This document shows, piece after piece, positions 1 to 64,000 of a stretch of 64,000 nt of DNA (positions within the stretch are counted from its first letter, which is position 1; every line of letters begins with the position of its first letter). Below the pieces are notes generated by a model that saw nothing but the letters and a program-made list of their open reading frames with translations, was not told the DNA's origin and did no database searches. The DNA is taken from positions 94,121 through 158,120 of the IMG/VR virus record IMGVR_UViG_3300009703_000007; one strand, given 5' to 3'. The stretch is from a virus (Duplodnaviria; Heunggongvirae; Uroviricota; Caudoviricetes). A program made the translations under genes and the position numbers.

Positions 1-1660
1 CCTTATCCTTTATCCCTAGTTTCTGATCTCCTACTCTCACTGCATCTTGAAACCAGGTAGGGAATAAATCGCGGCTCTGGTTGTATAGCCGGTTGAAGTC
101 TTTATCTAGGATGTACGTTATTCCGTAGTCCTCAGCATGGCGCATTACTCGCCCATACTGCTGAACTATGGTTCTAGCGGCTTGCTCTGCATACCATTGG
201 TCGTCTTCATGCGCCAGCTGACTTATCAACGGATCTCCAAGATACGGATAAGGTACTTTGGTGATGATGTTGACTCTAGCACGCCCGTCCTTGCCGTTGA
301 ATCCTTCAGACATTGAAGGTGATATCATTACGGCAGTAGTACGGTAGACGTTGGTGAACTCCTTGAGCGCCCTCTCTTTGCTACCACCAGTGTGTAGTAC
401 ACGCCTATACACGTGCTGTGGTGCTAAGCCCTCCCCTATTTCCTTAGCTAATTCCCCTGACACAGTGTGTATTATCACACGAACCTTGTCGTACTGATCA
501 AGTAACGCGTTGATCTTGTCACACATTGCGGGTAGAGTCTTACTCTTAGTTGAGTGGCCCATGGAACCTACAACGTCGCGAAGAGCGGGCCTTCGGTTGA
601 CAGGGAAGGTGCTGGGCATCACCACGTACCCAACTTGATCACGGTCCAATCCCATAGTGGAGCAGAACTGCGTCATACTGAGCGTGGCGCTCATGTAGAT
701 ACGTATACCGTACTGCTCTCGGGGCAGTGCTTGATTAGCGAGCGGTCCTAGGTACTTTGGGCGCACAATGACCTTGGAGAGTTGCCCCTTCTTGTTGGTC
801 TCGAAGTCCATGACAGTCCAGCCAGCGTCGCTAGTAATCCACCCTAGCTGTCTAGACGCCGTAACGTAAGCTCTACGCCTTTCTTCTACTTTGAGTCCAG
901 GTATGGCTGGAGCATTCTTGTAATGTTGAATGACCTTTAGTAGGTACGTTTTTACAGATTCTACATCCTTTGTAAAAAGGTGCGTGTCCCACACGCCGAG
1001 CTCATCTTCCTCCAACTCAATAGTGAAGAAGTCACGTAGTGTGTTCTCTACACCATGTGCCTCGTCAACTATAAGTATGCCGGTTCGCTCCATCGTGGAA
1101 GCGTAAGTCTGAAGGTACAACAGAGTTGAGAAGTTCAACACATTGGGCCACGACGGGGAGGCCGCTTTTACTAAGTTAGCTCTTCGTTTGTACTCGCACG
1201 TAGTACAGTGCCTTGCTGCAAACTGTCGCTTCTTTTCTTTGTTCCCTACAAATGGCAGTACGCAGTCAGTAGCACGTAGTGTGCGGTCCTGAGGATCCGC
1301 CACACACGCGTAGTTGGCTCTGCCTTTTAGGGTGTTGACTTCGAACTCTTCTTCGTACTGGTCCTGTAACATCTTCTGAGGCGTAGCTATGCATACACCA
1401 GAGGGAGGGGCTATTGCCTTGTCAGGCAGCCAAGACCTACAGCTCAAGCCTATAGCTAAGGCAAGCACACTCTTTCCACTACCGGTAGGGGCTTCTATTA
1501 CAATGTCTCTTTTGCCTTGTCCCACCAGTTCCTTCACTTTAGCCACAGTAGCAAGCTGCCCCGGACGAAGGGTGATACCACCCTTGTCCAGAGCTGCCTG
1601 CGCGGCTTTCGTGAGTAGGTCCTTAGCTGATAACTCAGTCTTCGGCCTTTTTCCACTCAT
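1..1660 (-). CDS. DinG/Rad3-like DEAH-box helicase (partial, C-terminus beyond window start)
   Basis: Minus-frame ORF starting ATG at 1660 (MSGKRPKTEL...), not in the ORF track because it runs off the window. Walker A IEAPTGSGKS. DEAH box IVDEAHGV. The arrangement is typical of SF2 DinG/XPD helicases. Confidence 0.7.
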   Translation of the reverse strand, partial: MSGKRPKTELSAKDLLTKAAQAALDKGGITLRPGQLATVAKVKELVGQGKRDIVIEAPTGSGKSVLALAIGLSCRSWLPDKAIAPPSGVCIATPQKMLQDQYEEEFEVNTLKGRANYACVADPQDRTLRATDCVLPFVGNKEKKRQFAARHCTTCEYKRRANLVKAASPSWPNVLNFSTLLYLQTYASTMERTGILIVDEAHGVENTLRDFFTIELEEDELGVWDTHLFTKDVESVKTYLLKVIQHYKNAPAIPGLKVEERRRAYVTASRQLGWITSDAGWTVMDFETNKKGQLSKVIVRPKYLGPLANQALPREQYGIRIYMSATLSMTQFCSTMGLDRDQVGYVVMPSTFPVNRRPALRDVVGSMGHSTKSKTLPAMCDKINALLDQYDKVRVIIHTVSGELAKEIGEGLAPQHVYRRVLHTGGSKERALKEFTNVYRTTAVMISPSMSEGFNGKDGRARVNIITKVPYPYLGDPLISQLAHEDDQWYAEQAARTIVQQYGRVMRHAEDYGITYILDKDFNRLYNQSRDLFPTWFQDAVRVGDQKLGIKDK

Positions 1661-2966
1661 TGACTGCTGCTTCTCTCGCTTCCCAGTAGGCACGCCACTC
1701 CGGGAACTTGGTCATCTCATCGGTGAAGCCGACGATGTATTTGCGGGCGTCGTTGCTGAGAGCGTACTTCTCGTTTGACACGAGACGCATAGCCGCCTGG
1801 GTGACATCGGCAGGGAGATCACACAGAAAGTTGACCACGTTTCGGGCAACGGTATGGGTGGTCTCTCCGGAGGCCTTGTCGGTCTTTAGGTACTTCTTTT
1901 CGTCCAAGGCAGGCTGGGTGTCCCACAGCTGCACCATGGCAGTCTCTGCCAGCGCTGCGATCAGATCGTTGCGTCCCTGGCGGATGAGGGTCTTCATCTT
2001 ACTTCGGTGCTTGTCGTACTCGTAGAGCACGTGGTCCGGAAGAAGCTCTGAGAGGAACCTCTTGGCAAACATCACGAACGTGTTGGCGATGTCCTTACCC
2101 ACCAGTCCAGCGCAGAACGACGTGAACGCCTTGGTATCTACTCCGTTACCGAAGACATTGATACCGTGCGTCTCACACGCGGTGAGGTACACAGACAGCT
2201 TTTCCCAAGCTGCGGGGTTAGCGTAGACGAAGCCCTTGCTACGTGCGGGGATGTCGAGGCAGTGGTCCTTGTGCTGCTGGCAGTAGGCTACTATAGCGGG
2301 GTGGAACCTTGCGTCCTTGATGTGCGCTATGAACTCCGTGTAACTGTAGGTGATTGCCAACCAGCAGAACCGTCGGCGGTATGCGTGGTCGGAGTCTACA
2401 CCGTTACCTTGGTACCCTTCCTTCGGGTTACTGGCTGCTGTGATGTACCAGTTCATCGGAATCTGGAATGAACCCAACTGGCCATCCTCAATGGCGGAGA
2501 ACATGACGCTGCAGACAGCCTTATCCGCACGAGGCCACTCGTCGAAGAAGAGGATAGCGGGGTTACCCGTCTGCTCTACCTCGGCGATGATCCTCTCCGG
2601 TACGTACTCGAAGCACTTGACCACGCTGCCGTGGGTGACTTCACCATCACCGTCCACAACGTCATGACGAATCTCGGAAGGACTGGGGTAGCCACCTACG
2701 TCCTCCTTTTCACGAGACATCAGCTTCCAGTTGATGACGGAGACTGGCTTCTTGAGCTCATCGGAGAGCTCCTTGGCGATCTGGTAGATGATCTGAGTCT
2801 TACCGATGCCTGCCTCTCCCTCGAGGTTGATTACGGTACTACGCACACCCAAAGTACGCTGTGCCAGCGTGGCTCGATGAATGACAGTCTTCGCCTGACG
2901 TAGAGTGACAGGCAGGATGTTTCTAGCCTTGGCGAATTTCGCGTCGGCGTTGTTGTTCGGCGCCAT
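1635..2966 (-). CDS. AAA+ family P-loop ATPase
   Basis: 443-aa ORF. Walker A GEAGIGKTQ. Walker B ILFFDEW. Sensor-1-like ITAASNP. Start overlaps the downstream helicase. Confidence 0.6.
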   Translation of the reverse strand: MAPNNNADAKFAKARNILPVTLRQAKTVIHRATLAQRTLGVRSTVINLEGEAGIGKTQIIYQIAKELSDELKKPVSVINWKLMSREKEDVGGYPSPSEIRHDVVDGDGEVTHGSVVKCFEYVPERIIAEVEQTGNPAILFFDEWPRADKAVCSVMFSAIEDGQLGSFQIPMNWYITAASNPKEGYQGNGVDSDHAYRRRFCWLAITYSYTEFIAHIKDARFHPAIVAYCQQHKDHCLDIPARSKGFVYANPAAWEKLSVYLTACETHGINVFGNGVDTKAFTSFCAGLVGKDIANTFVMFAKRFLSELLPDHVLYEYDKHRSKMKTLIRQGRNDLIAALAETAMVQLWDTQPALDEKKYLKTDKASGETTHTVARNVVNFLCDLPADVTQAAMRLVSNEKYALSNDARKYIVGFTDEMTKFPEWRAYWEAREAAVNEWKKAED

Positions 2967-3022
2967 AAGTGTAGGGCTCCTGTTGTTTGGTTAGGGTCTC
3001 TAATTACGCTAGGTTATAGCAT

Positions 3023-4594
3023 ATGAAGCAGTTCAAGGCCAAGAGGCTTGAAATAGCAGAGAAGTTTATTATGTTGGATGGCAAGCCATTCAATTTGAGA
3101 AACTATCCGCCGTTCATAGATGTGTATAACGTGTTCAATAAACAAGTACTTCTGTTTACTGCGCGCCAGGTTAGTAAGTCCACCACGCTGTCCAACTTAA
3201 TCCTCATCAACTCGATGCGGCCGCACTGGAGAAGCTTGTATGTAGCACCGTCACAGGGTCAGCGCAATGTGTTCTCCAACACGCGATTGGGCAAGGTGAT
3301 GCGGTATTCGCCGCTTATCGATAGGATATTTTCAGGAGGACCCGACACCACGGATCAAGTAGGTCATAAGATGTGGCGTAATGGGTCCGAGATTTTCCTG
3401 TCGTATGCGGATAAGGACCCGGACCGTATTCGCGGTATATCCTCTAACGAGAATTACTACGACGAGGTTCAGGACATGGATTATGACCAGGTAATCCCAG
3501 TCGTGAACGAAACGTTGTCAGCGTCACCCTATGGCGCCCGCGTAAACTACAGCGGTACTCCGAAAACGATGGAGTCAGCTATTCAGTCTTTGCACGATGC
3601 GTCTACGAAGAGTGAGTGGATGATGAAGTGCACAGGCTGCAGAAGATATAATGTACCAGGTATCAGGAACATAGGACTACACGGCCCTATATGTGCCTCG
3701 TGTGGGAAGAAGCTCAACGTTCGTAACGGTGTTTGGGTCGACACGGTCCAAGACAATGATCAAGGGCTGATCAAGGGCTACAGAATTCCACAGATCATTT
3801 TGCCGCTCCACACTGAGAACAGGGAGAAGTGGAAGGAGCTTCGGGCCAAGTACGAGGGCCCCATATCCATCTCAGATTCCAAGTTCAAGAACGAAGTGAT
3901 GGCCCAGTCTGATTCTCTCGGTAAACGTATGATCACGCTGCGTGACTTAGAGGAACTTTGTGTTGAAGACCACGTCATGGGGGAGACGCATAAGGCCAAG
4001 GACTACATCGCTACATTCGGTGGAATCGACTGGTCAGAAGAAGGTAAGAATAGACAGTCACAGACGTGTGTGTGGATTTGGGGTATCCATAAGACCACCA
4101 GACGACTGAGGTGTGTGGACTACAAGGTGTATAACTCCGGGCATCCGTTAGAGGACGTAGAAGACATCGCGTCCATACTGTCTGCCTGGAGGTGTCAGAT
4201 GGTTGTAGGTGATAGGGGAGGGGGAGCGCATGCCAATGCTCTGATTGACGCGTCTATAGGAGAGAACCGTACCTTTCAGATTCAGTGGGGGGCCTTCAAG
4301 AAGCCTATTACCTGGAGCACGCCTACTAACGCGTACTTTGTAGACAAGACCACTGCGTTTGACTCCTTCTTCCTCACAGTGAAGAAAGGCGTGGAGCTTG
4401 AGTTCGGGTCCCGGAAGGACATGGCAAAGGGGTTCAAGCACTTCCTCAGTGAGTACGAAGAAGTGACGCAGAACGGTGACGGTAGGCGGGTGTGGCGCAG
4501 GTCAGCCAGTAAACCAGATGATGCGCTACACGCCGCCGTGTTTGGGTGGATTGGATCTAAGGTATGGGCTGATAAGCTAGCCTTTTATACCTAG
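3023..4594 (+). CDS. terminase large subunit (TerL)-like
   Basis: 523-aa ORF. Deviant Walker A FTARQVSKST. Walker B YYDEV. C-terminal RNaseH-like nuclease acidic residues (FGGIDWSE, DDALHAAVF). Internal Cys4 ribbon. Confidence 0.6.
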   Translation: MKQFKAKRLEIAEKFIMLDGKPFNLRNYPPFIDVYNVFNKQVLLFTARQVSKSTTLSNLILINSMRPHWRSLYVAPSQGQRNVFSNTRLGKVMRYSPLIDRIFSGGPDTTDQVGHKMWRNGSEIFLSYADKDPDRIRGISSNENYYDEVQDMDYDQVIPVVNETLSASPYGARVNYSGTPKTMESAIQSLHDASTKSEWMMKCTGCRRYNVPGIRNIGLHGPICASCGKKLNVRNGVWVDTVQDNDQGLIKGYRIPQIILPLHTENREKWKELRAKYEGPISISDSKFKNEVMAQSDSLGKRMITLRDLEELCVEDHVMGETHKAKDYIATFGGIDWSEEGKNRQSQTCVWIWGIHKTTRRLRCVDYKVYNSGHPLEDVEDIASILSAWRCQMVVGDRGGGAHANALIDASIGENRTFQIQWGAFKKPITWSTPTNAYFVDKTTAFDSFFLTVKKGVELEFGSRKDMAKGFKHFLSEYEEVTQNGDGRRVWRRSASKPDDALHAAVFGWIGSKVWADKLAFYT

Positions 4595-4869
4595 ACTCTC
4601 GTTGTAGTGCTCGGCCTTCCTGCAGTAGCTTGAATTGTATAGCTCTGTCCAGGCGACGGTCCTTGTTCTTCTTTTGAGTTTCTAGGCGCGTTGGATCATA
4701 GTCCAACTTGTCTACGGCTAAGTCTAATAGCTCCTTTTTCCAGGTCATACGGGCCTCCTAATCAGCTAGGTCGGCGTCCGATAAGTTCCTATATGAACTT
4801 GTCTGACTTCTCCGGGAGGCTATTCCACAGTGACGAAGTTACTTCATCTACGGTCTTACGTATCCTGAT

Positions 4870-5097
4870 TTAAGTTAGGTCGATGCGTTTTGGCACGTAC
4901 CTGAATGAGTCCACCATCTCGCCATGGCCACAGCATGCGGCTAAAACGAGGTTCTTTACGTCGGGACTGTCAGACTTCTTGTACAAGTCGACACAAGGAG
5001 ACACAGGCCCCCAGCATCGCTTTGCGTCAGCACTATACCACGCACAGTCTTCTGTGGTATAGGTTTCCTTCTCTTCTACAGGCCTACTAGGTATCAT
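4870..5097 (-). CDS. small Cys-rich hypothetical protein
   Basis: Distal part of track ORF 4870..5181, whose N-terminal part is the tRNA-Thr read-through. Internal ATG after the tRNA. Cys-rich sequence (CAWY, CWGPVSPC, CCGHGE). Confidence 0.25.
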   Translation of the reverse strand: MIPSRPVEEKETYTTEDCAWYSADAKRCWGPVSPCVDLYKKSDSPDVKNLVLAACCGHGEMVDSFRYVPKRIDLT

Positions 5098-5111
5098 CCA
5101 AACCTCTACAA

Positions 5112-5187
5112 TGGTGCTGGCGACAGGACTTGAACCTGTAACCTGCTGATTACAAATCAGCTGCTCTACCAGTTGAGCCACGCCAGC
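5112..5187 (-). tRNA. tRNA-Thr (anticodon TGT)
   Basis: Hand-folded cloverleaf. Acceptor gctggcg/cgccagc. D stem gctc/gagc. Anticodon stem gctga/tcagc with loop tttgtaa. T arm acagg-ttcaagt-cctgt. CCA encoded. Confidence 0.85.
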
Positions 5188-5554
5188 ATCCGTTATAGTA
5201 TAAAGCGGAGCAAGCCCTCTACAGGCCTACTCCGCGTTGCGAAGGGTAGTGGTGAGGCGGGGTGGTCTAGAGGATGAAGTGGAAACTCATGGAATGTGAC
5301 ATGGGCGCTGCGAAATGCATCTTCGACCAGTCACGAGCCTCTACCGGTTTACGCTTAGGCTTCTTCCTCGTCTGCGCACGAAGGTCGTACAGAGACGCCA
5401 TAGCGCTTCCGAGCTGCATCATTTCACTATTTTCCAACATCTGGCAAAAACCATTAGTCATTTCTTTAAGGGCTGCGGTGTCGACGTTACGAATCATTTG
5501 TCTCGGATGCTCCTGTATCTATTTTAGGGTGACGGAAGGGGTTAAGTCAAGGAC

Positions 5555-5630
5555 TGGCTGCGCCACTTGGGTTCGAACCAAGGACCACCTGATTAACAGT
5601 CAGGCGCTCTACCAACTGAGCTATGGCGCA
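5555..5630 (-). tRNA. tRNA-Asn (anticodon GTT)
   Basis: Acceptor tgcgcca/tggcgca. Anticodon loop ctgttaa. T arm cttgg-ttcgaac-ccaag. CCA encoded. Confidence 0.85.
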
Positions 5631-5822
5631 AGATCCAGCGAATGCGTTAGTGTAACCAGTAAATATATACTGCTAAATCCCTTAGAGCACGCGACGCGTG
5701 CGAGGGCCATACAGATCTTAAACTGGGCGCCGTAGAAGCCCAAGATGGATCTGTTGTGCAACATCGTAGGAGTAGCTCCTACTACACGTTATTGCACCCG
5801 CTGGAAACTTTAGTCAAGGGAA

Positions 5823-6332
5823 CTAGACGCGGACCAGAGCCCTCTCGTCGTTCCAGGTGTGGTCTCGGAACCGGTTGCCGTCGTTGGCCTTCTCCGCGCG
5901 GAAGGTACGGGGAAGCTTCTTCAGCGTCACCGACTCGTTGAGTAGCCGTGTGACGTAGGTCTCGGCGTTACCCTCGGGTATCTGCATGTCGAAGCACGCG
6001 CCGTTGGCTTTCTGGAGACGCCGAGTCACGAGATCTCGAGCCCACGACTTGGTGTAGTTTCTCGTCTCGTGCTGAGGGTTGTAGCGCGCGAGCGCAGCTC
6101 GGAAGTTCCGGGCTCCGGTAATCCCCTCAGGAGATGGAGTCTCGTCCAATCGAACGAACCCGAAGGTCACCCGCTGGCCGTTGTTCATGTGGACGTGTCG
6201 GAAGTAAATCCTACGCCCCTCGCTGTCGCGATATTGAACAGGATCGGTAGCCTGCTCTGCTGTGTCACTCATAGAATCCTCTGACGTATGAGTTAGGGGC
6301 TGAGCTATGCGCCCAGCCTGGGGTGTTATCAT
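5823..6332 (-). CDS. hypothetical protein
   Basis: 169-aa ORF. Start codon overlaps the polymerase stop codon. Confidence 0.4.
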   Translation of the reverse strand: MITPQAGRIAQPLTHTSEDSMSDTAEQATDPVQYRDSEGRRIYFRHVHMNNGQRVTFGFVRLDETPSPEGITGARNFRAALARYNPQHETRNYTKSWARDLVTRRLQKANGACFDMQIPEGNAETYVTRLLNESVTLKKLPRTFRAEKANDGNRFRDHTWNDERALVRV

Positions 6333-9313
6333 AGGCTTTTACCAGATTCGGAAGCTAGATTCTTGAGGTAAGTCTCTAGCTCAGTGCTCTCACCATAGCT
6401 TGGGCCTACTTCTACGTCGTATCTCATAGGCACGGGTAGCCACGGGTAGCGCTCCGTTATCCGATCTCTCGCCCACTTATCTAGGAACGGCTTAAGCTCG
6501 TTCAGCCGTGATTTGGGCATCGTGAACACGATAGAGTCGTGGACGGTTATGCGCACAGTTCCACCTATCTCTCCTATGTGCTCTGCCATCTCTATCAGCT
6601 GTCCGAAGACAATGTCGCTAGCGGTGGACTGGATTTTGAAGTTAACTGCTTCACGTATGGCTGCGTTGAACATCCCTCGAAGTCCACGAAGCGGAAATCG
6701 TCTACGACGTCCCATCCGTGTTTCCACCCACCCTTGTTTGACAACCTCTCTCTTCGTTTCAGAGATGTAGTTCTCTATGAGTGGAAAAGCCTTCATTAGA
6801 CCGTTGATGATCTCCTGTGCTTCATGCTCTGGTATTTCCAGGTCTTGAGCTAGCCGGATCTTAGTCATGCCATACAGCACACCGAATACTGTACGCTTTG
6901 TCTTACGTCGGGCTTCTTCGTACACAGGAAGCAGGTGCATGATGCTAGCTCGATGCGTGTACTCCTTCTTAGACAGCCCCGTCGCTTCTCCTTCAGTCAT
7001 CCGTACCAAGATTATGTCTCGGTAGGGAATTATATCCTTAGGGTCTTTAGCGATAGCCGCGGATATTCTGTGGGTGAACAGGCTGTGTATGTCTTCTTCC
7101 GGATTCTTGAGAACGCGTATAAGGTCAGGGTCTGGAGCGTATGCACTCAGTACCCGTAGCTCAGCACCACTGTAATCCATGTTGACAACAACGTCGTTGG
7201 CATCTACGGGAATGAAGAGCTTCTTGATGTTGATGCCGTGCATTTTCTTGGGGATATTCTGAAGGTTCTTCCGAGCAGAGCTCAGACGTCCTGTGGAGGT
7301 TCCGTTGATGTTGAACTGCGTGTGTATGCGGCCGTCCAGCTCCGACAGTTCGTGAATGCCTGTACGGCCTCTTAGGAAGCCATTGAGCGCCTTGCTGCAT
7401 TCTCTGAAGTTGAGTATAGCCCTGCACAACAGTGCCCCGTCAGGAGTAACGTCTTCGTGCTTGACTAGCCGCTCAAGGGCAGCTTTGTCAGCTGTTGGGT
7501 TGCCCGTCTTCTCGCTAGTAGCTACGATGGGCATGCCTTGTTCCATGAACAGAACGGTAGGCAGGTCCTTACTGGAGTTGATGTTGAATTCGTGTCCAGC
7601 GAGTCTGAACACCTCCTCCTGGTACTTTTCCTTAAGCTCCCTAAACTGAACCTCCAGCTTTTCTAGATACTTTCGGTCTATAGCGAACCCTGCCATCTCC
7701 ATGTCACCAAGAACTTGCGTTCCAGGGAGAGCGTAAGTGGTCATCACGCTGTACAAGCCTGGTGTAAATCTTTTTACCTGAGCTTTAGTTATACGTCGCG
7801 TGATATCCGCGTCTATAGATGCATAGATCAGGAGCATGTTCAGAGGAATGTCTTCGAACGTTGTTTGTTCTCCCTTCTTGCGCTCCAACTTCTCCCGAGC
7901 TTTCTTGGCTTTCTTGGCATCCTTTGTACGGGTATACGCGCCCTCTATGAGCGCAATCTCTCTAGCAAGTGCTCGAAGTTCCAGGCCTTCCTTTTCAGTC
8001 AAGGTTCCAGCTGTGACCTTACGACGTAATTTGCCGCGCTTCTTCCGAAAAGGTGCACCCTTGTTTTTGTAGAACTCCAGTCGGACATCCAGGTCTTCGG
8101 GAGCGTCAGGATCATCTCCCACTTCCAGCAGTACAAGAGCCTCATTCATCAGAGCTTCCTTGAGCTCCTCAGTCTGGTCCACTTCCTCTTGTAGAGCCTC
8201 TGGAGTGATGGAATCTTCAGAATTAAGCAGTTCAGTCTGTGTGTTCAGAAACTGCTTGACCTTGTTTTCGTACCCTACAAACTCTGGGACGTAGTATGTC
8301 GTTAGAGACTTCAAACCGTAGTAGCCTCTCTTGGCCTCATCCAGTAGGTGCTCACCCAACATGCTGTCCCAAGCTACGCCCTTTACCGGAATGCCAAGTA
8401 CATGCTCTATGAACTTGACGTCGAACTTACCGTTATGAAACGCCTTGGGCTTAGAGCTACTAAGTATCTGTGTCAGCAACGGTTTGAGCGGAGTCCAGTC
8501 GTAAGGAGCATCCTTGTGGTCTAATACGATTGCAGTGGACGCACCATGATCCCAGCTGATGCTGATCATGATAACCTTAGCATCAGGGCTGTGGGGGAGC
8601 AACGTGTTGGTTTCTACGTCAACTGCCACCAGCCACTTGTCAGGGTCACCGTTTTCTTCCCCTGTGTACGCAAGAATCTTACGAAGAGCTCTATCAGCAC
8701 CTGCCAGGTCAGGAGGGATATCGTAATCCGACGTCAGCTCTTCCAGCTTGATAGGCGCTGTCTCGTCTACCATAGGGCGATGTGCGTAGTCGATAGCTCT
8801 ACGAACGTCATCTCTGAAGGTATTATAAAGCCCCGATGACTTGAACACCGAGTAGGGGTGCAACGTAGGTAGTATTCGATAGTTGATACCGTCTATGTTC
8901 AGAGTCATCTCTTTCCCTGATACTTTTCGTATACTACGTGCCTTCACGCCTAGTGTCTTGAGGGCATCTCCGCCCATAGGTACTATGACTCTAGGAGCTA
9001 CACTGTGTATTTCCTGTAGTACCTGCGGAGCACACTTCTTCAGGCTCACGGCATCTATCTTAGAGGACCCACACCTAGTAGAGTACGCAAAGTACCTGGT
9101 GAAGTTCCTGTACCTGTCACCGTGCTTGGCCAGCTCCGCTATCGCGCTGTCAAGCACCTTGTTAGCACTGGAAGTGAACGGCTTATCGTATATGAGCTCA
9201 CTATCGGCGGGGTTACCTACGAGGAATAGGACATCAGGTGACCTTGGTCCTCTACCTCTAAACCCGCGTTCGTCGTACCGAGGACATCCTCGACATAATT
9301 CAGTCTTTTGCAT
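6329..9313 (-). CDS. family A DNA polymerase with 3'-5' exonuclease and an N-terminal UDG (family 4-like) domain
   Basis: 994 aa. N-terminal UDG-like domain: CRGC...LFLVGNPADSE...LPTLHPY (compare UDG-4 GEAPG / HPS motifs). Exo I VAVDVETN. Exo II HNGKFD. Pol motif A DYSGAELR. Motif B RRKTKRTVFGVLYG. Motif C VHDSIVF. Confidence 0.9.
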   Translation of the reverse strand: MQKTELCRGCPRYDERGFRGRGPRSPDVLFLVGNPADSELIYDKPFTSSANKVLDSAIAELAKHGDRYRNFTRYFAYSTRCGSSKIDAVSLKKCAPQVLQEIHSVAPRVIVPMGGDALKTLGVKARSIRKVSGKEMTLNIDGINYRILPTLHPYSVFKSSGLYNTFRDDVRRAIDYAHRPMVDETAPIKLEELTSDYDIPPDLAGADRALRKILAYTGEENGDPDKWLVAVDVETNTLLPHSPDAKVIMISISWDHGASTAIVLDHKDAPYDWTPLKPLLTQILSSSKPKAFHNGKFDVKFIEHVLGIPVKGVAWDSMLGEHLLDEAKRGYYGLKSLTTYYVPEFVGYENKVKQFLNTQTELLNSEDSITPEALQEEVDQTEELKEALMNEALVLLEVGDDPDAPEDLDVRLEFYKNKGAPFRKKRGKLRRKVTAGTLTEKEGLELRALAREIALIEGAYTRTKDAKKAKKAREKLERKKGEQTTFEDIPLNMLLIYASIDADITRRITKAQVKRFTPGLYSVMTTYALPGTQVLGDMEMAGFAIDRKYLEKLEVQFRELKEKYQEEVFRLAGHEFNINSSKDLPTVLFMEQGMPIVATSEKTGNPTADKAALERLVKHEDVTPDGALLCRAILNFRECSKALNGFLRGRTGIHELSELDGRIHTQFNINGTSTGRLSSARKNLQNIPKKMHGINIKKLFIPVDANDVVVNMDYSGAELRVLSAYAPDPDLIRVLKNPEEDIHSLFTHRISAAIAKDPKDIIPYRDIILVRMTEGEATGLSKKEYTHRASIMHLLPVYEEARRKTKRTVFGVLYGMTKIRLAQDLEIPEHEAQEIINGLMKAFPLIENYISETKREVVKQGWVETRMGRRRRFPLRGLRGMFNAAIREAVNFKIQSTASDIVFGQLIEMAEHIGEIGGTVRITVHDSIVFTMPKSRLNELKPFLDKWARDRITERYPWLPVPMRYDVEVGPSYGESTELETYLKNLASESGKSL

Positions 9314-9584
9314 TTGGACGGAAAATCGCTACGTATCTCCAAGTTAAGTTATCTGTATCCCAGCATTTATGGACATCACTTTCTCTTAGGCTGCGGCCCT
9401 GAGCGATTTGGTGTCGATGCATGTCGGGATCGTGTATGTTGTTAGTGATCACAATCTCAGTTTGGACTGCAGGTACTAAAAGGAAGGTCTTGATCCCAGG
9501 CGCCTCCTGCTGCGCTCCCTCCCCAGAATCGCTATGACCCGAGGGAGGAGGCAACAGGAGCTGGGCTGGCGCCCAAGGTAGCAT
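9300..9584 (-). CDS. hypothetical protein
   Basis: 94-aa ORF tightly coupled between the E1-like gene and the polymerase. Confidence 0.3.
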   Translation of the reverse strand: MLPWAPAQLLLPPPSGHSDSGEGAQQEAPGIKTFLLVPAVQTEIVITNNIHDPDMHRHQIAQGRSLRESDVHKCWDTDNLTWRYVAIFRPNAKD

Positions 9585-10205
9585 TTAGAATCGCTTAATG
9601 AAGCTGCCTGGGTTGGCGATGCCTCGTATGCGGTTGATTACAAGCTGAGCACCTATGGGGCCAATGATCTGGTTACCCAACTGGATGATACCCGCTGCCA
9701 TGTCGGACGGACGCTGACAACTACCATCTTCGTCACTTGCAGACGCCAGTGTTGCAGACAGCTTGTCGTACCGATCTCGCCTCTCGTCGGGTGTAGCAGC
9801 GCCTACTGCGCTACCCGGCGTAAAGAAGCTGATGGTACGCCCCTCTGCACGAAGGTCGATGAAGTACGTTCCAGTGTTGAGCCAGTGATCGAATACTGCC
9901 TGTCTAGTAGCGGCGTTGTCCACCGCGCATACCAAGATGTCAGGGCTGAACCCCTCCATGTCCTTAGCAGTGACCCGCTTACAGTGCCCCGGAAAGCCTA
10001 GCCGGTAGTCTATTGCTTCGACCTTGTCCAGGCCGATATCCTCCGCCTCGAAGTTCTGATAGGTGATATTCTTTTCTTCTACGATATCTGGGTCGAAGAA
10101 CTGGATGTCGGTTTTGTCTGGAAACTGCTTGGCTTTCTCTAGGTTAGATAGAGTCTGCGCGAAGAAGCTACCAATACCGCCGGCGCCAAGAGTGAAAATC
10201 TGCAT
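9585..10205 (-). CDS. E1-like / ThiF-MoeB family adenylyltransferase (minimal, 206 aa)
   Basis: Rossmann motif GAGGIGS near the N-terminus. Segment FDPDIVEEKNITYQNF corresponds to ThiF/MoeB DxDxVExSNLNRQ. Conserved core ILVCAVDNAATRQ. Confidence 0.7.
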   Translation of the reverse strand: MQIFTLGAGGIGSFFAQTLSNLEKAKQFPDKTDIQFFDPDIVEEKNITYQNFEAEDIGLDKVEAIDYRLGFPGHCKRVTAKDMEGFSPDILVCAVDNAATRQAVFDHWLNTGTYFIDLRAEGRTISFFTPGSAVGAATPDERRDRYDKLSATLASASDEDGSCQRPSDMAAGIIQLGNQIIGPIGAQLVINRIRGIANPGSFIKRF

Positions 10206-10683
10206 AGATTCCTTGAGACCCGTAGTCAGAGGGAAGCGTTTGAGTGTACTCAGTGAGCTCGCAAGCTACTATCTGATCCACCTCGTTAGCACCCACTATA
10301 GGTCCGGTGTTGAAGTCGTGGTCGTCTGCGTACGCCTTTGGTGCGTAGCAGAAGAACGTATTGTACGATACCGAGTAAATGATCTCTCGTTCAGGGTAAC
10401 GCGCCGCTCCAATGTCGGTGGGTGAAGGTAGCGCCATACCAAACGGGTGTGAGTGAAATCGGTATATGAGTTCGTAGTCGTCAGAGGCCCCCCGTCTAAC
10501 TTCACGTTGCATCTGTGCCCATACCGCTGGATCCATTTCGAATTCTACGGCAGCGGACGGTGCTGTGATTGTGTTGGGTACGGGTATTACACTGACAGTG
10601 TTTGACTGGGTATGCAGCAGGACGACCCCACACACTTCTCGTGAGGGGTCTTCCTTGCATAGATCCCTAATTTGGGATAGCAT
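10168..10683 (-). CDS. JAB/MPN (JAMM) metalloprotease
   Basis: JAMM motif HSHPFGMALPSPTD (HxHx7Sx2D) with upstream EVCGVV glutamate. Start overlaps the Ubl stop. Confidence 0.75.
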   Translation of the reverse strand: MLSQIRDLCKEDPSREVCGVVLLHTQSNTVSVIPVPNTITAPSAAVEFEMDPAVWAQMQREVRRGASDDYELIYRFHSHPFGMALPSPTDIGAARYPEREIIYSVSYNTFFCYAPKAYADDHDFNTGPIVGANEVDQIVACELTEYTQTLPSDYGSQGIYADFHSWRRRYW

Positions 10684-10919
10684 TAGCCGCCGACAGAAGC
10701 CGGCATGACCGTAGCGCTACCACCACGCTCGAAGGCACTGCGAACAGAAGCCTTGTCGGTGAGCATGTCGTTAGTGGCGTCGTCGAACACCCACATGCCC
10801 TTGTCGAGCTCTGCGTCTAGAAGTCCCATAGCCTCTGCTAAGAGGAGGTCCTTCTTTTCATCGCCCATGTGGTTCAGGATCTTGATCTCTACGCGAATTG
10901 CCTTTGCTTCAGTTGCCAT
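10683..10919 (-). CDS. small ubiquitin-like (ThiS/MoaD-like) protein ending in Gly-Gly
   Basis: 78-aa ORF whose last residues are ...VMPASVGG followed directly by the stop. Translationally coupled to the JAB and E1-like genes. Confidence 0.55.
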   Translation of the reverse strand: MATEAKAIRVEIKILNHMGDEKKDLLLAEAMGLLDAELDKGMWVFDDATNDMLTDKASVRSAFERGGSATVMPASVGG

Positions 10920-10936
10920 TTCTTTGTTCTCCTATG

Positions 10937-13552
10937 TTAGTTCTTAACGTGTCGCCGTAGTGTGTGGATGTCCTGCACAGTCTGAGTGTCTAGAGCCACG
11001 GCGTATATCCGAGCTACAAGACGATCACGCCCTACTGTATTGGCCATCGCCGCACCCTTGTCGACAATGCAGATGTGCTGCCCCGCGCCGTCATGGACGT
11101 GGTTTTCGCCATCCTTCTTAATGTAGTAAGTATTGCCTGAAGAAGCTGGAACTTTGTAATAGGTTCCGTTGAGTCCCTTGGGGTTTTCAACCTCGGTAAC
11201 CTTAAACCTCTTCATAGTGTTTTCTAGTAATTCCTTCGACCGCTCAAACGCTTTGAGCCACATCTTAATAGACGTCTGTAGAAGAAGTCTGACCTGTGCT
11301 GGATTGATATCCGGAACAGCTGTTGTCAGCACATTTTGTACGTCACGCACATTTGTGCCGTAGTAACCAAACCTGTAGTGGTCCACACGCCTTGCGTTTC
11401 CGTCGCCAACGCTCAGGGAGATCAGTTTGTTGATGTTCCTGACCCTGATCAGGTCTTCACCCTTAGGGTTTTTATCCGTCTTCTTGGCTGGAAGAACCAC
11501 GTAGTTCTTACCTTTGACGCGTCTAAGAGACACGAGGCCTGTGCTGGCGTTGTGTCCAAACCCTAAGTTCACAGAGAACTGGACGCCGTTAGTGACGTGA
11601 TTCATGATACGCAACGAGCACTTGCTGATGTTACCCACGAATGCGTCGAAGGTCTCTTGGTCCCGGAAGCACATCATGCGCATTAGCACAGGTACGATTT
11701 CAGCCTTGTTGACTCTCTTGCCTTGTATGGTGACTCTAGCGTGCCCTCGGGCTGTCTCAGAGTACTTCACTACTGCAGAAAGATCGTTGATAACTATCGT
11801 GATGTCGTCGTCGCCTTCTACACCATTGTAGAACTTTGACTTGAGGCCGTACTCACGGCCCTTAGCCCCTGCGATAGCAGGTGTTCCGTCACCCATCAAG
11901 CCCAGGATAGTCTGAAAGCAAGACGTCATGACGTCGTTGAACTCCACTCCTTCAATAGAAGCTGGGTTCAAAGACTCCAACCACGGCGTAAGCACCGCTG
12001 CGTCAAGTGTTAGCTTTACGTCCTGAAATGACAGGCCAGTGCGTGTGAATACAATGTCGCGGCTGGTCATCGTTTCACGCTTACCGTTGGCTAAGTCACG
12101 AAACTTCGTAGTTAACCGTTCACGCTTCAGCACTGCCTGCTGCGCAGGCGTTACTGTGATCCGCTGTCTGCGCAGGTCAGGTACTATCGTGCGACGGTAC
12201 CAATCAGCGGTTATACGTCCTGATCCAAACTGACTGTAATACGTCGCTTTTAGAAGTGTCCACGCTCCGGAATCCCACTTTATTCCCGGCTCGATGGTTA
12301 GACCTGACTCTAGGATTACGTTACCTACGTCCAGCTGGCCCCAAAGTGGCTGCTCCCCGTTTACCACCACTAACATGGGCGTGCAGGTACCGCTGTTACG
12401 CGTTAGCCCCTCTAGGAGGGCTACTCGATAACCCTTGAATTCCTCCACCAACAGCACTCTAGTACACCTGTTGAGCAGTGTAGCGCCATTGCCAAGAACG
12501 TTTCTAGGGAACCCGGAGATGGCCTGGATCTCTGCGTCGATAAACGTTGTGTTGGAACCTAAGTATCTTGTAGGCAGGTCACCTTCGTTCAACGGAGTCT
12601 CTACGCTACGGTGGGTAATCCAGTGCTCGTGCATCCGCGTAAAGCAGGCATGCATATCAATGCCTGTGACCAGCGCTGTGTGCGACTTCCAGGACTCCAG
12701 ACGCCTCAAGTGCGCGCCAGTTGCCCCTTGTGGATAGAGTCCACTTCCCTTGTACTGGATACAGGAGTTTTGTCTGTTGCGGCTGTTCACAGCGTCTATC
12801 CCGCCTGCTGTGCCTAGTCCATAGAATCCATTAGGGTAATCGTTTTCGAAGTTGTTTCTACGGTACACAGCACGCGCCCTAGCAGGTAGCTCCGATCGAT
12901 CCGCCAAGAACGCAGACACCTTGCCTACTACGTACTGCTTTATCGGTTCTGGCAGGTCTTCTAGTTTGAATACCACCTCGCCGCCTTCAGTACGGTTGGC
13001 TACGACTAGATCGTAGACCTCTTTAAGGTCGTCACCGCGCACGAAGGATTCGCACCCAATAACAATCTGAGCTAGCTCGTGAGATATCTGGCCTATTGCG
13101 CTTACCTGGGCTATGACGAGCTTGTCGTAAACAACCACGTTGCCGCCAAGAGTACAAGTAAATTTGCCCAACTCTGGAGGCTTTTGTCCTTTCTCCAGCC
13201 TGACGAAGTCTACAGGACTGTTAGCTCCAACGCTACCGCGGTAGTCCTGCTTGACTACTACGGAGTACCTACCGAGCATAAGACCGGTTGCAAGGTTGTC
13301 TATCGACAAGTACCCATTGTTGGTCAGCCAGGACACGCTGGAGTCGTAGAGCGCACGCCTACGGTGGTTATGTGTTCCCAGCTTACGTGTTATTACTCGC
13401 AACTCTTCGTCGTCGAATAGGCCTGTTACGTAATTCAGCGCAGACAACCTTTCAAAGGTCATACCTTGCTGAACCATCTCCTCCGTCAACGTCTTGAAGT
13501 CCTCGTCGGACAGTTCGTCAGCTATTAATAGCTGTGAAAGATCTTTGCTCAT
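10937..13552 (-). CDS. large hypothetical protein (871 aa), upstream partner of the Ubl-JAB-E1 triad
   Basis: Long ORF in consistent coding frame. No motif I could assign. Confidence 0.6.
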   Translation of the reverse strand: MSKDLSQLLIADELSDEDFKTLTEEMVQQGMTFERLSALNYVTGLFDDEELRVITRKLGTHNHRRRALYDSSVSWLTNNGYLSIDNLATGLMLGRYSVVVKQDYRGSVGANSPVDFVRLEKGQKPPELGKFTCTLGGNVVVYDKLVIAQVSAIGQISHELAQIVIGCESFVRGDDLKEVYDLVVANRTEGGEVVFKLEDLPEPIKQYVVGKVSAFLADRSELPARARAVYRRNNFENDYPNGFYGLGTAGGIDAVNSRNRQNSCIQYKGSGLYPQGATGAHLRRLESWKSHTALVTGIDMHACFTRMHEHWITHRSVETPLNEGDLPTRYLGSNTTFIDAEIQAISGFPRNVLGNGATLLNRCTRVLLVEEFKGYRVALLEGLTRNSGTCTPMLVVVNGEQPLWGQLDVGNVILESGLTIEPGIKWDSGAWTLLKATYYSQFGSGRITADWYRRTIVPDLRRQRITVTPAQQAVLKRERLTTKFRDLANGKRETMTSRDIVFTRTGLSFQDVKLTLDAAVLTPWLESLNPASIEGVEFNDVMTSCFQTILGLMGDGTPAIAGAKGREYGLKSKFYNGVEGDDDITIVINDLSAVVKYSETARGHARVTIQGKRVNKAEIVPVLMRMMCFRDQETFDAFVGNISKCSLRIMNHVTNGVQFSVNLGFGHNASTGLVSLRRVKGKNYVVLPAKKTDKNPKGEDLIRVRNINKLISLSVGDGNARRVDHYRFGYYGTNVRDVQNVLTTAVPDINPAQVRLLLQTSIKMWLKAFERSKELLENTMKRFKVTEVENPKGLNGTYYKVPASSGNTYYIKKDGENHVHDGAGQHICIVDKGAAMANTVGRDRLVARIYAVALDTQTVQDIHTLRRHVKN

Positions 13553-13610
13553 CTTTGTTGTTCGTCTTTGTTGTTCGTTGTTGTTCGTTGTAGCTAAAAG
13601 GTCGGTGATA
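13553..13610. repeat. short tandem repeat (ctttgttgttcgt x ~3.5) in the 5' leader of the 871-aa gene
   Basis: Direct repeats tttgttgttcgt ctttgttgttcgt tgttgttcgt are visible between the primase stop and the 871-aa ORF start. Confidence 0.6.
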
Positions 13611-16600
13611 TCACACGGAGAACTCTACAACCTCGCTTTGGGGCTCGGCAGTAACTACTACCTCGTCTTCCATTAAATCTGAGATATTGTAGACGGTTAC
13701 GTCGTCTAATCTAGTAGCCTTTCCCGTCAATCGTCTTATTATACCAGATCTGCGGACCTTATCTCGACTTACGATACGGCCACTCCGGTCAGCCATCTCT
13801 TTAAGGTGGTTAGGACTGGTTTCAGTTCGGTACTTAGGGTGTTGGCTCAGGACGCCCTGGATTGCTTGTGTCCAGTTGACTATCAGCCAGTGCTCTTCTT
13901 TACGCTCTGTGTAATACACACCGCAACCGGTAGTATTCAACAGGTTACGGCTATCCACATGACGCAGTAGTTCTCCTACGGACGCATTGGAAGACACTCT
14001 ACCTTCGATCTTGGCGGACACTCCAGGGCTGTTCAGGACAGCTGTTAGTATGCCATCGTTCTCGGTAGCAGAAGATATTTTACTTATATAGTGCGACTTA
14101 TTTTCGCAGAACTTATAAGCGAAGTCTTCGTAGTCTAACCCTAGCGTTTTCATCACAGCTAGAGCAGGGTATATACCCTCTCGAAACCGTGTTTGAGTCC
14201 CTGCGGGTAGCCCAGCTCCTCTAGCGTACTGTTTCTCCACGTGCGCATAGTTCTTGAGTAACTCCGGCATCTTAGCGATCATAGCGATAGAGACGTTGGC
14301 CCTTATTGTGGCCATCTGTTCTTCGTCATACTTCTCACCGATGGATATAATTGGATCTACTCGCCCACGCTCGGTCACCATATTGATGGTAATCATCCGT
14401 GATATGTCAGCGGGCTCCCGCATAGTGCTGATTGCAGACATGATGACAGGGAATCTCAGATAGAACACTTTCGTTTCGCCCGAGGGGGTTCCCTTTAGGA
14501 TCCTGTTGGACGCGCCCATAATGTTACGTAGGACCTTTAGGATCTTTCGGACTTCGTAGGATTTGGCATTCTTGGATCCGTCATCCTCAAACTCATCCAG
14601 GCAGCACATTAAGGACTTGGTGTTCATGTCCTGTCTAAAGCCGGCTTCAGTGTAGTCGTCCATTCCGATAGAATGTTCGAGTACGTTGATCGAAGGGAAC
14701 TGTGTTCCTCCGAAGTAGCCTAGTGTTAGGCGTGTTTTACCAGATGATGCCTCCGCAGTGACGAAGATGTAGACCTGTCTTCTCAGCGCAGTCGATATTG
14801 GCGCTGCTAGGGTCTGAGCCGCTAAGAATTCTGGCTCCAGCTTTTGCTCGGAAAATGACCAGCCTGTGGAGAGTATATCCACCAGCTGTTCGTATAGTTT
14901 CTTTCCATCAAGTGACTCTGATTTCTGCAGATCCTCGATGCTGTTGATGCTGTCCGACCATCTGTAGCGGTCATCTAGATCCAGCAGGTACTTGCCACAC
15001 CCAGGCCCGTCTAGAGTCCCCCAGGTAACTTTGCCGTCCTCGTACGTGGCCAGGTACGCGTCCCGTCCGTTAACGACCACCATCTGGGGTATGCCATTCT
15101 CGGTCAACCAGTGCAGGCCCTGCCCTTTAACGCGAAGGTGCTTATAGTTACCTGCCTGGCTAAGAATGTTCTTGAATGCCAGTTGTACGTAAGAGCGTAT
15201 CAGGTTCTCTTTCTCCAGTAACCCGACGTCTTTTCGCTTAGCTCCTCCGATGGCCTTAGTCTTCAGAAAGTCCGGCTCACCCACTACGCTGATAACCCAG
15301 CTAGTGAGGATACCTACGTCCTTACCAAGCTCCATCTCAACTTCTGCTAACCGTGCAAGAGCCAACTTTCGCATTAGCTTCTTGCGCTTGTTCCACACGT
15401 ACAGATACGATGTCGACCCGGTGGATTCCTCCCCCAGGATTTCATAGACGTCCATTATAGCTTGCTCTAAGCGCGCTACGAAACGCATCTCATCGTCGTC
15501 AGCAGACAGTACCTTCTTAGCAACTTGGTTGTAAGGTATGTTCTGGTCTTTTGCCAGCGCGGTGAGGAAAGCTACACGCTCACCCTCGTCTAGAAGTATG
15601 CCTCCCCACTCCTGTATGATCCCGTCTCTACGACGCACGTCGTTGTCTTCGACGTCTTCTAGTTCCTGGACAGCCTTACTAAACACCCACATATGTGCAG
15701 GCTTGTAGTGTTCTTTCCGTAAGAACTCTTCCTTGGACGCCTCATACCCATACTTGACGTTGATGGCCTCGTCAGGATCCTTGGTCATTACCGTGGGCGG
15801 CCACTGAAACACCTTCAGCTGTAGTGCAGACGTTTTCTTTAGCACTTGCTTGATGATCGTATCACCACTGTAGGCGGGTGCGTCCGCAAGTAGCCTGACC
15901 AGATCGAACCCAAAGCTCTTGAGAGGATCCAGGTTCGACAACTCCGAGCCGCCCAACGCTATAACGGGTATCTCTGCGATGCCTGTCTTGCACTGGTTTA
16001 CTGCGAATGCCAGTTGGTCAAACTCTCCCTCCACTGCCATCACCTCGTTGGTGTTGTCAGAGTGTATCAGAGGCTTGTAGATCTGCATTCCCAAGCCGAA
16101 GAAGCCGGGGGTACCTAGGGGGTCCTTTACGGCGTATATCTTCTTGGTCTCAGGTATTCGTATACGGAAACGTCCAACAGTGTTAGGAGTCTCATGGTAG
16201 ATGAATACCAGTGATCCCAGGAACTCTACTTTAAGGTACTTACTAAAGTAGTCAACACAGTCGTCAGCTATGTCGGGGTCGCCTATAAGCTCACGTAATC
16301 TCTTGATCGTAGGTATTACGCCGATGGGTAACATGTGGTAGCAGTCGTCTACGCCCCTAGCTTTCAGCCACTTTACAGTGCGTACTGCACGCACGTACGT
16401 AGCGTTCTCCATGTCCTGAGAAGCCATTATGAGCTCTCTCTGGAAGGCTCTGGCCAGCGCAGCTTTAACTCTCTGTAGTCGCTCACGTTCCTGCAGCGCC
16501 TGCGTGAGCTTACTGTTTATACCCTTAAGGCCGAATCTCTGCCGGAGAGCGTGGAACGCCTCCATGTAGGAGATCTCTCCGAAATTAGAGAACAGCGCTA

Positions 16601-16823
16601 TAGGATCTCTGAAGTACTCGTTACAGCCAAAGCACTTGAAGAACTTCTTCCCGGGCATGATCCATGCGGAGGGACTGGCGTCGTCGTGCACAGGGCAGCA
16701 GCCGTGTAGGTTGCCGTTTTTAATCTCCCATTCACCGGTTGGACTGAACTCAGTTATGAGCCCCAACCAGTCTTCAGGGGTAATCTGCTCCCAGATCTTG
16801 TCCAGCTCGGTGAACGTGATCAC
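13611..16823 (-). CDS. DNA primase-helicase (DnaG-type zinc finger + TOPRIM + P-loop helicase)
   Basis: CHC2 zinc motif CCPVHDD...FKCFGCN. TOPRIM EGEFDQ. Walker A VTAEASSGKT. Walker B CCLDEFED. Confidence 0.8.
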   Translation of the reverse strand: MITFTELDKIWEQITPEDWLGLITEFSPTGEWEIKNGNLHGCCPVHDDASPSAWIMPGKKFFKCFGCNEYFRDPIALFSNFGEISYMEAFHALRQRFGLKGINSKLTQALQERERLQRVKAALARAFQRELIMASQDMENATYVRAVRTVKWLKARGVDDCYHMLPIGVIPTIKRLRELIGDPDIADDCVDYFSKYLKVEFLGSLVFIYHETPNTVGRFRIRIPETKKIYAVKDPLGTPGFFGLGMQIYKPLIHSDNTNEVMAVEGEFDQLAFAVNQCKTGIAEIPVIALGGSELSNLDPLKSFGFDLVRLLADAPAYSGDTIIKQVLKKTSALQLKVFQWPPTVMTKDPDEAINVKYGYEASKEEFLRKEHYKPAHMWVFSKAVQELEDVEDNDVRRRDGIIQEWGGILLDEGERVAFLTALAKDQNIPYNQVAKKVLSADDDEMRFVARLEQAIMDVYEILGEESTGSTSYLYVWNKRKKLMRKLALARLAEVEMELGKDVGILTSWVISVVGEPDFLKTKAIGGAKRKDVGLLEKENLIRSYVQLAFKNILSQAGNYKHLRVKGQGLHWLTENGIPQMVVVNGRDAYLATYEDGKVTWGTLDGPGCGKYLLDLDDRYRWSDSINSIEDLQKSESLDGKKLYEQLVDILSTGWSFSEQKLEPEFLAAQTLAAPISTALRRQVYIFVTAEASSGKTRLTLGYFGGTQFPSINVLEHSIGMDDYTEAGFRQDMNTKSLMCCLDEFEDDGSKNAKSYEVRKILKVLRNIMGASNRILKGTPSGETKVFYLRFPVIMSAISTMREPADISRMITINMVTERGRVDPIISIGEKYDEEQMATIRANVSIAMIAKMPELLKNYAHVEKQYARGAGLPAGTQTRFREGIYPALAVMKTLGLDYEDFAYKFCENKSHYISKISSATENDGILTAVLNSPGVSAKIEGRVSSNASVGELLRHVDSRNLLNTTGCGVYYTERKEEHWLIVNWTQAIQGVLSQHPKYRTETSPNHLKEMADRSGRIVSRDKVRRSGIIRRLTGKATRLDDVTVYNISDLMEDEVVVTAEPQSEVVEFSV

Positions 16824-17203
16824 CTAAGATGCATCTCCTCATTTTTTATATGTGAACGTACGGCCGGAGGCACGTAAGTCAGTATGGACGATACATAAGC
16901 TCGCTGCCCTTTGCCAGGAGCTCTGCACCCTAGGGTCACCACTGCGGTTGTAAGGCGCCTGTTGACTCTGTCATGCCATGGTAGCCTATCCGTAGATGGA
17001 CTGCGGTAGCTGGTACGGAGTCTAAAGAACCACTTCAGGTCGGCTTCTTTAGTGCTTCTTTTCTTAGACTTACCTCGTCTGAGATTTGAAAGGGATTCGT
17101 GAAAGGCGGGGCATTCTCTGGCCTCTTCTAGGTCCAGGGGGATGTCTGTGTATTTTGCCATGATCTCAACTAAGAGAGCCCACCCGTCAGGGTAGGCCCT
17201 CAT
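16820..17203 (-). CDS. hypothetical protein
   Basis: 127-aa ORF coupled to neighbouring genes. Confidence 0.4.
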   Translation of the reverse strand: MRAYPDGWALLVEIMAKYTDIPLDLEEARECPAFHESLSNLRRGKSKKRSTKEADLKWFFRLRTSYRSPSTDRLPWHDRVNRRLTTAVVTLGCRAPGKGQRAYVSSILTYVPPAVRSHIKNEEMHLR

Positions 17204-17213
17204 AAGGTTGGTG

Positions 17214-18056
17214 CTAGCGGGATAGGACGTTAGGTTTGACCTTGTCTACTCTCGCCTGCTTGCGTCGTGCACTTCTCTCCGGTAAACAGATAGAGTCTTT
17301 GAAGGGGCACCACTTACAGTAGTAACCAACGTGTATTGTATCGCTGGTATGTTCATCCGCTGCTTTGTTGATCCATTCCACGAATTCGGGCTGGATCTCC
17401 TCGCGTATTTGCTCTGCACTGTACGTAGGGGCCCAAAGTATCTCTCCACGTTCTATGAAGTGGACAGCTCCCTTGACACCTGCTATGGTTGGGTGTAGCG
17501 CTAATGCGGTTACTGCGTATGATTTCAGCTGCTTTTCATATTTATCAATGTCGGCAGCTCCTCGACGTTTGTGGTCTACGACCACCATGTACCCCGACTT
17601 GGAGTACATACCGAGGTCCCACTGTCCTCGAAACACTGTTCGCTTGTCGTCATTCCAATAGGCCGCTGGCGTAAAGTCAGCAGCTATGGCGACGCGTTGC
17701 TCCACGAACTGACGGTTCCTTGAGATGCCATGTTGAGCTTTGAACCGTTTTATTCGCGCGGAGAACTCTACGATTTTGTCGTAGCTGGCGAAGTATTCGT
17801 CTTGTTCATCTGCAGTGAGAATCACAATGTTTAGTGTTTCGTCGATAGCGGCACTCGCTGGCATTCCGTTCATCACGTACTCCAGCGCTTTGTGCAGTGC
17901 CTTACCTATCTCTAACTCTTTAGATCGCGCCTGTGGAGGCTCCTTAGTTTTCTTAACGTATTTCAGGCCGAACTTGAATGGACACTCCAATGCCATCCTA
18001 GCTTTGCTGTAAGACCAAGGAGCCAGCGCTAGAGCTTTTTCTGTAAAAGTCTGCAT
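17214..18056 (-). CDS. PD-(D/E)XK nuclease, Cas4/RecB-like with C-terminal Cys cluster
   Basis: 280 aa. VVVDHKRR nuclease core. C-terminal YYCKWCPFKDSIC cysteine cluster. Confidence 0.5.
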   Translation of the reverse strand: MQTFTEKALALAPWSYSKARMALECPFKFGLKYVKKTKEPPQARSKELEIGKALHKALEYVMNGMPASAAIDETLNIVILTADEQDEYFASYDKIVEFSARIKRFKAQHGISRNRQFVEQRVAIAADFTPAAYWNDDKRTVFRGQWDLGMYSKSGYMVVVDHKRRGAADIDKYEKQLKSYAVTALALHPTIAGVKGAVHFIERGEILWAPTYSAEQIREEIQPEFVEWINKAADEHTSDTIHVGYYCKWCPFKDSICLPERSARRKQARVDKVKPNVLSR

Positions 18057-18070
18057 ACCGGTCCTTTACT

Positions 18071-18922
18071 TTAGATGTTGAACTGCGGTTCGGCGCCCTC
18101 TTCTACCTTAGAGTCACCTATAGCTATTACCTCTTCAGGGTCCTGCTCTCTTGCGAGGGCACGTTCCTGTAGTCGGGTCAGCATAGCCGTGCGATTTCCG
18201 TGAATTACTTCATAGAAAGCGTCGGATATGGTCTGCTGATGCTCATCCGTATTATCGCCCAATGCGATGTCGTATGAGTAGTAAACTCCCTGATTATTAG
18301 AAATCTTGTTAGTCGAAAGCTTGAACACTTTGGCCCAGGCTGACGGCTGACTGCGCGCCAAGCGGTAAAGCTTAGACCCAACTTTGTAGCCAGTCTTAGC
18401 GAAGTTCACCGTGTATATGTTGCTCATGGTCTTGGCGTCTAGGACCCAGTAAACCATGCTCTTGTTGCACGCTGTGCGCTTGTTGTTTCTAAATGGAAGA
18501 TCAGGACAGTCGTTGCACTTATCTCCGTAGATACTTAGCCGTTCTTGATCCGGCAGCACGCCAGGGGAAGAACAGTTAGGTGCCCCACTGAACTCGCCGG
18601 GGTTCCAGCGCGTGTGGGTTATGTACCTGTATAAGATGATAAACTCGAGCTCTGTGCCAAGACGATCGCCTACCCCAGTAAACATTTCTCCGGGACGTAG
18701 GTCTTCCAACCCACCGGTACTTCGGGTGGTTGGTTGATTTATTCTTATGCCTGGCGGGTTCCAGTTGCTGGACCCCTGCTCGTCGCTTAGCCCCTTCTTA
18801 CGGGGGTTGGACTTCTTAGCTAGTGTTGTTAGTGATTTCTGGTAGTTCTCTGGGAGAGAATCGAATATCGCTGTGAGTGGTGGAGCCATGTCCACCATGA
18901 CAATGCTCTTTGCTTTAGCCAT
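18071..18922 (-). CDS. hypothetical protein
   Basis: 283-aa ORF. First gene of the minus-strand operon, divergent from the sigma gene. Confidence 0.45.
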   Translation of the reverse strand: MAKAKSIVMVDMAPPLTAIFDSLPENYQKSLTTLAKKSNPRKKGLSDEQGSSNWNPPGIRINQPTTRSTGGLEDLRPGEMFTGVGDRLGTELEFIILYRYITHTRWNPGEFSGAPNCSSPGVLPDQERLSIYGDKCNDCPDLPFRNNKRTACNKSMVYWVLDAKTMSNIYTVNFAKTGYKVGSKLYRLARSQPSAWAKVFKLSTNKISNNQGVYYSYDIALGDNTDEHQQTISDAFYEVIHGNRTAMLTRLQERALAREQDPEEVIAIGDSKVEEGAEPQFNI

Positions 18923-19025
18923 TTTGTTCTTTGTTATTCTCCGTTGGCCACCTTTGGCCTGGTTGTTGTCGCTAATTATGGCACCTCAGGCGTGCATATC
19001 AAACTGAAATATTTATATATTTCGC

Positions 19026-19053
19026 TTGACATTGAGGGTCGCGACCTTATACT
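19026..19053 (+). promoter_or_regulatory. sigma70-type promoter (TTGACA-16-TATACT) for the sigma gene, predicted leaderless
   Basis: ttgaca at 19026-19031 and tatact at 19048-19053. The ATG is at 19060, 7 nt after the -10 element. Confidence 0.55.
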
Positions 19054-19059
19054 AAACGG

Positions 19060-19920
19060 ATGGCTGATAACAAAAAGAAGACCAGAGCGACTGGACCTAT
19101 TGCTGATGCTCGTTCACTATATTTCAAGGACTTGTCACGAGTCAAGATTCTAAAGGTTGAGGAAGAAAGAAAGATATACGCCGAGTACGCCGCGAGCGGG
19201 TTTACGGACACTGTAGCACGTGACAAGCTCTTGGAGGGCTGTCTCCGCTTGGTCGTAACTCGGGCGTCAAAGTTCAGCCACAACAACCCTGCGTTGTTGG
19301 ATGAACTGATCTGTGCTGGGAATGAGGGGCTGATGAAAGCTCTGACTAAGTACGATCCCACGAAAGGTACACGTATACCGTCATATGCCATCTGGTGGAT
19401 TGACCTATACATCAGAAACACCTTGAGTGAATCGCACCCTGTCAAGGTCCCTATGTGGCGACAGAAGCGTGGAGTCAAGCTTCGTCGTCTAAGGCAGCAA
19501 GGCAAAACAACCGCTGAAATGGCGGAAGAGTGCAACATTACTGAGGCGCAAGTAGAGGAGCTTGAGAACAGCAGATACTATAGCGCAGACATCGCCAGCG
19601 CTGACATCAACGGAAGCATGTCGTACGTGCGCTCTGTGTCGGACATGGATCTGTTCAAGAGCGTAGACGTCGAAGCGGACTCCATTGAGGAGTCTGCTAA
19701 ACGTGTACTCAACGAGGTAATTAGTGAGTTATCCGACGAGGAACAGGTCATCATACGGAGCTACTATGGCATTGGACGTAAGCCGCTGAACTTACCACAG
19801 CTTGCAGAAACAAAGGGAGTGACCTCTGAGCGCGTACGTCAGATAAAGAACAAGCTTCTGGTGCGACTCCGAGCCGCGTTTAAACGACGCGGAGTCAGCT
19901 CTATTGACGATCTTCTTTAG
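19060..19920 (+). CDS. sigma-70 family RNA polymerase sigma factor
   Basis: Region 2-like DELICAGNEGLMKALTKYDPTKGTRIPSYAIWWI. Region 4 HTH LAETKGVTSERVRQIKNKLLVRLR. Confidence 0.85.
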   Translation: MADNKKKTRATGPIADARSLYFKDLSRVKILKVEEERKIYAEYAASGFTDTVARDKLLEGCLRLVVTRASKFSHNNPALLDELICAGNEGLMKALTKYDPTKGTRIPSYAIWWIDLYIRNTLSESHPVKVPMWRQKRGVKLRRLRQQGKTTAEMAEECNITEAQVEELENSRYYSADIASADINGSMSYVRSVSDMDLFKSVDVEADSIEESAKRVLNEVISELSDEEQVIIRSYYGIGRKPLNLPQLAETKGVTSERVRQIKNKLLVRLRAAFKRRGVSSIDDLL

Positions 19921-20174
19921 TGGATCTGGGCTTTTGAACTGAAACCCTTTACCACAACCCTAGTAGGAACCTTTCGGCCCCGCTCCAGCTTCTCTGCTGC
20001 GTCGGGGTCGTTTTCCATGTAGTCCTGCAGGGACACCTTCAACGACGGGTTGAGTCTTCCAGCGTCAAGCTCATCTACCAAGAAGGCCAGGTACCCTGAC
20101 GGAACGTCGCGGATAGCCTTTCCTGCTTGTAGATGGGAGTAGCTGATTACATAGTCACCGCTTTGACTAATCAC
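19917..20174 (-). CDS. hypothetical protein
   Basis: 85-aa ORF convergent with the sigma gene. Confidence 0.3.
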   Translation of the reverse strand: MISQSGDYVISYSHLQAGKAIRDVPSGYLAFLVDELDAGRLNPSLKVSLQDYMENDPDAAEKLERGRKVPTRVVVKGFSSKAQIH

Positions 20175-21333
20175 TGGGGGCCACCTCTACACTCTGTACA
20201 TCCTTTCCCAGTGCTATCCTCTCCAGAACCCGCCGGTTGACGCTTACCACGAAGTAGTCCTTCGGGTGCATCCATTTGATAGTGTTGGATTTCTGCCCAA
20301 AATCGGACGACTTACGCTTAGTGTAGTTCTTGACGTCCTTATATTGGGAGTCGTAAACACACAAGTCCCGTATGGTGTCTCTCATCGACTTGGGCACACG
20401 TGCAGTACCGTAGGGTACCAGGCCATCGTCGTCGGAATGACGTATGAGGGCAACCTTGTCTCGGTCTTCGGTGCCACCGACAATGACAAAGTACTCGGAT
20501 TCGTTGAGCACCACTGCAGACCACTTCTCTGAGTCGCCAACGGCTACCACTCCCGTCCATCTAGTGGCTACGCCGGGAAGGTCCGGGTATTCATTGTGTA
20601 GACCCACGTGGTAGAGGGAGCTTCTACTGTCCGCTGACGTCCACCTGTTGCGCTGACATAGGTCCAAGAGTCGTTCGCTACGAATAGCAAAGACTTCGTC
20701 TTCATCTGCAGATGAAATATCGTAAAGTACTAAATTAGGCTTGCTACCGCCGTGGAAATCCGCAGATTTCTTAGTAGCATGATCTTCCTGAGTAGGCGCT
20801 ACCCACGTAAGTATCCCGTGCAGCGTGTAAGTATCGGGCTCTCTACTCTTATGAAGTCCAGAACGTATACGGTTCGGTAGCTCGATCTGGCCGTGAGAAC
20901 TGGTGGCTGTTATAGTGCCCTCTGGAGTTACCGTCACTTCCACCGGAGTTCCTGAGTAGTACCGAGCGAATACGTCACCCTTCTTTGCCCGTGCCTTAAC
21001 TGCGGTTTTAGTGGTCTTGGAAAATCGCCCACCGAAGTGTGGGATCTTGTCTGGTGAGGTTACTGTCCCTTCCTTGACCTCATAGTGCCTGTCTACCAGT
21101 ACAGCTATGTCTCGCTTTATCTGATCGGAGGCTACTTCTGAGGGTGGCTTAGCTCCTCTAGCAGTGAACGTGATAATCCGCTGCTTGACGTTGTCGGGCT
21201 CGTCTAGGCGTCCCGTTTCGGTTTTTATCGAATTGGCACCAAGTGTTAGGCGCGTGAAGATAGCGGTCCCTGCCATGTCTTTAACAAGCAGAAATGTGTC
21301 GCCTCTCTTTGGGTTAACTTTGGATAGGTCCAA
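20167..21333 (-). CDS. hypothetical protein (388 aa)
   Basis: Long ORF with no confident motif. Confidence 0.5.
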   Translation of the reverse strand: MDLSKVNPKRGDTFLLVKDMAGTAIFTRLTLGANSIKTETGRLDEPDNVKQRIITFTARGAKPPSEVASDQIKRDIAVLVDRHYEVKEGTVTSPDKIPHFGGRFSKTTKTAVKARAKKGDVFARYYSGTPVEVTVTPEGTITATSSHGQIELPNRIRSGLHKSREPDTYTLHGILTWVAPTQEDHATKKSADFHGGSKPNLVLYDISSADEDEVFAIRSERLLDLCQRNRWTSADSRSSLYHVGLHNEYPDLPGVATRWTGVVAVGDSEKWSAVVLNESEYFVIVGGTEDRDKVALIRHSDDDGLVPYGTARVPKSMRDTIRDLCVYDSQYKDVKNYTKRKSSDFGQKSNTIKWMHPKDYFVVSVNRRVLERIALGKDVQSVEVAPSD

Positions 21334-21611
21334 CTATTCCTCTCTGAAATTGCTGCCCTAGTTCACAGGCAGAGTGCAGTGCTTCGTCCCGGCCCCGGGT
21401 AACGTAATCCGTGGAGAGCCAGACGAGCCGTAACAATTCAGCACGGCTTACACCATTGATCATCTCTGGTAGAGCTGATTTAAGGTTTTTGTTTAGTTTA
21501 TTAGTACGTATGTCGTTTAGAGACGTACCTCCAGAGAGCGCATCAGTTACTTCCAACGCACCCTCCAGCAACGACTTTACACGATGAGGATCTATTGCCA
21601 TTTGCGTTTCC

Positions 21612-22142
21612 TTAGGCGGACGCAGCGGCTCCGACAGTCTTCTTTACCGCGCGCTTGATAGCACGCCTGGACGTCTTTCCGGCACGCTCCTTGACGGCAG
21701 ACTTAGCTAGCGCTTTCACTGTGGAGCTGGCCTCAGCGGCCATGACGGTAACAGCCGCAGCAGGGGCTGCAGCCGCACGGGTGACAGGAGCTGCAGTCTG
21801 CACGACCCTGGACTTCTTAGTAGAAGTGTTCAAGGTAATACCTAGAGAAGAGGCGAAGGTCTGTACGTCTGCAAGGGTCACCGTACGACCCTTATCTACG
21901 CTGCGAACCATGGTTCCTGCGTAGTCCAGCGCCACAATCTGCGTACGCCGCTTATTTATGAAGATCAGAAACTGGCCGGGACGTAGAACGCCTCGGCCCT
22001 TGCTGGTCTGTGTAGGGGTACTGAACCGAAACCCGAACTCTGCAGCTCGACGTCGCAACCCAGGGGTTCCTCTACGTAGGTCGACCTGTATTAGCGCTTT
22101 GACGTTGGCGTCGGAAAAGTTTGATAAGGCAGTTGTTGCCAT
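21612..22142 (-). CDS. basic Ala/Lys-rich protein (histone H1-like C-terminal tail; possible DNA-binding)
   Basis: C-terminal tract AAAPAAAVTVMAAEASSTVKALAKSAVKERAGKTSRRAIKRAVKKTVGAAASA. Confidence 0.4.
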   Translation of the reverse strand: MATTALSNFSDANVKALIQVDLRRGTPGLRRRAAEFGFRFSTPTQTSKGRGVLRPGQFLIFINKRRTQIVALDYAGTMVRSVDKGRTVTLADVQTFASSLGITLNTSTKKSRVVQTAAPVTRAAAAPAAAVTVMAAEASSTVKALAKSAVKERAGKTSRRAIKRAVKKTVGAAASA

Positions 22143-22566
22143 GCTTTGCTTACCTGTGTATTCTTTGATTGATCTTTGTTAAATTAAGTCTTCGAAGGCG
22201 TCCGTGTAATCATCTAGCACGGAAGTCAACGCCTCGAGTTTAGCTTTTACCTTGGATGCTTTGGACGAGTCCGTCTCAAAGTCCTTGGCGTTTTTGGCGT
22301 AAGCCGTTACTAGGAACCCTATGAGTTCCCACACGAAAGCTGAGTGTTCCATGATCTCGGTGAGGCGGAGCACTAGTTCCAAGTCTGCGTAGGCAGTCGT
22401 AGTTACCTTGTCTACAACCTTGTCCTTCTCCAGCCTGAGATGAAATTTGACCTTAGGGTCCATGTCATCTTCAGGGGTTACAGGCGTCAGTATGCAAACG
22501 GGTGAGACCCTCTTCAACACCCACTTCTTGGATATCAGGGACTCTACTTGTCTAACAGAACTAGGT

Positions 22567-23502
22567 TCAGCTTTTCTTCCCACGGCATTTACTCCAGTAG
22601 CCACACCACTTAGGGCTGCAGCACCAACTGTCGGGAGGGCAGGTAGGGAAGCTACCCTTTGTTATACCATCCGCTACGCCTTTGACTACTTCTCCATACC
22701 AACGGAAGTCATCCTTGGTACGAGTAGCGCCTATCTGGACCACAGTTGGGTTTCGGTTACTCTTGACAAGGCAGTCGAATCGCACACGGTTGGTCCCCGT
22801 AGCGAGCGCGTACCCCGTAAGTTGAAGGTCGTTGTCGATGTCCTTCTGAGACTTCTTTCTCTTAACAACCTTTGTGTCCGCCACTACTGTGGCGTTACTC
22901 TGCATGTTACAAAGCAGAGACCGTTGACATGCGCTCTTCTCTGCAGCATTCTCACACGTGCAAGGAGGAACTCCATCCGGAACTTCGGGCGCGGTGTCTA
23001 TGAGGTCGATGTAGCCGAGCATGGGAACGCCCTCTACCAAGTACTCCACCTTCTTTTCCACCTCTATTGGGCGTATAGTAGGCAGCGTATTCTGGTAGTA
23101 ATTCTTTACAAGCTTGACACCCATATCTTTTGTATTGATGTCTGCGTCCCGGTCATCAGGGTCTGCAACCAACTCCATGTCAGTGTGCATAGCATCCCAC
23201 TTGTCCGAGAATTCAGCTACCGTAGCCTCTTGAGGTAACGGTCTACCTGTGTCTATAGTTTGTTGGTGTGTCTTCTCGACAGCGTGATGCAGAGCGGAGC
23301 CCATCACCATGGCTATGCCTGGGGGGTTGGTGTCTCCTTTGATGTAACGAAACTCGTACTGTCTGGGACAACGCAAGTACATGTTGATCTGAGATACACT
23401 CATGTACTCTCGAGGCAGTATAAACTCGGTCGATGCTTTACCTAGTACCTCGGATTTGTCTGTGCTGGGTAGTGAGACTACCTCGTCGTCGAGGCCCTTC
23501 AC
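22567..23502 (-). CDS. PD-(D/E)XK nuclease, Cas4/RecB-family with Cys cluster
   Basis: N-terminal YMSVSQINMYLRCPRQYEF. GYIDLID. QLTGYALA. C-terminal CCSPKWCGYWSKC. Confidence 0.55.
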   Translation of the reverse strand: MKGLDDEVVSLPSTDKSEVLGKASTEFILPREYMSVSQINMYLRCPRQYEFRYIKGDTNPPGIAMVMGSALHHAVEKTHQQTIDTGRPLPQEATVAEFSDKWDAMHTDMELVADPDDRDADINTKDMGVKLVKNYYQNTLPTIRPIEVEKKVEYLVEGVPMLGYIDLIDTAPEVPDGVPPCTCENAAEKSACQRSLLCNMQSNATVVADTKVVKRKKSQKDIDNDLQLTGYALATGTNRVRFDCLVKSNRNPTVVQIGATRTKDDFRWYGEVVKGVADGITKGSFPTCPPDSWCCSPKWCGYWSKCRGKKS

Positions 23503-23987
23503 TCCAGGTCAACCACCAGCTCCGCGTCGATGTCGGTGCTGTACCAAACTTCTTTCCACATCTCGATAGCTAAAGCTTGGGTGCACCCTTTCGACAGAGC
23601 ATCTGCCAAGGGGGCCCAATCTGCGTCTCTGCGGTGCCATCGGTACTCAACGCTAAATTGAGAGTCCCTGCAGAGAGATATGATCTTGTGTTTCAGTCCA
23701 CGTAGAGTGGCGTTGTTTACCTTGTAAACTCCGCGCATTTGTCTCACTACAAGCTGGGAATCGCACCAAACCGTCACTTTATCTGGTTCAAGTGGCCCCT
23801 CTTTAATGAGCTCTAGGCCCCGTAGCACCGCTGTATACTCTGCGATGTTGTTGGTGCCGCGATCGAGCTTTTCGTGCGCTGCGCCGTAGAGTACTTTGCC
23901 TTCTACGTCGTGCCACATCATGCCGACCGCCATAGGTCCGGGGTTAGAAGGCATAGCGCTGCCATCCACCACTAGTTCTAGGTCCAT
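23499..23987 (-). CDS. ribonuclease H (RNase HI-like)
   Basis: VDGSA...NPGP. NNIAEYTAVLRGLE. VWCDSQLVV. RDADWAPLADALSKG. Confidence 0.85.
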   Translation of the reverse strand: MDLELVVDGSAMPSNPGPMAVGMMWHDVEGKVLYGAAHEKLDRGTNNIAEYTAVLRGLELIKEGPLEPDKVTVWCDSQLVVRQMRGVYKVNNATLRGLKHKIISLCRDSQFSVEYRWHRRDADWAPLADALSKGCTQALAIEMWKEVWYSTDIDAELVVDLE

Positions 23988-24011
23988 ATATTCTTAAATA
24001 AACTCCTGAGA

Positions 24012-24563
24012 TCAGAGGCTTATACCACGGAGTAAACCGTCTTTCTGTCCCCACTGAGTCTTGGTATCCATCATATCGGAGAAGTCTGCCAACACACGGA
24101 TGGGCCCTCGTATGATGGAGGTGCCATACGCGAATACGAAATTGCCGTAGTCTGATATGATAGGAGAGAACGAATGAAACATCAGGGTATAGTAGAAGTC
24201 CCTAGCAGACTCGTAGGCCTTCTCACTTTTGACTAGGCCTGTAACCCAACTTGAGTGTATGGGGTGTAGCTGCTTTGGTCCTGTCTTCTTGCCACGCACG
24301 GGTATGGTTACCAGGTACTCCATGTCCTGTCTCCACGACACACCTGACGCTGAGACAGAGGACATTGACTGTAGCTCAGTGACGTATTTATCGGGCACTA
24401 GGCTCATATCTATAGCGCGGTTGGAGAGCGCTTCTCTATCAGGGTCCAGGATAGGTGGCTGATAGAAGTTGAGGTAGTGCACACGGAACGCGCCTCGTCT
24501 AAGAGGAGAGTCTCCCCTCTTGAAGTCCCCTAGTAGTTTGTCGAAAACCCTTTGTTTGAACAT
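24012..24563 (-). CDS. hypothetical protein
   Basis: 183-aa ORF. Confidence 0.4.
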   Translation of the reverse strand: MFKQRVFDKLLGDFKRGDSPLRRGAFRVHYLNFYQPPILDPDREALSNRAIDMSLVPDKYVTELQSMSSVSASGVSWRQDMEYLVTIPVRGKKTGPKQLHPIHSSWVTGLVKSEKAYESARDFYYTLMFHSFSPIISDYGNFVFAYGTSIIRGPIRVLADFSDMMDTKTQWGQKDGLLRGISL

Positions 24564-24574
24564 TCTTCATAATA

Positions 24575-26500
24575 CTAGGTGGTTTGCTTCGGGGTTAGTT
24601 TCATTACTACTTTGTCTTTTGTATTTTGGAGGATACAGCCCTTCCTCCAGGGAAGTATCTTCAGCAACGCACACCTGTCAACGTGCTCAGTACACGTGCC
24701 ACATTCCACGCGAGTCATGAGGAGGTCCTTGACTTCCGTCTTACTTCTCAACGCCTCCAGAATGATACTCTCAACGGAGTTCTCCACGTAGAAGATGTAC
24801 TCGAATATCTCCGGTGCTTTCTGTGTGCGTCGATAGTTCCTGCCTCTAGCTTGTTCGTAGTCTTTCAGGTCGAAGCTGAGAGAGTAAAAGAATATGTATT
24901 TAGCCCGGACCAAGTTGATCCCCACCAGCGTCGATATCTGTGCCAGGAACACTTTGACGTTATCGTCGTTCTCGAACTTGTCAGCTAGTGCATGGAGTTT
25001 CTTAGCCGTAGTACCTTGCAGTACCTCTACGAACTCAACTCCCTTGTCCACCAGCGCAGCGCGAATATTGTCCGCATCCTTCCGAAACCGAAACGTTATG
25101 ATGACAGCGTTGCTGGGGTCCTGCATCACGTCATCCAACTTATCCATCATGGCATTCAGCTTTGGGTTTTTTTTGAGAGTGATCAGCGTCGGCGTGGGCT
25201 TCTTCTTTACAATGTTGCACGCCAAGGTGTAGGGTTTTATGTTGGCCTCAACACAATCCTCCAAGAATGCACAGGTGTTGCATATGTTGGGGTCCCTGTT
25301 GTGCAGGCTTAGAAACGACCCACAAATCTCATGCACCTTACCCAGTCTGGTGATAGGCTCTGTGAACTTGGCGGACTCGTTGGTCTCTGTGTTGTAGACC
25401 TCGTGGGTGGATAGTATTTCATTGTATAGCTTCCCCTGCTCTTTGGTCATCTTCACTGGAACAGCTATAACCCGCCTGGTGGTGGCTATCTTGTCATCTA
25501 TTTTAACGACGGTGCCCACAGAGTGTATTTTCTTGTTGAGCCTAGATAGGTTCTTATACCCCACAACTATTTTGTTGTTGGTGGGGGACTTCTTGAGATA
25601 AGACTCGCAAAACTTGTAAAAGGACGTTCCAACGGTGTGGGGGGCTAGGAAGTGGAGCTGGCCAAATACGTGGCGAGGGTCGCCTAGTGTAGCTGTCCCC
25701 GTAGCTATGATTCGCCTGTAGGCTCTACGAGACATGTCCACTGCTGTCTGTGTGTTTCCAGATGACCACGACTGCAGCTTATGGGACTCGTCCGCTATGA
25801 CCATGTCGTAGTGAAAGTGTTCCTTAACTCTCTTGGCGTAGTCGCCTCTGGATAGCTGCTCGTACGTGGCGATCAAGAAGTCACTACCCGCTGCCGCTTC
25901 TACTGACGCCTTCTTCTTAGCTGTATTATAACCGTCCAGCACGGAAACTTTGAACTCATCAGGGGCAGAGTGTTTTGCTATCTCGTCGGGCCAGTTCCAA
26001 AGAACTGAGGACTTTACTATGCACAGTACCCGCGGTGCCTGGGACTTGGATATAAAGGACGATTGCCTGCCCGTCTCAGCCAACCACCTGAGGTACCTAA
26101 CCGTGTCGATAGCCACCTTGGTTTTGCCTAGCCCACAGTCCAAGAACAGGCCGCTTCGAAGGCAACGCATAGCGTGCCCCACCGAGGACTTTTGATAAGA
26201 GTCGGGCGGGGTTATCCACTGGAACTCATCGTCCAGTAGTGTGCCCGGATCTTCGACGTCAAGAGCTTCCTGAGACTTAAGAAAATCCGCGGCTGCCGTG
26301 GTGAGCGACACTTCCCTTGGGAACAGCGCGCGATAGTCGTTTAGAGCTATGTTGTGAAAAGGGTAGTACGCAGGGTGGTACCACAGCCCTTTACTCACGT
26401 CATGCGCTCCGCCGTAAATCCGAGGCTGATCCCTGGAAAACGACCTTGCGACGAACAATGGCGTCGCGTTTATGTATGTTAATCCTACTTTAACTGTCAC
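24575..26500 (-). CDS. SF2 helicase (SNF2/DEAD-like)
   Basis: Walker A GLGKTKV. DESH box VIADESHKL. Motif VI QARGRNYRRTQ. Confidence 0.8.
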   Translation of the reverse strand: MTVKVGLTYINATPLFVARSFSRDQPRIYGGAHDVSKGLWYHPAYYPFHNIALNDYRALFPREVSLTTAAADFLKSQEALDVEDPGTLLDDEFQWITPPDSYQKSSVGHAMRCLRSGLFLDCGLGKTKVAIDTVRYLRWLAETGRQSSFISKSQAPRVLCIVKSSVLWNWPDEIAKHSAPDEFKVSVLDGYNTAKKKASVEAAAGSDFLIATYEQLSRGDYAKRVKEHFHYDMVIADESHKLQSWSSGNTQTAVDMSRRAYRRIIATGTATLGDPRHVFGQLHFLAPHTVGTSFYKFCESYLKKSPTNNKIVVGYKNLSRLNKKIHSVGTVVKIDDKIATTRRVIAVPVKMTKEQGKLYNEILSTHEVYNTETNESAKFTEPITRLGKVHEICGSFLSLHNRDPNICNTCAFLEDCVEANIKPYTLACNIVKKKPTPTLITLKKNPKLNAMMDKLDDVMQDPSNAVIITFRFRKDADNIRAALVDKGVEFVEVLQGTTAKKLHALADKFENDDNVKVFLAQISTLVGINLVRAKYIFFYSLSFDLKDYEQARGRNYRRTQKAPEIFEYIFYVENSVESIILEALRSKTEVKDLLMTRVECGTCTEHVDRCALLKILPWRKGCILQNTKDKVVMKLTPKQTT

Positions 26501-26549
26501 GTTATGTTACTTGTACAACCTAATATACTCTTGAACGAGGTAATATTGA

Positions 26550-28286
26550 ATGGCAAATCCAGGACCGCTTCCGTATAACTACGACATCGTTGGGCAGCGA
26601 AGGCTCATATCGAACCCACTGTTCATGGTGCTCCGGAGTTTCATCCCTGAGCGAATCAAGGAGGTGTTCTTACTTTGTGATTTCCTAGTGTACAATAGCG
26701 AGCAGGTGCTTGCTGCACTGAAGAAATTTTCTGAGTACCCGGTTACAGATCTCTCAATTACAGCTAAGACCGACTCACTCACCAATAAGTATAAGTCTCT
26801 TCTAAACGACACACTGGGCATGAAGAGTAAGAACTTGATAGGTGGCTTCGACCTTATGCTCTACGGCAACGGGTTTTACTCTCTATACTATCCGTTTACT
26901 CGTTACCTAAGCTGCGTTAAATGCGAGCATCGAACCAACATCAACAAGGCTGAGTATTCGTTCAATTCCAAGAGCTTTACGTTCAACCACAAGTGCGAGA
27001 ACTGTGGTCACAAGGTAGCCGCTTTGATGGACAAGCCGAACAAGGTGCCGGAGAGCTTGTCGGTAATTCGCTGGGACCCCAAGGACATCGCCATCAACTA
27101 TGAACCGATGTCTGACACGTCTGAGTACTACCTCCGTGTTTCTGAGATCACCATAGACAAAATACTGAAGGGTGATAAGCACGTCATATCCAAGATACCT
27201 CTTGCTATCTTCAACACTATACAGAAGCAACAGCTGGGCAAGGACGGGCAGCCGGTACTGTTCAAGTTCAAGTCCGACGAGCTGTACCACATGAAAACCC
27301 CGGCACCAGCAGGGATCAACTACGGCTGGGGCATCCCGCCTATCATGGCAGCGCTTAACGCTGTGTTCTATGTCAACACTCTTCGCAAGGCAAACGAGGC
27401 TATCGCCCTAGAGAGAATGCTGAGCTTCCGTGTACTCCATCCAGGGCAACGTACCAGCAGTGCAGAGCCGGCGGCGCGCATACGTCTAGACACGTGGGTG
27501 GACAATATGAAGCAGAACTATGAAAGGTTCCGCGTTGACCAGAACCACGTTATGTTCAGCCCGGTACCTGTAGAGTCGTCCAGTATTGGTGGCGACGGAA
27601 AGCTACTTATGACCATAGGAGAGCTTGAGGCTGCAGAGACCAATATCCTCCTGGCGTTGGGTATACCTAGAGAATTCGTGTACGGTGGCCTTAATAACCT
27701 CGGGGGAAGCATTACGCTGCGCAACCTTGAGAACCAGCTCTTTAATCATAGTGAGATGCTGGAGCGGTTCAGTCAGTGGGTGGCGGACAGGTGCGCTGCT
27801 TTCCTAGGCTGGGCTAAGGTAGAGGTGACTATGCCTCCCTTCAAGCTGATCGACGACGTGCAGCAGAAGGCAGCTGACATGCAGATGTACGCGCAAGGAC
27901 TACTGTCCAAACATACATTACTTCAGATGCATAGCCACGACTACGACGACGAACGCCGCTTCCTGCAGGAAGAGGCCGTTGACGACCATAAGTTCCAGCA
28001 GGAAGTTGCAGAAAAGGTGGAGGAGATATCCAACGCACTGCAGACCCAGGTCAAGCAGCAGGCGGGCGGCGGTGGTATGGGATCCGACGCTATCCTACAA
28101 CAAGCGTATCAGTACTTTGAAGAGTTGTCACAGATGCCCTATGAGCAACGCAAATCGGCGCTCTATCAGCTACAACAACAGGACTACGTTACGTACAGTG
28201 TGGTCAGTAAATTGATGTCGGAGCAAACCGATGGCGATGGTGTACAGCCGGCTCCTGACCAAGCGCAGGTACAGGGAGTGATGTAA
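26550..28286 (+). CDS. portal-like protein (putative)
   Basis: 578 aa. Size and an acidic, Q-rich C-terminus are consistent with podovirus-type portals. It also carries an unusual Cys4 ribbon, CVKCEH...CENCGH. Confidence 0.4.
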   Translation: MANPGPLPYNYDIVGQRRLISNPLFMVLRSFIPERIKEVFLLCDFLVYNSEQVLAALKKFSEYPVTDLSITAKTDSLTNKYKSLLNDTLGMKSKNLIGGFDLMLYGNGFYSLYYPFTRYLSCVKCEHRTNINKAEYSFNSKSFTFNHKCENCGHKVAALMDKPNKVPESLSVIRWDPKDIAINYEPMSDTSEYYLRVSEITIDKILKGDKHVISKIPLAIFNTIQKQQLGKDGQPVLFKFKSDELYHMKTPAPAGINYGWGIPPIMAALNAVFYVNTLRKANEAIALERMLSFRVLHPGQRTSSAEPAARIRLDTWVDNMKQNYERFRVDQNHVMFSPVPVESSSIGGDGKLLMTIGELEAAETNILLALGIPREFVYGGLNNLGGSITLRNLENQLFNHSEMLERFSQWVADRCAAFLGWAKVEVTMPPFKLIDDVQQKAADMQMYAQGLLSKHTLLQMHSHDYDDERRFLQEEAVDDHKFQQEVAEKVEEISNALQTQVKQQAGGGGMGSDAILQQAYQYFEELSQMPYEQRKSALYQLQQQDYVTYSVVSKLMSEQTDGDGVQPAPDQAQVQGVM

Positions 28287-28287
28287 A

Positions 28288-28638
28288 TTGTCTGGAAGTA
28301 ACCCACTAGAGGACCTCACCACAGGAAGCGAGCTGATCGACCAGCTGGTAGGCGCAGGCATACCTGGACTATGGCCTTCTCCGGCGCAGAAAGTCGACGG
28401 CAGCAAACTGGAGCCGGGAAAGAAGAACCAGGATTGGAAGGCACGTTACGCCAAGTTCAGCATACAGGATGAAACAGGAGACCGTTACTTAGAGGAGATC
28501 ATGACCAAAGTACTTAGAGGAGAATTCGTCTTTGGTAGCGAGGTCAGTACATTCGATAAATTCGGTAATGCTTACGTGTTGGTCAAGTGGTACGAGCCGG
28601 TGCCTAAAAAGAAAAAGAAGGGAGAGGCCAAGAGCTAA
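28288..28638 (+). CDS. hypothetical protein (Lys-rich C-terminus)
   Basis: 116 aa. Coupled to the portal-like gene by an ATGA overlap. Confidence 0.4.
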   Translation: MSGSNPLEDLTTGSELIDQLVGAGIPGLWPSPAQKVDGSKLEPGKKNQDWKARYAKFSIQDETGDRYLEEIMTKVLRGEFVFGSEVSTFDKFGNAYVLVKWYEPVPKKKKKGEAKS

Positions 28639-29301
28639 AGGGGAAGCGGCATTCGCAGCCCACCACCCCCGGCGTGAAGCCGTTCAAAAACGGCCCCTGT
28701 GCCCGATCGTACTATCTGTATTCAGCTGTTGCCGGAGCGATCTTGGCAGGCTTTACCAACCTGGATCTGGCCCTGGCTCTGGAGGGTCTGTTATCTCTAC
28801 AGGAGAGAGGGTCGACCGCCTAGTGAATTCGATTATACCACCTCGGCCCGCTAAGGGGCCTGGTTTGGGTTTCTGGGGATCGACGGCACCACCCGACGAC
28901 ACTTTCGAATCAGATTGCTCGGTACTTCTATACACTCCGTCCTTTCTCCAGTGGAGCTCACCACCTTGAGCTCGAGTTCAACCGCAAATGGTCCCACCTT
29001 GGTGATCCTCCCCTTCACGCGATTCCCCTCCTCTTCCCGAATGGATCGAGAAAGAGTGAGTTCTACGTGCCGGTTGCGGTGTGGCGATGTCACGGTGGTA
29101 CCCCTCATGTGGTACAACGCCCGGTCAATCCAAGGTGCTCCAACAAGGACAATCAACAGCTTTGCTAGGGTCAGCGTAGGCTCCTTGTGGGATGTTCCCT
29201 TACTTATACCACAAATGAGAGCTAAAAGCAGGGCAGCGTTAGCTACCCCACCTCGGAGTGGAGTGTAGACGCACCCTCTTATACCTTATTAAGTCAGCGT
29301 T

Positions 29302-29595
29302 TTAGTCTGACCAAAGTAGTGGAATAGAGAACAACGCAAACATCCAGTACACAGGCCAAATAATAATGACCATACAAGTCAGTATAAACCGGGGTTTGGC
29401 CGGAGCTGTGTGCTGGAACACTCCCGTGCGTGCCAGTCTGAGTTTGCTGGCCATGTCGCGGTCACCCATGCCTTTGAAGTGTCTTTCCAGGCGTAGACAC
29501 AGCGCGGTGAAGCCTTGGAACGTCATACCTGCTACGGCGGTCATCGCTCCTACGAACATGTAGCCGAGCATAGGGTGGCTAAAAAGAATATCCAT
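29302..29595 (-). CDS. small membrane protein
   Basis: Hydrophobic segments in a 97-aa ORF. Confidence 0.4.
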   Translation of the reverse strand: MDILFSHPMLGYMFVGAMTAVAGMTFQGFTALCLRLERHFKGMGDRDMASKLRLARTGVFQHTAPAKPRFILTCMVIIIWPVYWMFALFSIPLLWSD

Positions 29596-30241
29596 TACTG
29601 ATGTACCTCCGGTACGTTTTGCTTATGTGGTTTGTGGGATTGGCTTGGCCAGGAGCCCATTCCAACATACGCCTGATACCGTTTCTAGTATTGGCGCGGG
29701 GGTTGTCGTTAGACGCGTCGTGCGTAGGTAGTTGGTAAGGGAAGTCATCCCACCTGTGCCAGCCCGCCATAAACAGATGTGCTTTGGGGAACAACATGAA
29801 CGGCCTCAGCACGTTGCCCTTAGTAGGGGGCATGTACCTACTTTGCCTTACATTGCCCTTTAGTACCTGCATCGTATACCAGGTAACAGCGTCATCCAAG
29901 TGGTGTCCCACTACTACGGGAACGTCTTGCGCTTCGTAGATGTCCCTGCGCTGTCTAGACCACACACCCTCGGAAGCCTTGTCCAGCTTGTATGTCTTAA
30001 CTTCTACGTCTAGAGACTCACCTGCTTTTAGTACTTGTGTCTCTGTATAGTCCGCGTCACGTGTACTGTGATTAACATGCACAATGTGCGTAACCTTACA
30101 GCGATGTCTATACGGACCTAGCCTGAGCACCTGCCAAGCCGCTGTGGAGTCTTCTCCTCCCGACAAGGCTACGCAGACCTTGGGAGGCAGCCAGGTCGTC
30201 AGAGGGTATTTAAGAGGGATCTCTTTTGGGTTTCTTCGCAT
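29579..30241 (-). CDS. PP-loop ATPase, tRNA(Ile)-lysidine synthetase (TilS) N-terminal-domain-like
   Basis: SGGxDS P-loop VALSGGEDSTA. HVNHSTRDAD matches TilS HVxHGLR. VGHHLDDAVTWYTM matches TilS AQHLDDQCETFLL. Confidence 0.6.
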   Translation of the reverse strand: MRRNPKEIPLKYPLTTWLPPKVCVALSGGEDSTAAWQVLRLGPYRHRCKVTHIVHVNHSTRDADYTETQVLKAGESLDVEVKTYKLDKASEGVWSRQRRDIYEAQDVPVVVGHHLDDAVTWYTMQVLKGNVRQSRYMPPTKGNVLRPFMLFPKAHLFMAGWHRWDDFPYQLPTHDASNDNPRANTRNGIRRMLEWAPGQANPTNHISKTYRRYISNGYSF

Positions 30242-30491
30242 GCGTCACCTAAAGAAGAGGGTTAGCTTAAGGCTGGGGTGGGGAAGGACAGCCAGCGTCC
30301 TTCCCCGTTCGGCTCTGCCTTTTCACGAAGTGAGTAGTTAATTGCCTGTGGCAGTTTAACTCTAACGCGAACCCCTCGTGAGCGTGATTGAGTTAGATCG
30401 CCTATGGCAAATTAAGTATGCACTTTCGTGAATTTAAGAAAACGTCGATAGCGAAGTGGCTTCGCTCTGTTGCCTGCAAGAGGCGGCAGAC

Positions 30492-30515
30492 CAGAGCCGA
30501 GGCTCTGTCTTTTCG
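30492..30515 (+). terminator. hairpin + T-tract (cagagc-cgag-gctctg tcttttcg), intrinsic-terminator-like
   Basis: 6-7 bp GC-rich stem followed by TCTTTTCG. No obvious upstream plus-strand gene. Confidence 0.3.
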
Positions 30516-31167
30516 TGTTGACAGTAGACGACTAGGGCTACTACCCGCGCAGGGAGAAACTCGTTATAGAGCTTCCTTATGGAACTCGAGTTCTTCTCGC
30601 GCCAGGCAGGACTGCTTGGAAGAGCTGACAAAATTCCCAGCTGTTCGAGCTCGGGGCAAATGTGTTTCGATTTGAAACACTAAGACCCATAGACCTTCCT
30701 GGAATGGAAATTACATTACCACATTTTCCATACTTTCGGTAGTAATTACGGCCGTTTGTATGATTAATTCAGTAATTAATAACATTATTAATTATAAAGC
30801 CCAACGCGACCGAATCCGACGGTTTTACCCTGAGGAGAGGGTGTAGGAGGCCGTCCTGGACGGACTGCCGATACACCTATGGAGCGTGGGTTTATAAAGT
30901 AACTACGTCGACGTTGCGTCGACCCTACTTTGCCTAAGCAAAAGATTAGGGCTAGTAGCTTACTGTGTCATCTACTGTCTATTCACGTGAACGATTCTTT
31001 CCACTTGTGCACCTTCCCCTACCGAAAAATCTAGAGGCCTCCAGGACCTCGAGCTCGCTTCAGTGTAACGTTAGCGCTAATGCCGACGGAGCCGGAGTGC
31101 ACGCAAAATTATACTGCAGTAAGATCTTGAGACCCTAGGTGTCTTTACATTTTATCGGCGACACGTG

Positions 31168-31208
31168 TTGATATATCAAAGGTTATTTACAACCCAGTGC
31201 TATATAAT
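31168..31208 (+). promoter_or_regulatory. perfect 12-nt palindrome TTGATATATCAA followed by an extended -10 (TGcTATATAAT) upstream of the RNAP gene
   Basis: Palindrome at 31168-31179. TGnTATATA/TATAAT at 31198-31208. Another -35/-10-like pair (gtgatt-17-taaaat) lies at ~31497-31525 just before the RBS agagg. Confidence 0.35.
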
Positions 31209-31538
31209 ACACGTCGACGTCCGGACTGTGCCATTGATGAGCTCATCTGCTCTATCACGACCAAACATCTCGGGCGGTGGATATTCCGAAAGGAGGCGAT
31301 ACCCTAAGCCGGCGTGGCGACGGGTGAGCTTCCTTTAGCGCGTAGGTTACTCACCTTAGCGTGTTAAGGAAAATATCCGAGGGACATTGCAGCAGGTACT
31401 GCTGCTTCCTTCTAAAGAAGAAAACGAGAAGGTGTAGAAAGAATCCTCCGCTAGGCCTACTAGCGTAACTTTGCGGAGCACTCGCTTATACCGGTGATTG
31501 TACATTATTTTTAAACTAAAATAGCACTAGAGGTATTC

Positions 31539-34500
31539 ATGCCAGCAAATGCAGTCAAGCTACAGAACATGATGACACACCCTGACGTCAAGAGGCGACA
31601 GGTACGTCAGTCTGTAATCACCGCGCTCGAAGCGCTGTTCCCTATAGAGTCTACACAGTACATACTAGACGCCAAAGAGCTCCGTGTACAGGAGCGTCTG
31701 TACTCGTCTGCGCAGCAGAAGACTGCAGTGCTGGATGGCAGGTCTCTGTCGGAGCCGATCAAGGCACGTGTCACACTGAAGGACAAGCGGACGGGAGAAG
31801 TCATAGACGAGAAGGGCAACTACACGCTGATGCAACTCCCTTGGATGACGCCCCGTCACACGTTTACAGTAGACGGTAACGAGTACTCAGTAGCCAACCA
31901 GCCACGCATCAAGCCAGGGATCTACACACGTACACGTGCCAACAAAGAAATAGAGTCTGCGTTTAACTTGGCTCGTGGCAAGAACTTCCGCCTAAGTCTG
32001 CAGCCGGATACGGGCAAGTTTTATTTGGAGCTTGGTAGTACCAAGATACCCCTCTACAACGTGATGAAGGCGCTGGGCGCGTCTATGGCGGAGCTGGACC
32101 AGCACTGGGGCAGGGAACTACACAACGTTAACGTAGAGTTCTTTGCACGTCATCAACAGAAGAGCGTAGGTAGACTCTACGAAAAGCTGGTACCTCGGCC
32201 CAAGAAGGGTCTGAGTATGGACAAGCAGATAGTCGCTATCAACGAGTACCTGGGCGTCACCAAGATGGACCCTGAGGTCAATGAGACCACGTTAGGTAAC
32301 CCGTTCAGCGAAGTCAACAAAGACGTTTTGTTGAAAGCCAGCCAGAAACTTCTGCACGTGTACCAAGGGACTGCTGAGGAGGATGACCGCGACAGTCTTG
32401 AGTTCAAGTCCATGCACAGTGTGGAGAACCACTTTGCTGAACGAGTGCGGCTGAAGGGCCGTGACGTGGTGAACAAGGTCAAGTTCAAGATGAACTTCTC
32501 CAAGGGGCCCCCTAGCGTCAGTGCATTCCTGACCGTAGGCGCCTTCTCAAAGGTTATTCGCACGTTCGTAACTAACGCGTCACTTAGTGCACAGCCTACA
32601 CAGATCAATCCTGTGGAGATAATCGACTACGCCGTCAAGGTTACGCCGTTGGGTGAGGGCGGCATTGAGAACGAGCGAGTCATACCCAACGAAGCTCGTG
32701 AAACACACGCTACCCAATTCGGTATCCTAGATCCCATCAAGACTCCGGAGTCATCGCACGCTGGAGTGGATGTTCGTGCAGCTATGCTTGCAGCTAAGGA
32801 CGAGAAGGGTAATATGTACACACCCTTGTACGACCTGCGCAAGGGCAGGCTGAAGCACGTATCTGCTAAGGAACTTAAGGGCTCTGTGGTGGCCTTTCCC
32901 ATGCAGAAGATCAAGCCTCACAAAGGCTTATCGGAAGCTGAGCTTAACCGTGTAGTTGAAGTGCTGAATAAGGGTACGGTGGGCAAGGCCAAGGTTCGTG
33001 ACGTTGACTACTACCTAGATCATCCTGCCAAGATGTACGGACCCAACACTAATCTCATACCCGCTATAGATGGTATTCAGGGCAACCGTGCTATCATGGG
33101 CGCTAAGATGGTTGGCCAGGCTGTACCCCTCAAGGACGCGGAAGCTCCGCTAGTCCAGGTGCAGTCCTACGTTCCAGGTAAGTCCCACGAGCAGATCATG
33201 GCAGACATGGTCAACCCCACGTCTACCGTGGACGGTGAGGTGGTGGACGTGGATGACGCGTTCATCACTGTTAAGGACTCGGCGGGGAAGGAACACAAGA
33301 TAGGGTTCTACGACCACTTCCCGTTGGCTAGTAAGACTTACCTGCACGACACGCCTATAGTCAAGGTAGGGGACAAGGTCAAAAAGGGTGACCACCTGGC
33401 GGAGTCCATATACACAAGAGACAAGACGCTGGCTATCGGCAAGAACCTCGACGTGGCTTACCTTGCGTACAACGGACTCAACTCCAATGACGCGGTGGTG
33501 ATCAGCGAGTCCGCTTCGCAGAAGTTCACGTCTCTACACATGTATAAGCACCACATGCCGTTGGACAAGCAGGTGACGCTTGACAAGGATAAGTTCGCTA
33601 GTCACTACCCGACCAAGTACTCTCTGGACCAGCTGAAGAATCTAGACGACGACGGCGTGATTACGCCTGGAAAGCGCCTAGAGTCGGGCGATCCATGGCT
33701 GGTTGCACTTAGGGAGACCAAGCCGTCCGCTGAGGACATCATGCTCGGTAGGTTACACAAGGGCCTGATACGTAAGTACCGAGACGAGTCCAAGACGTGG
33801 GTCAGAGACTACCCTGGCACTGTGGTCGACGTGTCTCGCACGGCTAAGAAGGTGACTATCACTGTTAAGGTGGAGGCCCCTATGAAAGTCGGCGACAAAT
33901 GCTGCTTCGACGAGAAGCATGAGTTGCTGACCGCGGAGCGTGGGTGGGTACCTGTGACAGATTTGGCTGTATCGGATACGTACGCATCTATATCCGAAGA
34001 AGGTATGATTGAGTGGGTACCTGCTGAGGCTACTCATGAGTACCCTGTGGAAAATGAACCTATGTACACGCTGAACACTACACAAGTGTCGATGTCTGTT
34101 ACAGACGAGCATAAGCTATGGGCGTCCACTAGAAAGGGTGGAGTTTACACAGGGTACTCTTTAGTAGAAGCGAGTGAGCTGGAAGGAAAACGCTACCGCT
34201 TAGCCATGTCTGGAAAATGGGAGGGGCGTATTTCTACTAAGGAGGTACGTATTGGTGATAAGTTGTACACCATACCACAGTACCTTATGCTGCTAGGAAT
34301 GTTTCTATCTGAGGGAAATACGTTTAGCCACGTCCCGTCAGGTAGCTACGGGGTTGATATACATCAAGTCAAACCACACACGCGTGCCAAGATGTTTGAG
34401 GCGCTTTCTGCTGCGGGTATCAAGTACTCTAAGACCCCTACTAGGGTGCGAATTTACAGCAAGGCGCTGATGGAACATTTTAAGCCCCTTGGAAAATGCT

Positions 34501-36938
34501 ATGACAAGTACATCCCTCGCTGGGTCTTGGACCTGCCCTCGGACCAGCTCGAAGTACTCTACACGTGGCTTATGTGGGGTGACGGTAGCGAAACAACAAC
34601 AGGTCACAACTACTGCACGACCAGCAAGCAGTTAGCGAGTGACTTCCAGGTACTGTGCTTGCTAACTGGGCGCGCAGGCAAGATAGACACTATACCCGCC
34701 GGAGAGAAGTTGGCCTTCGGCAAAATCGTCCAAGCTGCTGAGGTGTACTATGTCAGAGTATATCGCAATAAGCTGTGCCCAACTATCAATCACGGCCATG
34801 CGAGTTCTCAGAAAGGTCAACGAGAGGTGCGCGGTGAGTACACGGGCCGGGTATACTGCGTAGAGTTGGAGCGCAACCACACTCTTTACACCCGACGGGA
34901 GGGTAAGGTTCACTGGTCAGGTAACTCTAATCGATATGGAGGTAAGGGTGTCGTCAGCAAGATTCTGCCGGACAACCAGATGCCTCAGCGAGAGACGGGT
35001 ACACCTATAGACGTCATGGTTACGTCTGCTAGTGTAGTGTCACGTATTAACCCTGCGCAGATAGTAGAGACAGCTATCGCTAAAGCCGTCAAGAAGCAGG
35101 GTAAGGTCCATAAGTTCCAGAACTTCAGTACCAAGGACAACACACAGTTGGCCCGTGAAATGATGGAGGAAGCTGGAGTATCCGACAAGGAGCGGGTCTA
35201 CGACCCTGTAGAGGACAAGTGGATCGACAACGTGTTTGTCGGGCCGCAGTACATGCTCAAGCTGTTCAAGTCTACTGACACTAACTTCAGTGCACGTAGT
35301 ATCGGAGGGTATGACCCCCACGAGCAGCCAGGACACGGTGGGGTAGAAGGCGCCAAGTCTCTGGGTGGTATGGAAGTCAACGCTATGTTGGCTCACAACG
35401 CTCGCGGCTTGCTTCAGGAAGCGAGTATCATCAAGTCGCAGAAGAATGCGGATTTCTGGAGAGCGGTCCAGTTGGGCCTACCCACTCCGCCGCCTCGTAC
35501 TACATTCGCGTACAACAAGTTCTTGGCTATGCTCAAGGGCGCAGGTGTTCGTGTAGACCGGCAGGGTGACAAGATGGTCATGTCGCCGCTGACGGATGAC
35601 GACGTGACACGCATGTCTGCGGGGAAGATTCTCAACCCACGTATGGTCAGAGCGAAGGACCTTTACCCTGAGAGAGGCGGTTTATTTGATGAGGTCATCA
35701 CAGGAGGGTCCCGCGGCACACGGTGGTCGCACATCGACCTGGCCGAGCCGATGGTCAACCCTATGTTTGAGGAGCCGGCCCGTAGGCTGTTGGGCCTTAA
35801 GCAGAAGGAGTTCCGGGAGGAGGTCCTGAGAGGCGGAGAACAGCTTAAGAAGCAGTTGAACGCACTAGACCTGAAGAAGGAAGAGAAGGAGCTTAGGGAG
35901 CGCCTACGGACCGCTAAGGGCGCTATACGAAATGACGTAGTCAAGAGGCTAAAGTACATAGCTTCCTTGAAGAAGGTTGGGCTGAAAGCAGGGGACGCGT
36001 ATGTGCTCAGTAAGATACCAGTTCTTCCTCCTGTGATGCGTCCTATTACGCCGTCGAAGTCGGGCGATCTCATGATAGATGATCCTAACTACTTGTACAG
36101 AGACCTGATGTTGGCCAGCGACAGTATACGTGAGGCCAAGGATGCCATGCTTCCTGAGGTAGACGTGCGCGCTGCGCGGTCACATACATATGAGTCTCTC
36201 AAGGCGTCTGTTGGGTTGGCTGACCCAGTGTCTCCTCAGCTAGCTGCTAAGAACGTACGAGGATTTGTCAAGAACATCGCGGGACGTAACCCCAAGCAGG
36301 GCTACTTCCAGAGCAAGCTTATCAGTAAGCCCCAGGACTTGACTGGTCGTGGTACTGCCGCGCCGGATCCTAGCCTTGGGTTGGACGAGATAGGCCTGCC
36401 TGAGGACATAGCCTGGAAGCAGTACGCCAACTTCACTATACGCCGCTTGGTTAGGTCAGGGTACACCGCTGCACGAGCTCGGGAGCTGTTGGAAGACAAG
36501 GCGTACCCTGCACGACAGGCTTTGGAGGCTGAGGTCAAAGAACGTCCGATCATATATAACCGTGCTCCGTCTCTGTGGAGGTACAGTGTGGTGGCCGCGT
36601 ATCCGAAGCTCGTGAAGGGCAAGACTATTAAGGTCAACCCTCTCGTAGAGAACGGGATGAACCTTGATTACGACGGCGACGCGCTGCAGCTACATCTCCC
36701 CGCTACGGATAAGGGAGTAGCTGACGCTAAAAAGATGACGCTGTCCAACCTGCTGTTCAGTGATAAGAAGAAGAACGACCTACTGGTGTTCCCTCAGCAC
36801 GAGGCGATCATAGGTATCTTCCAGGCTACGGCAGCCAAGACCACAGGCAAGAAGCGCACGTTCAAATCTAAAAAAGAGGCTTGGGCAGCGTACAAGGCAG
36901 GTGAGCTGGACCTTGGAGATGAGGTGATGGTAGGGTAG
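31539..36938 (+). CDS. multisubunit-type RNA polymerase: full beta subunit fused to the N-terminal half of beta' (RpoC1/gamma-like), interrupted by an intein
   Basis: Beta motifs: NQPRIKPGIY. PLGEGGIENERV...PIKTPES. LIPAIDGIQGNRAIMGAKMVGQAVP. GDK|RYGGKGVVSKILPDNQMP...GTPIDVMV. GGMEVNAMLAHNA. Beta' motifs: KIPVLPPVMRPI. GRNPKQGYFQSKLISKPQDLTGRGTAAPDP. NLDYDGDALQLHLP. The ORF ends about 90 aa after DYDGD, so the bridge helix and trigger loop are absent. Confidence 0.85.
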   Translation: MPANAVKLQNMMTHPDVKRRQVRQSVITALEALFPIESTQYILDAKELRVQERLYSSAQQKTAVLDGRSLSEPIKARVTLKDKRTGEVIDEKGNYTLMQLPWMTPRHTFTVDGNEYSVANQPRIKPGIYTRTRANKEIESAFNLARGKNFRLSLQPDTGKFYLELGSTKIPLYNVMKALGASMAELDQHWGRELHNVNVEFFARHQQKSVGRLYEKLVPRPKKGLSMDKQIVAINEYLGVTKMDPEVNETTLGNPFSEVNKDVLLKASQKLLHVYQGTAEEDDRDSLEFKSMHSVENHFAERVRLKGRDVVNKVKFKMNFSKGPPSVSAFLTVGAFSKVIRTFVTNASLSAQPTQINPVEIIDYAVKVTPLGEGGIENERVIPNEARETHATQFGILDPIKTPESSHAGVDVRAAMLAAKDEKGNMYTPLYDLRKGRLKHVSAKELKGSVVAFPMQKIKPHKGLSEAELNRVVEVLNKGTVGKAKVRDVDYYLDHPAKMYGPNTNLIPAIDGIQGNRAIMGAKMVGQAVPLKDAEAPLVQVQSYVPGKSHEQIMADMVNPTSTVDGEVVDVDDAFITVKDSAGKEHKIGFYDHFPLASKTYLHDTPIVKVGDKVKKGDHLAESIYTRDKTLAIGKNLDVAYLAYNGLNSNDAVVISESASQKFTSLHMYKHHMPLDKQVTLDKDKFASHYPTKYSLDQLKNLDDDGVITPGKRLESGDPWLVALRETKPSAEDIMLGRLHKGLIRKYRDESKTWVRDYPGTVVDVSRTAKKVTITVKVEAPMKVGDKCCFDEKHELLTAERGWVPVTDLAVSDTYASISEEGMIEWVPAEATHEYPVENEPMYTLNTTQVSMSVTDEHKLWASTRKGGVYTGYSLVEASELEGKRYRLAMSGKWEGRISTKEVRIGDKLYTIPQYLMLLGMFLSEGNTFSHVPSGSYGVDIHQVKPHTRAKMFEALSAAGIKYSKTPTRVRIYSKALMEHFKPLGKCYDKYIPRWVLDLPSDQLEVLYTWLMWGDGSETTTGHNYCTTSKQLASDFQVLCLLTGRAGKIDTIPAGEKLAFGKIVQAAEVYYVRVYRNKLCPTINHGHASSQKGQREVRGEYTGRVYCVELERNHTLYTRREGKVHWSGNSNRYGGKGVVSKILPDNQMPQRETGTPIDVMVTSASVVSRINPAQIVETAIAKAVKKQGKVHKFQNFSTKDNTQLAREMMEEAGVSDKERVYDPVEDKWIDNVFVGPQYMLKLFKSTDTNFSARSIGGYDPHEQPGHGGVEGAKSLGGMEVNAMLAHNARGLLQEASIIKSQKNADFWRAVQLGLPTPPPRTTFAYNKFLAMLKGAGVRVDRQGDKMVMSPLTDDDVTRMSAGKILNPRMVRAKDLYPERGGLFDEVITGGSRGTRWSHIDLAEPMVNPMFEEPARRLLGLKQKEFREEVLRGGEQLKKQLNALDLKKEEKELRERLRTAKGAIRNDVVKRLKYIASLKKVGLKAGDAYVLSKIPVLPPVMRPITPSKSGDLMIDDPNYLYRDLMLASDSIREAKDAMLPEVDVRAARSHTYESLKASVGLADPVSPQLAAKNVRGFVKNIAGRNPKQGYFQSKLISKPQDLTGRGTAAPDPSLGLDEIGLPEDIAWKQYANFTIRRLVRSGYTAARARELLEDKAYPARQALEAEVKERPIIYNRAPSLWRYSVVAAYPKLVKGKTIKVNPLVENGMNLDYDGDALQLHLPATDKGVADAKKMTLSNLLFSDKKKNDLLVFPQHEAIIGIFQATAAKTTGKKRTFKSKKEAWAAYKAGELDLGDEVMVG
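33903..34925 (+). mobile_element. intein with LAGLIDADG homing-endonuclease domain inserted in the beta GDKxxxRHGNKG motif
   Basis: Insert begins CFDEKHELLTAERGWVPVTDL. Two LAGLIDADG-like motifs (MLLGMFLSEGN, LYTWLMWGDGS). Ends VHWSGN followed by Ser. Removing the 341 aa restores GDKC-SNRYGGKGV with spacing identical to E. coli GDKMAGRHGNKGV. Confidence 0.7.
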
Positions 36939-37347
36939 AGTATACAGCCCCAGGCCAACTCTACCCCCCACCCTTTACTTCGGCATGCTATCTGCTTTCG
37001 CCAGATTGCACGTAGTGCACATCGCTTGTCCGTTCTTACGGACGTGCTTGCCGCCTTTGCTTCTCGGCACGATGTGGTCAAGCGTCATAAGCACAGGCTC
37101 TCCCGTTACCAGGGAGTAGAAGTTCACGTGGTGAGACCTCTTGGAGCCCGGCTGGTTGGGAGTTAGTGCTACGTGAGTAGCTACGTGTGGGCACGCGGGT
37201 GTTGCGCAGCGTCTCTCTTCTGTGATGACCCTTATGCGCAGCCCCCCGTACTTTACACTTATACCGTTGAGCGTAGCCTCTCCCTGGCTACGCCCTGGTT
37301 TTACGTCTGTTATTTTGAAGAGCTTAATAGCTCCAACCCTTCTAGCT

Positions 37348-38241
37348 CTACTTGAGCAGAGCCTTAGCGACCTTACTCAGCGCGGAGAAGTCATCCGCCG
37401 ACCAATCCTCCAAGCTGCACCGATCCCCAACGTTATCCACGAGTACGATGCTGTGGTCGGTGTCGGCAGTCTTCAATAGCATGCCAGCTATAGAGATCTT
37501 AGCTAGCTGTTCCAAAGAGAATGTGGAATCTCCCATGTAGGCCTTCTTAGTACCGCGGCTGACCAACACCCCTTCCAGGTGTGGAAGGTACTCTAAAGCC
37601 ATGTCGAACCAAGCCTCTTCGTTGTACTCGTAGTGCTCTACACCGGAGACTGCGTCCTGGGAGCTATTCCACGTTTCCAACCCGTAGTCTACGAGCGCGT
37701 GCTCTACAGACTTCTGGAAGGTCACGTCCTCCGTCACCATAACACAGAAAGCTTTGCCTACAGCGTCCTTGACATCGTCGTGAGCCTCTTCTGCGGACAA
37801 GTCGATATCCACGCAGTCTACGGCCACGACGATAATTCCCGCTCTACGAAGAATTTCCAAAGCGTGGGGATACCGCCCAAACTCTACGCCGTAGTGAAGA
37901 TAGCTACTTACATCCGCCGTAGACTCCACAGACTTGGTTGCGGAGAATCCTTTTTCACACTTGACCGGAACTGCTATTCCGTTCCCTACTCCTGGCATGG
38001 GTGGGAGGTCGTCAGGTTTCACAACGCTGTGGGTAAGTCCACGTGCCTCGAGGTATTGCTCCTTCGAAATCTCACGGAACATGCGTGTCGGGTACTCACC
38101 TGCTAGTCCCTCTAGCTGTACGTGCTCAGGCGTCTCTCCGCATACCGCGAATGCGTTGGTGCGGTCGTTGTCAATGTGGTCGTACAGGTCACTGTCGATG
38201 GCTAACGCGAAAAGTGTCATCGTAAAGGTTACATACTTCAT
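37348..38241 (-). CDS. secreted hypothetical protein (N-terminal signal peptide)
   Basis: MKYVTFTMTLFALAIDS signal-like N-terminus. Acidic protein. Confidence 0.45.
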   Translation of the reverse strand: MKYVTFTMTLFALAIDSDLYDHIDNDRTNAFAVCGETPEHVQLEGLAGEYPTRMFREISKEQYLEARGLTHSVVKPDDLPPMPGVGNGIAVPVKCEKGFSATKSVESTADVSSYLHYGVEFGRYPHALEILRRAGIIVVAVDCVDIDLSAEEAHDDVKDAVGKAFCVMVTEDVTFQKSVEHALVDYGLETWNSSQDAVSGVEHYEYNEEAWFDMALEYLPHLEGVLVSRGTKKAYMGDSTFSLEQLAKISIAGMLLKTADTDHSIVLVDNVGDRCSLEDWSADDFSALSKVAKALLK

Positions 38242-38595
38242 GATTGTTACTTGTCCTTCTTGTTGCGCTTGTTTTCGCGCTTCTGATTTTTGCCTTTGCG
38301 GCGAGCGCGTGGCTTGCGCTCCTTAGGAGTGTCCGGGGAGGGATCCGCCGCTACTACAGGCGCTACCCACCCTATACCTCCCTCCAAGGGGAAGTCGGAT
38401 AGTATGCGCTCGTTGGACGTAGGCTTAGCCGACGACCTGGCTTCCTCCAGGGAATCTCCGGAGCCTAGTAGATACCTGCTCGGATTCTTCGTACGGGCAA
38501 CACTGGCCCGCGTGCTGTGGTGTGCCAGGTCTCCAGCGAATCTGTTTGCGGGGCTATCTCTACGCAGCCCTCGCTCTTCTCTAACAAACAGTACG

Positions 38596-39237
38596 TCAAC
38601 CATTGAGTATCCTTATAGCCCGTCGGTACAGCTCCGCTTGGTAGACTGCATCCGCGTGCGCGTTGTGGGGATTGGGATTGATCAGGCCCTCAGTTAGGCT
38701 GGCCGGTAGGTTATGTGTGCGCTGTTTTTGCCACGAACCCATTCCCAGTGCTGTCCATAACACTGTCTTTAGACATATACCGGAGAATGAAAACGGGTTA
38801 CGGACTTCGTTCACTGCGAACAACTCAAGTATGGGAGCTATGTCGAATGACGCCGGCCCGGCCACCAGCACCGGCTGCGTTCCTCTGGGAGTTGTATCTC
38901 TAGTCCACTGACGTAGCAGTGTTGTTGCCACATCGGAGGGGAGCGCATGATCGTTGTGGCGTTCGTAGAACTGCTTACACCACGCCTCCGTGCGAGGATC
39001 TGCGGTGATGGGGTCTGATGACGCCCACGAGAATGCGGGGTAGCATACCTCTAGGGCGCCCAAGTTGTCTTCTGATCCCAAGTAGTCCGGGATCTTTGCT
39101 TGTATTTCTACGTAGAACTCACTGCTAGGATCGTCTACGTCCACTACTCCTACGCTGAGGACTTGAAGAAGTCCTACGACGCGATGATCCGACTCTATGT
39201 CCGCTGAAATTACGCGGCTTGGCGTGTCGGGGCCCAT
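38596..39237 (-). CDS. DnaQ-like 3'-5' exonuclease (DEDDh)
   Basis: Exo I ADIESD. Exo III HNAHADAVYQAELY. Confidence 0.55.
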   Translation of the reverse strand: MGPDTPSRVISADIESDHRVVGLLQVLSVGVVDVDDPSSEFYVEIQAKIPDYLGSEDNLGALEVCYPAFSWASSDPITADPRTEAWCKQFYERHNDHALPSDVATTLLRQWTRDTTPRGTQPVLVAGPASFDIAPILELFAVNEVRNPFSFSGICLKTVLWTALGMGSWQKQRTHNLPASLTEGLINPNPHNAHADAVYQAELYRRAIRILNG

Positions 39238-39374
39238 TGGTTCTCTGTTTTCTCTCCTCTGTCCTTATCTCACTAAGGACGTCCTCGATGGGACGTATGG
39301 CTGTTCCCGGAGGAAGTTTAGCACGAGAGACCTCGGAGAAGTCAGGAGTTTCGTGCGGCAGTAAAAAAGGTTCT

Positions 39375-39740
39375 TTATCCATAGATAAGCATCTCCTGCA
39401 AGTACACAGGTACGTGTACGAACAGCAGTATGAGCGTGTACCATGACACACAGACGGCGGATCCCGCAGCGGACCACCAGTTCCGGGCTCTGCGCCATAT
39501 AACGGTGCAGAGTAGAGAGGTCACTCCCAGCTTGACGAGCAGGAAGTGCAGAGGACCCGCCTCCAGCTGCGCTGTCATCACGGGGTTTCCCTCCAGCGCC
39601 CATCCAGCGTAGTACCAGAGCATTGTGGACAGTGCGTCCACGACGGCTAGGATTACCAGGATGCTGACTGCCTTCTTAGTGAAGGCCTCTCTAGTGTCAG
39701 GGCACACAAGCTCAGTTGAGCGAGCCGCGGTGTACGACAT
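39375..39740 (-). CDS. small membrane protein
   Basis: 121 aa with several hydrophobic helices. Confidence 0.35.
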   Translation of the reverse strand: MSYTAARSTELVCPDTREAFTKKAVSILVILAVVDALSTMLWYYAGWALEGNPVMTAQLEAGPLHFLLVKLGVTSLLCTVIWRRARNWWSAAGSAVCVSWYTLILLFVHVPVYLQEMLIYG

Positions 39741-40068
39741 ATTTCTGTGCCTCTACAGTTTCAGTGAGGAGGATGCTCCCCACCACTTCAGACAACTCTT
39801 CCGTAGTTACAGGTGAGTCATCGTGTAGGTTTATCTCTTCAGCTACTAGCGCTGCTGTCTTCGACAACAACTCCTCCGGAACCTTATCTGGAAACCTAGT
39901 GGCCAGGTACTTGGCTTGCCTCGTAAGGACTCTGCCTATAAGGTCAAGGTGTCGCTGGTACGCGCCTAGGTCTAGCGGCGTATCCGTAGAGAACTTCTTA
40001 GAAGCCTCCAGCGCAGACAAGCTAGCTAGTAGGCGTGTGCCAGGATTATCGGGTTCACTCAGCTTCAC
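39712..40068 (-). CDS. hypothetical protein
   Basis: 118-aa ORF. Confidence 0.35.
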   Translation of the reverse strand: MKLSEPDNPGTRLLASLSALEASKKFSTDTPLDLGAYQRHLDLIGRVLTRQAKYLATRFPDKVPEELLSKTAALVAEEINLHDDSPVTTEELSEVVGSILLTETVEAQKYVVHRGSLN

Positions 40069-40927
40069 TTTGGTGCCCTCGGTTAATGATTCTTGGAGGC
40101 AGGTTTATGACAGCCTCTCTACCGAATTTCCCTGCCGCTAGGCTGCCTTCCTTTACGCCTCTTCGGTTGAGAACCGTCAGAGTCTCTTCCACGATGTCCA
40201 GCACCGCTACTCCTGATTCATCGTAGAAGGACCTACCAGAAAGTATAGGTGCTCCGAAGACATAAGCGTTGGGTATCAGTTCTCCCAGAAGGTGCGTAGT
40301 GTGGTAATGGCCAAAGGCCCAAAGCCAGGGATGAGGATAGTCTACATTGTGCGCTATGACGTTGTAGAACGTGTTCAGCTCGTAGGACGACGGCACGCGG
40401 TCGGGTACTATCTTAGGGCCTTGGAGCTTCATGGGCCCTACGAACGACAACGGTGCGCAGTGCGTCAGGATCAGGTCAGCGCCGTTAGCATCGTACAGCT
40501 CCATGGCTGCAGTAACGTGCTCTTCCAGAATCTCCTCTTGATACCACCACGACTGGTTGGGAGGGCGTTTATTCCGTCCGTGCTTGTCTATGGAGTCTGC
40601 TCCTGGGATAGCCAGGACCGACAGTCCTGCTATATCCAGCAGCTCCGGGCGTTTCATCACGTAGAACTGGGACTTGTCTTCAGCCTCCTGGAGGCCTGCT
40701 ACAGTGTTCCAGTTCTCGTGGTTGCCTGGCAGTACGTACAACGGAGTATGCCCCGTCCAGCCATGCGTGCCTCTGACCGTTTGGTCCCTACCGAAGGGCC
40801 CGAAACCGTAGTCCCCGAGCTGTATTACAGCATCGAATGGTCCATACGTTTTCATGACGCCTTCTACGACCGTGTCCATGAACGCCCACTCAGCGTGAAC
40901 GTCACCGACGAGTAGGATTTTGCTCAT
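40055..40927 (-). CDS. calcineurin-like metallophosphoesterase
   Basis: GDVHAE, GDYGFG and GNHE motifs. Start taken at MSKILLVGD, internal to track ORF 40055..40984. Confidence 0.7.
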   Translation of the reverse strand: MSKILLVGDVHAEWAFMDTVVEGVMKTYGPFDAVIQLGDYGFGPFGRDQTVRGTHGWTGHTPLYVLPGNHENWNTVAGLQEAEDKSQFYVMKRPELLDIAGLSVLAIPGADSIDKHGRNKRPPNQSWWYQEEILEEHVTAAMELYDANGADLILTHCAPLSFVGPMKLQGPKIVPDRVPSSYELNTFYNVIAHNVDYPHPWLWAFGHYHTTHLLGELIPNAYVFGAPILSGRSFYDESGVAVLDIVEETLTVLNRRGVKEGSLAAGKFGREAVINLPPRIINRGHQSEAE

Positions 40928-41012
40928 TTGATTTCCTAGCTTTCTTGTGTTGTACTGTTGGGTAAAAGAAAATGGTGCGCCCACTAGGACTTGAACCTAG
41001 GACCTGCCGGTT

Positions 41013-41771
41013 CACGTTTGTGTACGTTTCCGTACTCCGCGGACTATATCTTCACCCTCAGCCGTACTGTTAGGGTGCAGGGCGCTCTTGCCGGTGATTA
41101 AGGACACTTTGCTTACGCAGTCCTCCGGTAGTCTCTGCACGTTCCACGGGTGTACCCGTGGCTTCGCTCAAGGTTAGCCTAGCAATCCGTACGTACGTGC
41201 CCACTTTTTGACTGCGTTATTAGAAACGCCATAAGCTCGACCTAGCGCTACATAACTTTGCGTCTGTAGCATTAGTTCCAACTCAGCCTTAGAGGGCCTG
41301 TCCTTTGCTTTTCGCCTAAGGACGTTGACACATTCTCGGCTACACGCACGCTTTTGTTTAGCCTGTAGGCAGTTCCCACAGACCTCACAGCGTGCGACAG
41401 ACGTGACTGCCTTAGCTTTCCCTGAATTCACCCTGTCCACCCCGAATCTTTCGATACCGGGGGCACCGTTTCTAAGCCAATGGTGTAGTTTCGCGTGCTG
41501 GCCTCTACTAAGCACCAGCAAATTGTTAGCCCGGTTGTTGGATTTGTCACCGTCTAGATGGTGCACCTCCTCATACCGATCTAGCTCCCTGCCAATTGCA
41601 TCTGAGGCTACCTTACGATGCTCGTATACCCACCCTTCGTGATCGCCACTCTTGTAGGCGTGCACATGATCAGGAGCGTATACCATGACGTAACCGCGAT
41701 TCTTCCTTGGCTGCTTGTGTTCATTGCTCATGCAGGTATGGTAGTCTACTTGAACCTCAAACACAACCACA
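41013..41771 (-). mobile_element. ~760-nt intron in the tRNA(CAT) anticodon loop (group I-like placement) carrying an HNH ORF
   Basis: Interrupts the anticodon loop between positions 36 and 37. The ORF occupies most of the insert. Confidence 0.5.
41174..41731 (-). CDS. HNH homing endonuclease (intron-encoded)
   Basis: EVHHLDGDKSNNRANNLLVLSRGQHAKLHH HNH motif. The track ORF extends in-frame to a GTG at the first intron nucleotides. ATG chosen at MSNEHKQ. Confidence 0.65.
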   Translation of the reverse strand: MSNEHKQPRKNRGYVMVYAPDHVHAYKSGDHEGWVYEHRKVASDAIGRELDRYEEVHHLDGDKSNNRANNLLVLSRGQHAKLHHWLRNGAPGIERFGVDRVNSGKAKAVTSVARCEVCGNCLQAKQKRACSRECVNVLRRKAKDRPSKAELELMLQTQSYVALGRAYGVSNNAVKKWARTYGLLG

Positions 41772-41949
41772 ATGAGCCGGATGCTCTAACCATCTGAGCT
41801 ATAGGCGCACATTTTCTTTTGTTACTACCTTATACCTCAAGGCACAGGTAGTTTGTCGCTTTGAGGCAGTCACGGCCACCTCTGGCCTCAAAGCTGGCCA
41901 ATACCTTAGCGCTCAATGTGGCTCGACGCTAGTACTGGCTTGGGTTATT

Positions 41950-42025
41950 TGGTGGAAGCGCGGGGGCTCGAACCCCGAACCTGCTGCGTGCAAGGCAGCT
42001 GCTCTCCCAATTGAGCTACGCCCCC
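41950..42025 (-). tRNA. tRNA-Ala (anticodon TGC)
   Basis: Acceptor gggggcg/cgcttcc with G3·U70. Anticodon loop cttgcac. T arm cgggg-ttcgagc-ccccg. CCA encoded. Confidence 0.8.
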
Positions 42026-42035
42026 ACATTGGTTC

Positions 42036-42111
42036 TGGAGCAAGCGATCGGGATCGAACCGACGACAGTCTGATTGGAAATCAGAGGCTCTACCAACTGA
42101 GCTACGCTTGC
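42036..42111 (-). tRNA. tRNA-Gly (anticodon TCC)
   Basis: Acceptor gcaagcg/cgcttgc. Anticodon loop tttccaa. T arm gtcgg-ttcgatc-ccgat. CCA encoded. Confidence 0.8.
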
Positions 42112-42317
42112 ATGGACCCCTGCGCTGGTTTAGGCGTGTCTAGACAACTCCCACCATCCACGCATTCTGCTGCGAACAGCCTGGCTTTAGGGCACAGCCA
42201 GTTGTGGAAACACCAACCTGGATCCACAGCCCGTCATCCATCCTAGGACGAGCACCACCTCAGCCCAACTACACCGTCGTGTAATTGTCATCGGGACTGG
42301 CGTTTTGGCGCCAGGGT

Positions 42318-42725
42318 CTACAGGTTGAGGGCCTCCCGCTGCTTGATGAGATCCTCCAGTGGAGTCTCCTTGGCCGATCGCTCTGCGATGATCGCATCAA
42401 GAGTCGCCTTCTGGGACTTCGTTGCTGCCACTGCCGTCTTGGCAGCGTTCTCCGCCGTGATCACGCCGATGATATGGCGTACGATGGCGATCTGGAGGTC
42501 CTGCTTCACTCGCTCCGGACTCGGAGTGTCTACACCGAAGATGCTCTCGTCGCCCACGTCCTTGCGATCCTTGAGGATCGCGTTGCCGACGTTTTCGAGC
42601 GAGGCTTTGTTGCTACGCGTGGTGCGCAGCGGAAGATTCCAGAGGTCGGAGACGGTGAGGTTGCCGACGACGGAGGGGAAGGTGAGGCGCTTGCGGGAGG
42701 CCTGCTCGAAGATGTTAGTGCTCAT
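42318..42725 (-). CDS. hypothetical protein (high-GC island)
   Basis: Start taken at MSTNIFEQ, internal to track ORF 42318..42875. Confidence 0.4.
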   Translation of the reverse strand: MSTNIFEQASRKRLTFPSVVGNLTVSDLWNLPLRTTRSNKASLENVGNAILKDRKDVGDESIFGVDTPSPERVKQDLQIAIVRHIIGVITAENAAKTAVAATKSQKATLDAIIAERSAKETPLEDLIKQREALNL

Positions 42726-42744
42726 GCTGCTGTTTCTCTCTTTC

Positions 42745-44778
42745 TCAGAACTGCACGTTGTACGTGCGAGTGGAGGTGCCGATGGTGACGGCGAAGGTTG
42801 CGGTGTCTTTCTTCGTGGACGAGAATCCCACGCCAGAGATCTGGTCGTCGGACAGCGGGCAGGTGGTCTTGGCACCCAGCACCTCGAACACCTTGCGATG
42901 CTCGGTCAGGTCTCCCCGGAGGTGCTCGTTGAAGAACCCACGAACGGTCATGGGGTTCTTGCATCCCCGCAGAACGAAGATGTGGTGCTTGTTGCCGGTG
43001 CCCTTCTCGCCCCAGTAGTTGGGAGAGAGCAGGACGGTGTCCACAGGCACGAGCGTGCCGGTAGAGACTCCCCACTTCTCCACGCTTGCCGAGCCCAGCG
43101 TCATGTTCTTGTCGAACGCGACACCCTCGACCTTTCCGTTCTTGACTTGGATGCCCATGACGGGCTGCTTGGCTCGAGCCTTGACTGCTCGCTCGAACTT
43201 GGCTCTGATCGTCTCCCCTCCGTGCTCGTACTCGATCTCGAAGCCGACGTCCGTGGCCTCTCGCTTGGTGTACTGGTGCACGAAGATCGCGTACTCACCG
43301 TCGCCGAACTTGCGGATCTTGGACTGGGTGAAGGCCAGGTTCTCCACCGCTTCCCGGGTGTGGGGGGAGACGTTCATGTCCACGTCGAGCACGCCCTGCT
43401 TGCTCCCGTAATAGATCTGCGCCCCGCGCGGGGTGATGCAGTGGATGTCCAGGTCGTCGTAGTTGTACCAACCGAGGGACACCCGAAGCCAGGCCTCGAC
43501 GTTGCCGCCGGCGGTCTTGACTCGCTGCTTGATCCCGTCCGCGACATCCCCGTCGTAGGCCCAGGCGAAGTTGTTGTCCCACTTGAAGAGCGGGGCGACG
43601 TCTTCTTCGGCCGGAGCGGTGAGGCTCACGAAGTTGCCGAGGTGGGACTTGTCCAGCTGGATGCTGATGGAGTCCGCCAGGGGCAGAATGGTCGACATGA
43701 AGTCGTCCACCGGGATGCTGACCACACCCTTCTGCTCCTTGGGAGCCTTGGGCTTGACTGCGGTCAGCAGCACGTCCATCAGGTTGTCGCGCATCTCGGG
43801 ACGAACATCCCGGTCCACGAACAGCACGTCGTTGACGGACACGTCCGACATCACCGCGAAGCGGCGGTTGATCGCGCTCTCCAGACCAAGCTCTCGGAGC
43901 TTGTCCACGGCCTTCTGCACCATGCCCGCAGTGATCGGAGCAGAGGTCCTCTTGTAGTTCTGCGGGGCCACCTTGGTTTCGAAGCGACCTACAGCCTTCT
44001 CGATTCCCATGCCATCGACCAGGTCCGTGACCAAAGTTCCGATGACTGTGTTGCGGAAGCGTGCTGCGGGATTACCTACGTTCATCCACGCGAAGTTGGT
44101 GCGGAGGTTGCCTGAGCAACCGTCGTACTTCTGCTTCAACGCCAAGAAGTTATTTACTGAGTGTGCGTGCTCTTCTCCTCGGTAGATGCTGTTGCTGGCG
44201 ATGAGGTCAGCCACAGTTTCAAGCGCTGCCAGGGAATCTTCCTCTAGTCCACGACTCAGCACCTGGTGCATTGCGGACGTAGCGCCCATAGCCTCACCTA
44301 CGCTAGTGGTCTTGCACTGCGTAGGCACGTTACCCTGGAAATGATTCCAGACGATGGTGTCACCGTTGTCGAGTTTCTCGACGTTGGAGACGTTGCCATA
44401 ACTGGCCTCGCGTGAGTGGTAGGTGCCGGCTATGGGGTGAGTCCGGATGAACTCGGCCATAGCCTCAGCTACTACACCCAGGAACCCGAACTCTCCGGCG
44501 TTGTCCCAGACGGTCTGGTAATTGCCGTTGGCATCCAGGACCACGATTCGTCCCAGATTCTTGATGAAGGATCGGCAGCAGGCACAGTCGTGCTCGGTAC
44601 GCTCACGGAAGATGGGGTTGGTGCCCTCTGGGAAAGACGTGAGGTACCAGTTCCAGAGATCGTCCTTGCTGGCGGTGGTCAGCAGGACCTGGGCTCCACT
44701 GGCGGTGATGTCGTTCAGACGAGTCCGCACATGGTGCGAGAATTTGGTGAAATCTGGTTTTGTCATGGTGCCTTTCAA
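42745..44778 (-). CDS. large hypothetical protein (677 aa, high-GC island)
   Basis: Long ORF with HDCACC and other Cys motifs. No confident family assignment. The antisense ORF 42325..44115 is typical high-GC noise. Confidence 0.55.
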   Translation of the reverse strand: MKGTMTKPDFTKFSHHVRTRLNDITASGAQVLLTTASKDDLWNWYLTSFPEGTNPIFRERTEHDCACCRSFIKNLGRIVVLDANGNYQTVWDNAGEFGFLGVVAEAMAEFIRTHPIAGTYHSREASYGNVSNVEKLDNGDTIVWNHFQGNVPTQCKTTSVGEAMGATSAMHQVLSRGLEEDSLAALETVADLIASNSIYRGEEHAHSVNNFLALKQKYDGCSGNLRTNFAWMNVGNPAARFRNTVIGTLVTDLVDGMGIEKAVGRFETKVAPQNYKRTSAPITAGMVQKAVDKLRELGLESAINRRFAVMSDVSVNDVLFVDRDVRPEMRDNLMDVLLTAVKPKAPKEQKGVVSIPVDDFMSTILPLADSISIQLDKSHLGNFVSLTAPAEEDVAPLFKWDNNFAWAYDGDVADGIKQRVKTAGGNVEAWLRVSLGWYNYDDLDIHCITPRGAQIYYGSKQGVLDVDMNVSPHTREAVENLAFTQSKIRKFGDGEYAIFVHQYTKREATDVGFEIEYEHGGETIRAKFERAVKARAKQPVMGIQVKNGKVEGVAFDKNMTLGSASVEKWGVSTGTLVPVDTVLLSPNYWGEKGTGNKHHIFVLRGCKNPMTVRGFFNEHLRGDLTEHRKVFEVLGAKTTCPLSDDQISGVGFSSTKKDTATFAVTIGTSTRTYNVQF

Positions 44779-45035
44779 GTTATAGGAGAGGAGAGCAAAC
44801 GCATGACCGGCATCGAACCCGTCTGTAAAGCCGTGCCTTACTTCTACGAATGCCCTTTGTCGTACTGGGGGACTAGGCAGGGTCGACCTGCTAGAATGGG
44901 CACCGAGTGCGTCGTCGCGACCGTGAACGTCTCAGGAACCTCGTCCACAGGTAAAGACCTGTGCGCTTTACTCAGCCTCTAGTCCCTCTTGATGGTTTTG
45001 TCGTGGTGCCTTTCTGGGCTGATTAACGTTTTTTT

Positions 45036-45110
45036 TGGTTGAGGGACGGGATTTGAACCCGCAACCTCCGGTATCACAAACCGGTGTTCTACCAATTGAA
45101 CTACCCCCAA
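45036..45110 (-). tRNA. tRNA-His (anticodon GTG)
   Basis: D arm gttc-aattggta-gaac. Anticodon loop ttgtgat. T arm gcggg-ttcaaat-cccgt. Acceptor ttggggg/ccctcaa with a G·U pair. Discriminator C. Exact 5' end uncertain. Confidence 0.65.
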
Positions 45111-45120
45111 AACAATGCTT

Positions 45121-45339
45121 TTACTTCTCCTTGAGAAGATGATATATGCTCAGCAAACTGAGACACAGGAGACCTGGGCCTAGTGCCAGGAACACCCAGC
45201 CCGCGTAAGAGCTCAGCATCTTTCCCAGGGTTATTCCACCCGGTCCCACCCCTGCAACCAGCAGTATGGTTGTGAGAGTAAAGCTGAGTGCGAACGGCAG
45301 TGTCCCAGCTAGCCCGGGGTCAGGAAGTTTGAACTTCAC
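45121..45339 (-). CDS. small membrane protein
   Basis: 72 aa, two hydrophobic helices. Confidence 0.4.
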   Translation of the reverse strand: MKFKLPDPGLAGTLPFALSFTLTTILLVAGVGPGGITLGKMLSSYAGWVFLALGPGLLCLSLLSIYHLLKEK

Positions 45340-45341
45340 GT

Positions 45342-45773
45342 CTAACCTCTCTTGATGGTTCTGTTCACTGTTACCAGCCTATCAACACTGGCGTGAGGGT
45401 CGAATAGGCGTACACCTTCGACCATGAATGCTTCCATGAGCTCGTGCTTCAGGATCTGCTCGCACGCCATCCAGGCGGTTTTGAGAACTCCTGAGCGTGA
45501 CGTGCCCAGTTCGATCGCCCACCACCGGCCCTTGCCGCGTGTGACTGCACCTGTGTGCGTGTCAGGGCGTTTGAAGGTTGTACGTACGTTGAACCCCCAG
45601 AGGTCTGGCGTGTCCAGGCAGGGAAGGTCGGCGTTGCCGTCCATGTCTGCTCGGTCTACGTACAGTGGGGTGATATCCCAGAGCCATTCCATGTCAACGC
45701 AGGACGGCGCAAAGGAAATCTCTCCCAGGAACCCCATGAGGTCTGCCTGTCTTTCTACGGTTTTCTCTGCCAC
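45342..45773 (-). CDS. hypothetical protein
   Basis: 143-aa ORF. Confidence 0.45.
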   Translation of the reverse strand: MAEKTVERQADLMGFLGEISFAPSCVDMEWLWDITPLYVDRADMDGNADLPCLDTPDLWGFNVRTTFKRPDTHTGAVTRGKGRWWAIELGTSRSGVLKTAWMACEQILKHELMEAFMVEGVRLFDPHASVDRLVTVNRTIKRG

Positions 45774-45827
45774 CGTATGCTCCTCAGCAAATGGCCTTTA
45801 AATGTATAGTCAAAGTAAATATAATGT

Positions 45828-45864
45828 CCGCGCAGCCAGGAGTTGAACCTGACCAAGGCCGTCT
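45828..45864 (-). other. tRNA 3'-half-like element (T arm + acceptor strand) without a matching 5' half
   Basis: Minus strand reads ...ggtcagg-ttcaact-cctgg-ctgcgcg-g. No complementary acceptor 5' strand or D arm upstream. Confidence 0.35.
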
Positions 45865-46168
45865 TAGTGTAAGGTAAATTTTTGTGACTCTTACGCGGCG
45901 GGTTGGACACTTGGTGAGAAGCAATTCAGTGGCAGCAACAGCCTAGCTGTTCCGCGAAACTCGCACAGACCTCATGGCTACACCTATCAGAGTTTCCAGG
46001 TACTCCAGCGCTTCAGCGTTTGGAGGCTCCGCTTCTAGCAGATCTATTGTCTCTGACAAGGTGTGCGGGCCGTGCTTACCACACATGCAACGACCCATGA
46101 AGGGAGTGTCTGCGGGTAGGTACTCAGCCTGAGCCTTGAGGTTGTGCAGGACGACGTCACGGAAGGTG

Positions 46169-46408
46169 TCAGTCGCTAGGTTTGGATTTTTCATCAGTCT
46201 CCCAGAAGTCTTCGCCCGTCACCTTGCACTTCAGGTATTGCATGAAGCGTATGGGTACGAGATAGAACATCAGGAACGGCACGACGAGGAACGTCACGTA
46301 GACGTAACCTCGGAGGCCCTTGATGGGATCGTACTCTGAGAACAGCCACCACACAAGGGCAGTGAACAGGAAGTAGAGCACGAAAGGTGTCAGTAGAAGA
46401 AAGGCCAT
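46169..46408 (-). CDS. small membrane protein
   Basis: Start taken at [10 protein letters not shown], internal to track ORF 46169..46495 whose N-terminus is the tRNA-Pro read-through. Confidence 0.4.
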
Positions 46409-46434
46409 TGGCTCCCTCAGGAAATGGTCGGGGC

Positions 46435-46511
46435 GAGAGGATTCGAACCTCCGGCTTCCTGCTCCCAAAGCAGGTGCGCTACCAGGCTGCGCCACGCCCC
46501 GTTTATTTCTT
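46435..46511 (-). tRNA. tRNA-Pro (anticodon TGG)
   Basis: Acceptor cggggcg/cgccccg. Anticodon loop tttggga. T arm ccgga-ggttcgaat-cctc. CCA encoded. Confidence 0.8.
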
Positions 46512-46722
46512 TGATCCGTTGCTTAGCCCAAGCTTTATCCTCTTCTGTCAGCTCCGGCTGCGGGTCCGCTACGTAGAACTCTGCCATAGCAGCCTTCCAC
46601 TCATCGGTCTTGTCCGCACCATGCTTACGAAGCAACCTGAGCTTCTCAGAGTCTTCCCTGAGCTCTTCGAAGTACTGTAGGGTGATGGTCTCTGTTGGGT
46701 CGTTGTAGGCCATGTCATCTCC

Positions 46723-47049
46723 TCAGGTGAGATTTCCGTAGTTGACCTCGGTCATGCCTAGGCTTATCAGATACGCCCGTAGTTTTTCAACGGTGCCTTT
46801 CATCTCAAATACACCTTCCATGATTTCATCCAGCTTCTCTGTGTCGAACTCTGGAAGAGTGTGCTTGATGATGTGGCCTACTGTCTGATCCCAGAAGTAG
46901 CCGTGCTTATCATAGTATGCCCTAAGCGATATCGCTACTAATGCGTGGCCTGGCTCTACGAATCCATCGAGGCTCTCGTGGAAGCAGAACACCCATGAGG
47001 AGAAAGGATTGTACTTAGCTATCGTCATCGTTTTCGCCTTCTCCGTCAC
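46723..47049 (-). CDS. hypothetical protein
   Basis: 108-aa ORF. Confidence 0.4.
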   Translation of the reverse strand: MTEKAKTMTIAKYNPFSSWVFCFHESLDGFVEPGHALVAISLRAYYDKHGYFWDQTVGHIIKHTLPEFDTEKLDEIMEGVFEMKGTVEKLRAYLISLGMTEVNYGNLT

Positions 47050-47284
47050 GCAGCAGCGCCACCCGGTCAGTGCAAAGGCCGAACCCGTTCCACGTTTTGT
47101 GCCCGGACAGCTTCAGCTTGACACCGTCTACTATGAGGTATCCAGGGCCTTGGCGGCCGGTCCCTCTAGAGATTTTCTGTACCGTGCCAAAGCGTAGAGT
47201 ACCCTGACCTGCGGTGAAGACAGCTCGGGCCCCTACGTTGATGACCTCTCCGAAGAGGTCTCTAAGTTCGGTGTTCGTTGTCAT
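47015..47284 (-). CDS. hypothetical protein
   Basis: 89-aa ORF. Confidence 0.35.
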   Translation of the reverse strand: MTTNTELRDLFGEVINVGARAVFTAGQGTLRFGTVQKISRGTGRQGPGYLIVDGVKLKLSGHKTWNGFGLCTDRVALLRDGEGENDDDS

Positions 47285-47296
47285 ATGAAATTTTAT

Positions 47297-47373
47297 TGGT
47301 GGGCCTGGCAGGAATCGAACCTACGACATCCGCCATGTAACGGCGGCGCTCTGGCCAACTGAGCTACAGGCCC
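47297..47373 (-). tRNA. tRNA-Val (anticodon TAC)
   Basis: Acceptor gggcctg/caggccc. Anticodon stem ccgcc/ggcgg with loop gttacat. T arm gtagg-ttcgatt-cctgc. CCA encoded. Confidence 0.8.
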
Positions 47374-47770
47374 TGGTGGAGGCACCGCCTATCCTTTGCG
47401 GCGCCCCCGATTTTAACGGCTTCCAGAAAGCCAACTTTGTCGAACCGTCAGTTTGATGACCCGCAGTTCTACCACTGAACTACCCCTTCATATGGAGAAG
47501 GGGACCGGATTTGAACCGGTGACTTGGGCTGTGTTGTGAACGACGTGTATCTTTCTATTGCCGCTTGTTTAAGCTTTTTAGGTGTAACTTGAGACTAAGT
47601 CTCAACGAGACAGGCTCTTACTGTGTGTCCTGGACTATATGGACGCCGGGCCGTACTAGGGTCCCGGTGTGTCTACCAATTCCACCACTCCGTTTCATAA
47701 TAACGGAGGCAGGACTCGAACCTACAAATCCATCCAGAAACAGGGAACGTTGTCTTCCTCATCTTGAGTT
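47374..47770 (-). other. cluster of tRNA-like fragments in non-canonical order (3' halves directly followed by 5' halves with complementary acceptor strands)
   Basis: Near 47496-47520, reading 5'->3' on the minus strand: accgg-ttcaaat-ccggt-ccccttc-t-cca, then tat, then gaagggg-ta-gttc-agtggta-gaac. Near 47640-47735: gtagg-ttcgagt-cctgc-ctccgtt-a, then ttatg, then aacggag-tg-gtg-gaattggtaga-cac (class II-like D arm). A GC hairpin plus tccacca abuts tRNA-Val at 47375-47407. Confidence 0.4.
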
Positions 47771-47820
47771 TGAGTTTGCCTAAAAAGCCGCGCAAGTTTT
47801 CACCTGCGCTAGTGTTGTGT

Positions 47821-48603
47821 TTACTCTGCGAGCCACCAGTCCAGGATAGGCGCTGCCACGGACTGCGGCTTCACCATCGTGGCGTTAGCTTCCTCCCGAG
47901 CACGGCGCACTGCCTTGAGGAGGGTCTCTCCTCGCTCCACCAGCTCACGTCGTCGGATGGCGGACATGGACCCGGAGAGAAGTGTGGTGTTCCAGTTGCC
48001 TACGAGAGTCACGATCGCGCGCTTCTCGTACTGGGCGGGGAATGGGTGGCCGTCGATCACCTGCGCCGGAGAAATCACGGGGAAGTCCACGCTCTTCTCG
48101 TTACGCTGAGTGGTCAGGGTGTTGGATCGGAACAGGCCGGACACCTCGTTGAGGGCCCACTCCTGGTCATCTCGCAGCACCACCGCCTTTCGCAGGTACG
48201 CGATCACGTGCTCCAGCTGGTCCTCCAGGAACAGCAGCATGGTGACAGGCACGTTGCGAAGGATGACGTTGCCGTCTACGGCGATGTCTCCCTTGGCTTC
48301 CTGGTTGCCGAAGCAGAGTACGGCCTCCGCATCCCAGCGTGGGATGGCCTGCTCTCGGAAGTCCTGGAGGATCTCCGCCGCCGTGTCACGAACCATCTGG
48401 TTCTGTGGATCGAGCTGAGTACCCTCCTCGTCGATGGGAGCGTAGATCTTCTCGAACCCGCTCTGCTTGTCGCTGTCTTGCAGTCGACGAAGCGTCTCAC
48501 TTCCCTGCTTGTTCCAGTTGGCCTGAAGTCGGGTTCTATTCCCGATGGCGGCGGACAGTCGAATATCTCGCCGGCGTCCTGTGGTGACTTCTACGTCTCC
48601 CAT
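47821..48603 (-). CDS. hypothetical protein (high-GC island)
   Basis: Start taken at MGDVEV with an aagga RBS. Confidence 0.45.
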   Translation of the reverse strand: MGDVEVTTGRRRDIRLSAAIGNRTRLQANWNKQGSETLRRLQDSDKQSGFEKIYAPIDEEGTQLDPQNQMVRDTAAEILQDFREQAIPRWDAEAVLCFGNQEAKGDIAVDGNVILRNVPVTMLLFLEDQLEHVIAYLRKAVVLRDDQEWALNEVSGLFRSNTLTTQRNEKSVDFPVISPAQVIDGHPFPAQYEKRAIVTLVGNWNTTLLSGSMSAIRRRELVERGETLLKAVRRAREEANATMVKPQSVAAPILDWWLAE

Positions 48604-48765
48604 TGTTTTCAATCCTTTACACGAGTCTCTCAAAGTTTAAGTTGGACCCGACCAGCGACTCGCGTGCTAGGCCTAAAAGTCCTCGTTGGCGTTCCTTCAA
48701 AAGTTACGCCGCTGAGTCTACTCTCTTGTACCATAAGAGGCTCCGTGTTATTGATTGGTACTCCG

Positions 48766-48843
48766 TACGGGATTTGAACCCGTGTCGCCAGAGTGAAAGT
48801 CTGGCATCCTAGACCTGACTAGACGAACGGAGCACGTGCTACT
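48766..48843 (-). tRNA. tRNA-Glu (anticodon TTC)
   Basis: Acceptor gctccgt/acggagt. 3-bp D stem with large loop as in bacterial tRNA-Glu. Anticodon stem ccaga/tctgg with loop ctttcac. T arm acggg-ttcaaat-cccgt. CCA encoded. Confidence 0.75.
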
Positions 48844-49195
48844 GAGGAGGCACTTCCCAAAGCTGCGTCTCACAAGTCCAACCTTCGCCCAGTATTGGTA
48901 AGCTGCAGTCTCCTTGAGTGACGACGTAATAGGGTTGGCCTGTTTCGAAGTAGAATGTTTCTACTTTGAGGTCGTGGCATCTGAGGTACCCGTGGATCTC
49001 TCCTGTGGGTGGACGATAGCAGGACGATGTAGCATATGCGTCTTCCAGTAAGTATAGAGATATATCGTCGGATCGGCAGTCGTCTGCTGCGGCGGAGTCA
49101 TCGTTGTCTGCCGTAGCAAAGTTGCTGAGGGTGGAAATGCCACACGAAGGTAGCAAAAACAAGGCGCCTATCACCAGGGCCAGTCTAATGTACAT
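48839..49195 (-). CDS. putative lipoprotein
   Basis: Signal peptide with LLPSC lipobox. Cys-rich mature part. Confidence 0.4.
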   Translation of the reverse strand: MYIRLALVIGALFLLPSCGISTLSNFATADNDDSAAADDCRSDDISLYLLEDAYATSSCYRPPTGEIHGYLRCHDLKVETFYFETGQPYYVVTQGDCSLPILGEGWTCETQLWEVPPQ

Positions 49196-49199
49196 ATCT

Positions 49200-49523
49200 T
49201 CAGTCTTCCTTGATTCGTTCTTTCTCTAGCTGCTCCCACCACGCCACGCATACCGCGGCTACCTGTATCAACTCTTCCTGTAACTTGGTTGGATCTTCCT
49301 CTGCGAGGACTTCGTAAACTTCTTCTTGAAGTATGTGTACCCACGTTCCTTCCTTATTGGCGAAGGCGTTGTCGCAAGCACGCTGTAACAGCTCGGCTGT
49401 GAGACCCCACGCGCCTTGTGACGTGCCGCTGGGGATAGACCTTTCGGTGCCCCACATAGAATCCTGTCTCCGGCGCTCCTCCTCCACTTCCCCCAGCGCT
49501 TTCAGTTGTACGAGGTCTTGCAC
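49200..49523 (-). CDS. MazG-like nucleotide pyrophosphohydrolase (putative)
   Basis: About 107 aa, all-helical, with EExxE acidic clusters (EEVYEVLAEEDP) typical of small phage MazG proteins. Confidence 0.4.
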   Translation of the reverse strand: MQDLVQLKALGEVEEERRRQDSMWGTERSIPSGTSQGAWGLTAELLQRACDNAFANKEGTWVHILQEEVYEVLAEEDPTKLQEELIQVAAVCVAWWEQLEKERIKED

Positions 49524-50308
49524 TAAACAGCACTCCCTGCGTAGGCTTGGTTTCCGTGGTATACCAAGCCTATCTTGAGTTTGGTAGGGTCGGCTGCGTT
49601 TGCGTCGGATTTAGTGGTGTCGAAGTATCCGGCTTTCTCCATAGCGCCGTTGGACGTGAACACTTTGGAGTGTCTGTCCTTGTCGGTGTCTATCTGGTCG
49701 TCCCATTTGCCTCCATAACTGAGTATGAAGGTCATGTTTTCAGGCACTCCTCCCTCCGACTCGAGGCTCCTCACCAGGGGGATCACCTTCGTATACGCAT
49801 AAAACTGCACTTCGGGCACGGCTCGAACTATGTCCATCCACTTGCGTAGATAGACCGAGTTGAAGAAGTCTCCGGAGTCGTGTATGCGGAACGCCTTGAT
49901 CTTTTGCTTAGCTTTGATCTCTCTTGTAAGCTGCGCAGCCCATCTGTCTGAATCGCGTTTGTACGCTTGCAGGTTGCGGGTGTGTGCTACCATGGTTCCC
50001 TTGAACCCGTAGCCGCCCTGCTGAGCGTAACAGAACCCTGCACACTCTCCTGCACCTGGGCAGGTACTCACGACCTTAGTTCCAGTACCGTCCACTACAG
50101 ACGCGGTAAGGGCAGGGATGGACCACTGGTGAAAATCAGTCAGGGCCAGCTTACTGTTCTGCCTGACCATCTTCTTAGGCCACTTGGATATCTCCGTCAC
50201 CCAGTCCTTCTCGGACATGCCTTTGGCTACGGTTCTCTTCTTTACGGGGTCTACTGTCTTGCTGCTCTTCTTAGAGCGTGTTGCCTGGCGTAGGGTTCTA
50301 TCAGGCAA
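49523..50308 (-). CDS. hypothetical protein with Cys cluster CPGAGECAGFC
   Basis: 261-aa ORF. Cx5Cx3C cluster near the N-terminus, possible Fe-S binding. Confidence 0.45.
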   Translation of the reverse strand: MPDRTLRQATRSKKSSKTVDPVKKRTVAKGMSEKDWVTEISKWPKKMVRQNSKLALTDFHQWSIPALTASVVDGTGTKVVSTCPGAGECAGFCYAQQGGYGFKGTMVAHTRNLQAYKRDSDRWAAQLTREIKAKQKIKAFRIHDSGDFFNSVYLRKWMDIVRAVPEVQFYAYTKVIPLVRSLESEGGVPENMTFILSYGGKWDDQIDTDKDRHSKVFTSNGAMEKAGYFDTTKSDANAADPTKLKIGLVYHGNQAYAGSAV

Positions 50309-50589
50309 CTCCGTGCTTCTTATATACGGCGGCGGCTACAGCCATTAGTGCTCTATCCATTCTGGCCTGAAGAGTGCCTACTGTCGTGGGATAACAGGCG
50401 TCCTTCTTTTCAAACTTTTCCGACGTTACGGTAAGAAAGGGTACAGAGTACCCTTCACCAACTGTGCGCCGCACAGGTGTGGCCATTCCTAGGTATACAG
50501 GCACGTCTATCACTACTGGCTCGCGCGCATCTCGCACGGCCAGGAATTCATCTATCAGCTTTTCTTTGTTTAACATTTCTCCGTTAAAT

Positions 50590-50667
50590 TGGTTGAGGCG
50601 GTAGGATTTGAACCTACAAAATCGCCTGGGTCAGAGCCAGGTGTTCTGCCATTTGAACTACGCCTCA
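50590..50667 (-). tRNA. tRNA-Gln (anticodon CTG)
   Basis: Acceptor tgaggcg/cgcctca. Anticodon stem cctgg/ccagg with loop ctctgac. T arm gtagg-ttcaaat-cctac. CCA encoded. Confidence 0.75.
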
Positions 50668-51024
50668 GTGTTTGTGGTATTTGTTGTCTCTAGGTGTATG
50701 GAACGTTGGCTGAGGTACCCACCCAAGTTCTGTTAGGGTGTAGTAGACACGCGTGTCATTGGCCATGACAGCTGTGCCTACTATTTCGTCTTCAGGCAAG
50801 CTAAATACAGCAGCTTCATCGGCTACTGCGACGCGCCACACCTTTACCATCGGCACCTTGGTACCTTTAGGTGCTATAATCCGGGTACGTGGTATAAACG
50901 CCCTAAGAGTTTTCTCTGCTATTTCTTCGTCTGTCATAGTAGTATAAAGTGGAGGTTGAGGCTAAAACAAGAGAGGGGTCTCTGCCCACCACTCTTGCCC
51001 AGGACTTGCTTGTACACAACCCTG

Positions 51025-51249
51025 TTATCTCATGTGTTTCTTGTTCAGACGGATGCCGCCTCCTGCGCCCGTAGACGAGTCGATCGTAAACCCGTCTTCC
51101 CTGGCCTGAGCGATGTGCCTGAACGTAACTCTGGTACTGATGCCCAGGTCCTTCGCCAGGTCAGGCACCGTAGTAAAGCCTCTCCTCTTGAGCGCCTCCA
51201 CTACGGTGGCCACTCGCTTCTGTCGTGGGTGCATGTCATGTCCTTTCAT
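51025..51249 (-). CDS. small HTH DNA-binding protein
   Basis: 74 aa. VPDLAKDLGISTRVTFRHI helix-turn-helix. Confidence 0.5.
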   Translation of the reverse strand: MKGHDMHPRQKRVATVVEALKRRGFTTVPDLAKDLGISTRVTFRHIAQAREDGFTIDSSTGAGGGIRLNKKHMR

Positions 51250-52561
51250 TCTACGTATACTTAACGTGCAGCCGAAGGGCGCTACTCCCTCACCTTGGCG
51301 GCGTACCCTATACGGTATTGGCTAGCCTCTCACGGCTTGCTAACCCGTAGCCGGTCTCGGATCTCTCTTCCGAGTCCATATGCGCTTAACACCTAATCTG
51401 CACGGAGATTTGCACGGACACGAATCCGTGACTAACTCGAGCTCCACCTTTCGACGGTCACGTTACAGGCCAACGTCGTCAAGCTACCTGCCATTTACGT
51501 GTGGGTCTACCTGTACCTGAACAACACCGACCATACGCCAACCCACCAAGACGGTATGCGACATATTGCTCAGATGCGCTAGTGCCCCAGAAGGAATCGC
51601 AGCCTAAGCTGGCCTCAAGGAGTTCTAGCGACTTTACTTAGTAACGCTGCGCATCTTTAACGCCCCCTTACCGTCGTTCACACATAGGCTTTGCGCGGCC
51701 TGTGCATGTGACTCACTGGCAGTGAGGGAGCCTGAGGTGCGTCATTTCGCAGCTGGCGCGCTTAGTAGGGGCTCGCCATCCTCTTGTTTACCTTGATATT
51801 GTCCCACGATCGTCTCCGTAGGGGGAGCCTATCCTTAGCGCTCGGTTACATACTGGCACAGACCAGTGACCTAGCGCAGCGCCACTCTCGCTACATGTAT
51901 GGAAAGGTGACCTAGGCTCATCGTCACGACGGAGGCTACCAGTGTTCACTGCCTCTTGCAGGTTCAGGGGCGTAGTGCCGGTCGGGAAGAACCTGAAAGC
52001 CCTCCTGCCACACACTGCTAACGATCGCAGTCATCGGAGGTTTACGACGCCCTCAAACGTTACCGTAATAGAGCACAGTACGGTCTGTGCCAACGAAATC
52101 TGCGCCGTTGGTGGTGGCCGCACGGGTCTGCTAACTTCGCCCGTGACTAACTCCAAAGCCCCGTAGATACAACAGCGATTAGCTTTGGTTGTTCGCTGAG
52201 GGTGTTGGGCCAACTTCAGGCGGCACGTCCAGGACTTCACCAGCCCTAGTTCCCGCGTGCCCGGGAAGCCTACTATGGTGACCATATTCATGACGCACGA
52301 TTACTCGTACGCTCCCGGGCGCGATCAAGCATGGCAGGACTTCTTTGAAAGGAGCGCCCGTGGAGCCGTCGGCGCGGCTCGTGAACTCCTCTCACCATCT
52401 ATTGGAGATCCGATGGTGGTTGAAAGCGGGCGTTGCTTGCGCTTACGTCCTACCTTCAATCTCTTATACCCCGTCGTGGTCCTGGTTTGGGAACAACGCC
52501 TCGTAGAGTCTTATCGATCCGTAGGTGTACGCTGCTACTGCCAAGAGCACGAGGAGTAGTT

Positions 52562-52930
52562 TCACAGCGTCTGTTGCACGATGTACGACTCCCGCACGTC
52601 TGCAGGCAGCCCCAGGTCGCGGAGGAACTTATTTACCGGAGCAGGGTCATTGTTGGCAAACACTGTAAACCAATACACCCCTCCAGAGGCGTAAGGGGAC
52701 TCGTTGACTACGAACACGTGGGTGCCGTTGCTGGTATCCTCGTATCTGCGAGCTAGAAGATCCCCGAACGGGTCCGCCACTGCTTCGCACACCCAGGTGC
52801 CCAAGCAACTTTGTAGGATGCAACCCCTTACAAAGGGCTCCGCCCCATTAGGGATGCTCCCTCGACCATCCCACTGGATAAAACCAGGCGAGGCAAAATC
52901 CGCGAGCCTTGTATAAACTCTTCTTCCCAT
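52562..52930 (-). CDS. hypothetical protein
   Basis: 122-aa ORF. Confidence 0.4.
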   Translation of the reverse strand: MGRRVYTRLADFASPGFIQWDGRGSIPNGAEPFVRGCILQSCLGTWVCEAVADPFGDLLARRYEDTSNGTHVFVVNESPYASGGVYWFTVFANNDPAPVNKFLRDLGLPADVRESYIVQQTL

Positions 52931-53667
52931 TACTTCTCCCGTCTTTGCTTTCTCCTGGCCTTCCTGTTGGGCTTGTATCCAGGGCTGGCACGGAACGATG
53001 TCTTGTCGAAACCTTTCATTGCCATCCTGTCCTCGTCTGAGATCTCTAGCGGAGGAGGTGCGTTGTCGGCCAGTACGCTGCCGAGGAACATGTCCAATTC
53101 CTGGTAGGCTTGGTACGGGTCGACGTGCTTGGCGAAGCTGAAGTCCTTAAGGCATGGGTTGACGTAGATGCGCCTAGCATCCTCCCGCATTCGGCGAAAC
53201 CTGATGCTGGGACTGCGTACTGACTCTGCTAGAATCACGGGAGCGTTGTGAGACACGAAAACCTTGTCCGGCACCGGCTCTGCCATCTTGGCTTCCCACT
53301 CCTCTGCTAGCTGACGAAGGCGCTTCTTGTACTCCCTCTCTCCTCGCACCGTCAGGCTGTGCAGATCCTTGCGTTGCTTACGGTACCTCAACTCCATAGC
53401 AGGCCAGTCTTTGGGCAGGTGGTGTTTTCCGTCTTCGTCCTCCGCCCACACATACAGCTTTCCGCAGAACCACACGCTCACCACCCGGTAAGGCCCGGCT
53501 AGGTTAGGCATGGGTGGCCTACCCTTAGCGAGATAAGACCCGTACTTGACTTCGTCCTCACCCGGCCCGTGCGCAGTGGCTAGCACTGAATGGCGCAGAT
53601 ACAACGGGCTCTGGTCCCCGGGGCTCACTCCGTCGTAGTAATCCCCGAACTTGCTTATGATCTTCAT
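52930..53667 (-). CDS. hypothetical protein
   Basis: 245-aa ORF with basic C-terminus. Confidence 0.45.
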   Translation of the reverse strand: MKIISKFGDYYDGVSPGDQSPLYLRHSVLATAHGPGEDEVKYGSYLAKGRPPMPNLAGPYRVVSVWFCGKLYVWAEDEDGKHHLPKDWPAMELRYRKQRKDLHSLTVRGEREYKKRLRQLAEEWEAKMAEPVPDKVFVSHNAPVILAESVRSPSIRFRRMREDARRIYVNPCLKDFSFAKHVDPYQAYQELDMFLGSVLADNAPPPLEISDEDRMAMKGFDKTSFRASPGYKPNRKARRKQRREK

Positions 53668-54608
53668 TTCTTCTTCCCATCCCTCAAGTGGTGATCCTTG
53701 CTCTTGGGCTTGTCCGAGTTCACATTCTTACGCCTACGGCGAAGGCCGTGGATCCTCAGGTCCTTCTTGGATGCGAGGAGACGGCTGACGAGCACGGGAA
53801 CTCCCTCGGGGAGGTTGCCGTAGTAGTACTTACCATTGAGTACACCCGAGTCTCCTTCCCAGACGCGCTTCTCCACATCAGCCCAGACCCAGCTGTACCC
53901 GTAGAGAGCATTAGGATCCTCGACCTTCACTTGTCTGTTAACCGTGAACACTCGCAAGACAGGCTTCACCGCCGGCCGGAACGTCACTCGGTACCAGAAC
54001 CCTCCGTGGTACTCGAAGCGAAGCCACTGGGACACCACCTTCTCGTTGCGCCACTTCTTTCGTGCCGCCTTGACTTCGCGCGCCTTCACCCACCCATAGC
54101 GCGGCACCGGACCGAACTCCCGCAGTATCCCTTCTTCGTCCACGTACCAAACCTCGTCTCGATGGTGCCGATAGAAGTCACGCACCGTGCCGTTGATGCC
54201 TACCGACTTGGTCCAAAGCTCCTCCACGCCTCGGCTGTCCTTACGGAACTCCCAATTGCCGTACAAGGACACGTACTGCATGAGGTGCGAGTAGATGTGG
54301 ATGTGCGTAGCGCTGTCCGGCTTGAACCGCTGACGTAGCTCCGAAAACACGTCATCCCACTTGCGTCCCACGTTCTTGTGCAGAAGCCCGCGGAGCGGAG
54401 ACAAGTGCTCCCCGAAGTCCTTCGCCAGCCAACGTTCCTTGTGAGGACGTCGCATGCCCTGCTTGACAGGGCCGTGATAGTGGCCGTCCTCGTCGAGATC
54501 GGCACGCCAGTTGAATCCCTGGCCCTTACGGCGCCGGACCAGCTGGTACTTTCGAGTAGACCCGAAGCGCTCACTCTCGCAGATCAGCTTGTCGAGATCA
54601 TCTCGCAT
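53664..54608 (-). CDS. hypothetical protein (Arg/Lys/Trp-rich)
   Basis: 314-aa ORF. Confidence 0.45.
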   Translation of the reverse strand: MRDDLDKLICESERFGSTRKYQLVRRRKGQGFNWRADLDEDGHYHGPVKQGMRRPHKERWLAKDFGEHLSPLRGLLHKNVGRKWDDVFSELRQRFKPDSATHIHIYSHLMQYVSLYGNWEFRKDSRGVEELWTKSVGINGTVRDFYRHHRDEVWYVDEEGILREFGPVPRYGWVKAREVKAARKKWRNEKVVSQWLRFEYHGGFWYRVTFRPAVKPVLRVFTVNRQVKVEDPNALYGYSWVWADVEKRVWEGDSGVLNGKYYYGNLPEGVPVLVSRLLASKKDLRIHGLRRRRKNVNSDKPKSKDHHLRDGKKK

Positions 54609-55321
54609 TGGTATCCCTTCGTGGTTAGTAACTGCAAGGTCTTATGTAGTCGCAGGACATGTTGATCAGCTCTTTGGCGCCGCAGTAGTACTCGACTACT
54701 AGGATCGTGATGCCCTCGAACGCTAGGGTTCGGCGTGCTATCTCATCCTCGCCGCACCACCTACAGTGTCTTCTCTCATTCACAGTTCTACCGCGTAAAC
54801 ACGGCCTCCAGTACCTCTGTTAGGTTGTTGATTTTATCAAGTAAATGGTGGAGGCGGTGGCATCGAAGCCACGTCCCGAGTTTGCTAGTAGCGTCAGCCT
54901 TTTACGTGAGGTAGCCCTTCAGCCGGAGGGCACGGTGTCGCTGACTTTGCCAGCAGTCAACCTCTGAAGTTTCGCAGTCACGAGGGAGGCACCTCGATTC
55001 AGCTATCTCTAGTACATTTGACCCTGCGCGCTACAAGAGCATCTTACGCGCAAAGCCCCGGAGTCCATCACGTTGGATCATCTCCGGAAAGGACTTCGTT
55101 CTGCCTAGGCAGCGACGGCGAGAGGCGCGAACGCTCCCTCGTCGACGTCGAACTCGCTGACGAGCTCGGCATCGAAGTCCTCGTAGTTCCCGTTGTTGGC
55201 AACTATTTGAACTGGGTGTTTATCGGTTCACCCATCCTACTCACGAAACTGGGGCATTCACACCCCGGTCGAGTCCTTTCGCCCCCGTAAGGGTATGTTC
55301 TGCTTTCTTATACCATTTTGC

Positions 55322-55349
55322 TTGACAATTGTAGGTTACTTGTTATAGT
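55322..55349 (+). promoter_or_regulatory. sigma70-type promoter (TTGACA-16-TATAGT) for the HNH gene, predicted leaderless
   Basis: ttgaca at 55322-55327 and tatagt at 55344-55349. The ATG is at 55357. Confidence 0.5.
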
Positions 55350-55356
55350 CTTTTGC

Positions 55357-55929
55357 ATGGTAAACGAAACTCAGTGCTGCACTAGGTGTAAGCGTGACAA
55401 GCCCTTCGCTGCATTCTCCAAGAAGAGCTCAGCACCCAACGGACGACGAACGTACTGCAGAGCTTGCGCGGCAGCGTACGACGCGAAATACAGACGGTCC
55501 GAGCACGGTGCCAAAGTACGCCGAGATTACAAGTTGACTACAGTCGGGCGACTGCATCGTCGCGCTGAGCGACATCGCCGTAGAGCGCGCTCTAAGGACG
55601 CAGGTACACTGACTCGGTACACGTTGGAAATCGTCATGCTGCGTAACAGCGTTGCTTATGGTCGGCTGACCTGTGTATACTGCAAGGTAGATGTGCACGA
55701 CCAGTCATGGCACCTAGAGCACTTCACTCCGCTGAGTCGTGGGGGGTCCAACGACGCAAGTAACCTGGGCATCGCCTGCAGCACATGCAATACGTCCAAA
55801 GGCGTTAAGCTGTACGAAGAGATGCCACGCTTGAACGAGGACTATCTCAAAGTAGAGCAGGTTACCTTCGTAGAGAACATACTGCACGAAGCTGCGGAGA
55901 AGTACGACCTTATGTCGTCTGTTGCTTAG
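55357..55929 (+). CDS. HNH endonuclease (free-standing)
   Basis: HLEHFTPLSRGGSNDASNLGIACSTCNTSKG HNH motif. N-terminal CxxC pairs. The track ORF starts at an upstream TTG; the internal ATG was chosen. Confidence 0.7.
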   Translation: MVNETQCCTRCKRDKPFAAFSKKSSAPNGRRTYCRACAAAYDAKYRRSEHGAKVRRDYKLTTVGRLHRRAERHRRRARSKDAGTLTRYTLEIVMLRNSVAYGRLTCVYCKVDVHDQSWHLEHFTPLSRGGSNDASNLGIACSTCNTSKGVKLYEEMPRLNEDYLKVEQVTFVENILHEAAEKYDLMSSVA

Positions 55930-56690
55930 AACTCCAGCATACCGCCCTTGTCGCGCAGGAACTGGAGTATCTTCTTGTTCTTGGCGCCTTTGACGCCGTA
56001 CTCTACTACTTCTTGAAGACCAGGTACTTCTAGTTTTCGTCTATAGGCGGATACACCCATGCACATAAACACTTTAGGACATGTGCCTTTGTTAATGTTC
56101 TTGGCTGCACACGCACACTCCGCCAGCAGGAAATCTGCAGGCCACGCGCCCATCATGGAAGCTGTAGTTTTTATAGCGAGAGCGGTCCTGTCCCCGTAGA
56201 CGCGTAACCCCACGTCAAACTTACTTTTGCCGGTATCTTTGCAAACGGTTAGCGGGCGCCGTACCTCTTCTATTGTGTGTGGCTTGCGGTTCAGCTTGTT
56301 GCCTTTGTTGGAGCTCTTTGGAAGCTTTGGGTTGGTCGGAGTAACAACCCAGTCGCAGGACAGTGATATCGTGTCTGCGTAGCGATGGTTGTAATAACCG
56401 TCTGCCTTACCGACAACGCGCAGTAGAGCTATTGCTGGCCTAGGTACAGGTGGTGAATAACTGTAGAGGCCTTTGAGCGCACGGATCCCCTCTATGTTCT
56501 TGGCTTTCTTTAGGGTGTGTAGCCCTCTGGTTTCGATCCTCAAATGCCAAGACCCGGGAGTTGCTACTACCTCCTCTTTGTAGGCGTCTCCCCGTAGGGG
56601 CATCTCGACACATTCTACCTTCCAATCCCTAAACAGCTTAGAGTGTTTACTAGGCGCCAGCGCCGCTAGGCTATAATATCCTGTAGGCAT
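55926..56690 (-). CDS. hypothetical protein
   Basis: 254-aa ORF. Confidence 0.4.
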   Translation of the reverse strand: MPTGYYSLAALAPSKHSKLFRDWKVECVEMPLRGDAYKEEVVATPGSWHLRIETRGLHTLKKAKNIEGIRALKGLYSYSPPVPRPAIALLRVVGKADGYYNHRYADTISLSCDWVVTPTNPKLPKSSNKGNKLNRKPHTIEEVRRPLTVCKDTGKSKFDVGLRVYGDRTALAIKTTASMMGAWPADFLLAECACAAKNINKGTCPKVFMCMGVSAYRRKLEVPGLQEVVEYGVKGAKNKKILQFLRDKGGMLEF

Positions 56691-56708
56691 GTTTTATTCC
56701 TTTGCAGC

Positions 56709-58484
56709 TTGAGGCAAACTGTGGTTGATGTTCTAAAATTAATAGGAACGCCCTTCTTGAACGTAGCTAAGGAGACTGTGAAGCTGGCTGCAAGACGATC
56801 TCGTAACCGTACCCCCCACGCTTTCCAGAGAGCAGGCGAACGCGCGTCGGATGTGGATGAGGAGTACCTAAACCACTTAGACGACTATGTGAGGCAGCAG
56901 CAGCTACCCAACGCGCACTACTACGCCGCTATCACAGCAGGAGCTCCCGGCACCGTCCGGGGCTATGCAGCGTTTAAACCCACATCCTCAGGTCCTGTGC
57001 TGGCTACGGTGCTGTCTCCTGGGATGATACCGAAAGGCAAATCTCTGCATTTACAAGACAGAGGACGCTACGTACCTAGACTCAACGAGCTGGACAGATC
57101 CCTTAATAGTCGTATACAGGTGAATAAGGTGGCTGAGTTTGCCCCCGGCATCCCTGACAAAAAAGTCATCAAGCGCATACCGTTTGTAACGAACTCAGAG
57201 GAGTGGGACTACGTCATCCACGATCATCACGCCGAACGAGCAGGTAGACACTACGACTTGCGGCTATGTGACAAACAAGGCAACGCCCATTCATGGGCAA
57301 TGCGTTACTGGCCATTGACTGGAGAACGTCGCTTAGCTGTGCAGCAGCCTACGCACACCAAGCAATACATGAACTTCTCTGGTGTCATAGAGGACGGTTA
57401 CGGCAAGGGCAATGTCAACATATGGAAGAAGGGTAGGGCGGAGATAGTCAAGGCCAACAACCGTGAAGTGCTGTTCCACCTCGCGGAGGGCCGACTTATA
57501 CACGAGTTCGCGCTCATACGTACCAAGGACAACCAATGGCTGCTCATCAACAAGACCGCCACTCGTGAGAGGTTCGATGTTCCGTCACATAAGCCATCGA
57601 TGCGAGAAACGTCGTTGGACGATGCAGAGCTGGTGGACAACGATGATTACATAGCCTTGTCCAAACTAGATGGTGCACACGCTATAGTCAGCTTACACCC
57701 CCACCATGAGAAGCAAGTCAGAGTCTTCTCTTACAGGGAGCCCAAAACCAAAGGGCGCGATGTAATTGAGTACACGCACAAGATAGGCCCTAGCGTGTAT
57801 GGGTCACAGGTACCCAACAAGTATAAAGACACTGTGTTGCGAGGTGAAGTGTGGGCTTCGTCTCCGGACGGTAGGCCGCTTCACTCGTCAGAGGTAGCAG
57901 GACTACTCAACGCCAACTTGTGGAAGTCTCGAGAGAACCAGGCGCAGAAGGGACAGCTGCGCACCACTGTATTCGATGTGATCAAACACCGTGGCAAAGA
58001 TGTATCGGACTTACCCTACCCAAAGAAGCTGGACCTTCTAAGAGATATAGTCAATGAGGTTGATTACCTTGAGTTACCTACAGTTGCAGAAACTTCGTCA
58101 CAAAAGCGCCTCCTCATTGAGGCGGTTAAAAACGATCCTTTCCACGAAAGTGCAGAGGGCATTATACTCCAACCCCGAGCGGGCGGTAAAGCTGTTAAAG
58201 CTAAAATACGCCCTGACTACGATGTCTATGTCAGACGCATTTTCCAAGCTATCAGCAAGTCTGGAGTTCCCCATAACAGAGCCGGAGGCTTTGAGTATAG
58301 CTGGAAGCCAGAGGGACCCATTGTTGGTAGAGTTGGTACGGGATTTACTCATGCAGAAGCTAGAGACATGTGGGCGAACCAAGACAAGTACGTCGGGAGA
58401 GTAGCCAAGGTTTTCGCTAGGACCAAGTACTCGTCAGGTGCCCTGGGCGAACCGTCGTTCAACGCTTGGCATATGGACAAGTAG
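56709..58484 (+). CDS. LigD-like protein: 3'-phosphoesterase domain + ATP-dependent DNA ligase
   Basis: N-terminal LigD-PE-like HYDLRL...MNFSGVIEDGYGKGNVNIW. Ligase motif I SKLDGAH. Motif IV EGIILQ. Motif V VKAKIR. Confidence 0.75.
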   Translation: MRQTVVDVLKLIGTPFLNVAKETVKLAARRSRNRTPHAFQRAGERASDVDEEYLNHLDDYVRQQQLPNAHYYAAITAGAPGTVRGYAAFKPTSSGPVLATVLSPGMIPKGKSLHLQDRGRYVPRLNELDRSLNSRIQVNKVAEFAPGIPDKKVIKRIPFVTNSEEWDYVIHDHHAERAGRHYDLRLCDKQGNAHSWAMRYWPLTGERRLAVQQPTHTKQYMNFSGVIEDGYGKGNVNIWKKGRAEIVKANNREVLFHLAEGRLIHEFALIRTKDNQWLLINKTATRERFDVPSHKPSMRETSLDDAELVDNDDYIALSKLDGAHAIVSLHPHHEKQVRVFSYREPKTKGRDVIEYTHKIGPSVYGSQVPNKYKDTVLRGEVWASSPDGRPLHSSEVAGLLNANLWKSRENQAQKGQLRTTVFDVIKHRGKDVSDLPYPKKLDLLRDIVNEVDYLELPTVAETSSQKRLLIEAVKNDPFHESAEGIILQPRAGGKAVKAKIRPDYDVYVRRIFQAISKSGVPHNRAGGFEYSWKPEGPIVGRVGTGFTHAEARDMWANQDKYVGRVAKVFARTKYSSGALGEPSFNAWHMDK

Positions 58485-58979
58485 CTAAAGAAGAAGGGAG
58501 AAACGAGCTCTCCTTCCTTCCCTAGGTACTACTGAACGCTCTGCATGATATGCAGAGCTACGAGCAAGATGATACACGATCCTGCAAGCACTACCGTACT
58601 TCGCATTACCAGCCGCATTTCGTCGACCGTTGTCTGCACAGCACTTAGCGCTTCCTTCAGCTTGAGTACCCGCTCTCGTAGCAGATCCTCGGTACTCACT
58701 TCTTGTCCTTTGGGGTCGTACATCAACACACTCCTACGCCGTGGCTGAGCAGCTCAGCTGCTTCCGCCTCAGCTGTCGCATCGTCCAGTGACGCTACCAA
58801 CGCGTCGAGAGGGGTTTGCTGGCTAGCCTTGAGCTCCTCCAGCATTTCCCAGGCAGACTTCTCGGATTCGATGAGAGCGTCGAGGGCAGCCAGAGCCTTG
58901 GATCCTTTCCAACGAGGAAACGCCAGTACTGCCTGAAAGTACTCTCTCATCTCAGGCACGGTCATGTTATCGGAGGCCA

Positions 58980-59254
58980 TCAGTTGTTCTCATGACACGT
59001 GGTGTCACTGAGCAATCCCCACCCGAAGATGCACTTGATGGTGATGGATCGGTCCACCGTAGCAGCGTTGCTCTCGTCAGGACAGCTCATGCGCACCTCA
59101 GTTTGGGAGATGCTGTCGAGGCGATGGTTCAACACCTGAAAGCTGTGACACTCCGGGTGCGCACGCTGAGCGTACTGCATAGGAGGGCCTTCACCTACGC
59201 ACCCTGGAAGAGCGAGCATCGCGACGGCGAGGAGGAGCATCAGAAGACGGTTCA
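58980..59254 (-). CDS. putative lipoprotein
   Basis: MNRLLMLLLAVAMLALPGC lipobox. The track ORF starts at an upstream in-frame ATG. Confidence 0.45.
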
Positions 59255-59547
59255 TAGTCTGTTCCAGTTTCCTTCCCAATCGGTGTAGTATACCTTCTTG
59301 ACACCGTAGGAATTTATCATGTTTTGGCATAGCTCACACGGTTTCGCCATGGTAACTGTGCCGTCGGCGAGGAAACGAACCACGTACAGTACGTCACTAG
59401 GACGTGCCTCTATGGCTCGCAACACGGCTATCTCAGCGTGTATATGTGCCCCTGTATCCCCGTTGGCGTATACGCGCCTTGAGTGTGGGGACGTCCGGTG
59501 GCTGTTGGTTTTGATGAAGTCTGTCTTTTTTCGGCGGAGTATCGCTG
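59251..59547 (-). CDS. CMP/dCMP deaminase-like zinc-binding domain ORF without a start codon, in-frame with the PNK gene across two TAG codons
   Basis: Translation ...GAHIHAEIAVLRAIEARPSDVLYVVRFLADGTVTMAKPCELCQNMINSYGVKKVYY carries the HAE and PCxxC deaminase zinc motifs. There is no ATG, GTG or TTG upstream. Same frame as 59578..60135, separated by TAG at 59578-80 and TAG at 59548-50. Confidence 0.45.
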
Positions 59548-59577
59548 CTACGTGCTCGTTGTGCCCGTTTCGGAGGG

Positions 59578-60135
59578 CTATGTCTCTAGCCTTGCCCTAG
59601 TGACCTCACTTTCTTCTCCATTTGGTTTGACTGTTCGGAGGGCGTCGAACCCCCAGTAAAGGCGTGGAGCCTGTAGCCTGCGAGACTTGGTGCGTATGAC
59701 ACCGTCTGGTACTCGGCGGTCAGGCGTACGCTGTTCCTGTCGGTCTATGCATACGTCCAGCGGTGTATCCATGTATACGCCTAGGACGTGTCGTATGCCT
59801 GCTCCCCGCAGAAAGCTGATCGCGTGGGACCTCTCTATAGCGCTCAGCCACATTGCGTCGAGCACCAGCGTAGGCCCCGGTAGAACCCTGTTGGCTACTA
59901 TCAAAGGAGACAGGCTGCGCAGATAGGTGCTTTTACCAGACCCAGGTATGCCTATGGGCATAACCAAGTTGACTACGTCTCCCGCAACAGCCAGCTTGGT
60001 GGCGGTCTGGCAAGCCCAGTCCCAGGCTTCGCCTGCCAGCGCTGGAGACCACCTGTACCTACCTTTGCCCTTCATTTCGATGTACGTGTCTGGGCTCACG
60101 AAAAACGTGCTGTGTGGCAACTCTCTGTCCATCAA
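59578..60135 (-). CDS. P-loop kinase, polynucleotide kinase-like
   Basis: 185 aa. Walker A MPIGIPGSGKSTYL resembles T4 Pnk kinase IGCPGSGKST. Confidence 0.55.
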   Translation of the reverse strand: MMDRELPHSTFFVSPDTYIEMKGKGRYRWSPALAGEAWDWACQTATKLAVAGDVVNLVMPIGIPGSGKSTYLRSLSPLIVANRVLPGPTLVLDAMWLSAIERSHAISFLRGAGIRHVLGVYMDTPLDVCIDRQEQRTPDRRVPDGVIRTKSRRLQAPRLYWGFDALRTVKPNGEESEVTRARLET

Positions 60136-60405
60136 ACCACTCCCGGCTTCAGGTCGATGTAGAACCTATCCCACGCCTTCTTCGGCATGTTCCTGAAATC
60201 TACGGTAAGCTCGAACCTATCGTTGATCGCGTCCGGCACGAATTGCCAGGCGGCGGCGATGAATACTCCTACGGGTGACACCGCTGTTGAAGGTGCCTGC
60301 GCCGATTCTTTCTCTCTCTGAAGATACATCTCCAGATCGTCCCCGCTAAGGTACGACGCTACTACTCCATTCTTTCCCTTCATTGTTTTCTACCCTGGTG
60401 AGATG

Positions 60406-60491
60406 TGGTGCGGGAGGGGGGATTCGAACCCCCAAGCCCCTAAGGACGACGCATTTTGAGTGCGCTACGTAGACCGTTCCGTCACTCCCAC
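60406..60491 (-). tRNA. tRNA-Leu (anticodon CAA), class II with long variable arm
   Basis: Acceptor gtgggag/ctcccgc. 3-bp D stem acg/cgt. Anticodon stem gcgca/tgcgt with loop ctcaaaa. Long variable arm. T arm ggggg-ttcgaat-ccccc. CCA encoded. Confidence 0.75.
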
Positions 60492-60497
60492 ATTTAT

Positions 60498-60800
60498 CTA
60501 CGTTATCTGCTTGTCCCAGTGGTCGTCCCCGAATCCAAGTATAGCCACAGTTGATGCGTCTATCTTGCGCTTTCGAGGGACTTTCCAGTGTACGTCACCG
60601 TACGCCATCTGGTCGTGGGTACGCGACCCAACACGTCCCTTGACCACAACAGGTCCAGAAGGAGCTGAGGTTGGTTTGGGCAGCATTGGTTTAGTGTCAA
60701 CCAACGCCGCCAGCTTTGAGGTTCTTCTTTTCTTGGCCCACGTACGCATGTCAGGCAGTGTCCACCCGAGCAGGCTCAGTGGGAGTATCCACCTAAACAT
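60498..60800 (-). CDS. hypothetical protein
   Basis: 100-aa ORF. Confidence 0.35.
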   Translation of the reverse strand: MFRWILPLSLLGWTLPDMRTWAKKRRTSKLAALVDTKPMLPKPTSAPSGPVVVKGRVGSRTHDQMAYGDVHWKVPRKRKIDASTVAILGFGDDHWDKQIT

Positions 60801-60865
60801 GTCTTTCCTAACACGAGCCAGCGTAGGGAGAGAAAGTCTATGACATCTCCCCCTACGCGATTTTA

Positions 60866-61186
60866 TCAGTGCTCCACGTACGTACGCCCCTTAGATGGGC
60901 GTGGGCGCGGTACTACCGGAGTGCAGGCGTCGTGGTCTGCTCTCCTGACTAGTTTGTTGGCCTCGGCTACTACGCCGTTCAGCCTATCCAGCACGTTTTT
61001 CTCGTCTACAGTGCCCTCGCGTAGTTCCGCGATTATGTTCACTGCCCTTTCATGTAGCCTGCGAGCAGGTTGCAAGTGCTTGACGACGGGACGTCCGTCG
61101 AAGTACATGACCTCGACTTTTGACGTAACATCTCCAACTCTTTTCAGCCGCTTGAAGACTTTCTTTGGTACATACCACCGGGACAT
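60866..61186 (-). CDS. hypothetical protein
   Basis: 106-aa ORF. Confidence 0.35.
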   Translation of the reverse strand: MSRWYVPKKVFKRLKRVGDVTSKVEVMYFDGRPVVKHLQPARRLHERAVNIIAELREGTVDEKNVLDRLNGVVAEANKLVRRADHDACTPVVPRPRPSKGRTYVEH

Positions 61187-61194
61187 TCAGCCCT

Positions 61195-61566
61195 CTAGGA
61201 TTGCGCCACTATTACCACCGACCGCCTAACCACCGTAACATTGCCCATCGCAAGTTGCAGTCTCTCTTCCGTAGACCGCTTAGCGAGGTTAGACGTCACT
61301 ACTACCACTAGCGCACTACCATCGTTTGCTACTTCGTGAGGCTTGTAGGGCCAGTCGAGCGCGCCGATAGCCTTAGTAACCTTGTCAAGCAGCAAGCCGC
61401 GATAGTACTTGTTTTCAGCCCCTGGAGGATCCATCCGAGGAATCCCCCAAGCGATCGTCACCAGGTACGTCCCGGGAGAAGCCCCTGCGTAACTACTGGC
61501 GATCTTTCTCAGATACTCGAGGTTGTCGAGGTCCGTCATCGGAGTCCTCCGCCATCCACTGGTCAA
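61195..61566 (-). CDS. hypothetical protein
   Basis: 123-aa ORF. Confidence 0.4.
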   Translation of the reverse strand: MTSGWRRTPMTDLDNLEYLRKIASSYAGASPGTYLVTIAWGIPRMDPPGAENKYYRGLLLDKVTKAIGALDWPYKPHEVANDGSALVVVVTSNLAKRSTEERLQLAMGNVTVVRRSVVIVAQS

Positions 61567-61768
61567 CCAGGGCTATCGCCTTAGCGTCGGCCGTAGCTTT
61601 CAACTTGGCGGCCAACGCTGCACGCTCCTGGTGCCTGGCGATTTCGCGACGAATCGCTCCGGGCAGCCACGTAATCAGCTTGGCGCTGAAGTAGAAGACT
61701 AGAACCCAGAACGCCAGGACACTCAGAGCGTACAGCATGGAGCTCTTCCTACTGGGAGCCGGACCCAC
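61493..61768 (-). CDS. small membrane protein (possible NfeD-like partner of SPFH protein)
   Basis: N-terminal TM helix LYALSVLAFWVLVFYF. Immediately downstream of the SPFH gene. High GC. Confidence 0.35.
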   Translation of the reverse strand: MGPAPSRKSSMLYALSVLAFWVLVFYFSAKLITWLPGAIRREIARHQERAALAAKLKATADAKAIALVDQWMAEDSDDGPRQPRVSEKDRQ

Positions 61769-62699
61769 CGACGCCGATGAAAGCGCTGGTGTTCCCTCCG
61801 AGGACCGTAGACGGCTGCTGACCGTCCCACCGCTCGATCTTCTTGTACTGTACGAGCGTGCCTGTCAGCGACCGGGCGATCATGGTGTTGGCGTCGGCTT
61901 CGGCCTGCGCTTCGGTCATGCGTGCCTTGGCCCGACCTTCCGCCGCGATGAGCGCCGCGTCGGCCACACCTCGCGCTTCTTCCCGGACCTTCTCCGCTTC
62001 CGCCGCCGTCTGCTCCAGCTCGTTCACCACGCGCTGGGCGTCCGTCGTCGCCTTCACCGAGGCCTCGATTGCGGCAGAGACGGTAGGAGGCCAGATGAAC
62101 TCTCCGATCTGCCCGATCTGTCCGATGTTGACGCCGTACTGTTCGAAGTGGGCGTTGACGCTGTTCTGCACGCAGTCGAAGAGCACGACCCGGTAGGGGC
62201 TGAGGTCCTGGACTTCCAGCGCTCCGATGGCCTGGCCGTTGTTGTCGACGCCTTGCGGGTTGATGACACACTGATTGAAGGCGTCTCGAATCCGGTTGCG
62301 GAGATGGGTATCCACGAACGTCCGATCGTCCACGCGGAACGTGTCGAACATCGTCGCGACCTTGCTGGCGGCGTACTGGTAGTCGATGGCAAGGTTGACG
62401 CCGATCGCCTGGTCGTCCACCGTCGAGAAGCGGATCGACTCGTCGGTCGGGGAGCCTTCGGTCGGGTTCGCGGTCCAGGTGATGTTCTGAACGTGGATTG
62501 GGAACTCGAAGATGTCGGTGCATCCGGGGTTGAACGTGTTCCAGCCGACGCTGACGGTGTCATACTCGTCGACGGAATCCGAACAGGTTGGGACTTCGAT
62601 GGCGACGTAGCCGGGTTCGACCTTCATGCAGGAAGGGGACAGGGCCAGAGCGGCCAAAGCAACGTAGACGCCGATGCGTCCGTACAGAGGGTGCTTCAC
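61749..62699 (-). CDS. SPFH/band-7 (HflK/C, stomatin-like) domain protein with lipoprotein-type signal
   Basis: N-terminal ALAALALSPSCMK. SPFH core. C-terminal coiled coil AEKVREEARGVADAALIAAEGRAKARMTEAQAEA. High-GC island. Confidence 0.7.
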   Translation of the reverse strand: MKHPLYGRIGVYVALAALALSPSCMKVEPGYVAIEVPTCSDSVDEYDTVSVGWNTFNPGCTDIFEFPIHVQNITWTANPTEGSPTDESIRFSTVDDQAIGVNLAIDYQYAASKVATMFDTFRVDDRTFVDTHLRNRIRDAFNQCVINPQGVDNNGQAIGALEVQDLSPYRVVLFDCVQNSVNAHFEQYGVNIGQIGQIGEFIWPPTVSAAIEASVKATTDAQRVVNELEQTAAEAEKVREEARGVADAALIAAEGRAKARMTEAQAEADANTMIARSLTGTLVQYKKIERWDGQQPSTVLGGNTSAFIGVGGSGSQ

Positions 62700-62801
62700 G
62701 TAGTACTCCGTGTTGAAGCATAAAATTTCCCAGCAGAGTCGGAATGAGCTCTTCCAGGTGTTATCTATTACTTGTACCAGAATTGCTGCTAAGGTTGTCT
62801 T

Positions 62802-63212
62802 CTACGTACCCAAGGTGTACGCGCTGTTGATAGCCTTGAACGTAGTGCTCCAAGACCATTCATCGTGAATGTACCAGCTGATCTCCTCTCCTTCCAGATC
62901 CACGGTGCTGTCCACCTCATGCTCGAACATACGGATGGCCTTGGCGTATTCGTTGGAGTAATCCTCTGGACGCTGTGGCATGCGTACCCTCGTTGCGGAA
63001 AAGTCTACGTCTGCGAAGTCCTCTGTGCCCAGAAATGCGTCACAGGCTGCTGCACATCGACGCATTTCTTTGCCTACCGCTGTGTTCCACCCGAGCATGG
63101 CGTCTGCGTACTCTACCTCGTGCGCAGCCTTTCGCTCAGCTAGGCCTGCGATCAACTCTGTTCGGTTCACGGTGATGGTTCTGTTGCTTCCTCGCATTGC
63201 TCTATCTCTCAT
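62802..63212 (-). CDS. hypothetical protein
   Basis: 136-aa ORF. Confidence 0.4.
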   Translation of the reverse strand: MRDRAMRGSNRTITVNRTELIAGLAERKAAHEVEYADAMLGWNTAVGKEMRRCAAACDAFLGTEDFADVDFSATRVRMPQRPEDYSNEYAKAIRMFEHEVDSTVDLEGEEISWYIHDEWSWSTTFKAINSAYTLGT

Positions 63213-63739
63213 TGCTCTCTTCGTTTCCAGTGGTACACTACCAGCCCCGCCCTTCCCGGCAAAGTCTCGTAGCTGTGTGGCTCAAACTCTTCAGACAAGT
63301 AGAAAGGGAATACTGTGTCCGCTTTGTACTCTCCGGGTATGCCTGTAACCAGTATGTCTGTCGTTTCATCTTTGAAGAGCTGGTATATCTCAGCTCCTCC
63401 GATTACGCAGATCTCAGGGACATCCCCCGCTACCTTCAGCGCAGCTTTCTTTGTTTTAGCTAAAGTTAAAGGCGTGTCGTCGACAACACCGTCGTCCAAG
63501 TTAATCGTGTTATGAAAACGCGACAACTTCAGTAGACTGTGTGACCGAGATAATACTATGTTGTGTCGGCCCTTGAGGGCCGTGGGTAGAGAGTCATATG
63601 TCTTTCTACCCATGATGCATGGCTTGCCCATAGTGGTACGTTTGAAGAACTTCATGTCCGCTGGATACTCCCAGGGAATGCCTCCTTCAAAACCTATGCC
63701 TCTATTGCCATCCATGGCGACTAGTGTGGTTATTTTCAA
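63209..63739 (-). CDS. folA: dihydrofolate reductase
   Basis: LVAMDGNRGIGFEGGIPW..PADMKFFKRTTMGKPCIMGRKTY matches the DHFR N-terminal signature. Confidence 0.85.
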   Translation of the reverse strand: MKITTLVAMDGNRGIGFEGGIPWEYPADMKFFKRTTMGKPCIMGRKTYDSLPTALKGRHNIVLSRSHSLLKLSRFHNTINLDDGVVDDTPLTLAKTKKAALKVAGDVPEICVIGGAEIYQLFKDETTDILVTGIPGEYKADTVFPFYLSEEFEPHSYETLPGRAGLVVYHWKRREQ

Positions 63740-63740
63740 G

Positions 63741-63989
63741 CTATCTCACTATAAGCTCAGTGTCTACGACGTTCGTGTCGTACTCCACCCAAACTCGTGC
63801 CCCGCACGACAAGGGGTCGTGGGGCCTGTACACTACGCGTAGCAGCTCTTTGCCGTCTTTACTTCGGACAACAGCTTCGTGTGCGTAGGAATTATCTTTG
63901 TACGTCTTTACCGTGAGCACAGGGTCGTCCGTACCATACTTGGTATTTGCTCGGATCTTGTGCTGGTTGACGTGGATTATTTTCTTCAT
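63741..63989 (-). CDS. hypothetical protein
   Basis: 82-aa ORF. Confidence 0.35.
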   Translation of the reverse strand: MKKIIHVNQHKIRANTKYGTDDPVLTVKTYKDNSYAHEAVVRSKDGKELLRVVYRPHDPLSCGARVWVEYDTNVVDTELIVR

Positions 63990-64000
63990 TAAGTGGTGGC

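Follow-up and report, generated by a model that had tools for sequence, protein, structure and literature searches.

The gene at positions 31539..36938 (+ strand) of the window, that is, the whole 64,000-nt stretch of phage DNA analysed here, whose numbering is used throughout, encodes a protein of 1799 aa in which the β subunit of a bacterial-type RNA polymerase (RNAP) is joined to the N-terminal half of β', and in which the catalytic loop of β is interrupted by an intein. We consider it probable that this protein is the larger of the two polypeptides making up a phage RNAP that lacks α, uses sigma factors, depends on protein splicing, and may be carried in the virion. The ORF, which starts with ATG, would be translated as a precursor consisting of an N-extein, the intein, and a C-extein, the predicted spliced product being a β-β'N fusion of 1458 aa. 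The first-pass annotation of this DNA had already recognized β and the N-terminal half of β', and this has been borne out by motifs, Pfam, phmmer, NCBIfam, and Foldseek, as the motifs align to RpoB and RpoC profiles far beyond chance. It missed the intein, the deletion of the β' Zn-ribbon, and the low identity to bacterial β and β'.

The N-extein (aa 1-788; 31539..33902, + strand) contains β up to the G-D-K-C of the catalytic loop, as defined by phmmer against E. coli RpoB and the PDB and by the NCBIfam rpoB model (1.2e-70). It aligns to residues ~52-164 and 420-932 of E. coli β, and includes the region of the rifampicin pocket (aa 343-373) and the flap. The β part of the C-extein (aa 1130-1348; 34926..35582, + strand; PDB phmmer and NCBIfam) opens with S-N-R-Y-G-G-K-G, continues with GGMEVNAMLAHNA at aa 1276, and ends with the β C-terminus, corresponding to E. 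coli β 1067-1337. From there the protein passes without any linker into β'N (aa 1349-1799; 35583..36935, + strand; β' alignments, NCBIfam, and Foldseek), which begins at about β' residue 11. This portion, aligned to β' 175-546, retains the clamp coiled-coil, the lid (VLPPVMRPI, aa 1495), the rudder region, and the DPBB. The catalytic N-L-D-Y-D-G-D, with the Mg-binding Asp triad, was located by motif and alignment at aa 1708-1714 (36660..36680, + strand), and D581, D583, G584, and D585 are invariant in an alignment of 28 sequences (A1). The protein stops 85 aa past the last Asp of this motif (the first-pass annotation had given about 90 aa after the triad), which is equivalent to about residue 550 of E. 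coli β'. The bridge helix and the trigger loop, rightly reported as absent from the ORF, thus fall outside it, together with the C-terminal clamp.

The similarity of the fusion to bacterial RNAPs is clear, albeit distant. Pfam domains Rpb2_6 (6.5e-44), Rpb1_2 (9e-19), Rpb1_1 (3e-9), and Rpb2_3 (2.2e-5) were detected, with Rpb2_2 under the cut-off (17.9 bits), and phmmer searches of the PDB retrieved bacterial β (2.5e-64) and β' (8e-46). The NCBIfam models for rpoB (1e-70) and rpoC (5e-61) also match the protein, bacterial models reaching 1e-70 versus 4e-10 for archaeal ones, while a Foldseek search with an AlphaFold model of aa 1130-1799 returned bacterial β' and cyanobacterial γ with E values of about 1e-28. 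These relationships were judged by pairwise scores. The description of the enzyme as close to canonical does not hold, since the fusion is only 26 % identical to E. coli β and 28 % to β' (E. coli and S. aureus share 52-56 %), lacks the Zn-ribbon, and comes from a lineage in which no α was found. Its scores do not reach the NCBIfam equivalog cut-offs either (238 bits versus 896 for PRK00405, 213 versus 801 for TIGR02013, and 207 versus 963 for rpoC), and two PHROG families, phrog_24349 and phrog_25354, match it far better than the annotated phage 'RNAP beta' families do.

In bacteria, the β' Zn-ribbon takes part in promoter-spacer and RNA-exit functions. In the phage protein this element is deleted, as is most of β' 64-174: the segment 'GGLFDEVITGG-SRGT-RWSHIDLAEP' spans the site where the Cys4 ribbon is expected, aa 1349-1430 hold no Cys at all, and the ribbon is missing from the family consensus too. 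The rifampicin pocket has also changed, with the substitutions Q513A, D516T, H526Y, R529K, and S531T. All five are classical resistance positions, so rifampicin resistance is predicted and the enzyme is probably insensitive to this antibiotic. Both halves of the fusion are under purifying selection (pN 0.18 versus pS 0.72, in comparison with a 75 %-identical relative).

Residues 789-1129 (33903..34925, + strand) are a 341-aa LAGLIDADG intein, recognized as a clean in-frame insertion with respect to relatives and by a family HMM, and accounting for 19 % of the fusion ORF. It is inserted between the equivalents of E. coli β M1066 and A1067, where it splits the invariant GDK...R-x-G-x-KG catalytic loop. 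The insertion is missing from relatives with 72-77 % identity and is in frame when compared with P0001, P0002, Salmonella phage Arash, and the related locus L002; with respect to L002 it is exact, nucleotides 33898 and 34925 corresponding to L002 positions 12369 and 12373. The element exhibits Cys1 (C789), a block B T-D-E-H, the motifs LLGMFLSEGN and LMWGDGS, a terminal S-G-N1129, and Ser (S1130) as the +1 residue. By itself it yields no Pfam match at threshold and no PDB match, its homology having been found through the family: an HMM built from 12 inserts at the same site gives it 297 bits (E = 7e-93), nine of ten family members match Pfam LAGLIDADG_3, and the family profile matches the solved inteins 2cw7, 7qsu, 7qss, 1dq3, and 6zgq (8.5e-8 to 4e-4). 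With known LAGLIDADG inteins, such as PI-PkoII (2cw7), PI-PfuI (1dq3), and the V-ATPase inteins, it has in common Cys1, the block B TxxH, two LAGLIDADG motifs, a terminal Asn, a Ser/Cys/Thr at +1, and insertion at a catalytic motif that is strongly conserved in an essential enzyme. However, the penultimate residue, which is His in known inteins, is Gly throughout this family (13/13 members examined). No report of an intein at this site of RNAP β was found in the literature searched. Because the intein lies inside the catalytic loop, the precursor would be inactive until spliced, and the fusion most likely needs protein splicing to become active.

The part of β' that is not present in the fusion is encoded separately in most relatives, as the first-pass annotation had anticipated. 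Of 82 related loci, 56 carry a β'C gene (~600 aa, with bridge helix and trigger loop), located 0.6-7.4 kb downstream of the fusion gene and transcribed in the same direction; the corresponding Arash protein, gp216, aligns to E. coli β' 723-940 (bridge helix, CxxC, and trigger loop) and 1181-1286. The β'C family comprises 885 clusters and matches Pfam Rpb1_5. For this genome the expectation has not been matched by a gene: no β'C was detected in the window by Pfam or PHROG on all large ORFs, by tblastn with Arash gp216, or by the family HMM at E <= 100, applied to all stop-to-stop ORFs of at least 40 aa in both the window and L002. The same is true of positions 9,338-91,691 of the 177,388-bp contig ena:ERZ27251152:k141_890409 (82 kb of 177 kb, i.e., the window plus a total of 18 kb of flanks), this contig is not among the best 120 of the 885 matches of a β'C alignment search, and the 24 kb of the closest relative hold no β'C match either. 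A single continuous β-β' ORF (1985-2082 aa) occurs in only 3 of the 82 loci. On sequence grounds, the fusion described here is most likely one of two polypeptides, and not the single-chain RNAP originally proposed.

The fusion belongs to a family with hundreds of homologues on phage contigs. Neither the single protein, scanned against IMG/VR, nor nucleotides 31000-38000, searched as DNA against the phage collection, gave a match; the homologues were found by an alignment-based scan. In each of the 120 top-scoring database hits, Rpb2 and Rpb1 domains occur together in a single protein. The homologues in alignment A1 are 49-78 % identical to the query, and the 27 aligned (27/27) share its C-terminal end point, ~85 aa after the Asp triad.

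The closest known systems are those of Arash and, grouped with it, the Vibrio phages D181, D148, and D69. Arash gp206, annotated as RNAP β, is 35 % identical to the fusion over 1537 aa, and the linker-less junction and the Zn-ribbon deletion are shared with the Arash-like fusion family. Together with gp216 (annotated as β') and the sigma factors Gp10 and gp196 (PMC10585845), it presents the same architecture and the same β'N end. A portal-like gene (26550..28286, + strand) precedes the RNAP gene and has the same orientation; it was identified by tblastn with the Arash portal gp204 (28 % identity, E = 6e-80) and is 61 % identical to its L002 homologue. This structural neighbourhood is as in Arash, where gp204 precedes gp206, and the order SNF2, portal, fusion is kept in both L002 and Arash. 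The surroundings are likewise similar as a whole (sigma, helicases, portal, and fusion, in genomes of ~180 kb for Arash and ~177 kb here). Nevertheless, gp206 lacks the intein, and the Arash β'C gene lies 4.8 kb downstream, whereas here it would lie more than 27 kb away. The combination of phage β, β', and sigma, which the first-pass annotation set apart from known phage multisubunit RNAPs, is not unprecedented: it was already annotated in Arash (PMC10585845) and in Cobetia phage Carin-5, but the Arash paper names the genes as β and β' and gives no description of a fusion or of a split (PMC10585845).

The window also encodes a sigma70-family factor of 286 aa (19060..19920, + strand) with regions 1.2/2, 3, and 4, in agreement with the first-pass annotation. 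It matches Pfam Sigma70_r2 (34.2 bits, cut-off 24) and r4 (36.8 bits, cut-off 24.1), NCBIfam RpoS/RpoH-like models (2.5e-34), and TIGR02937 (85.8 bits, cut-off 42.9), aligns to RpoS in the PDB over aa 15-281 (E = 2e-24), and contains the motifs '...GNEGLMKALTKYDP...YAIWWI...' and '...TSERVRQI...'. This protein is the syntenic ortholog of Arash gp196 (29 % identity); no sigma factor of the Gp10 type was found in the window. A sigma70-type promoter-like site, TTGACA-N16-TATACT (19026..19053, + strand), recognized by consensus match only (11/12 positions), ends 6 nt ahead of the sigma ATG. Neither k-mer enrichment nor a sigma70 consensus scan revealed a convincing shared promoter motif in 7 kb of intergenic DNA.

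According to these data, the following explanation is proposed. A streamlined β (~1007 aa once spliced), joined head-to-tail to the N-terminal ~450 aa of β', would be made first as an inactive precursor, and splicing would restore G-D-K-C-S-N-R-Y-G-G-K-G. The spliced fusion would then pair with a separate β'C of ~600 aa providing the bridge helix, the trigger loop, and a second Zn site, whose gene in this genome would lie outside the 82 kb covered. No α is annotated in the complete genome of Arash, and phmmer with E. coli RpoA (a single-sequence probe) found nothing below E = 3 in 1.73 Mb of DNA of the lineage; because no α has been found, the covalent β-β' link probably stands in for the scaffold of the α dimer, unless the α of the host is recruited. 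Promoters would most likely be recognized by means of the phage's own sigma70-family factors.

As for the moment of action, Gp206 is the protein with most spectra in Arash particles (3516, above the major capsid protein), and Gp216, the sigma factor Gp10, and the helicase Gp217 are also found in purified particles (PMC10585845). Here as in Arash, the RNAP gene adjoins the portal gene on the structural-gene strand. By analogy with Arash, the RNAP is probably synthesized late and packaged, entering the cell along with the DNA, and would transcribe independently of the host RNAP. The main alternative, to which we assign a minor but real probability, is that the RNAP is not in the virion but is made after infection and transcribes middle and late genes with a gp196-type sigma factor, the early genes being left to the host RNAP with sigma70. 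This would fit with the only sigma gene of the window being an ortholog of gp196, a protein absent from the Arash virion list, and with the caution of the Arash authors that proteins present in large amounts may be contaminants of the particles (PMC10585845). The near-consensus promoter ahead of the sigma gene could, moreover, be used by the host enzyme. Against it stand the rank of Gp206 in the Arash spectra, with β'C and a sigma factor alongside, and the location of the gene among structural genes.

It is also conceivable, if unlikely, that the phage sigma factor or factors redirect the host core, and that the phage RNAP is sigma-independent like those of phiKZ and AR9. T4 gp55, SPO1 gp28, and phiEco32 gp36 are sigma factors which act in this way on the RNAP of the host, and many phages carry sigma factors without any RNAP (PMC7824862). 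In addition to the missing Zn-ribbon, the equivalents of E. coli β' R275, E295, and A302 are A, A, and S in the fusion. In E. coli these residues are known to contact sigma70, so that sigma binding is not readable from the sequence. However, the sigma-binding modules are kept (the β' coiled-coil and a β flap-tip-like segment), whereas enzymes of the phiKZ type, which use no sigma, have diverged too far for alignment. Two or more distinct phage lineages combine sigma genes with bacterial-type β and β'. Carin-5 has one directly upstream of β'-β in the same gene string, Arash has two, and one of the Arash sigma factors is recovered from particles along with the RNAP subunits (PMC10585845). Returning to the preferred reading, in which the RNAP uses the phage's own sigma factors, two further objections concern the gene itself. 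That it is a decaying remnant, with a truncated β', no β'C, and an intein that has lost the ability to splice, would be consistent with the failure to find β'C in the 82 kb covered and with an intein so divergent that it has no Pfam match by itself, but we regard this as very improbable: the 5.4-kb frame is intact, catalytic motifs and intein nucleophiles are all preserved, purifying selection is strong against a 75 %-identical relative that has the same β'C-less neighbourhood, and the 82 kb represent less than half of the contig. That a bacterial rpoB-rpoC fragment was joined to phage DNA, by chimeric assembly or through contamination, has in its favour only the surprise of bacterial-type motifs in a phage contig and can be dismissed, given the 26-28 % identity to bacterial subunits, the identical 1799-aa protein on two independent contigs (one of them k141_890409), the synteny with L002 and Arash, the even GC content (0.49-0.55), and the abundance of homologues on phage contigs.

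Other RNAPs resemble this enzyme in part. The mReC phages (PMC7481178), Carin-5, and Rhizobium phage RHph_Y65 are tailed phages of ~100-300 kb with β and β' recognizable by HMM, and their enzymes, like this one, are bacterial-type but far outside bacterial diversity; Carin-5 also shares the sigma gene beside those of the RNAP. In mReC-type systems, in contrast, complete β (~1000-1390 aa) and β' (~890-1200 aa) are encoded by separate genes (Supplementary Data 2, PMC7481178), and Carin-5 and RHph_Y65 are only 25-28 % identical to the fusion, no closer than bacteria. The mReC report is silent on fusion, sigma, and inteins (PMC7481178; Weinheimer & Aylward 2020). A '1364-aa β' of mReC was considered as a possible fusion and rejected, since the loci from the same metagenomes hold complete fusions of 2064-2078 aa, a different thing. 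In Helicobacter and Wolbachia, the β C-terminus is also joined to the β' N-terminus, and the models for both (PRK09603 and PRK14844) match the phage protein, although with 129-189 bits for cut-offs of 4632-5372. Those fusions are complete (~2850 aa), with a linker, full-size subunits, and the Zn-ribbon, and work with α and ω, while the complete phage fusions of the three related loci have ~2000-2080 aa.

Cyanobacteria and plastids also divide β' past the catalytic Asp triad, into γ/RpoC1 and RpoC2, and γ is among the best structural matches of the fusion. The comparison with this arrangement, made in the first-pass annotation, was nevertheless discarded: RpoC1 of cyanobacteria is not fused to β, and the last aligned residue of the phage protein corresponds to γ 552-558 of 619-626, ~65-70 residues before the γ end. 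The phage split therefore looks like an event independent from the cyanobacterial one. To our knowledge, the phage multisubunit RNAPs characterized biochemically (phiKZ/AR9 and crAss) are all extremely divergent and none of them uses sigma. The vRNAP and nvRNAP of phiKZ/AR9, crAss-like gp66, and YonO are, like the fusion, phage-encoded DPBB RNAPs, and they have no α, for which no homologue turned up in the Arash lineage either; in the phiKZ type, β' is cut after the catalytic DPBB, as here, and one set is packaged in the virion for early transcription. Enzymes of the phiKZ/AR9 type are, however, highly divergent, have a β that is split as well, and use no sigma (PMC7824862), whereas the fusion has an unsplit β, aligns readily to bacterial subunits (E from 1e-45 to 1e-70), and is accompanied by sigma70-family factors.

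A broader proposal can be put forward tentatively, with rather less than even confidence: a widespread group of ~180-kb tailed phages, with hundreds of members that include phages of Salmonella and Vibrio as well as environmental contigs, may transcribe independently of the host RNAP by means of a virion-borne, sigma-dependent RNAP of one or two polypeptides without α, ω, or Zn-ribbon, which in this phage would be gated by splicing. If true, this would be the first sigma-using multisubunit RNAP of a phage and the smallest natural sigma-dependent core. The lineage would have kept the sigma-binding modules and its own sigma factors while losing α, ω, and the Zn-ribbon, and it divides its subunits differently, as β-β'N plus β'C or as one chain. 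It would thus represent a natural experiment on the minimum required for sigma-dependent transcription, on the contribution of the α scaffold, and on where β' can be cut. With its intein in the catalytic loop, the fusion would also be a case in which a mobile element occupies the core of an enzyme for viral transcription. Such an enzyme could also serve synthetic biology as a compact, promoter-specific, and probably rifampicin-insensitive polymerase. The labels that these genes bear at present, 'beta', 'beta'' or 'hypothetical', conceal the architecture in a phage family that is large and almost unstudied. A cultured member, Salmonella phage Arash, carries its own sigma factors and, with the proteomics of its virion, makes these questions directly testable.

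The ORF at positions 31539-36938 (+) of the window runs for 1799 codons without interruption and encodes, as the first-pass annotation had proposed, a bacterial-type β subunit followed by the N-terminal half of β' (β'N). Pfam recognizes Rpb2 domain 6 (6.5e-44) and domain 3, and then Rpb1 domains 1 and 2. In phmmer searches against PDB sequences, aa 25-770 and 1129-1328 align to bacterial β (best E = 2.5e-64) and aa 1428-1797 to bacterial β' (E ~1e-45), while the NCBIfam models matched are rpoB (1e-70) and rpoC (5e-61), with archaeal models much weaker. Modelled with AlphaFold, aa 1130-1799 (mean pLDDT 72.6, and above 90 across most of the β' part) retrieved bacterial β' and cyanobacterial γ in Foldseek (E ~1e-28). 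All motifs quoted in that annotation are found in the ORF, and its estimate of an end about 90 aa past the catalytic DxDGD agrees with the 85 residues counted after the Asp triad (N-L-D-Y-D-G-D, aa 1708-1714). The β part reaches its normal C-terminus (E. coli 1337, at aa ~1340), and β' starts without a linker at about its residue 11, at aa 1349 (SPLTDDD...). The β' Cys4 Zn-ribbon is absent (no Cys in aa 1349-1430) and most of β' 64-174 is missing, both features being shared by the whole family.

The polymerase core had been described as close to canonical, a view that does not survive comparison: identity to E. coli is only 26 % for β and 28 % for β', versus 52-56 % between E. coli and S. aureus, and the NCBIfam scores reach about one quarter of the equivalog cut-offs. 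Judged from these alignments, the protein is bacterial-type, yet far beyond the sampled bacterial range. In the rifampicin pocket (aa 343-373, nt ~32565-32657) it carries Q513A, D516T, H526Y, R529K, and S531T (E. coli numbering), at classical resistance positions. According to these substitutions and established resistance genetics, the fusion polymerase is predicted to be rifampicin-resistant.

Part of the length of the ORF is due to an insert. When the ORF is aligned to two database relatives (P0001 and P0002, 72-77 % identical, ~1460 aa), aa 789-1129 (nt 33903-34925) fall into a clean gap, and a blastn comparison with the closest contig puts the breakpoints at nt 33898/34925. The first residue of the insert is Cys, its interior has block B (T-D-E-H) and a pair of LAGLIDADG-type motifs, and its last residues are G-N, with Ser next in the chain. 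Its position, between the equivalents of E. coli β M1066 and A1067, is within the invariant G-D-K...R-x-G-x-K-G catalytic loop. The insert alone has no match in Pfam or PDB. A homologous insert occupies exactly the same site in 19 of 105 family members, and that of the window scores 297 bits against an HMM built from twelve same-site inserts. Pfam LAGLIDADG_3 is matched by 9 of 10 members of the insert family, whose profile also matches solved inteins (PI-PkoII, V-ATPase inteins, PI-PfuI, and AceL NrdHF). Because this family evidence identifies the insert as an intein, the 1799-aa product would be a precursor that matures to a 1458-aa protein.

Just to the left of the window, the same phage contig (L093, 16543-17691 and 20007-21332) has genes for a 382-aa RVT_1 reverse transcriptase and for a ribonucleotide reductase with a length of at least 1205 aa. 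The reductase has Intein_splicing and HNH_3 domains, which gives this genome a second intein. Directly after the fusion gene, the closest relative encodes an HNH endonuclease (L002 14386-14751), to which window 36990-37271 (-) shows 49 % tblastn similarity; this segment, with no single clean ORF, may be a decayed homing endonuclease.

Several hundred relatives of the fusion protein were found in a large protein database, and IMG/VR holds more than 100 family loci. In each of the best 120 relatives, on contigs of up to ~207 kb, Rpb2 and Rpb1 domains share a single protein, which is ~1450-1490 aa long, or 1800-2570 aa if inteins are present. Among cultured phages, the family is represented by Salmonella phage Arash (gp206) and Vibrio phages D181, D148, and D69. 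The second half of β' (β'C) is represented in Arash by gp216 (606 aa), which aligns to E. coli β' 723-940 and 1181-1286. The aligned regions comprise the bridge helix, the trigger loop, and the C-x-x-C that belongs to the second Zn site, but no SI3. The β'C family comprises 885 clusters.

The label "single-chain" given to the enzyme in the first-pass annotation does not fit this gene. In 56 of 82 related loci, a separate β'C gene follows on the same strand at a distance of 0.6-7.4 kb, and one continuous β-β' ORF of 1985-2082 aa occurs in only three, L058 (7694-13888), L073, and L074 (7676-13912). No β'C was seen in the remaining 23 loci, of which 18 extend less than 4 kb downstream. From gene content, the family enzyme is normally made of two polypeptides and occasionally of one, and the ORFs of L058, L073, and L074 are true single-chain RNAP cores. 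Since complete β-β' fusions exist, β-β'N and β'C belong together. In some loci the β'C genes encode 1369-1453 aa (L082, from ~14498 onward, and L066, 16287-20396); at the C-terminus, the L082 protein is extended by a long stretch of low complexity, rich in Pro and Ala and ~850 aa in length.

The expectation that β'C is encoded elsewhere is borne out in the relatives. The family HMM did not find it among all ORFs of the window or of its 18 kb of flanks (together positions 9,338-91,691 of the 177,388-bp contig), nor in the locus of the closest relative. Given this absence, β'C of this sub-lineage would have moved to a place over 27 kb downstream or over 40 kb upstream, or have been lost. Loss is unlikely because the 5.4-kb frame is intact and, versus a 75 %-identical relative, pN is 0.18 and pS 0.72 in both halves.

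Known systems differ from this arrangement. The mReC phages (PMC7481178) and Cobetia phage Carin-5, which has a sigma gene just upstream of its RNAP genes, encode bacterial-type β and β' in separate complete genes, not fused, and these RNAPs are no nearer to the protein studied here than bacteria are. Helicobacter and Wolbachia join a complete β to a complete β', in fusions much longer than the single-chain cores of the family. The proposed likeness to cyanobacteria fails, as their β' is split ~65-70 residues further downstream and γ is separate from β. Jumbo-phage reviews describe phages with RNAP but without sigma, and phages with sigma but without RNAP (PMC7824862). No description of the β-β'N/β'C architecture, its Zn-ribbon loss, or the intein site was found in the literature within scope, which left out most subscription journals.

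The sigma70-family factor reported at 19060-19920 is indeed complete, with regions 2 and 4 above Pfam cut-offs and an alignment with RpoS over aa 15-281 (E = 2e-24). Of the two sigmas that Arash encodes, gp196 is the ortholog of the one in the window. The fusion protein keeps the β' clamp coiled-coil and a flap-tip-like segment, and it is plausible that it pairs with the phage's own sigma; as three E. coli sigma70-contact residues are replaced, this pairing is not demonstrable from sequence. Neither alpha nor omega is annotated in the complete Arash genome, and E. coli RpoA had no phmmer match in 1.73 Mb of lineage DNA, a single-sequence probe that may miss a very remote alpha. In proteomics of Arash virions, the fusion protein ranked first by spectra among all proteins (3516) and was accompanied by β'C, sigma Gp10, and the adjacent helicase; the authors suggest an early-transcription role (PMC10585845).

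Two strong sigma70-type promoter-like sites, of a kind otherwise rare in the intergenic DNA of the window, are located in the divergent spacer (18923-19059) that precedes the sigma gene. The + strand site (TTGACA-N16-TATACT) has 11/12 consensus matches, and the - strand site is TTGATA-N16-CATAAT. As the former ends 6 nt before the sigma ATG, a near-leaderless sigma mRNA is suggested. Upstream of the RNAP gene, 860 bp (30676-31538) lack any ORF ≥60 aa; in the closest relative (L002) this place is taken by a 230-aa gene, of which no homologue could be detected in the window. The 860-bp region carries the palindrome ACGTCGACGT twice (30905, 31211) and a terminator-like hairpin (31389-31405).

The window, which in reverse orientation covers positions 19,326-83,325 on a metagenomic contig of 177,388 bp, is phage DNA, and a misassembly with bacterial DNA is excluded by the identical protein on a second contig, the even GC content, and the gene context: a gpA-type large terminase, DnaG-type primase, SNF2 helicase, PD-(D/E)XK nucleases, portal homologue, and LigD-type ligase. 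In a family A DNA polymerase (PolA; 6329-9313, -), the polymerase and 3'-5' exonuclease domains are fused to a uracil-DNA-glycosylase-superfamily domain at the N-terminus. The window has ten tRNA genes (Thr, Asn, Ala, Gly, His, Pro, Val, Glu, Gln, Leu; 5112-60491, all -) scattered among small ORFs, an arrangement similar to that of Arash, and a tmRNA (54846-55286, -) matches Rfam RF00023 at full length (78.6 bits, gathering score 47), unreported by ARAGORN. A group I intron (41020-41483, -; RF00028, 69.3 bits) shares part of its sequence with an ORF for an HNH_3 endonuclease (41174-41770, -) and abuts a metallophosphoesterase ORF (40055-40984, -), whose gene it may interrupt. A 677-aa ORF (42745-44778, -) matches phrog_1735 (734 bits, no function assigned), with Pfam DUF8224 on the called gene, and sits in a local GC peak (0.61 vs ~0.52).

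The finding is real, and neither a lone oddity nor "single-chain". Domain content, family comparison, and Arash proteomics make it most likely that the large subunit would be a precursor activated by splicing, which would work with a β'C partner and without alpha, use the phage's own sigma, and probably be delivered in the virion; for this genome we infer splicing, sigma use, alpha-independence, and packaging. The protein is new and intein-bearing, and it belongs to a large family of phage RNAPs that is publicly sequenced but essentially uncharacterised; the architecture of this family is an undescribed variant among the bacterial-type RNAPs that phages encode.

Follow-up and report, generated by a model that had tools for sequence, protein, structure and literature searches.

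Within 64,000 nt of a virus genome of the class Caudoviricetes (IMG/VR record IMGVR_UViG_3300009703_000007, positions 94,121 to 158,120; the whole of this stretch is called the window below), a tRNA gene with the anticodon CAU is split in two by 759 nt that contain an HNH reading frame. Such a locus raises the question of whether the insert is an intron that leaves a functional tRNA behind or an element that has destroyed the gene, and whether the tRNA, if it is made, serves methionine or the isoleucine codon AUA.

Exons and splice junction of the tRNA(CAU) gene

Both exons lie on the minus strand, exactly where a preliminary description of this DNA had placed them. The 5′ exon (41808..41772, 37 nt, ending in CUCAU) contributes the 5′ strand of the acceptor stem, the D arm, the 5′ strand of the anticodon stem and the loop through C34-A35-U36, while the 3′ exon (41012..40973, 40 nt, beginning with AA) contributes A37, A38, the 3′ strand of the anticodon stem, the variable loop, the T arm, the 3′ strand of the acceptor stem, A73 and an encoded CCA. 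The point of insertion lies between tRNA positions 36 and 37. Once ligated, the exons form a cloverleaf of 77 nt, identified by ARAGORN as tRNA(cat), with an MFE of -28.9 kcal/mol (z = -2.8) and the predicted anticodon loop CUCAUAA. This cloverleaf had been described as perfect; the assembly into a tRNA(CAU) holds, the adjective does not, as there is a U27•C43 mismatch and a U6•G67 wobble pair. A tRNA gene search of the window found no second tRNA(CAT) gene, in line with what had been stated. The 5′ exon ends in U (U36 at 41772) and the insert in G (the omega-G at 41013), the two features that had first suggested a group I intron.

When introns were allowed, the check with ARAGORN that had been proposed recovered a split tRNA, but with the intron 2 nt further upstream, after position 35, and with the call tRNA-Gln(ctg). 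It is hardly conceivable that the junction lies there and yields a tRNA-Gln(CUG), or that protein enzymes, an endonuclease and a ligase, excise the insert. With the upstream junction the -1 nucleotide would be C and not U, and the CAU/GUG pairing described below would be ignored; a tRNA-Gln(CTG) gene is already present in the window at 50590-50667, and CAT ends the 5′ exon in 131/131 loci of the intron family. Above all, intron-less alleles on seven viral contigs (L208-L214) read CTCATAACC and match the ligated junction exactly. In BLAST alignments against them the exons are contiguous at 41772|41012, and because of these alleles only this junction is compatible; both the intron position and the glutamine call given by ARAGORN are thereby contradicted. 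Removal by protein enzymes is opposed by the presence of a complete group I core.

The group I ribozyme

By its match to Rfam and by comparison with its relatives, the 759-nt insert (41013..41771, minus strand) is a group I intron, as had been proposed. A search of the insert with the Rfam model RF00028 (Intron_gpI) gave a match at 41483..41020 over the full model (1-253) with 69.3 bits (E = 1.6e-15), above the gathering score of 50 bits, and the pairing from P3 to P9.0 is conserved with compensatory changes. All elements of the ribozyme are on the minus strand. The intron begins with a greatly expanded P1 loop (L1, 41467..41771, ~305 nt), which accommodates a short 5′ hairpin as well as the ATG (41731) and the sequence coding for the HNH nuclease domain; in ORF-less relatives L1 has a length of just 5-14 nt. 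The internal guide sequence GUG (41464..41466) follows; 64/64 family members have it adjoining P2 on the 5′ side. Between it and the anticodon CAU the helix P1 can form, in which U36 at the end of the 5′ exon is the partner of the first G, giving a U•G pair at the splice site. P1 consists of 3 bp only, which in the ORF-bearing forms close the ~305-nt loop, and since the CAU/GUG pairing is invariant it has no support from covariation. The P2 hairpin (41440..41462, with a GAAA tetraloop at 41452-41449) lies within the ORF and is present in 64/64 members, with a GNRA loop in 53/64, a mean z of -3.4 and obvious compensatory changes.

Two other assignments in this part of the intron were rejected. 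The Rfam alignment of P1 and P2 (41483-41445) is misplaced: non-canonical pairs abound in it, and by comparison with the ORF-less relatives GUG and P2 fall at 41466-41440. The hexamer AUGAGC (41731-41726), which shares nucleotides with the start codon, could act as a 6-bp guide for GCUCAU, but this would place a U-A and not a U•G pair at the splice site, and the hexamer is not conserved in relatives.

According to the Rfam alignment, P2 is followed by the 5′ strands of P3 (41435-41429), J3/4, P4 (41425-41420), J4/5 and P5 with the tetraloop receptor (41416-41410). Here an insertion in L5 (41184..41409, ~226 nt, against 12-25 nt in ORF-less relatives) codes for the DNA-binding C-terminus of the endonuclease. 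Beyond it lie the 3′ strand of P5 (41183-41177), J5/4, which is the stop codon TAA (41176-41174), the 3′ strand of P4 (41173-41168), the P6/P6a hairpin (41167-41139), the 5′ strand of P7 (41136-41130), a P7.1/P7.2-type hairpin (41128-41091), the 3′ strand of P3 (41084-41078), P8 (41077-41053), J8/7 with the 3′ strand of P7 (41052-41041), P9.0 (41040-41038 with 41016-41014), P9 with a GAAA loop (41035-41022) and the terminal omega-G (41013). P7 covaries between G-C and A-U (54:10) and P9.0 between GC, CG, AU and UA. The two-tier hairpin at 41128-41091 sits where subgroup IA has P7.1/P7.2, and its proximal stem covaries as well. Altogether the modelled core P3-P9.0, whose outline comes from the ORF-less forms, has 47 pairs, 94.7% canonical across the 64 family members and with changes on both sides in 32 of the 47; column shuffles reached 76.3% (0/500 attained the observed value) and slid registers 27-42%. 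The precursor is expected to be self-splicing.

An HNH endonuclease ORF threaded through the ribozyme

The HNH ORF reported for the insert (41174..41731, minus strand) encodes 185 aa from its ATG to the TAA in J5/4. Its product carries an HNH_3 domain at the N-terminus (Pfam PF13392, 37.7 bits against a threshold of 24.8, E = 1.6e-9), with the HNH motif EVHHLDGDKSNNRANNLLVLSRGQHAKLHH, and a Cys-rich, helix-turn-helix-like domain at the C-terminus. It matches PHROG 15471 (E = 1.6e-32) and has 42 homologues. The ORF had been thought to run in frame from the first intron nucleotides. The frame is indeed open over 41770..41174, but coding does not seem to begin there: the ATG at 41731 is the likely start codon from the alignment with homologues, and the extension of the open frame back to the first intron nucleotides, absent in relatives, is on this comparison a coincidence. 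No convincing Shine–Dalgarno sequence was seen before the ATG at 41731.

From the small non-coding portion of the intron it had been guessed that the ORF might overlap structured RNA, and this proved correct. The guide sequence and P2, P3, P4 and P5 all lie inside the HNH frame, where they code for residues 89-107, the GUG falling in the codons for Gly89-Ala90. In line with a double use of these nucleotides, third codon positions are 0.62 identical in the dual-coding stretch as opposed to 0.41 elsewhere; some of them are invariant although the amino acid varies, and they are near-invariant in the segment 41410..41435 that codes for RVNSGKAK. On the RNA side, where one strand of a helix lies in the ORF, 98.9% of the pairs are canonical among the 20 ORF-bearing members (shuffles 86.0%). 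Covariation and constrained third codon positions together support an arrangement in which L1 carries the nuclease domain, L5 the DNA-binding domain and J5/4 the stop codon. The inter-domain linker of the endonuclease is formed by ~57 contiguous nt of the ribozyme, and the free-standing homologue phiKZ gp296 is devoid of exactly this ribozyme-coded segment. phiKZ gp296 itself had been a candidate for an intron-borne homologue, which was dropped, the gene being free-standing with neither an Rfam match nor a split tRNA. With the frame threaded in this way, any one RNA molecule should be able either to be translated or to fold as a ribozyme, but not both. The HNH protein is presumably a homing endonuclease that cuts intron-less alleles.

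The intron family and its proposed mobility

A motif scan identified 131 split tRNA(CAT) loci broken after CAT. They contain 99 unique introns, from phages, metagenomes and bacteria, and the family numbers at least that many. Their lengths are bimodal, with one class of 225-280 nt that has no ORF and another of 715-786 nt that has the HNH ORF; ORF-less members occur in Burkholderiales and other bacterial genomes. In each of the four contigs retrieved for HNH homologues (4/4) the gene lies within a split tRNA(CAU), and the Rfam group I model scores 69-76 bits, so that the arrangement of the locus is not due to chance.

ORF-less, ORF-bearing and decayed-ORF introns are all found at the same site. 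Decayed-ORF and ORF-less introns sit in near-identical tRNAs, the pattern expected of a homing cycle, and the seven intron-less alleles establish a presence/absence polymorphism at a fixed tRNA position. A syntenic close relative of this phage with an intron-less allele was not encountered; neither the HNH protein nor a neighbouring metallophosphatase, back-translated and scanned against IMG/VR, brought up relatives, and a megablast comparison of INPHARED with 20 kb of the window returned only tRNA-sized or short matches.

These data also bear on the possibility that the HNH element has inactivated the anticodon loop and that the ribozyme no longer splices, leaving a dead tRNA gene. The ORF occupies core sequence and could conceivably harm the ribozyme, L1 is very long, and splicing is a prediction from the sequence. 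We nevertheless regard a dead gene as very improbable, given that the core helices, the guide, the tetraloop/receptor motifs and the omega-G are all intact in the window copy and that the two exons are undamaged and agree with uninterrupted alleles. Moreover, at least 20 divergent members, with proteins of just 30-57% identity, keep the layout in which the ORF runs through the core, and show compensatory changes in it. Copies that are in decay look different: their ORF is broken and their ribozyme is retained.

Identity of the spliced tRNA

The preliminary description had pointed to C4-G69 and C5-G68 in the acceptor stem as a feature of tRNA-Ile2. Both pairs are present, together with G1-C72 and G3-C70, the D-arm pairs C11-G24 and U12-A23, and an Ile2-type anticodon region (CAU with A37 and A38) and discriminator A73. 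The acceptor rule for tRNA-Ile2 is G/A3-C/U70, C4-G69 and C5-G68, while A11-U24 and a C1xA72 mismatch mark fMet (PMC1635315); neither fMet marker occurs in the spliced tRNA. G3-C70 is described as excluding both Met and fMet, and C4-G69 with C5-G68 as typical of Ile2 (PMC1635315). The closest E. coli tRNAs are PGAP-annotated tRNA-Ile(CAT) genes. We conclude that the split tRNA is probably a tRNA-Ile2 reading the rare isoleucine codon AUA, and it would be charged with isoleucine.

A rival reading accepts the intron but takes the tRNA for an elongator tRNA-Met and the PP-loop protein 11 kb away for something unrelated, such as another tRNA- or nucleotide-modifying enzyme. ARAGORN labels the spliced tRNA tRNA-Met, similar phage tRNAs are mostly annotated as Met, and Ile2 and elongator Met are difficult to separate outside well-sampled clades (PMC1635315). 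However, ARAGORN names any CAT anticodon Met, and we assume that the phage annotations reflect tools of this kind. Together with the identity elements above, and with the properties of the PP-loop protein to which we now turn, this leads us to consider an elongator tRNA-Met unlikely.

A minimal TilS-like protein and the use of AUA

The PP-loop gene at 30241..29579 (minus strand) had been described as TilS-like. It encodes 220 aa that correspond to the catalytic N-domain only and contain the motifs SGGxDS, HVNH, HHLDD and RN; the match to PF01171 is clear (49.9 bits against 27, E = 4e-13). A comparison with TilS HMMs, suggested at the same time, was favourable in part: NCBIfam TIGR02432 (TilS_N) is matched by 9/9 members of the TilS-like family, with relatives reaching E = 1.2e-36, but the window protein scores 51.6 bits, below the trusted cut-off of 93.6. 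This score and the lack of the TilS C-terminal domains are what the Met reading can draw on here. A word-indexed protein search with the ORF returned only itself, and a single-sequence phmmer search of PDB gave no match, a family profile being needed. With that profile the solved TilS structures 1wy5, 1ni5 and 3a2k were matched at 4.5e-38 to 1.8e-28 and the next-best enzyme at 5e-8, a difference of ~30 orders of magnitude in E-value between TilS and other PP-loop enzymes, which upholds the original assignment and argues against an unrelated protein.

The family proteins, 200-220 aa long, align to residues ~20-230 of the 317-464 aa of the solved TilS chains and do not have the C-terminal tRNA-binding domains CTD1 and CTD2. 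In E. coli TilS it is the C-terminal domains that read C4-G69 and C5-G68. In the window the TilS-like gene is 11 kb from the split tRNA and not adjoining; in 12 loci TilS-like genes are found 27-900 bp, or ~8 kb, from a split tRNA(CAU), homologues being linked in this way to intron-split tRNA(CAU) genes at about 9 further distinct loci, on viral contigs other than this one, and this linkage again speaks against the Met reading. So does codon usage: ATA amounts to 17.6 per 1000 codons and 38% of the isoleucine codons in the window (crude ORF calls, phage only), and no other AUA decoder was found there. The lysidine form of the split tRNA is most likely made by the phage's own single-domain TilS-like enzyme.

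Model and implications

The explanation that accounts best for these data, and that we hold to be correct with considerable though not full confidence, is that of a phage tRNA-Ile2(CAU) gene with a mobile group I intron through which an HNH ORF is threaded, with lysidine provided by the phage TilS-like enzyme and the tRNA used for AUA decoding. In this model the anticodon CAU would pair with the guide GUG to form P1, with U•G at the splice site, the core P3-P9.0 would fold, and an exogenous G would attack after U36. The terminal G (41013) would then serve in exon ligation, during which the anticodon stem, in place of a P10 helix, would keep the exons together. A single frame encodes three parts of a protein, the nuclease domain from L1, a linker (aa 89-107) from IGS-P2-P3-P4-P5 and the DNA-binding domain from L5, and the endonuclease would cut the intron-less tRNA(CAU) genes of co-infecting relatives, into which the intron would be copied. 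The spliced tRNA would be converted to its lysidine form by the TilS-like enzyme and decode AUA.

A bolder version, to which we give somewhat less than an even chance, sees in tRNA-Ile2 and a mini-TilS without C-terminal domains a self-contained AUA module that permits heavy AUA use independently of the host, and that is the homing site of threaded-ORF introns new in phages, with translation and splicing mutually exclusive and the endonuclease possibly an anti-phage weapon. If this were true, the weapon may be directed against co-infecting phages with intron-less tRNA-Ile2 genes.

Earlier, group I introns in tRNA genes were seen as bacterial or organellar and phage introns as restricted to protein-coding genes (Hausner et al. 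2014). From the present locus and the ~100 distinct introns of its family, phage tRNA(CAU) genes emerge as recurrent hosts of a bona fide ribozyme. In the cultured Klebsiella jumbo phage Muenster, whose ORF-less intron lies at about 302830-303150 of MT708547, the standard annotation overlooks both the intron and the tRNA; because split tRNAs are overlooked by annotation, phage tRNA inventories and the codon-usage arguments built on them are biased. The passage of the ORF through the core provides a clean natural example of a sequence under selection for two roles, ribozyme and protein linker, and the layout should be useful for studying the co-adaptation of endonuclease and ribozyme. The linkage to a TilS-like enzyme of ~200 aa points to a candidate minimal lysidine synthetase, and a minimal TilS acting on tRNA-Ile2 would offer a testable account of the 38% AUA usage in the phage.

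Comparison with known systems

A close precedent is the pre-tRNA-Ile intron of Azoarcus sp. BH72, which also lies in the anticodon loop, has a 3-bp P1 with a CAU/GUG guide directly followed by P2, and is of the compact IC3 architecture. Introns of this type in tRNA-Ile(CAU) share with the window intron the type of gene and the logic of a 3-bp P1 in the anticodon loop; the window intron differs by residing in a phage, by its HNH gene and by an IA-like hairpin of the P7.1/P7.2 type, which is not IC3. IA-type introns of tRNA-Ile2 have been surveyed in Pseudomonadota (PMC13011429), and the same 2026 survey found homing-endonuclease genes to be rare in bacterial tRNA introns, with none in tRNA-Ile2. 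The cyanobacterial tRNA-fMet(CAU) intron with I-Ssp6803I is likewise a group I intron of the anticodon loop whose endonuclease targets the anticodon region, but it interrupts an initiator tRNA, its enzyme is of the PD-(D/E)XK and not the HNH type, its host is a bacterium and not a phage, and its insertion site is 33/34 (PMC13011429), different from that of the window intron.

Among phages, introns with a related ribozyme core and an HNH endonuclease are known from the DNA-polymerase genes of SPO1-like Bacillus phages and from crAss-like phages, and BLAST with the family core matched introns in Bastille-like DNA polymerase genes and in the crAss-like phages cr4_1 and cr6_1. These introns interrupt protein-coding genes, in contrast to the tRNA gene of the window, and the endonuclease gene of cr6_1 is located in the 3′ region, runs on the other strand and is not threaded through the core. 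By 2014 every known phage intron interrupted a protein-coding gene, although tRNA genes are numerous in phages (Hausner et al. 2014); in the literature searched we found no published group I intron in a phage tRNA gene, which is not proof of absence. A generic class of introns whose ORF extends into the core has been drawn (Hausner et al. 2014, Fig. 2b), and there, as here, nucleotides are shared by RNA and protein. The window ORF, by comparison, starts in L1, crosses the IGS, P2, P3, P4 and P5 and goes on into L5, a layout straddling two loops for which a non-exhaustive literature search gave no description. Finally, tRNA introns were noted in Lak megaphages, where they were termed unreported in phages, called enigmatic and left unclassified as to group I (Devoto et al. 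2019), and a TilS of phage MIJ3 was reported in 2019 with neither a partner tRNA nor a proposed role. In contrast to both, the window combines a group I intron carrying a homing endonuclease gene with a minimal TilS that is genetically linked to the split tRNA.

A tRNA(CAU) gene split after the anticodon

The preliminary description proposed a tRNA(CAT) gene on the minus strand, and ARAGORN accepts the 77 nt obtained by joining the 5′ exon (41808-41772, GCGCCTATAGCTCAGATGGTTAGAGCATCCGGCTCAT) to the 3′ exon (41012-40973, AACCGGCAGGTCCTAGGTTCAAGTCCTAGTGGGCGCACCA) as tRNA(cat). The spliced tRNA folds with −28.9 kcal/mol (RNAfold, z = −2.8 versus shuffled sequences) into a cloverleaf that is sound but not perfect as first claimed, since it contains a U27•C43 mismatch and a U6•G67 wobble. 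ARAGORN, run without introns, finds ten other tRNAs in the window; none of them is a CAT tRNA, in agreement with the preliminary description. Scanning for the 32-nt ligated junction, we found uninterrupted tRNA(CAT) genes in seven viral contigs, in which exons 1 and 2 of the window are contiguous, with the break exactly between 41772 and 41012 (BLAST). Shifted junctions are excluded because these alleles read the product CTCATAACC; this also rules out the tRNA-Gln(ctg), with its intron 2 nt upstream, that ARAGORN reports when introns are allowed. The U at −1 and the G at the intron end noted earlier fit only the junction CUCAU/...G/AA.

A group I ribozyme overlapping the HNH reading frame

The Rfam group I model is covered in its entirety by positions 41483-41020 of the 759-nt insert, with 69.3 bits (gathering score 50) and an E value of 1.6e-15, in agreement with the intron class originally suggested; the P1/P2 section of this alignment is misplaced. 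In members of the intron family lacking an ORF, the 5′ splice site is followed by 5-14 nt, a GUG, a GNRA-capped hairpin (P2), P3, J3/4, P4, J4/5 and a P5 bearing a CCUAAG/UAUGG-type receptor, then by P6, P7, a two-tier hairpin at the P7.1/P7.2 position, P3′, P8, P7′, P9.0, P9 with a GAAA loop and the terminal omega-G. All ORF-bearing introns possess this same set of elements, enlarged by two insertions: ~300 nt in L1, separating GUG from the splice site, and ~215 nt in L5.

The window intron (all minus strand) has its internal guide sequence (IGS) GUG at 41466-41464, P2 at 41462-41440, and the 5′ strands of P3, P4 and P5 at 41435-41429, 41425-41420 and 41416-41410. The L5 insert (41409-41184) precedes the P5 3′ strand (41183-41177), a TAA stop codon that is also J5/4 (41176-41174) and the P4 3′ strand (41173-41168). 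There follow P6/P6a (41167-41139), the P7 5′ strand (41136-41130), P7.1/P7.2 (41128-41091), the P3 3′ strand (41084-41078), P8 (41077-41053), J8/7 with the P7 3′ strand (41052-41041), P9.0 (41040-41038 with 41016-41014), P9 (41035-41022) and omega-G (41013). We have high confidence in this ribozyme and its anatomy.

The open frame of the insert (41770-41174, minus) matches Pfam HNH_3 (E 1.6e-9) and PHROG 15471 (E 1.6e-32), bearing out the HNH assignment, and its product has 42 homologues with 30-57% identity. No clear Shine–Dalgarno sequence was seen before the ATG at 41731. From the element coordinates it follows that residues 89-107 (GAPGIERFGVDRVNSGKAK) are encoded by IGS-P2-P3-P4-P5, so that the suspected overlap of the ORF with structured RNA is real.

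Several short elements were also observed. ORF-bearing introns contain a T-arm-like GGTTCRA motif (window 41760-41745, and within the first 15-60 nt of the introns of contigs L001, L003, L004 and L005), the window sequence AGGTTCAAGT being identical to the T-arm of its own tRNA, and a short hairpin directly past the 5′ splice site. TATAAT-like boxes precede the ORF in the same four contigs, not in the window. These elements could be relics of a free-standing endonuclease gene adjacent to a tRNA, or expression signals.

Selection on RNA structure within the ORF

A MAFFT alignment of 64 members, 20 of them ORF-bearing (cores) and 44 ORF-less, served to score 47 modelled pairs from P3 to P9.0. 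Across all 64 sequences 94.7% of pairs are canonical, against a mean of 76.3% after column shuffling (0/500 shuffles reach the observed value) and 27-42% when the register is slid by 1-3 columns; the ORF-bearing subset gives 94.9%, 76.6% (0/500) and 29-42%. For the 14 pairs of P3, P4 and P5 with one strand in the ORF, the same subset yields 98.9%, compared with 86.0% in shuffles (0/500) and 28-51% upon sliding by 1-2 columns. Pairs changed on both sides number 32 in the full set and 26 in the ORF-bearing one. P2, scored per sequence, forms a hairpin after GUG in 64/64 cases (GNRA loop in 53/64, mean z −3.4), with compensatory changes plain among ORF-bearing members; P7 covaries between G-C (54) and A-U (10), and P9.0 occurs as GC, CG, AU and UA.

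In the endonuclease codon alignment, third-position identity is 0.62 in codons 89-107 versus 0.41 in the remaining ORF, and several third positions, namely those of codons 100, 101 and 106, are invariant despite amino-acid variation. A free-standing homologue, phiKZ gp296 (NC_004629, fetched as L207, 1555-2037; record 268916-269398), lies beside tRNA-Asn with 42% identity, and no ribozyme was found around it. Its linker is shorter by ~14 residues; what is missing comprises the stretches NGAPGIE and SGKAKAV, which in the intron forms are encoded by IGS-P2 and P4-P5. The pairing, codon-position and gp296 results show that RNA structure is under selection within the HNH reading frame. The annotated start of gp296 looks truncated, an NGYRALYLPEH motif lying just upstream in another frame.

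Distribution of the intron family

In 4/4 fetched contigs the HNH homologue is encoded within a split tRNA gene with a 5′ exon ending in CTCAT, in inserts of 762-778 nt that end in ACAAAYNTG and score 69-76 bits with Rfam. A degenerate 40-nt pattern from the intron 3′ end matched 23 viral, 56 genome and 117 metagenome contigs; when ARAGORN was applied to each CAT upstream of a match, a tRNA(CAT) interrupted after the anticodon emerged at 131 loci, which together hold 99 unique introns. The length distribution of these introns is bimodal: ORF-less ones measure 225-280 nt, those with the HNH ORF 715-786 nt. The few introns of intermediate length carry decayed ORFs or a different one. In L090/L176 (571 nt) and L096 (598 nt) the HNH frames are broken or shortened while ribozyme motifs are intact, and the tRNAs are near-identical to carriers of intact-ORF (L104) or ORF-less (L021) introns; these loci look like stages of a homing-degeneration cycle. 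The 588-nt intron of L016 (IMGVR_UViG_3300000352_000012) shares the ribozyme and the tRNA(CAU) site, and its sole insertion, in L5, encodes a different 138-aa ORF, which suggests that a different endonuclease gene invaded here independently.

Where the HNH ORF is present, the contig is viral, unbinned metagenomic or one of two small CPR MAG contigs; bacterial genomes, those of Burkholderiales among them, contain ORF-less members. In the cultured Klebsiella jumbo phage Muenster (MT708547, fetched as L206, about 2480-2810; record about 302825-303155) an ORF-less intron (Rfam group I, 104.1 bits) splits a tRNA(CAU) gene that the annotation lacks and that ARAGORN misses even when introns are permitted. 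By BLAST only, akin sequences occur in KP13-7, RCIP0023, phiKp_21, Escherichia virus TH47 and OU509535.

Some related loci were noted. In L022/L029 (reverse-complement 1251-2082) a second tRNA-like gene, to which ARAGORN assigns a 753-nt insert devoid of the core motifs of the family, lies ~1 kb upstream of the ORF-less tRNA(CAU) intron of the same viral contig. Loci L032-L087, from Rhodothermales genomes and from cyanobacteria including Calothrix, have the 40-nt signature next to 3′ exons that could not be completed to a tRNA(CAT); they probably represent relatives of the intron at position 36/37 in other tRNAs, of which tRNA-Arg introns are a known example. The crAss-like phage cr6_1 (NC_055894, fetched as L030, about 1400-1660) has a closely related core (P2-P8 ~72% identical) with no tRNA detected there by ARAGORN and an endonuclease gene downstream on the opposite strand, which shows that this core is in circulation across phage introns whose host genes differ.

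A putative AUA-decoding pair

The spliced tRNA has G1-C72, G3-C70, C4-G69, C5-G68 (the latter two as first described), C11-G24, U12-A23, A37, A38 and A73. G3/C70 marks tRNA-Ile(CAT) versus Met and fMet, tRNA-Ile2 typically has C4-G69 and C5-G68, and fMet is marked by A11-T24 and G12-C23 (Silva et al., PMC1635315). Among PGAP-annotated E. coli genomes, the spliced tRNA is most similar to tRNA-Ile genes (anticodon CAT) that lie in tRNA clusters of prophages. The 220-aa ORF at 30241-29579, previously called TilS-like, matches PF01171 and covers the full TIGR02432 TilS_N profile, but with 51.6 bits its own score stays below the 93.6 cut-off; the likeness holds at family level, where the profile matches the solved TilS structures 1wy5, 1ni5 and 3a2k at 4.5e-38 to 1.8e-28 (TtuA next, 5e-8) and 9/9 proteins match TIGR02432. 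By tblastn, 12 fetched loci have homologues, whose distance to the intron-split tRNA(CAU) is either 27-900 bp, with both genes on one strand, or ~8 kb. They have 200-214 aa, share the motifs SGGxDS, H-x-x-H, W-R-x-x-R-Y, HHLDD, RPF and N-x-D...RN, and cover the catalytic N-domain without C-terminal domains. Crude ORF calling gave 57 frames spanning 79% of the window; among their Ile codons 38% are ATA, which occurs 17.6 times per 1000 codons, and GC3 is 0.61; ARAGORN finds no tRNA-Ile(UAU) in the window. The tRNA features, E. coli matches, TilS profile and linkage, and ATA usage therefore support a phage-borne pair of tRNA-Ile2 and TilS-like enzyme that would decode AUA, a function in which we have moderate confidence.

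Proposed model for splicing and homing

By analogy with the group I pathway, P1 would be CAU/GUG with U36•G at the splice site; exogenous G would attack, and omega-G, placed by P9.0, would then serve exon ligation. The anticodon stem should replace P10, as has been reported of the Anabaena pre-tRNA in work cited by a 2014 review. Translation and ribozyme folding should exclude each other on one RNA because a ribosome on codons 89-107 must unwind IGS-P5, a conflict that might be avoided by translating the excised intron or a transcript from an internal promoter. We infer that the intron is probably spread by homing, because it encodes an HNH family protein, intron-less alleles exist, and ORF-less, intact-ORF and decayed-ORF forms coexist at one site.

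Comparison with known systems

The window is phage-like (DNA polymerase, primase, helicase and RNA-polymerase-beta-like ORFs) and has eleven tRNA genes and a full-length tmRNA (54846-55286, minus; Rfam RF00023, 78.6 bits, model 1-374); INPHARED holds no close relative. In bacteria, the anticodon loop of tRNA genes, tRNA-Ile(CAU) among them, is a well-known site of group I introns, and the window intron occupies the same type of site. The ORF-less members in bacterial genomes agree with a 2026 survey (PMC13011429), which records tRNA-Ile2 introns from Pseudomonadota and finds homing-endonuclease genes rare in bacterial tRNA group I introns. According to the 2014 review, phages have many tRNA genes, yet every phage intron known by then interrupted a protein-coding gene, and a 2019 Lak-phage paper stated that tRNA introns were unreported in phages and called its own enigmatic; in the literature searched, we met with no phage tRNA gene reported to contain a group I intron. 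An ORF overlapping the core is a known group I class (2014 review) to which the window intron belongs, and in that literature we found no description of an ORF straddling L1 to L5. Phage TilS homologues were noted earlier with no role proposed. The finding is real and its original interpretation supported. Its components are of known kinds (group I introns of tRNA genes, homing endonucleases of the HNH family, the tRNA-Ile2/TilS pair), and it is distinguished by its phage setting, its unusual dual-coding architecture and its conserved link to a minimal TilS.
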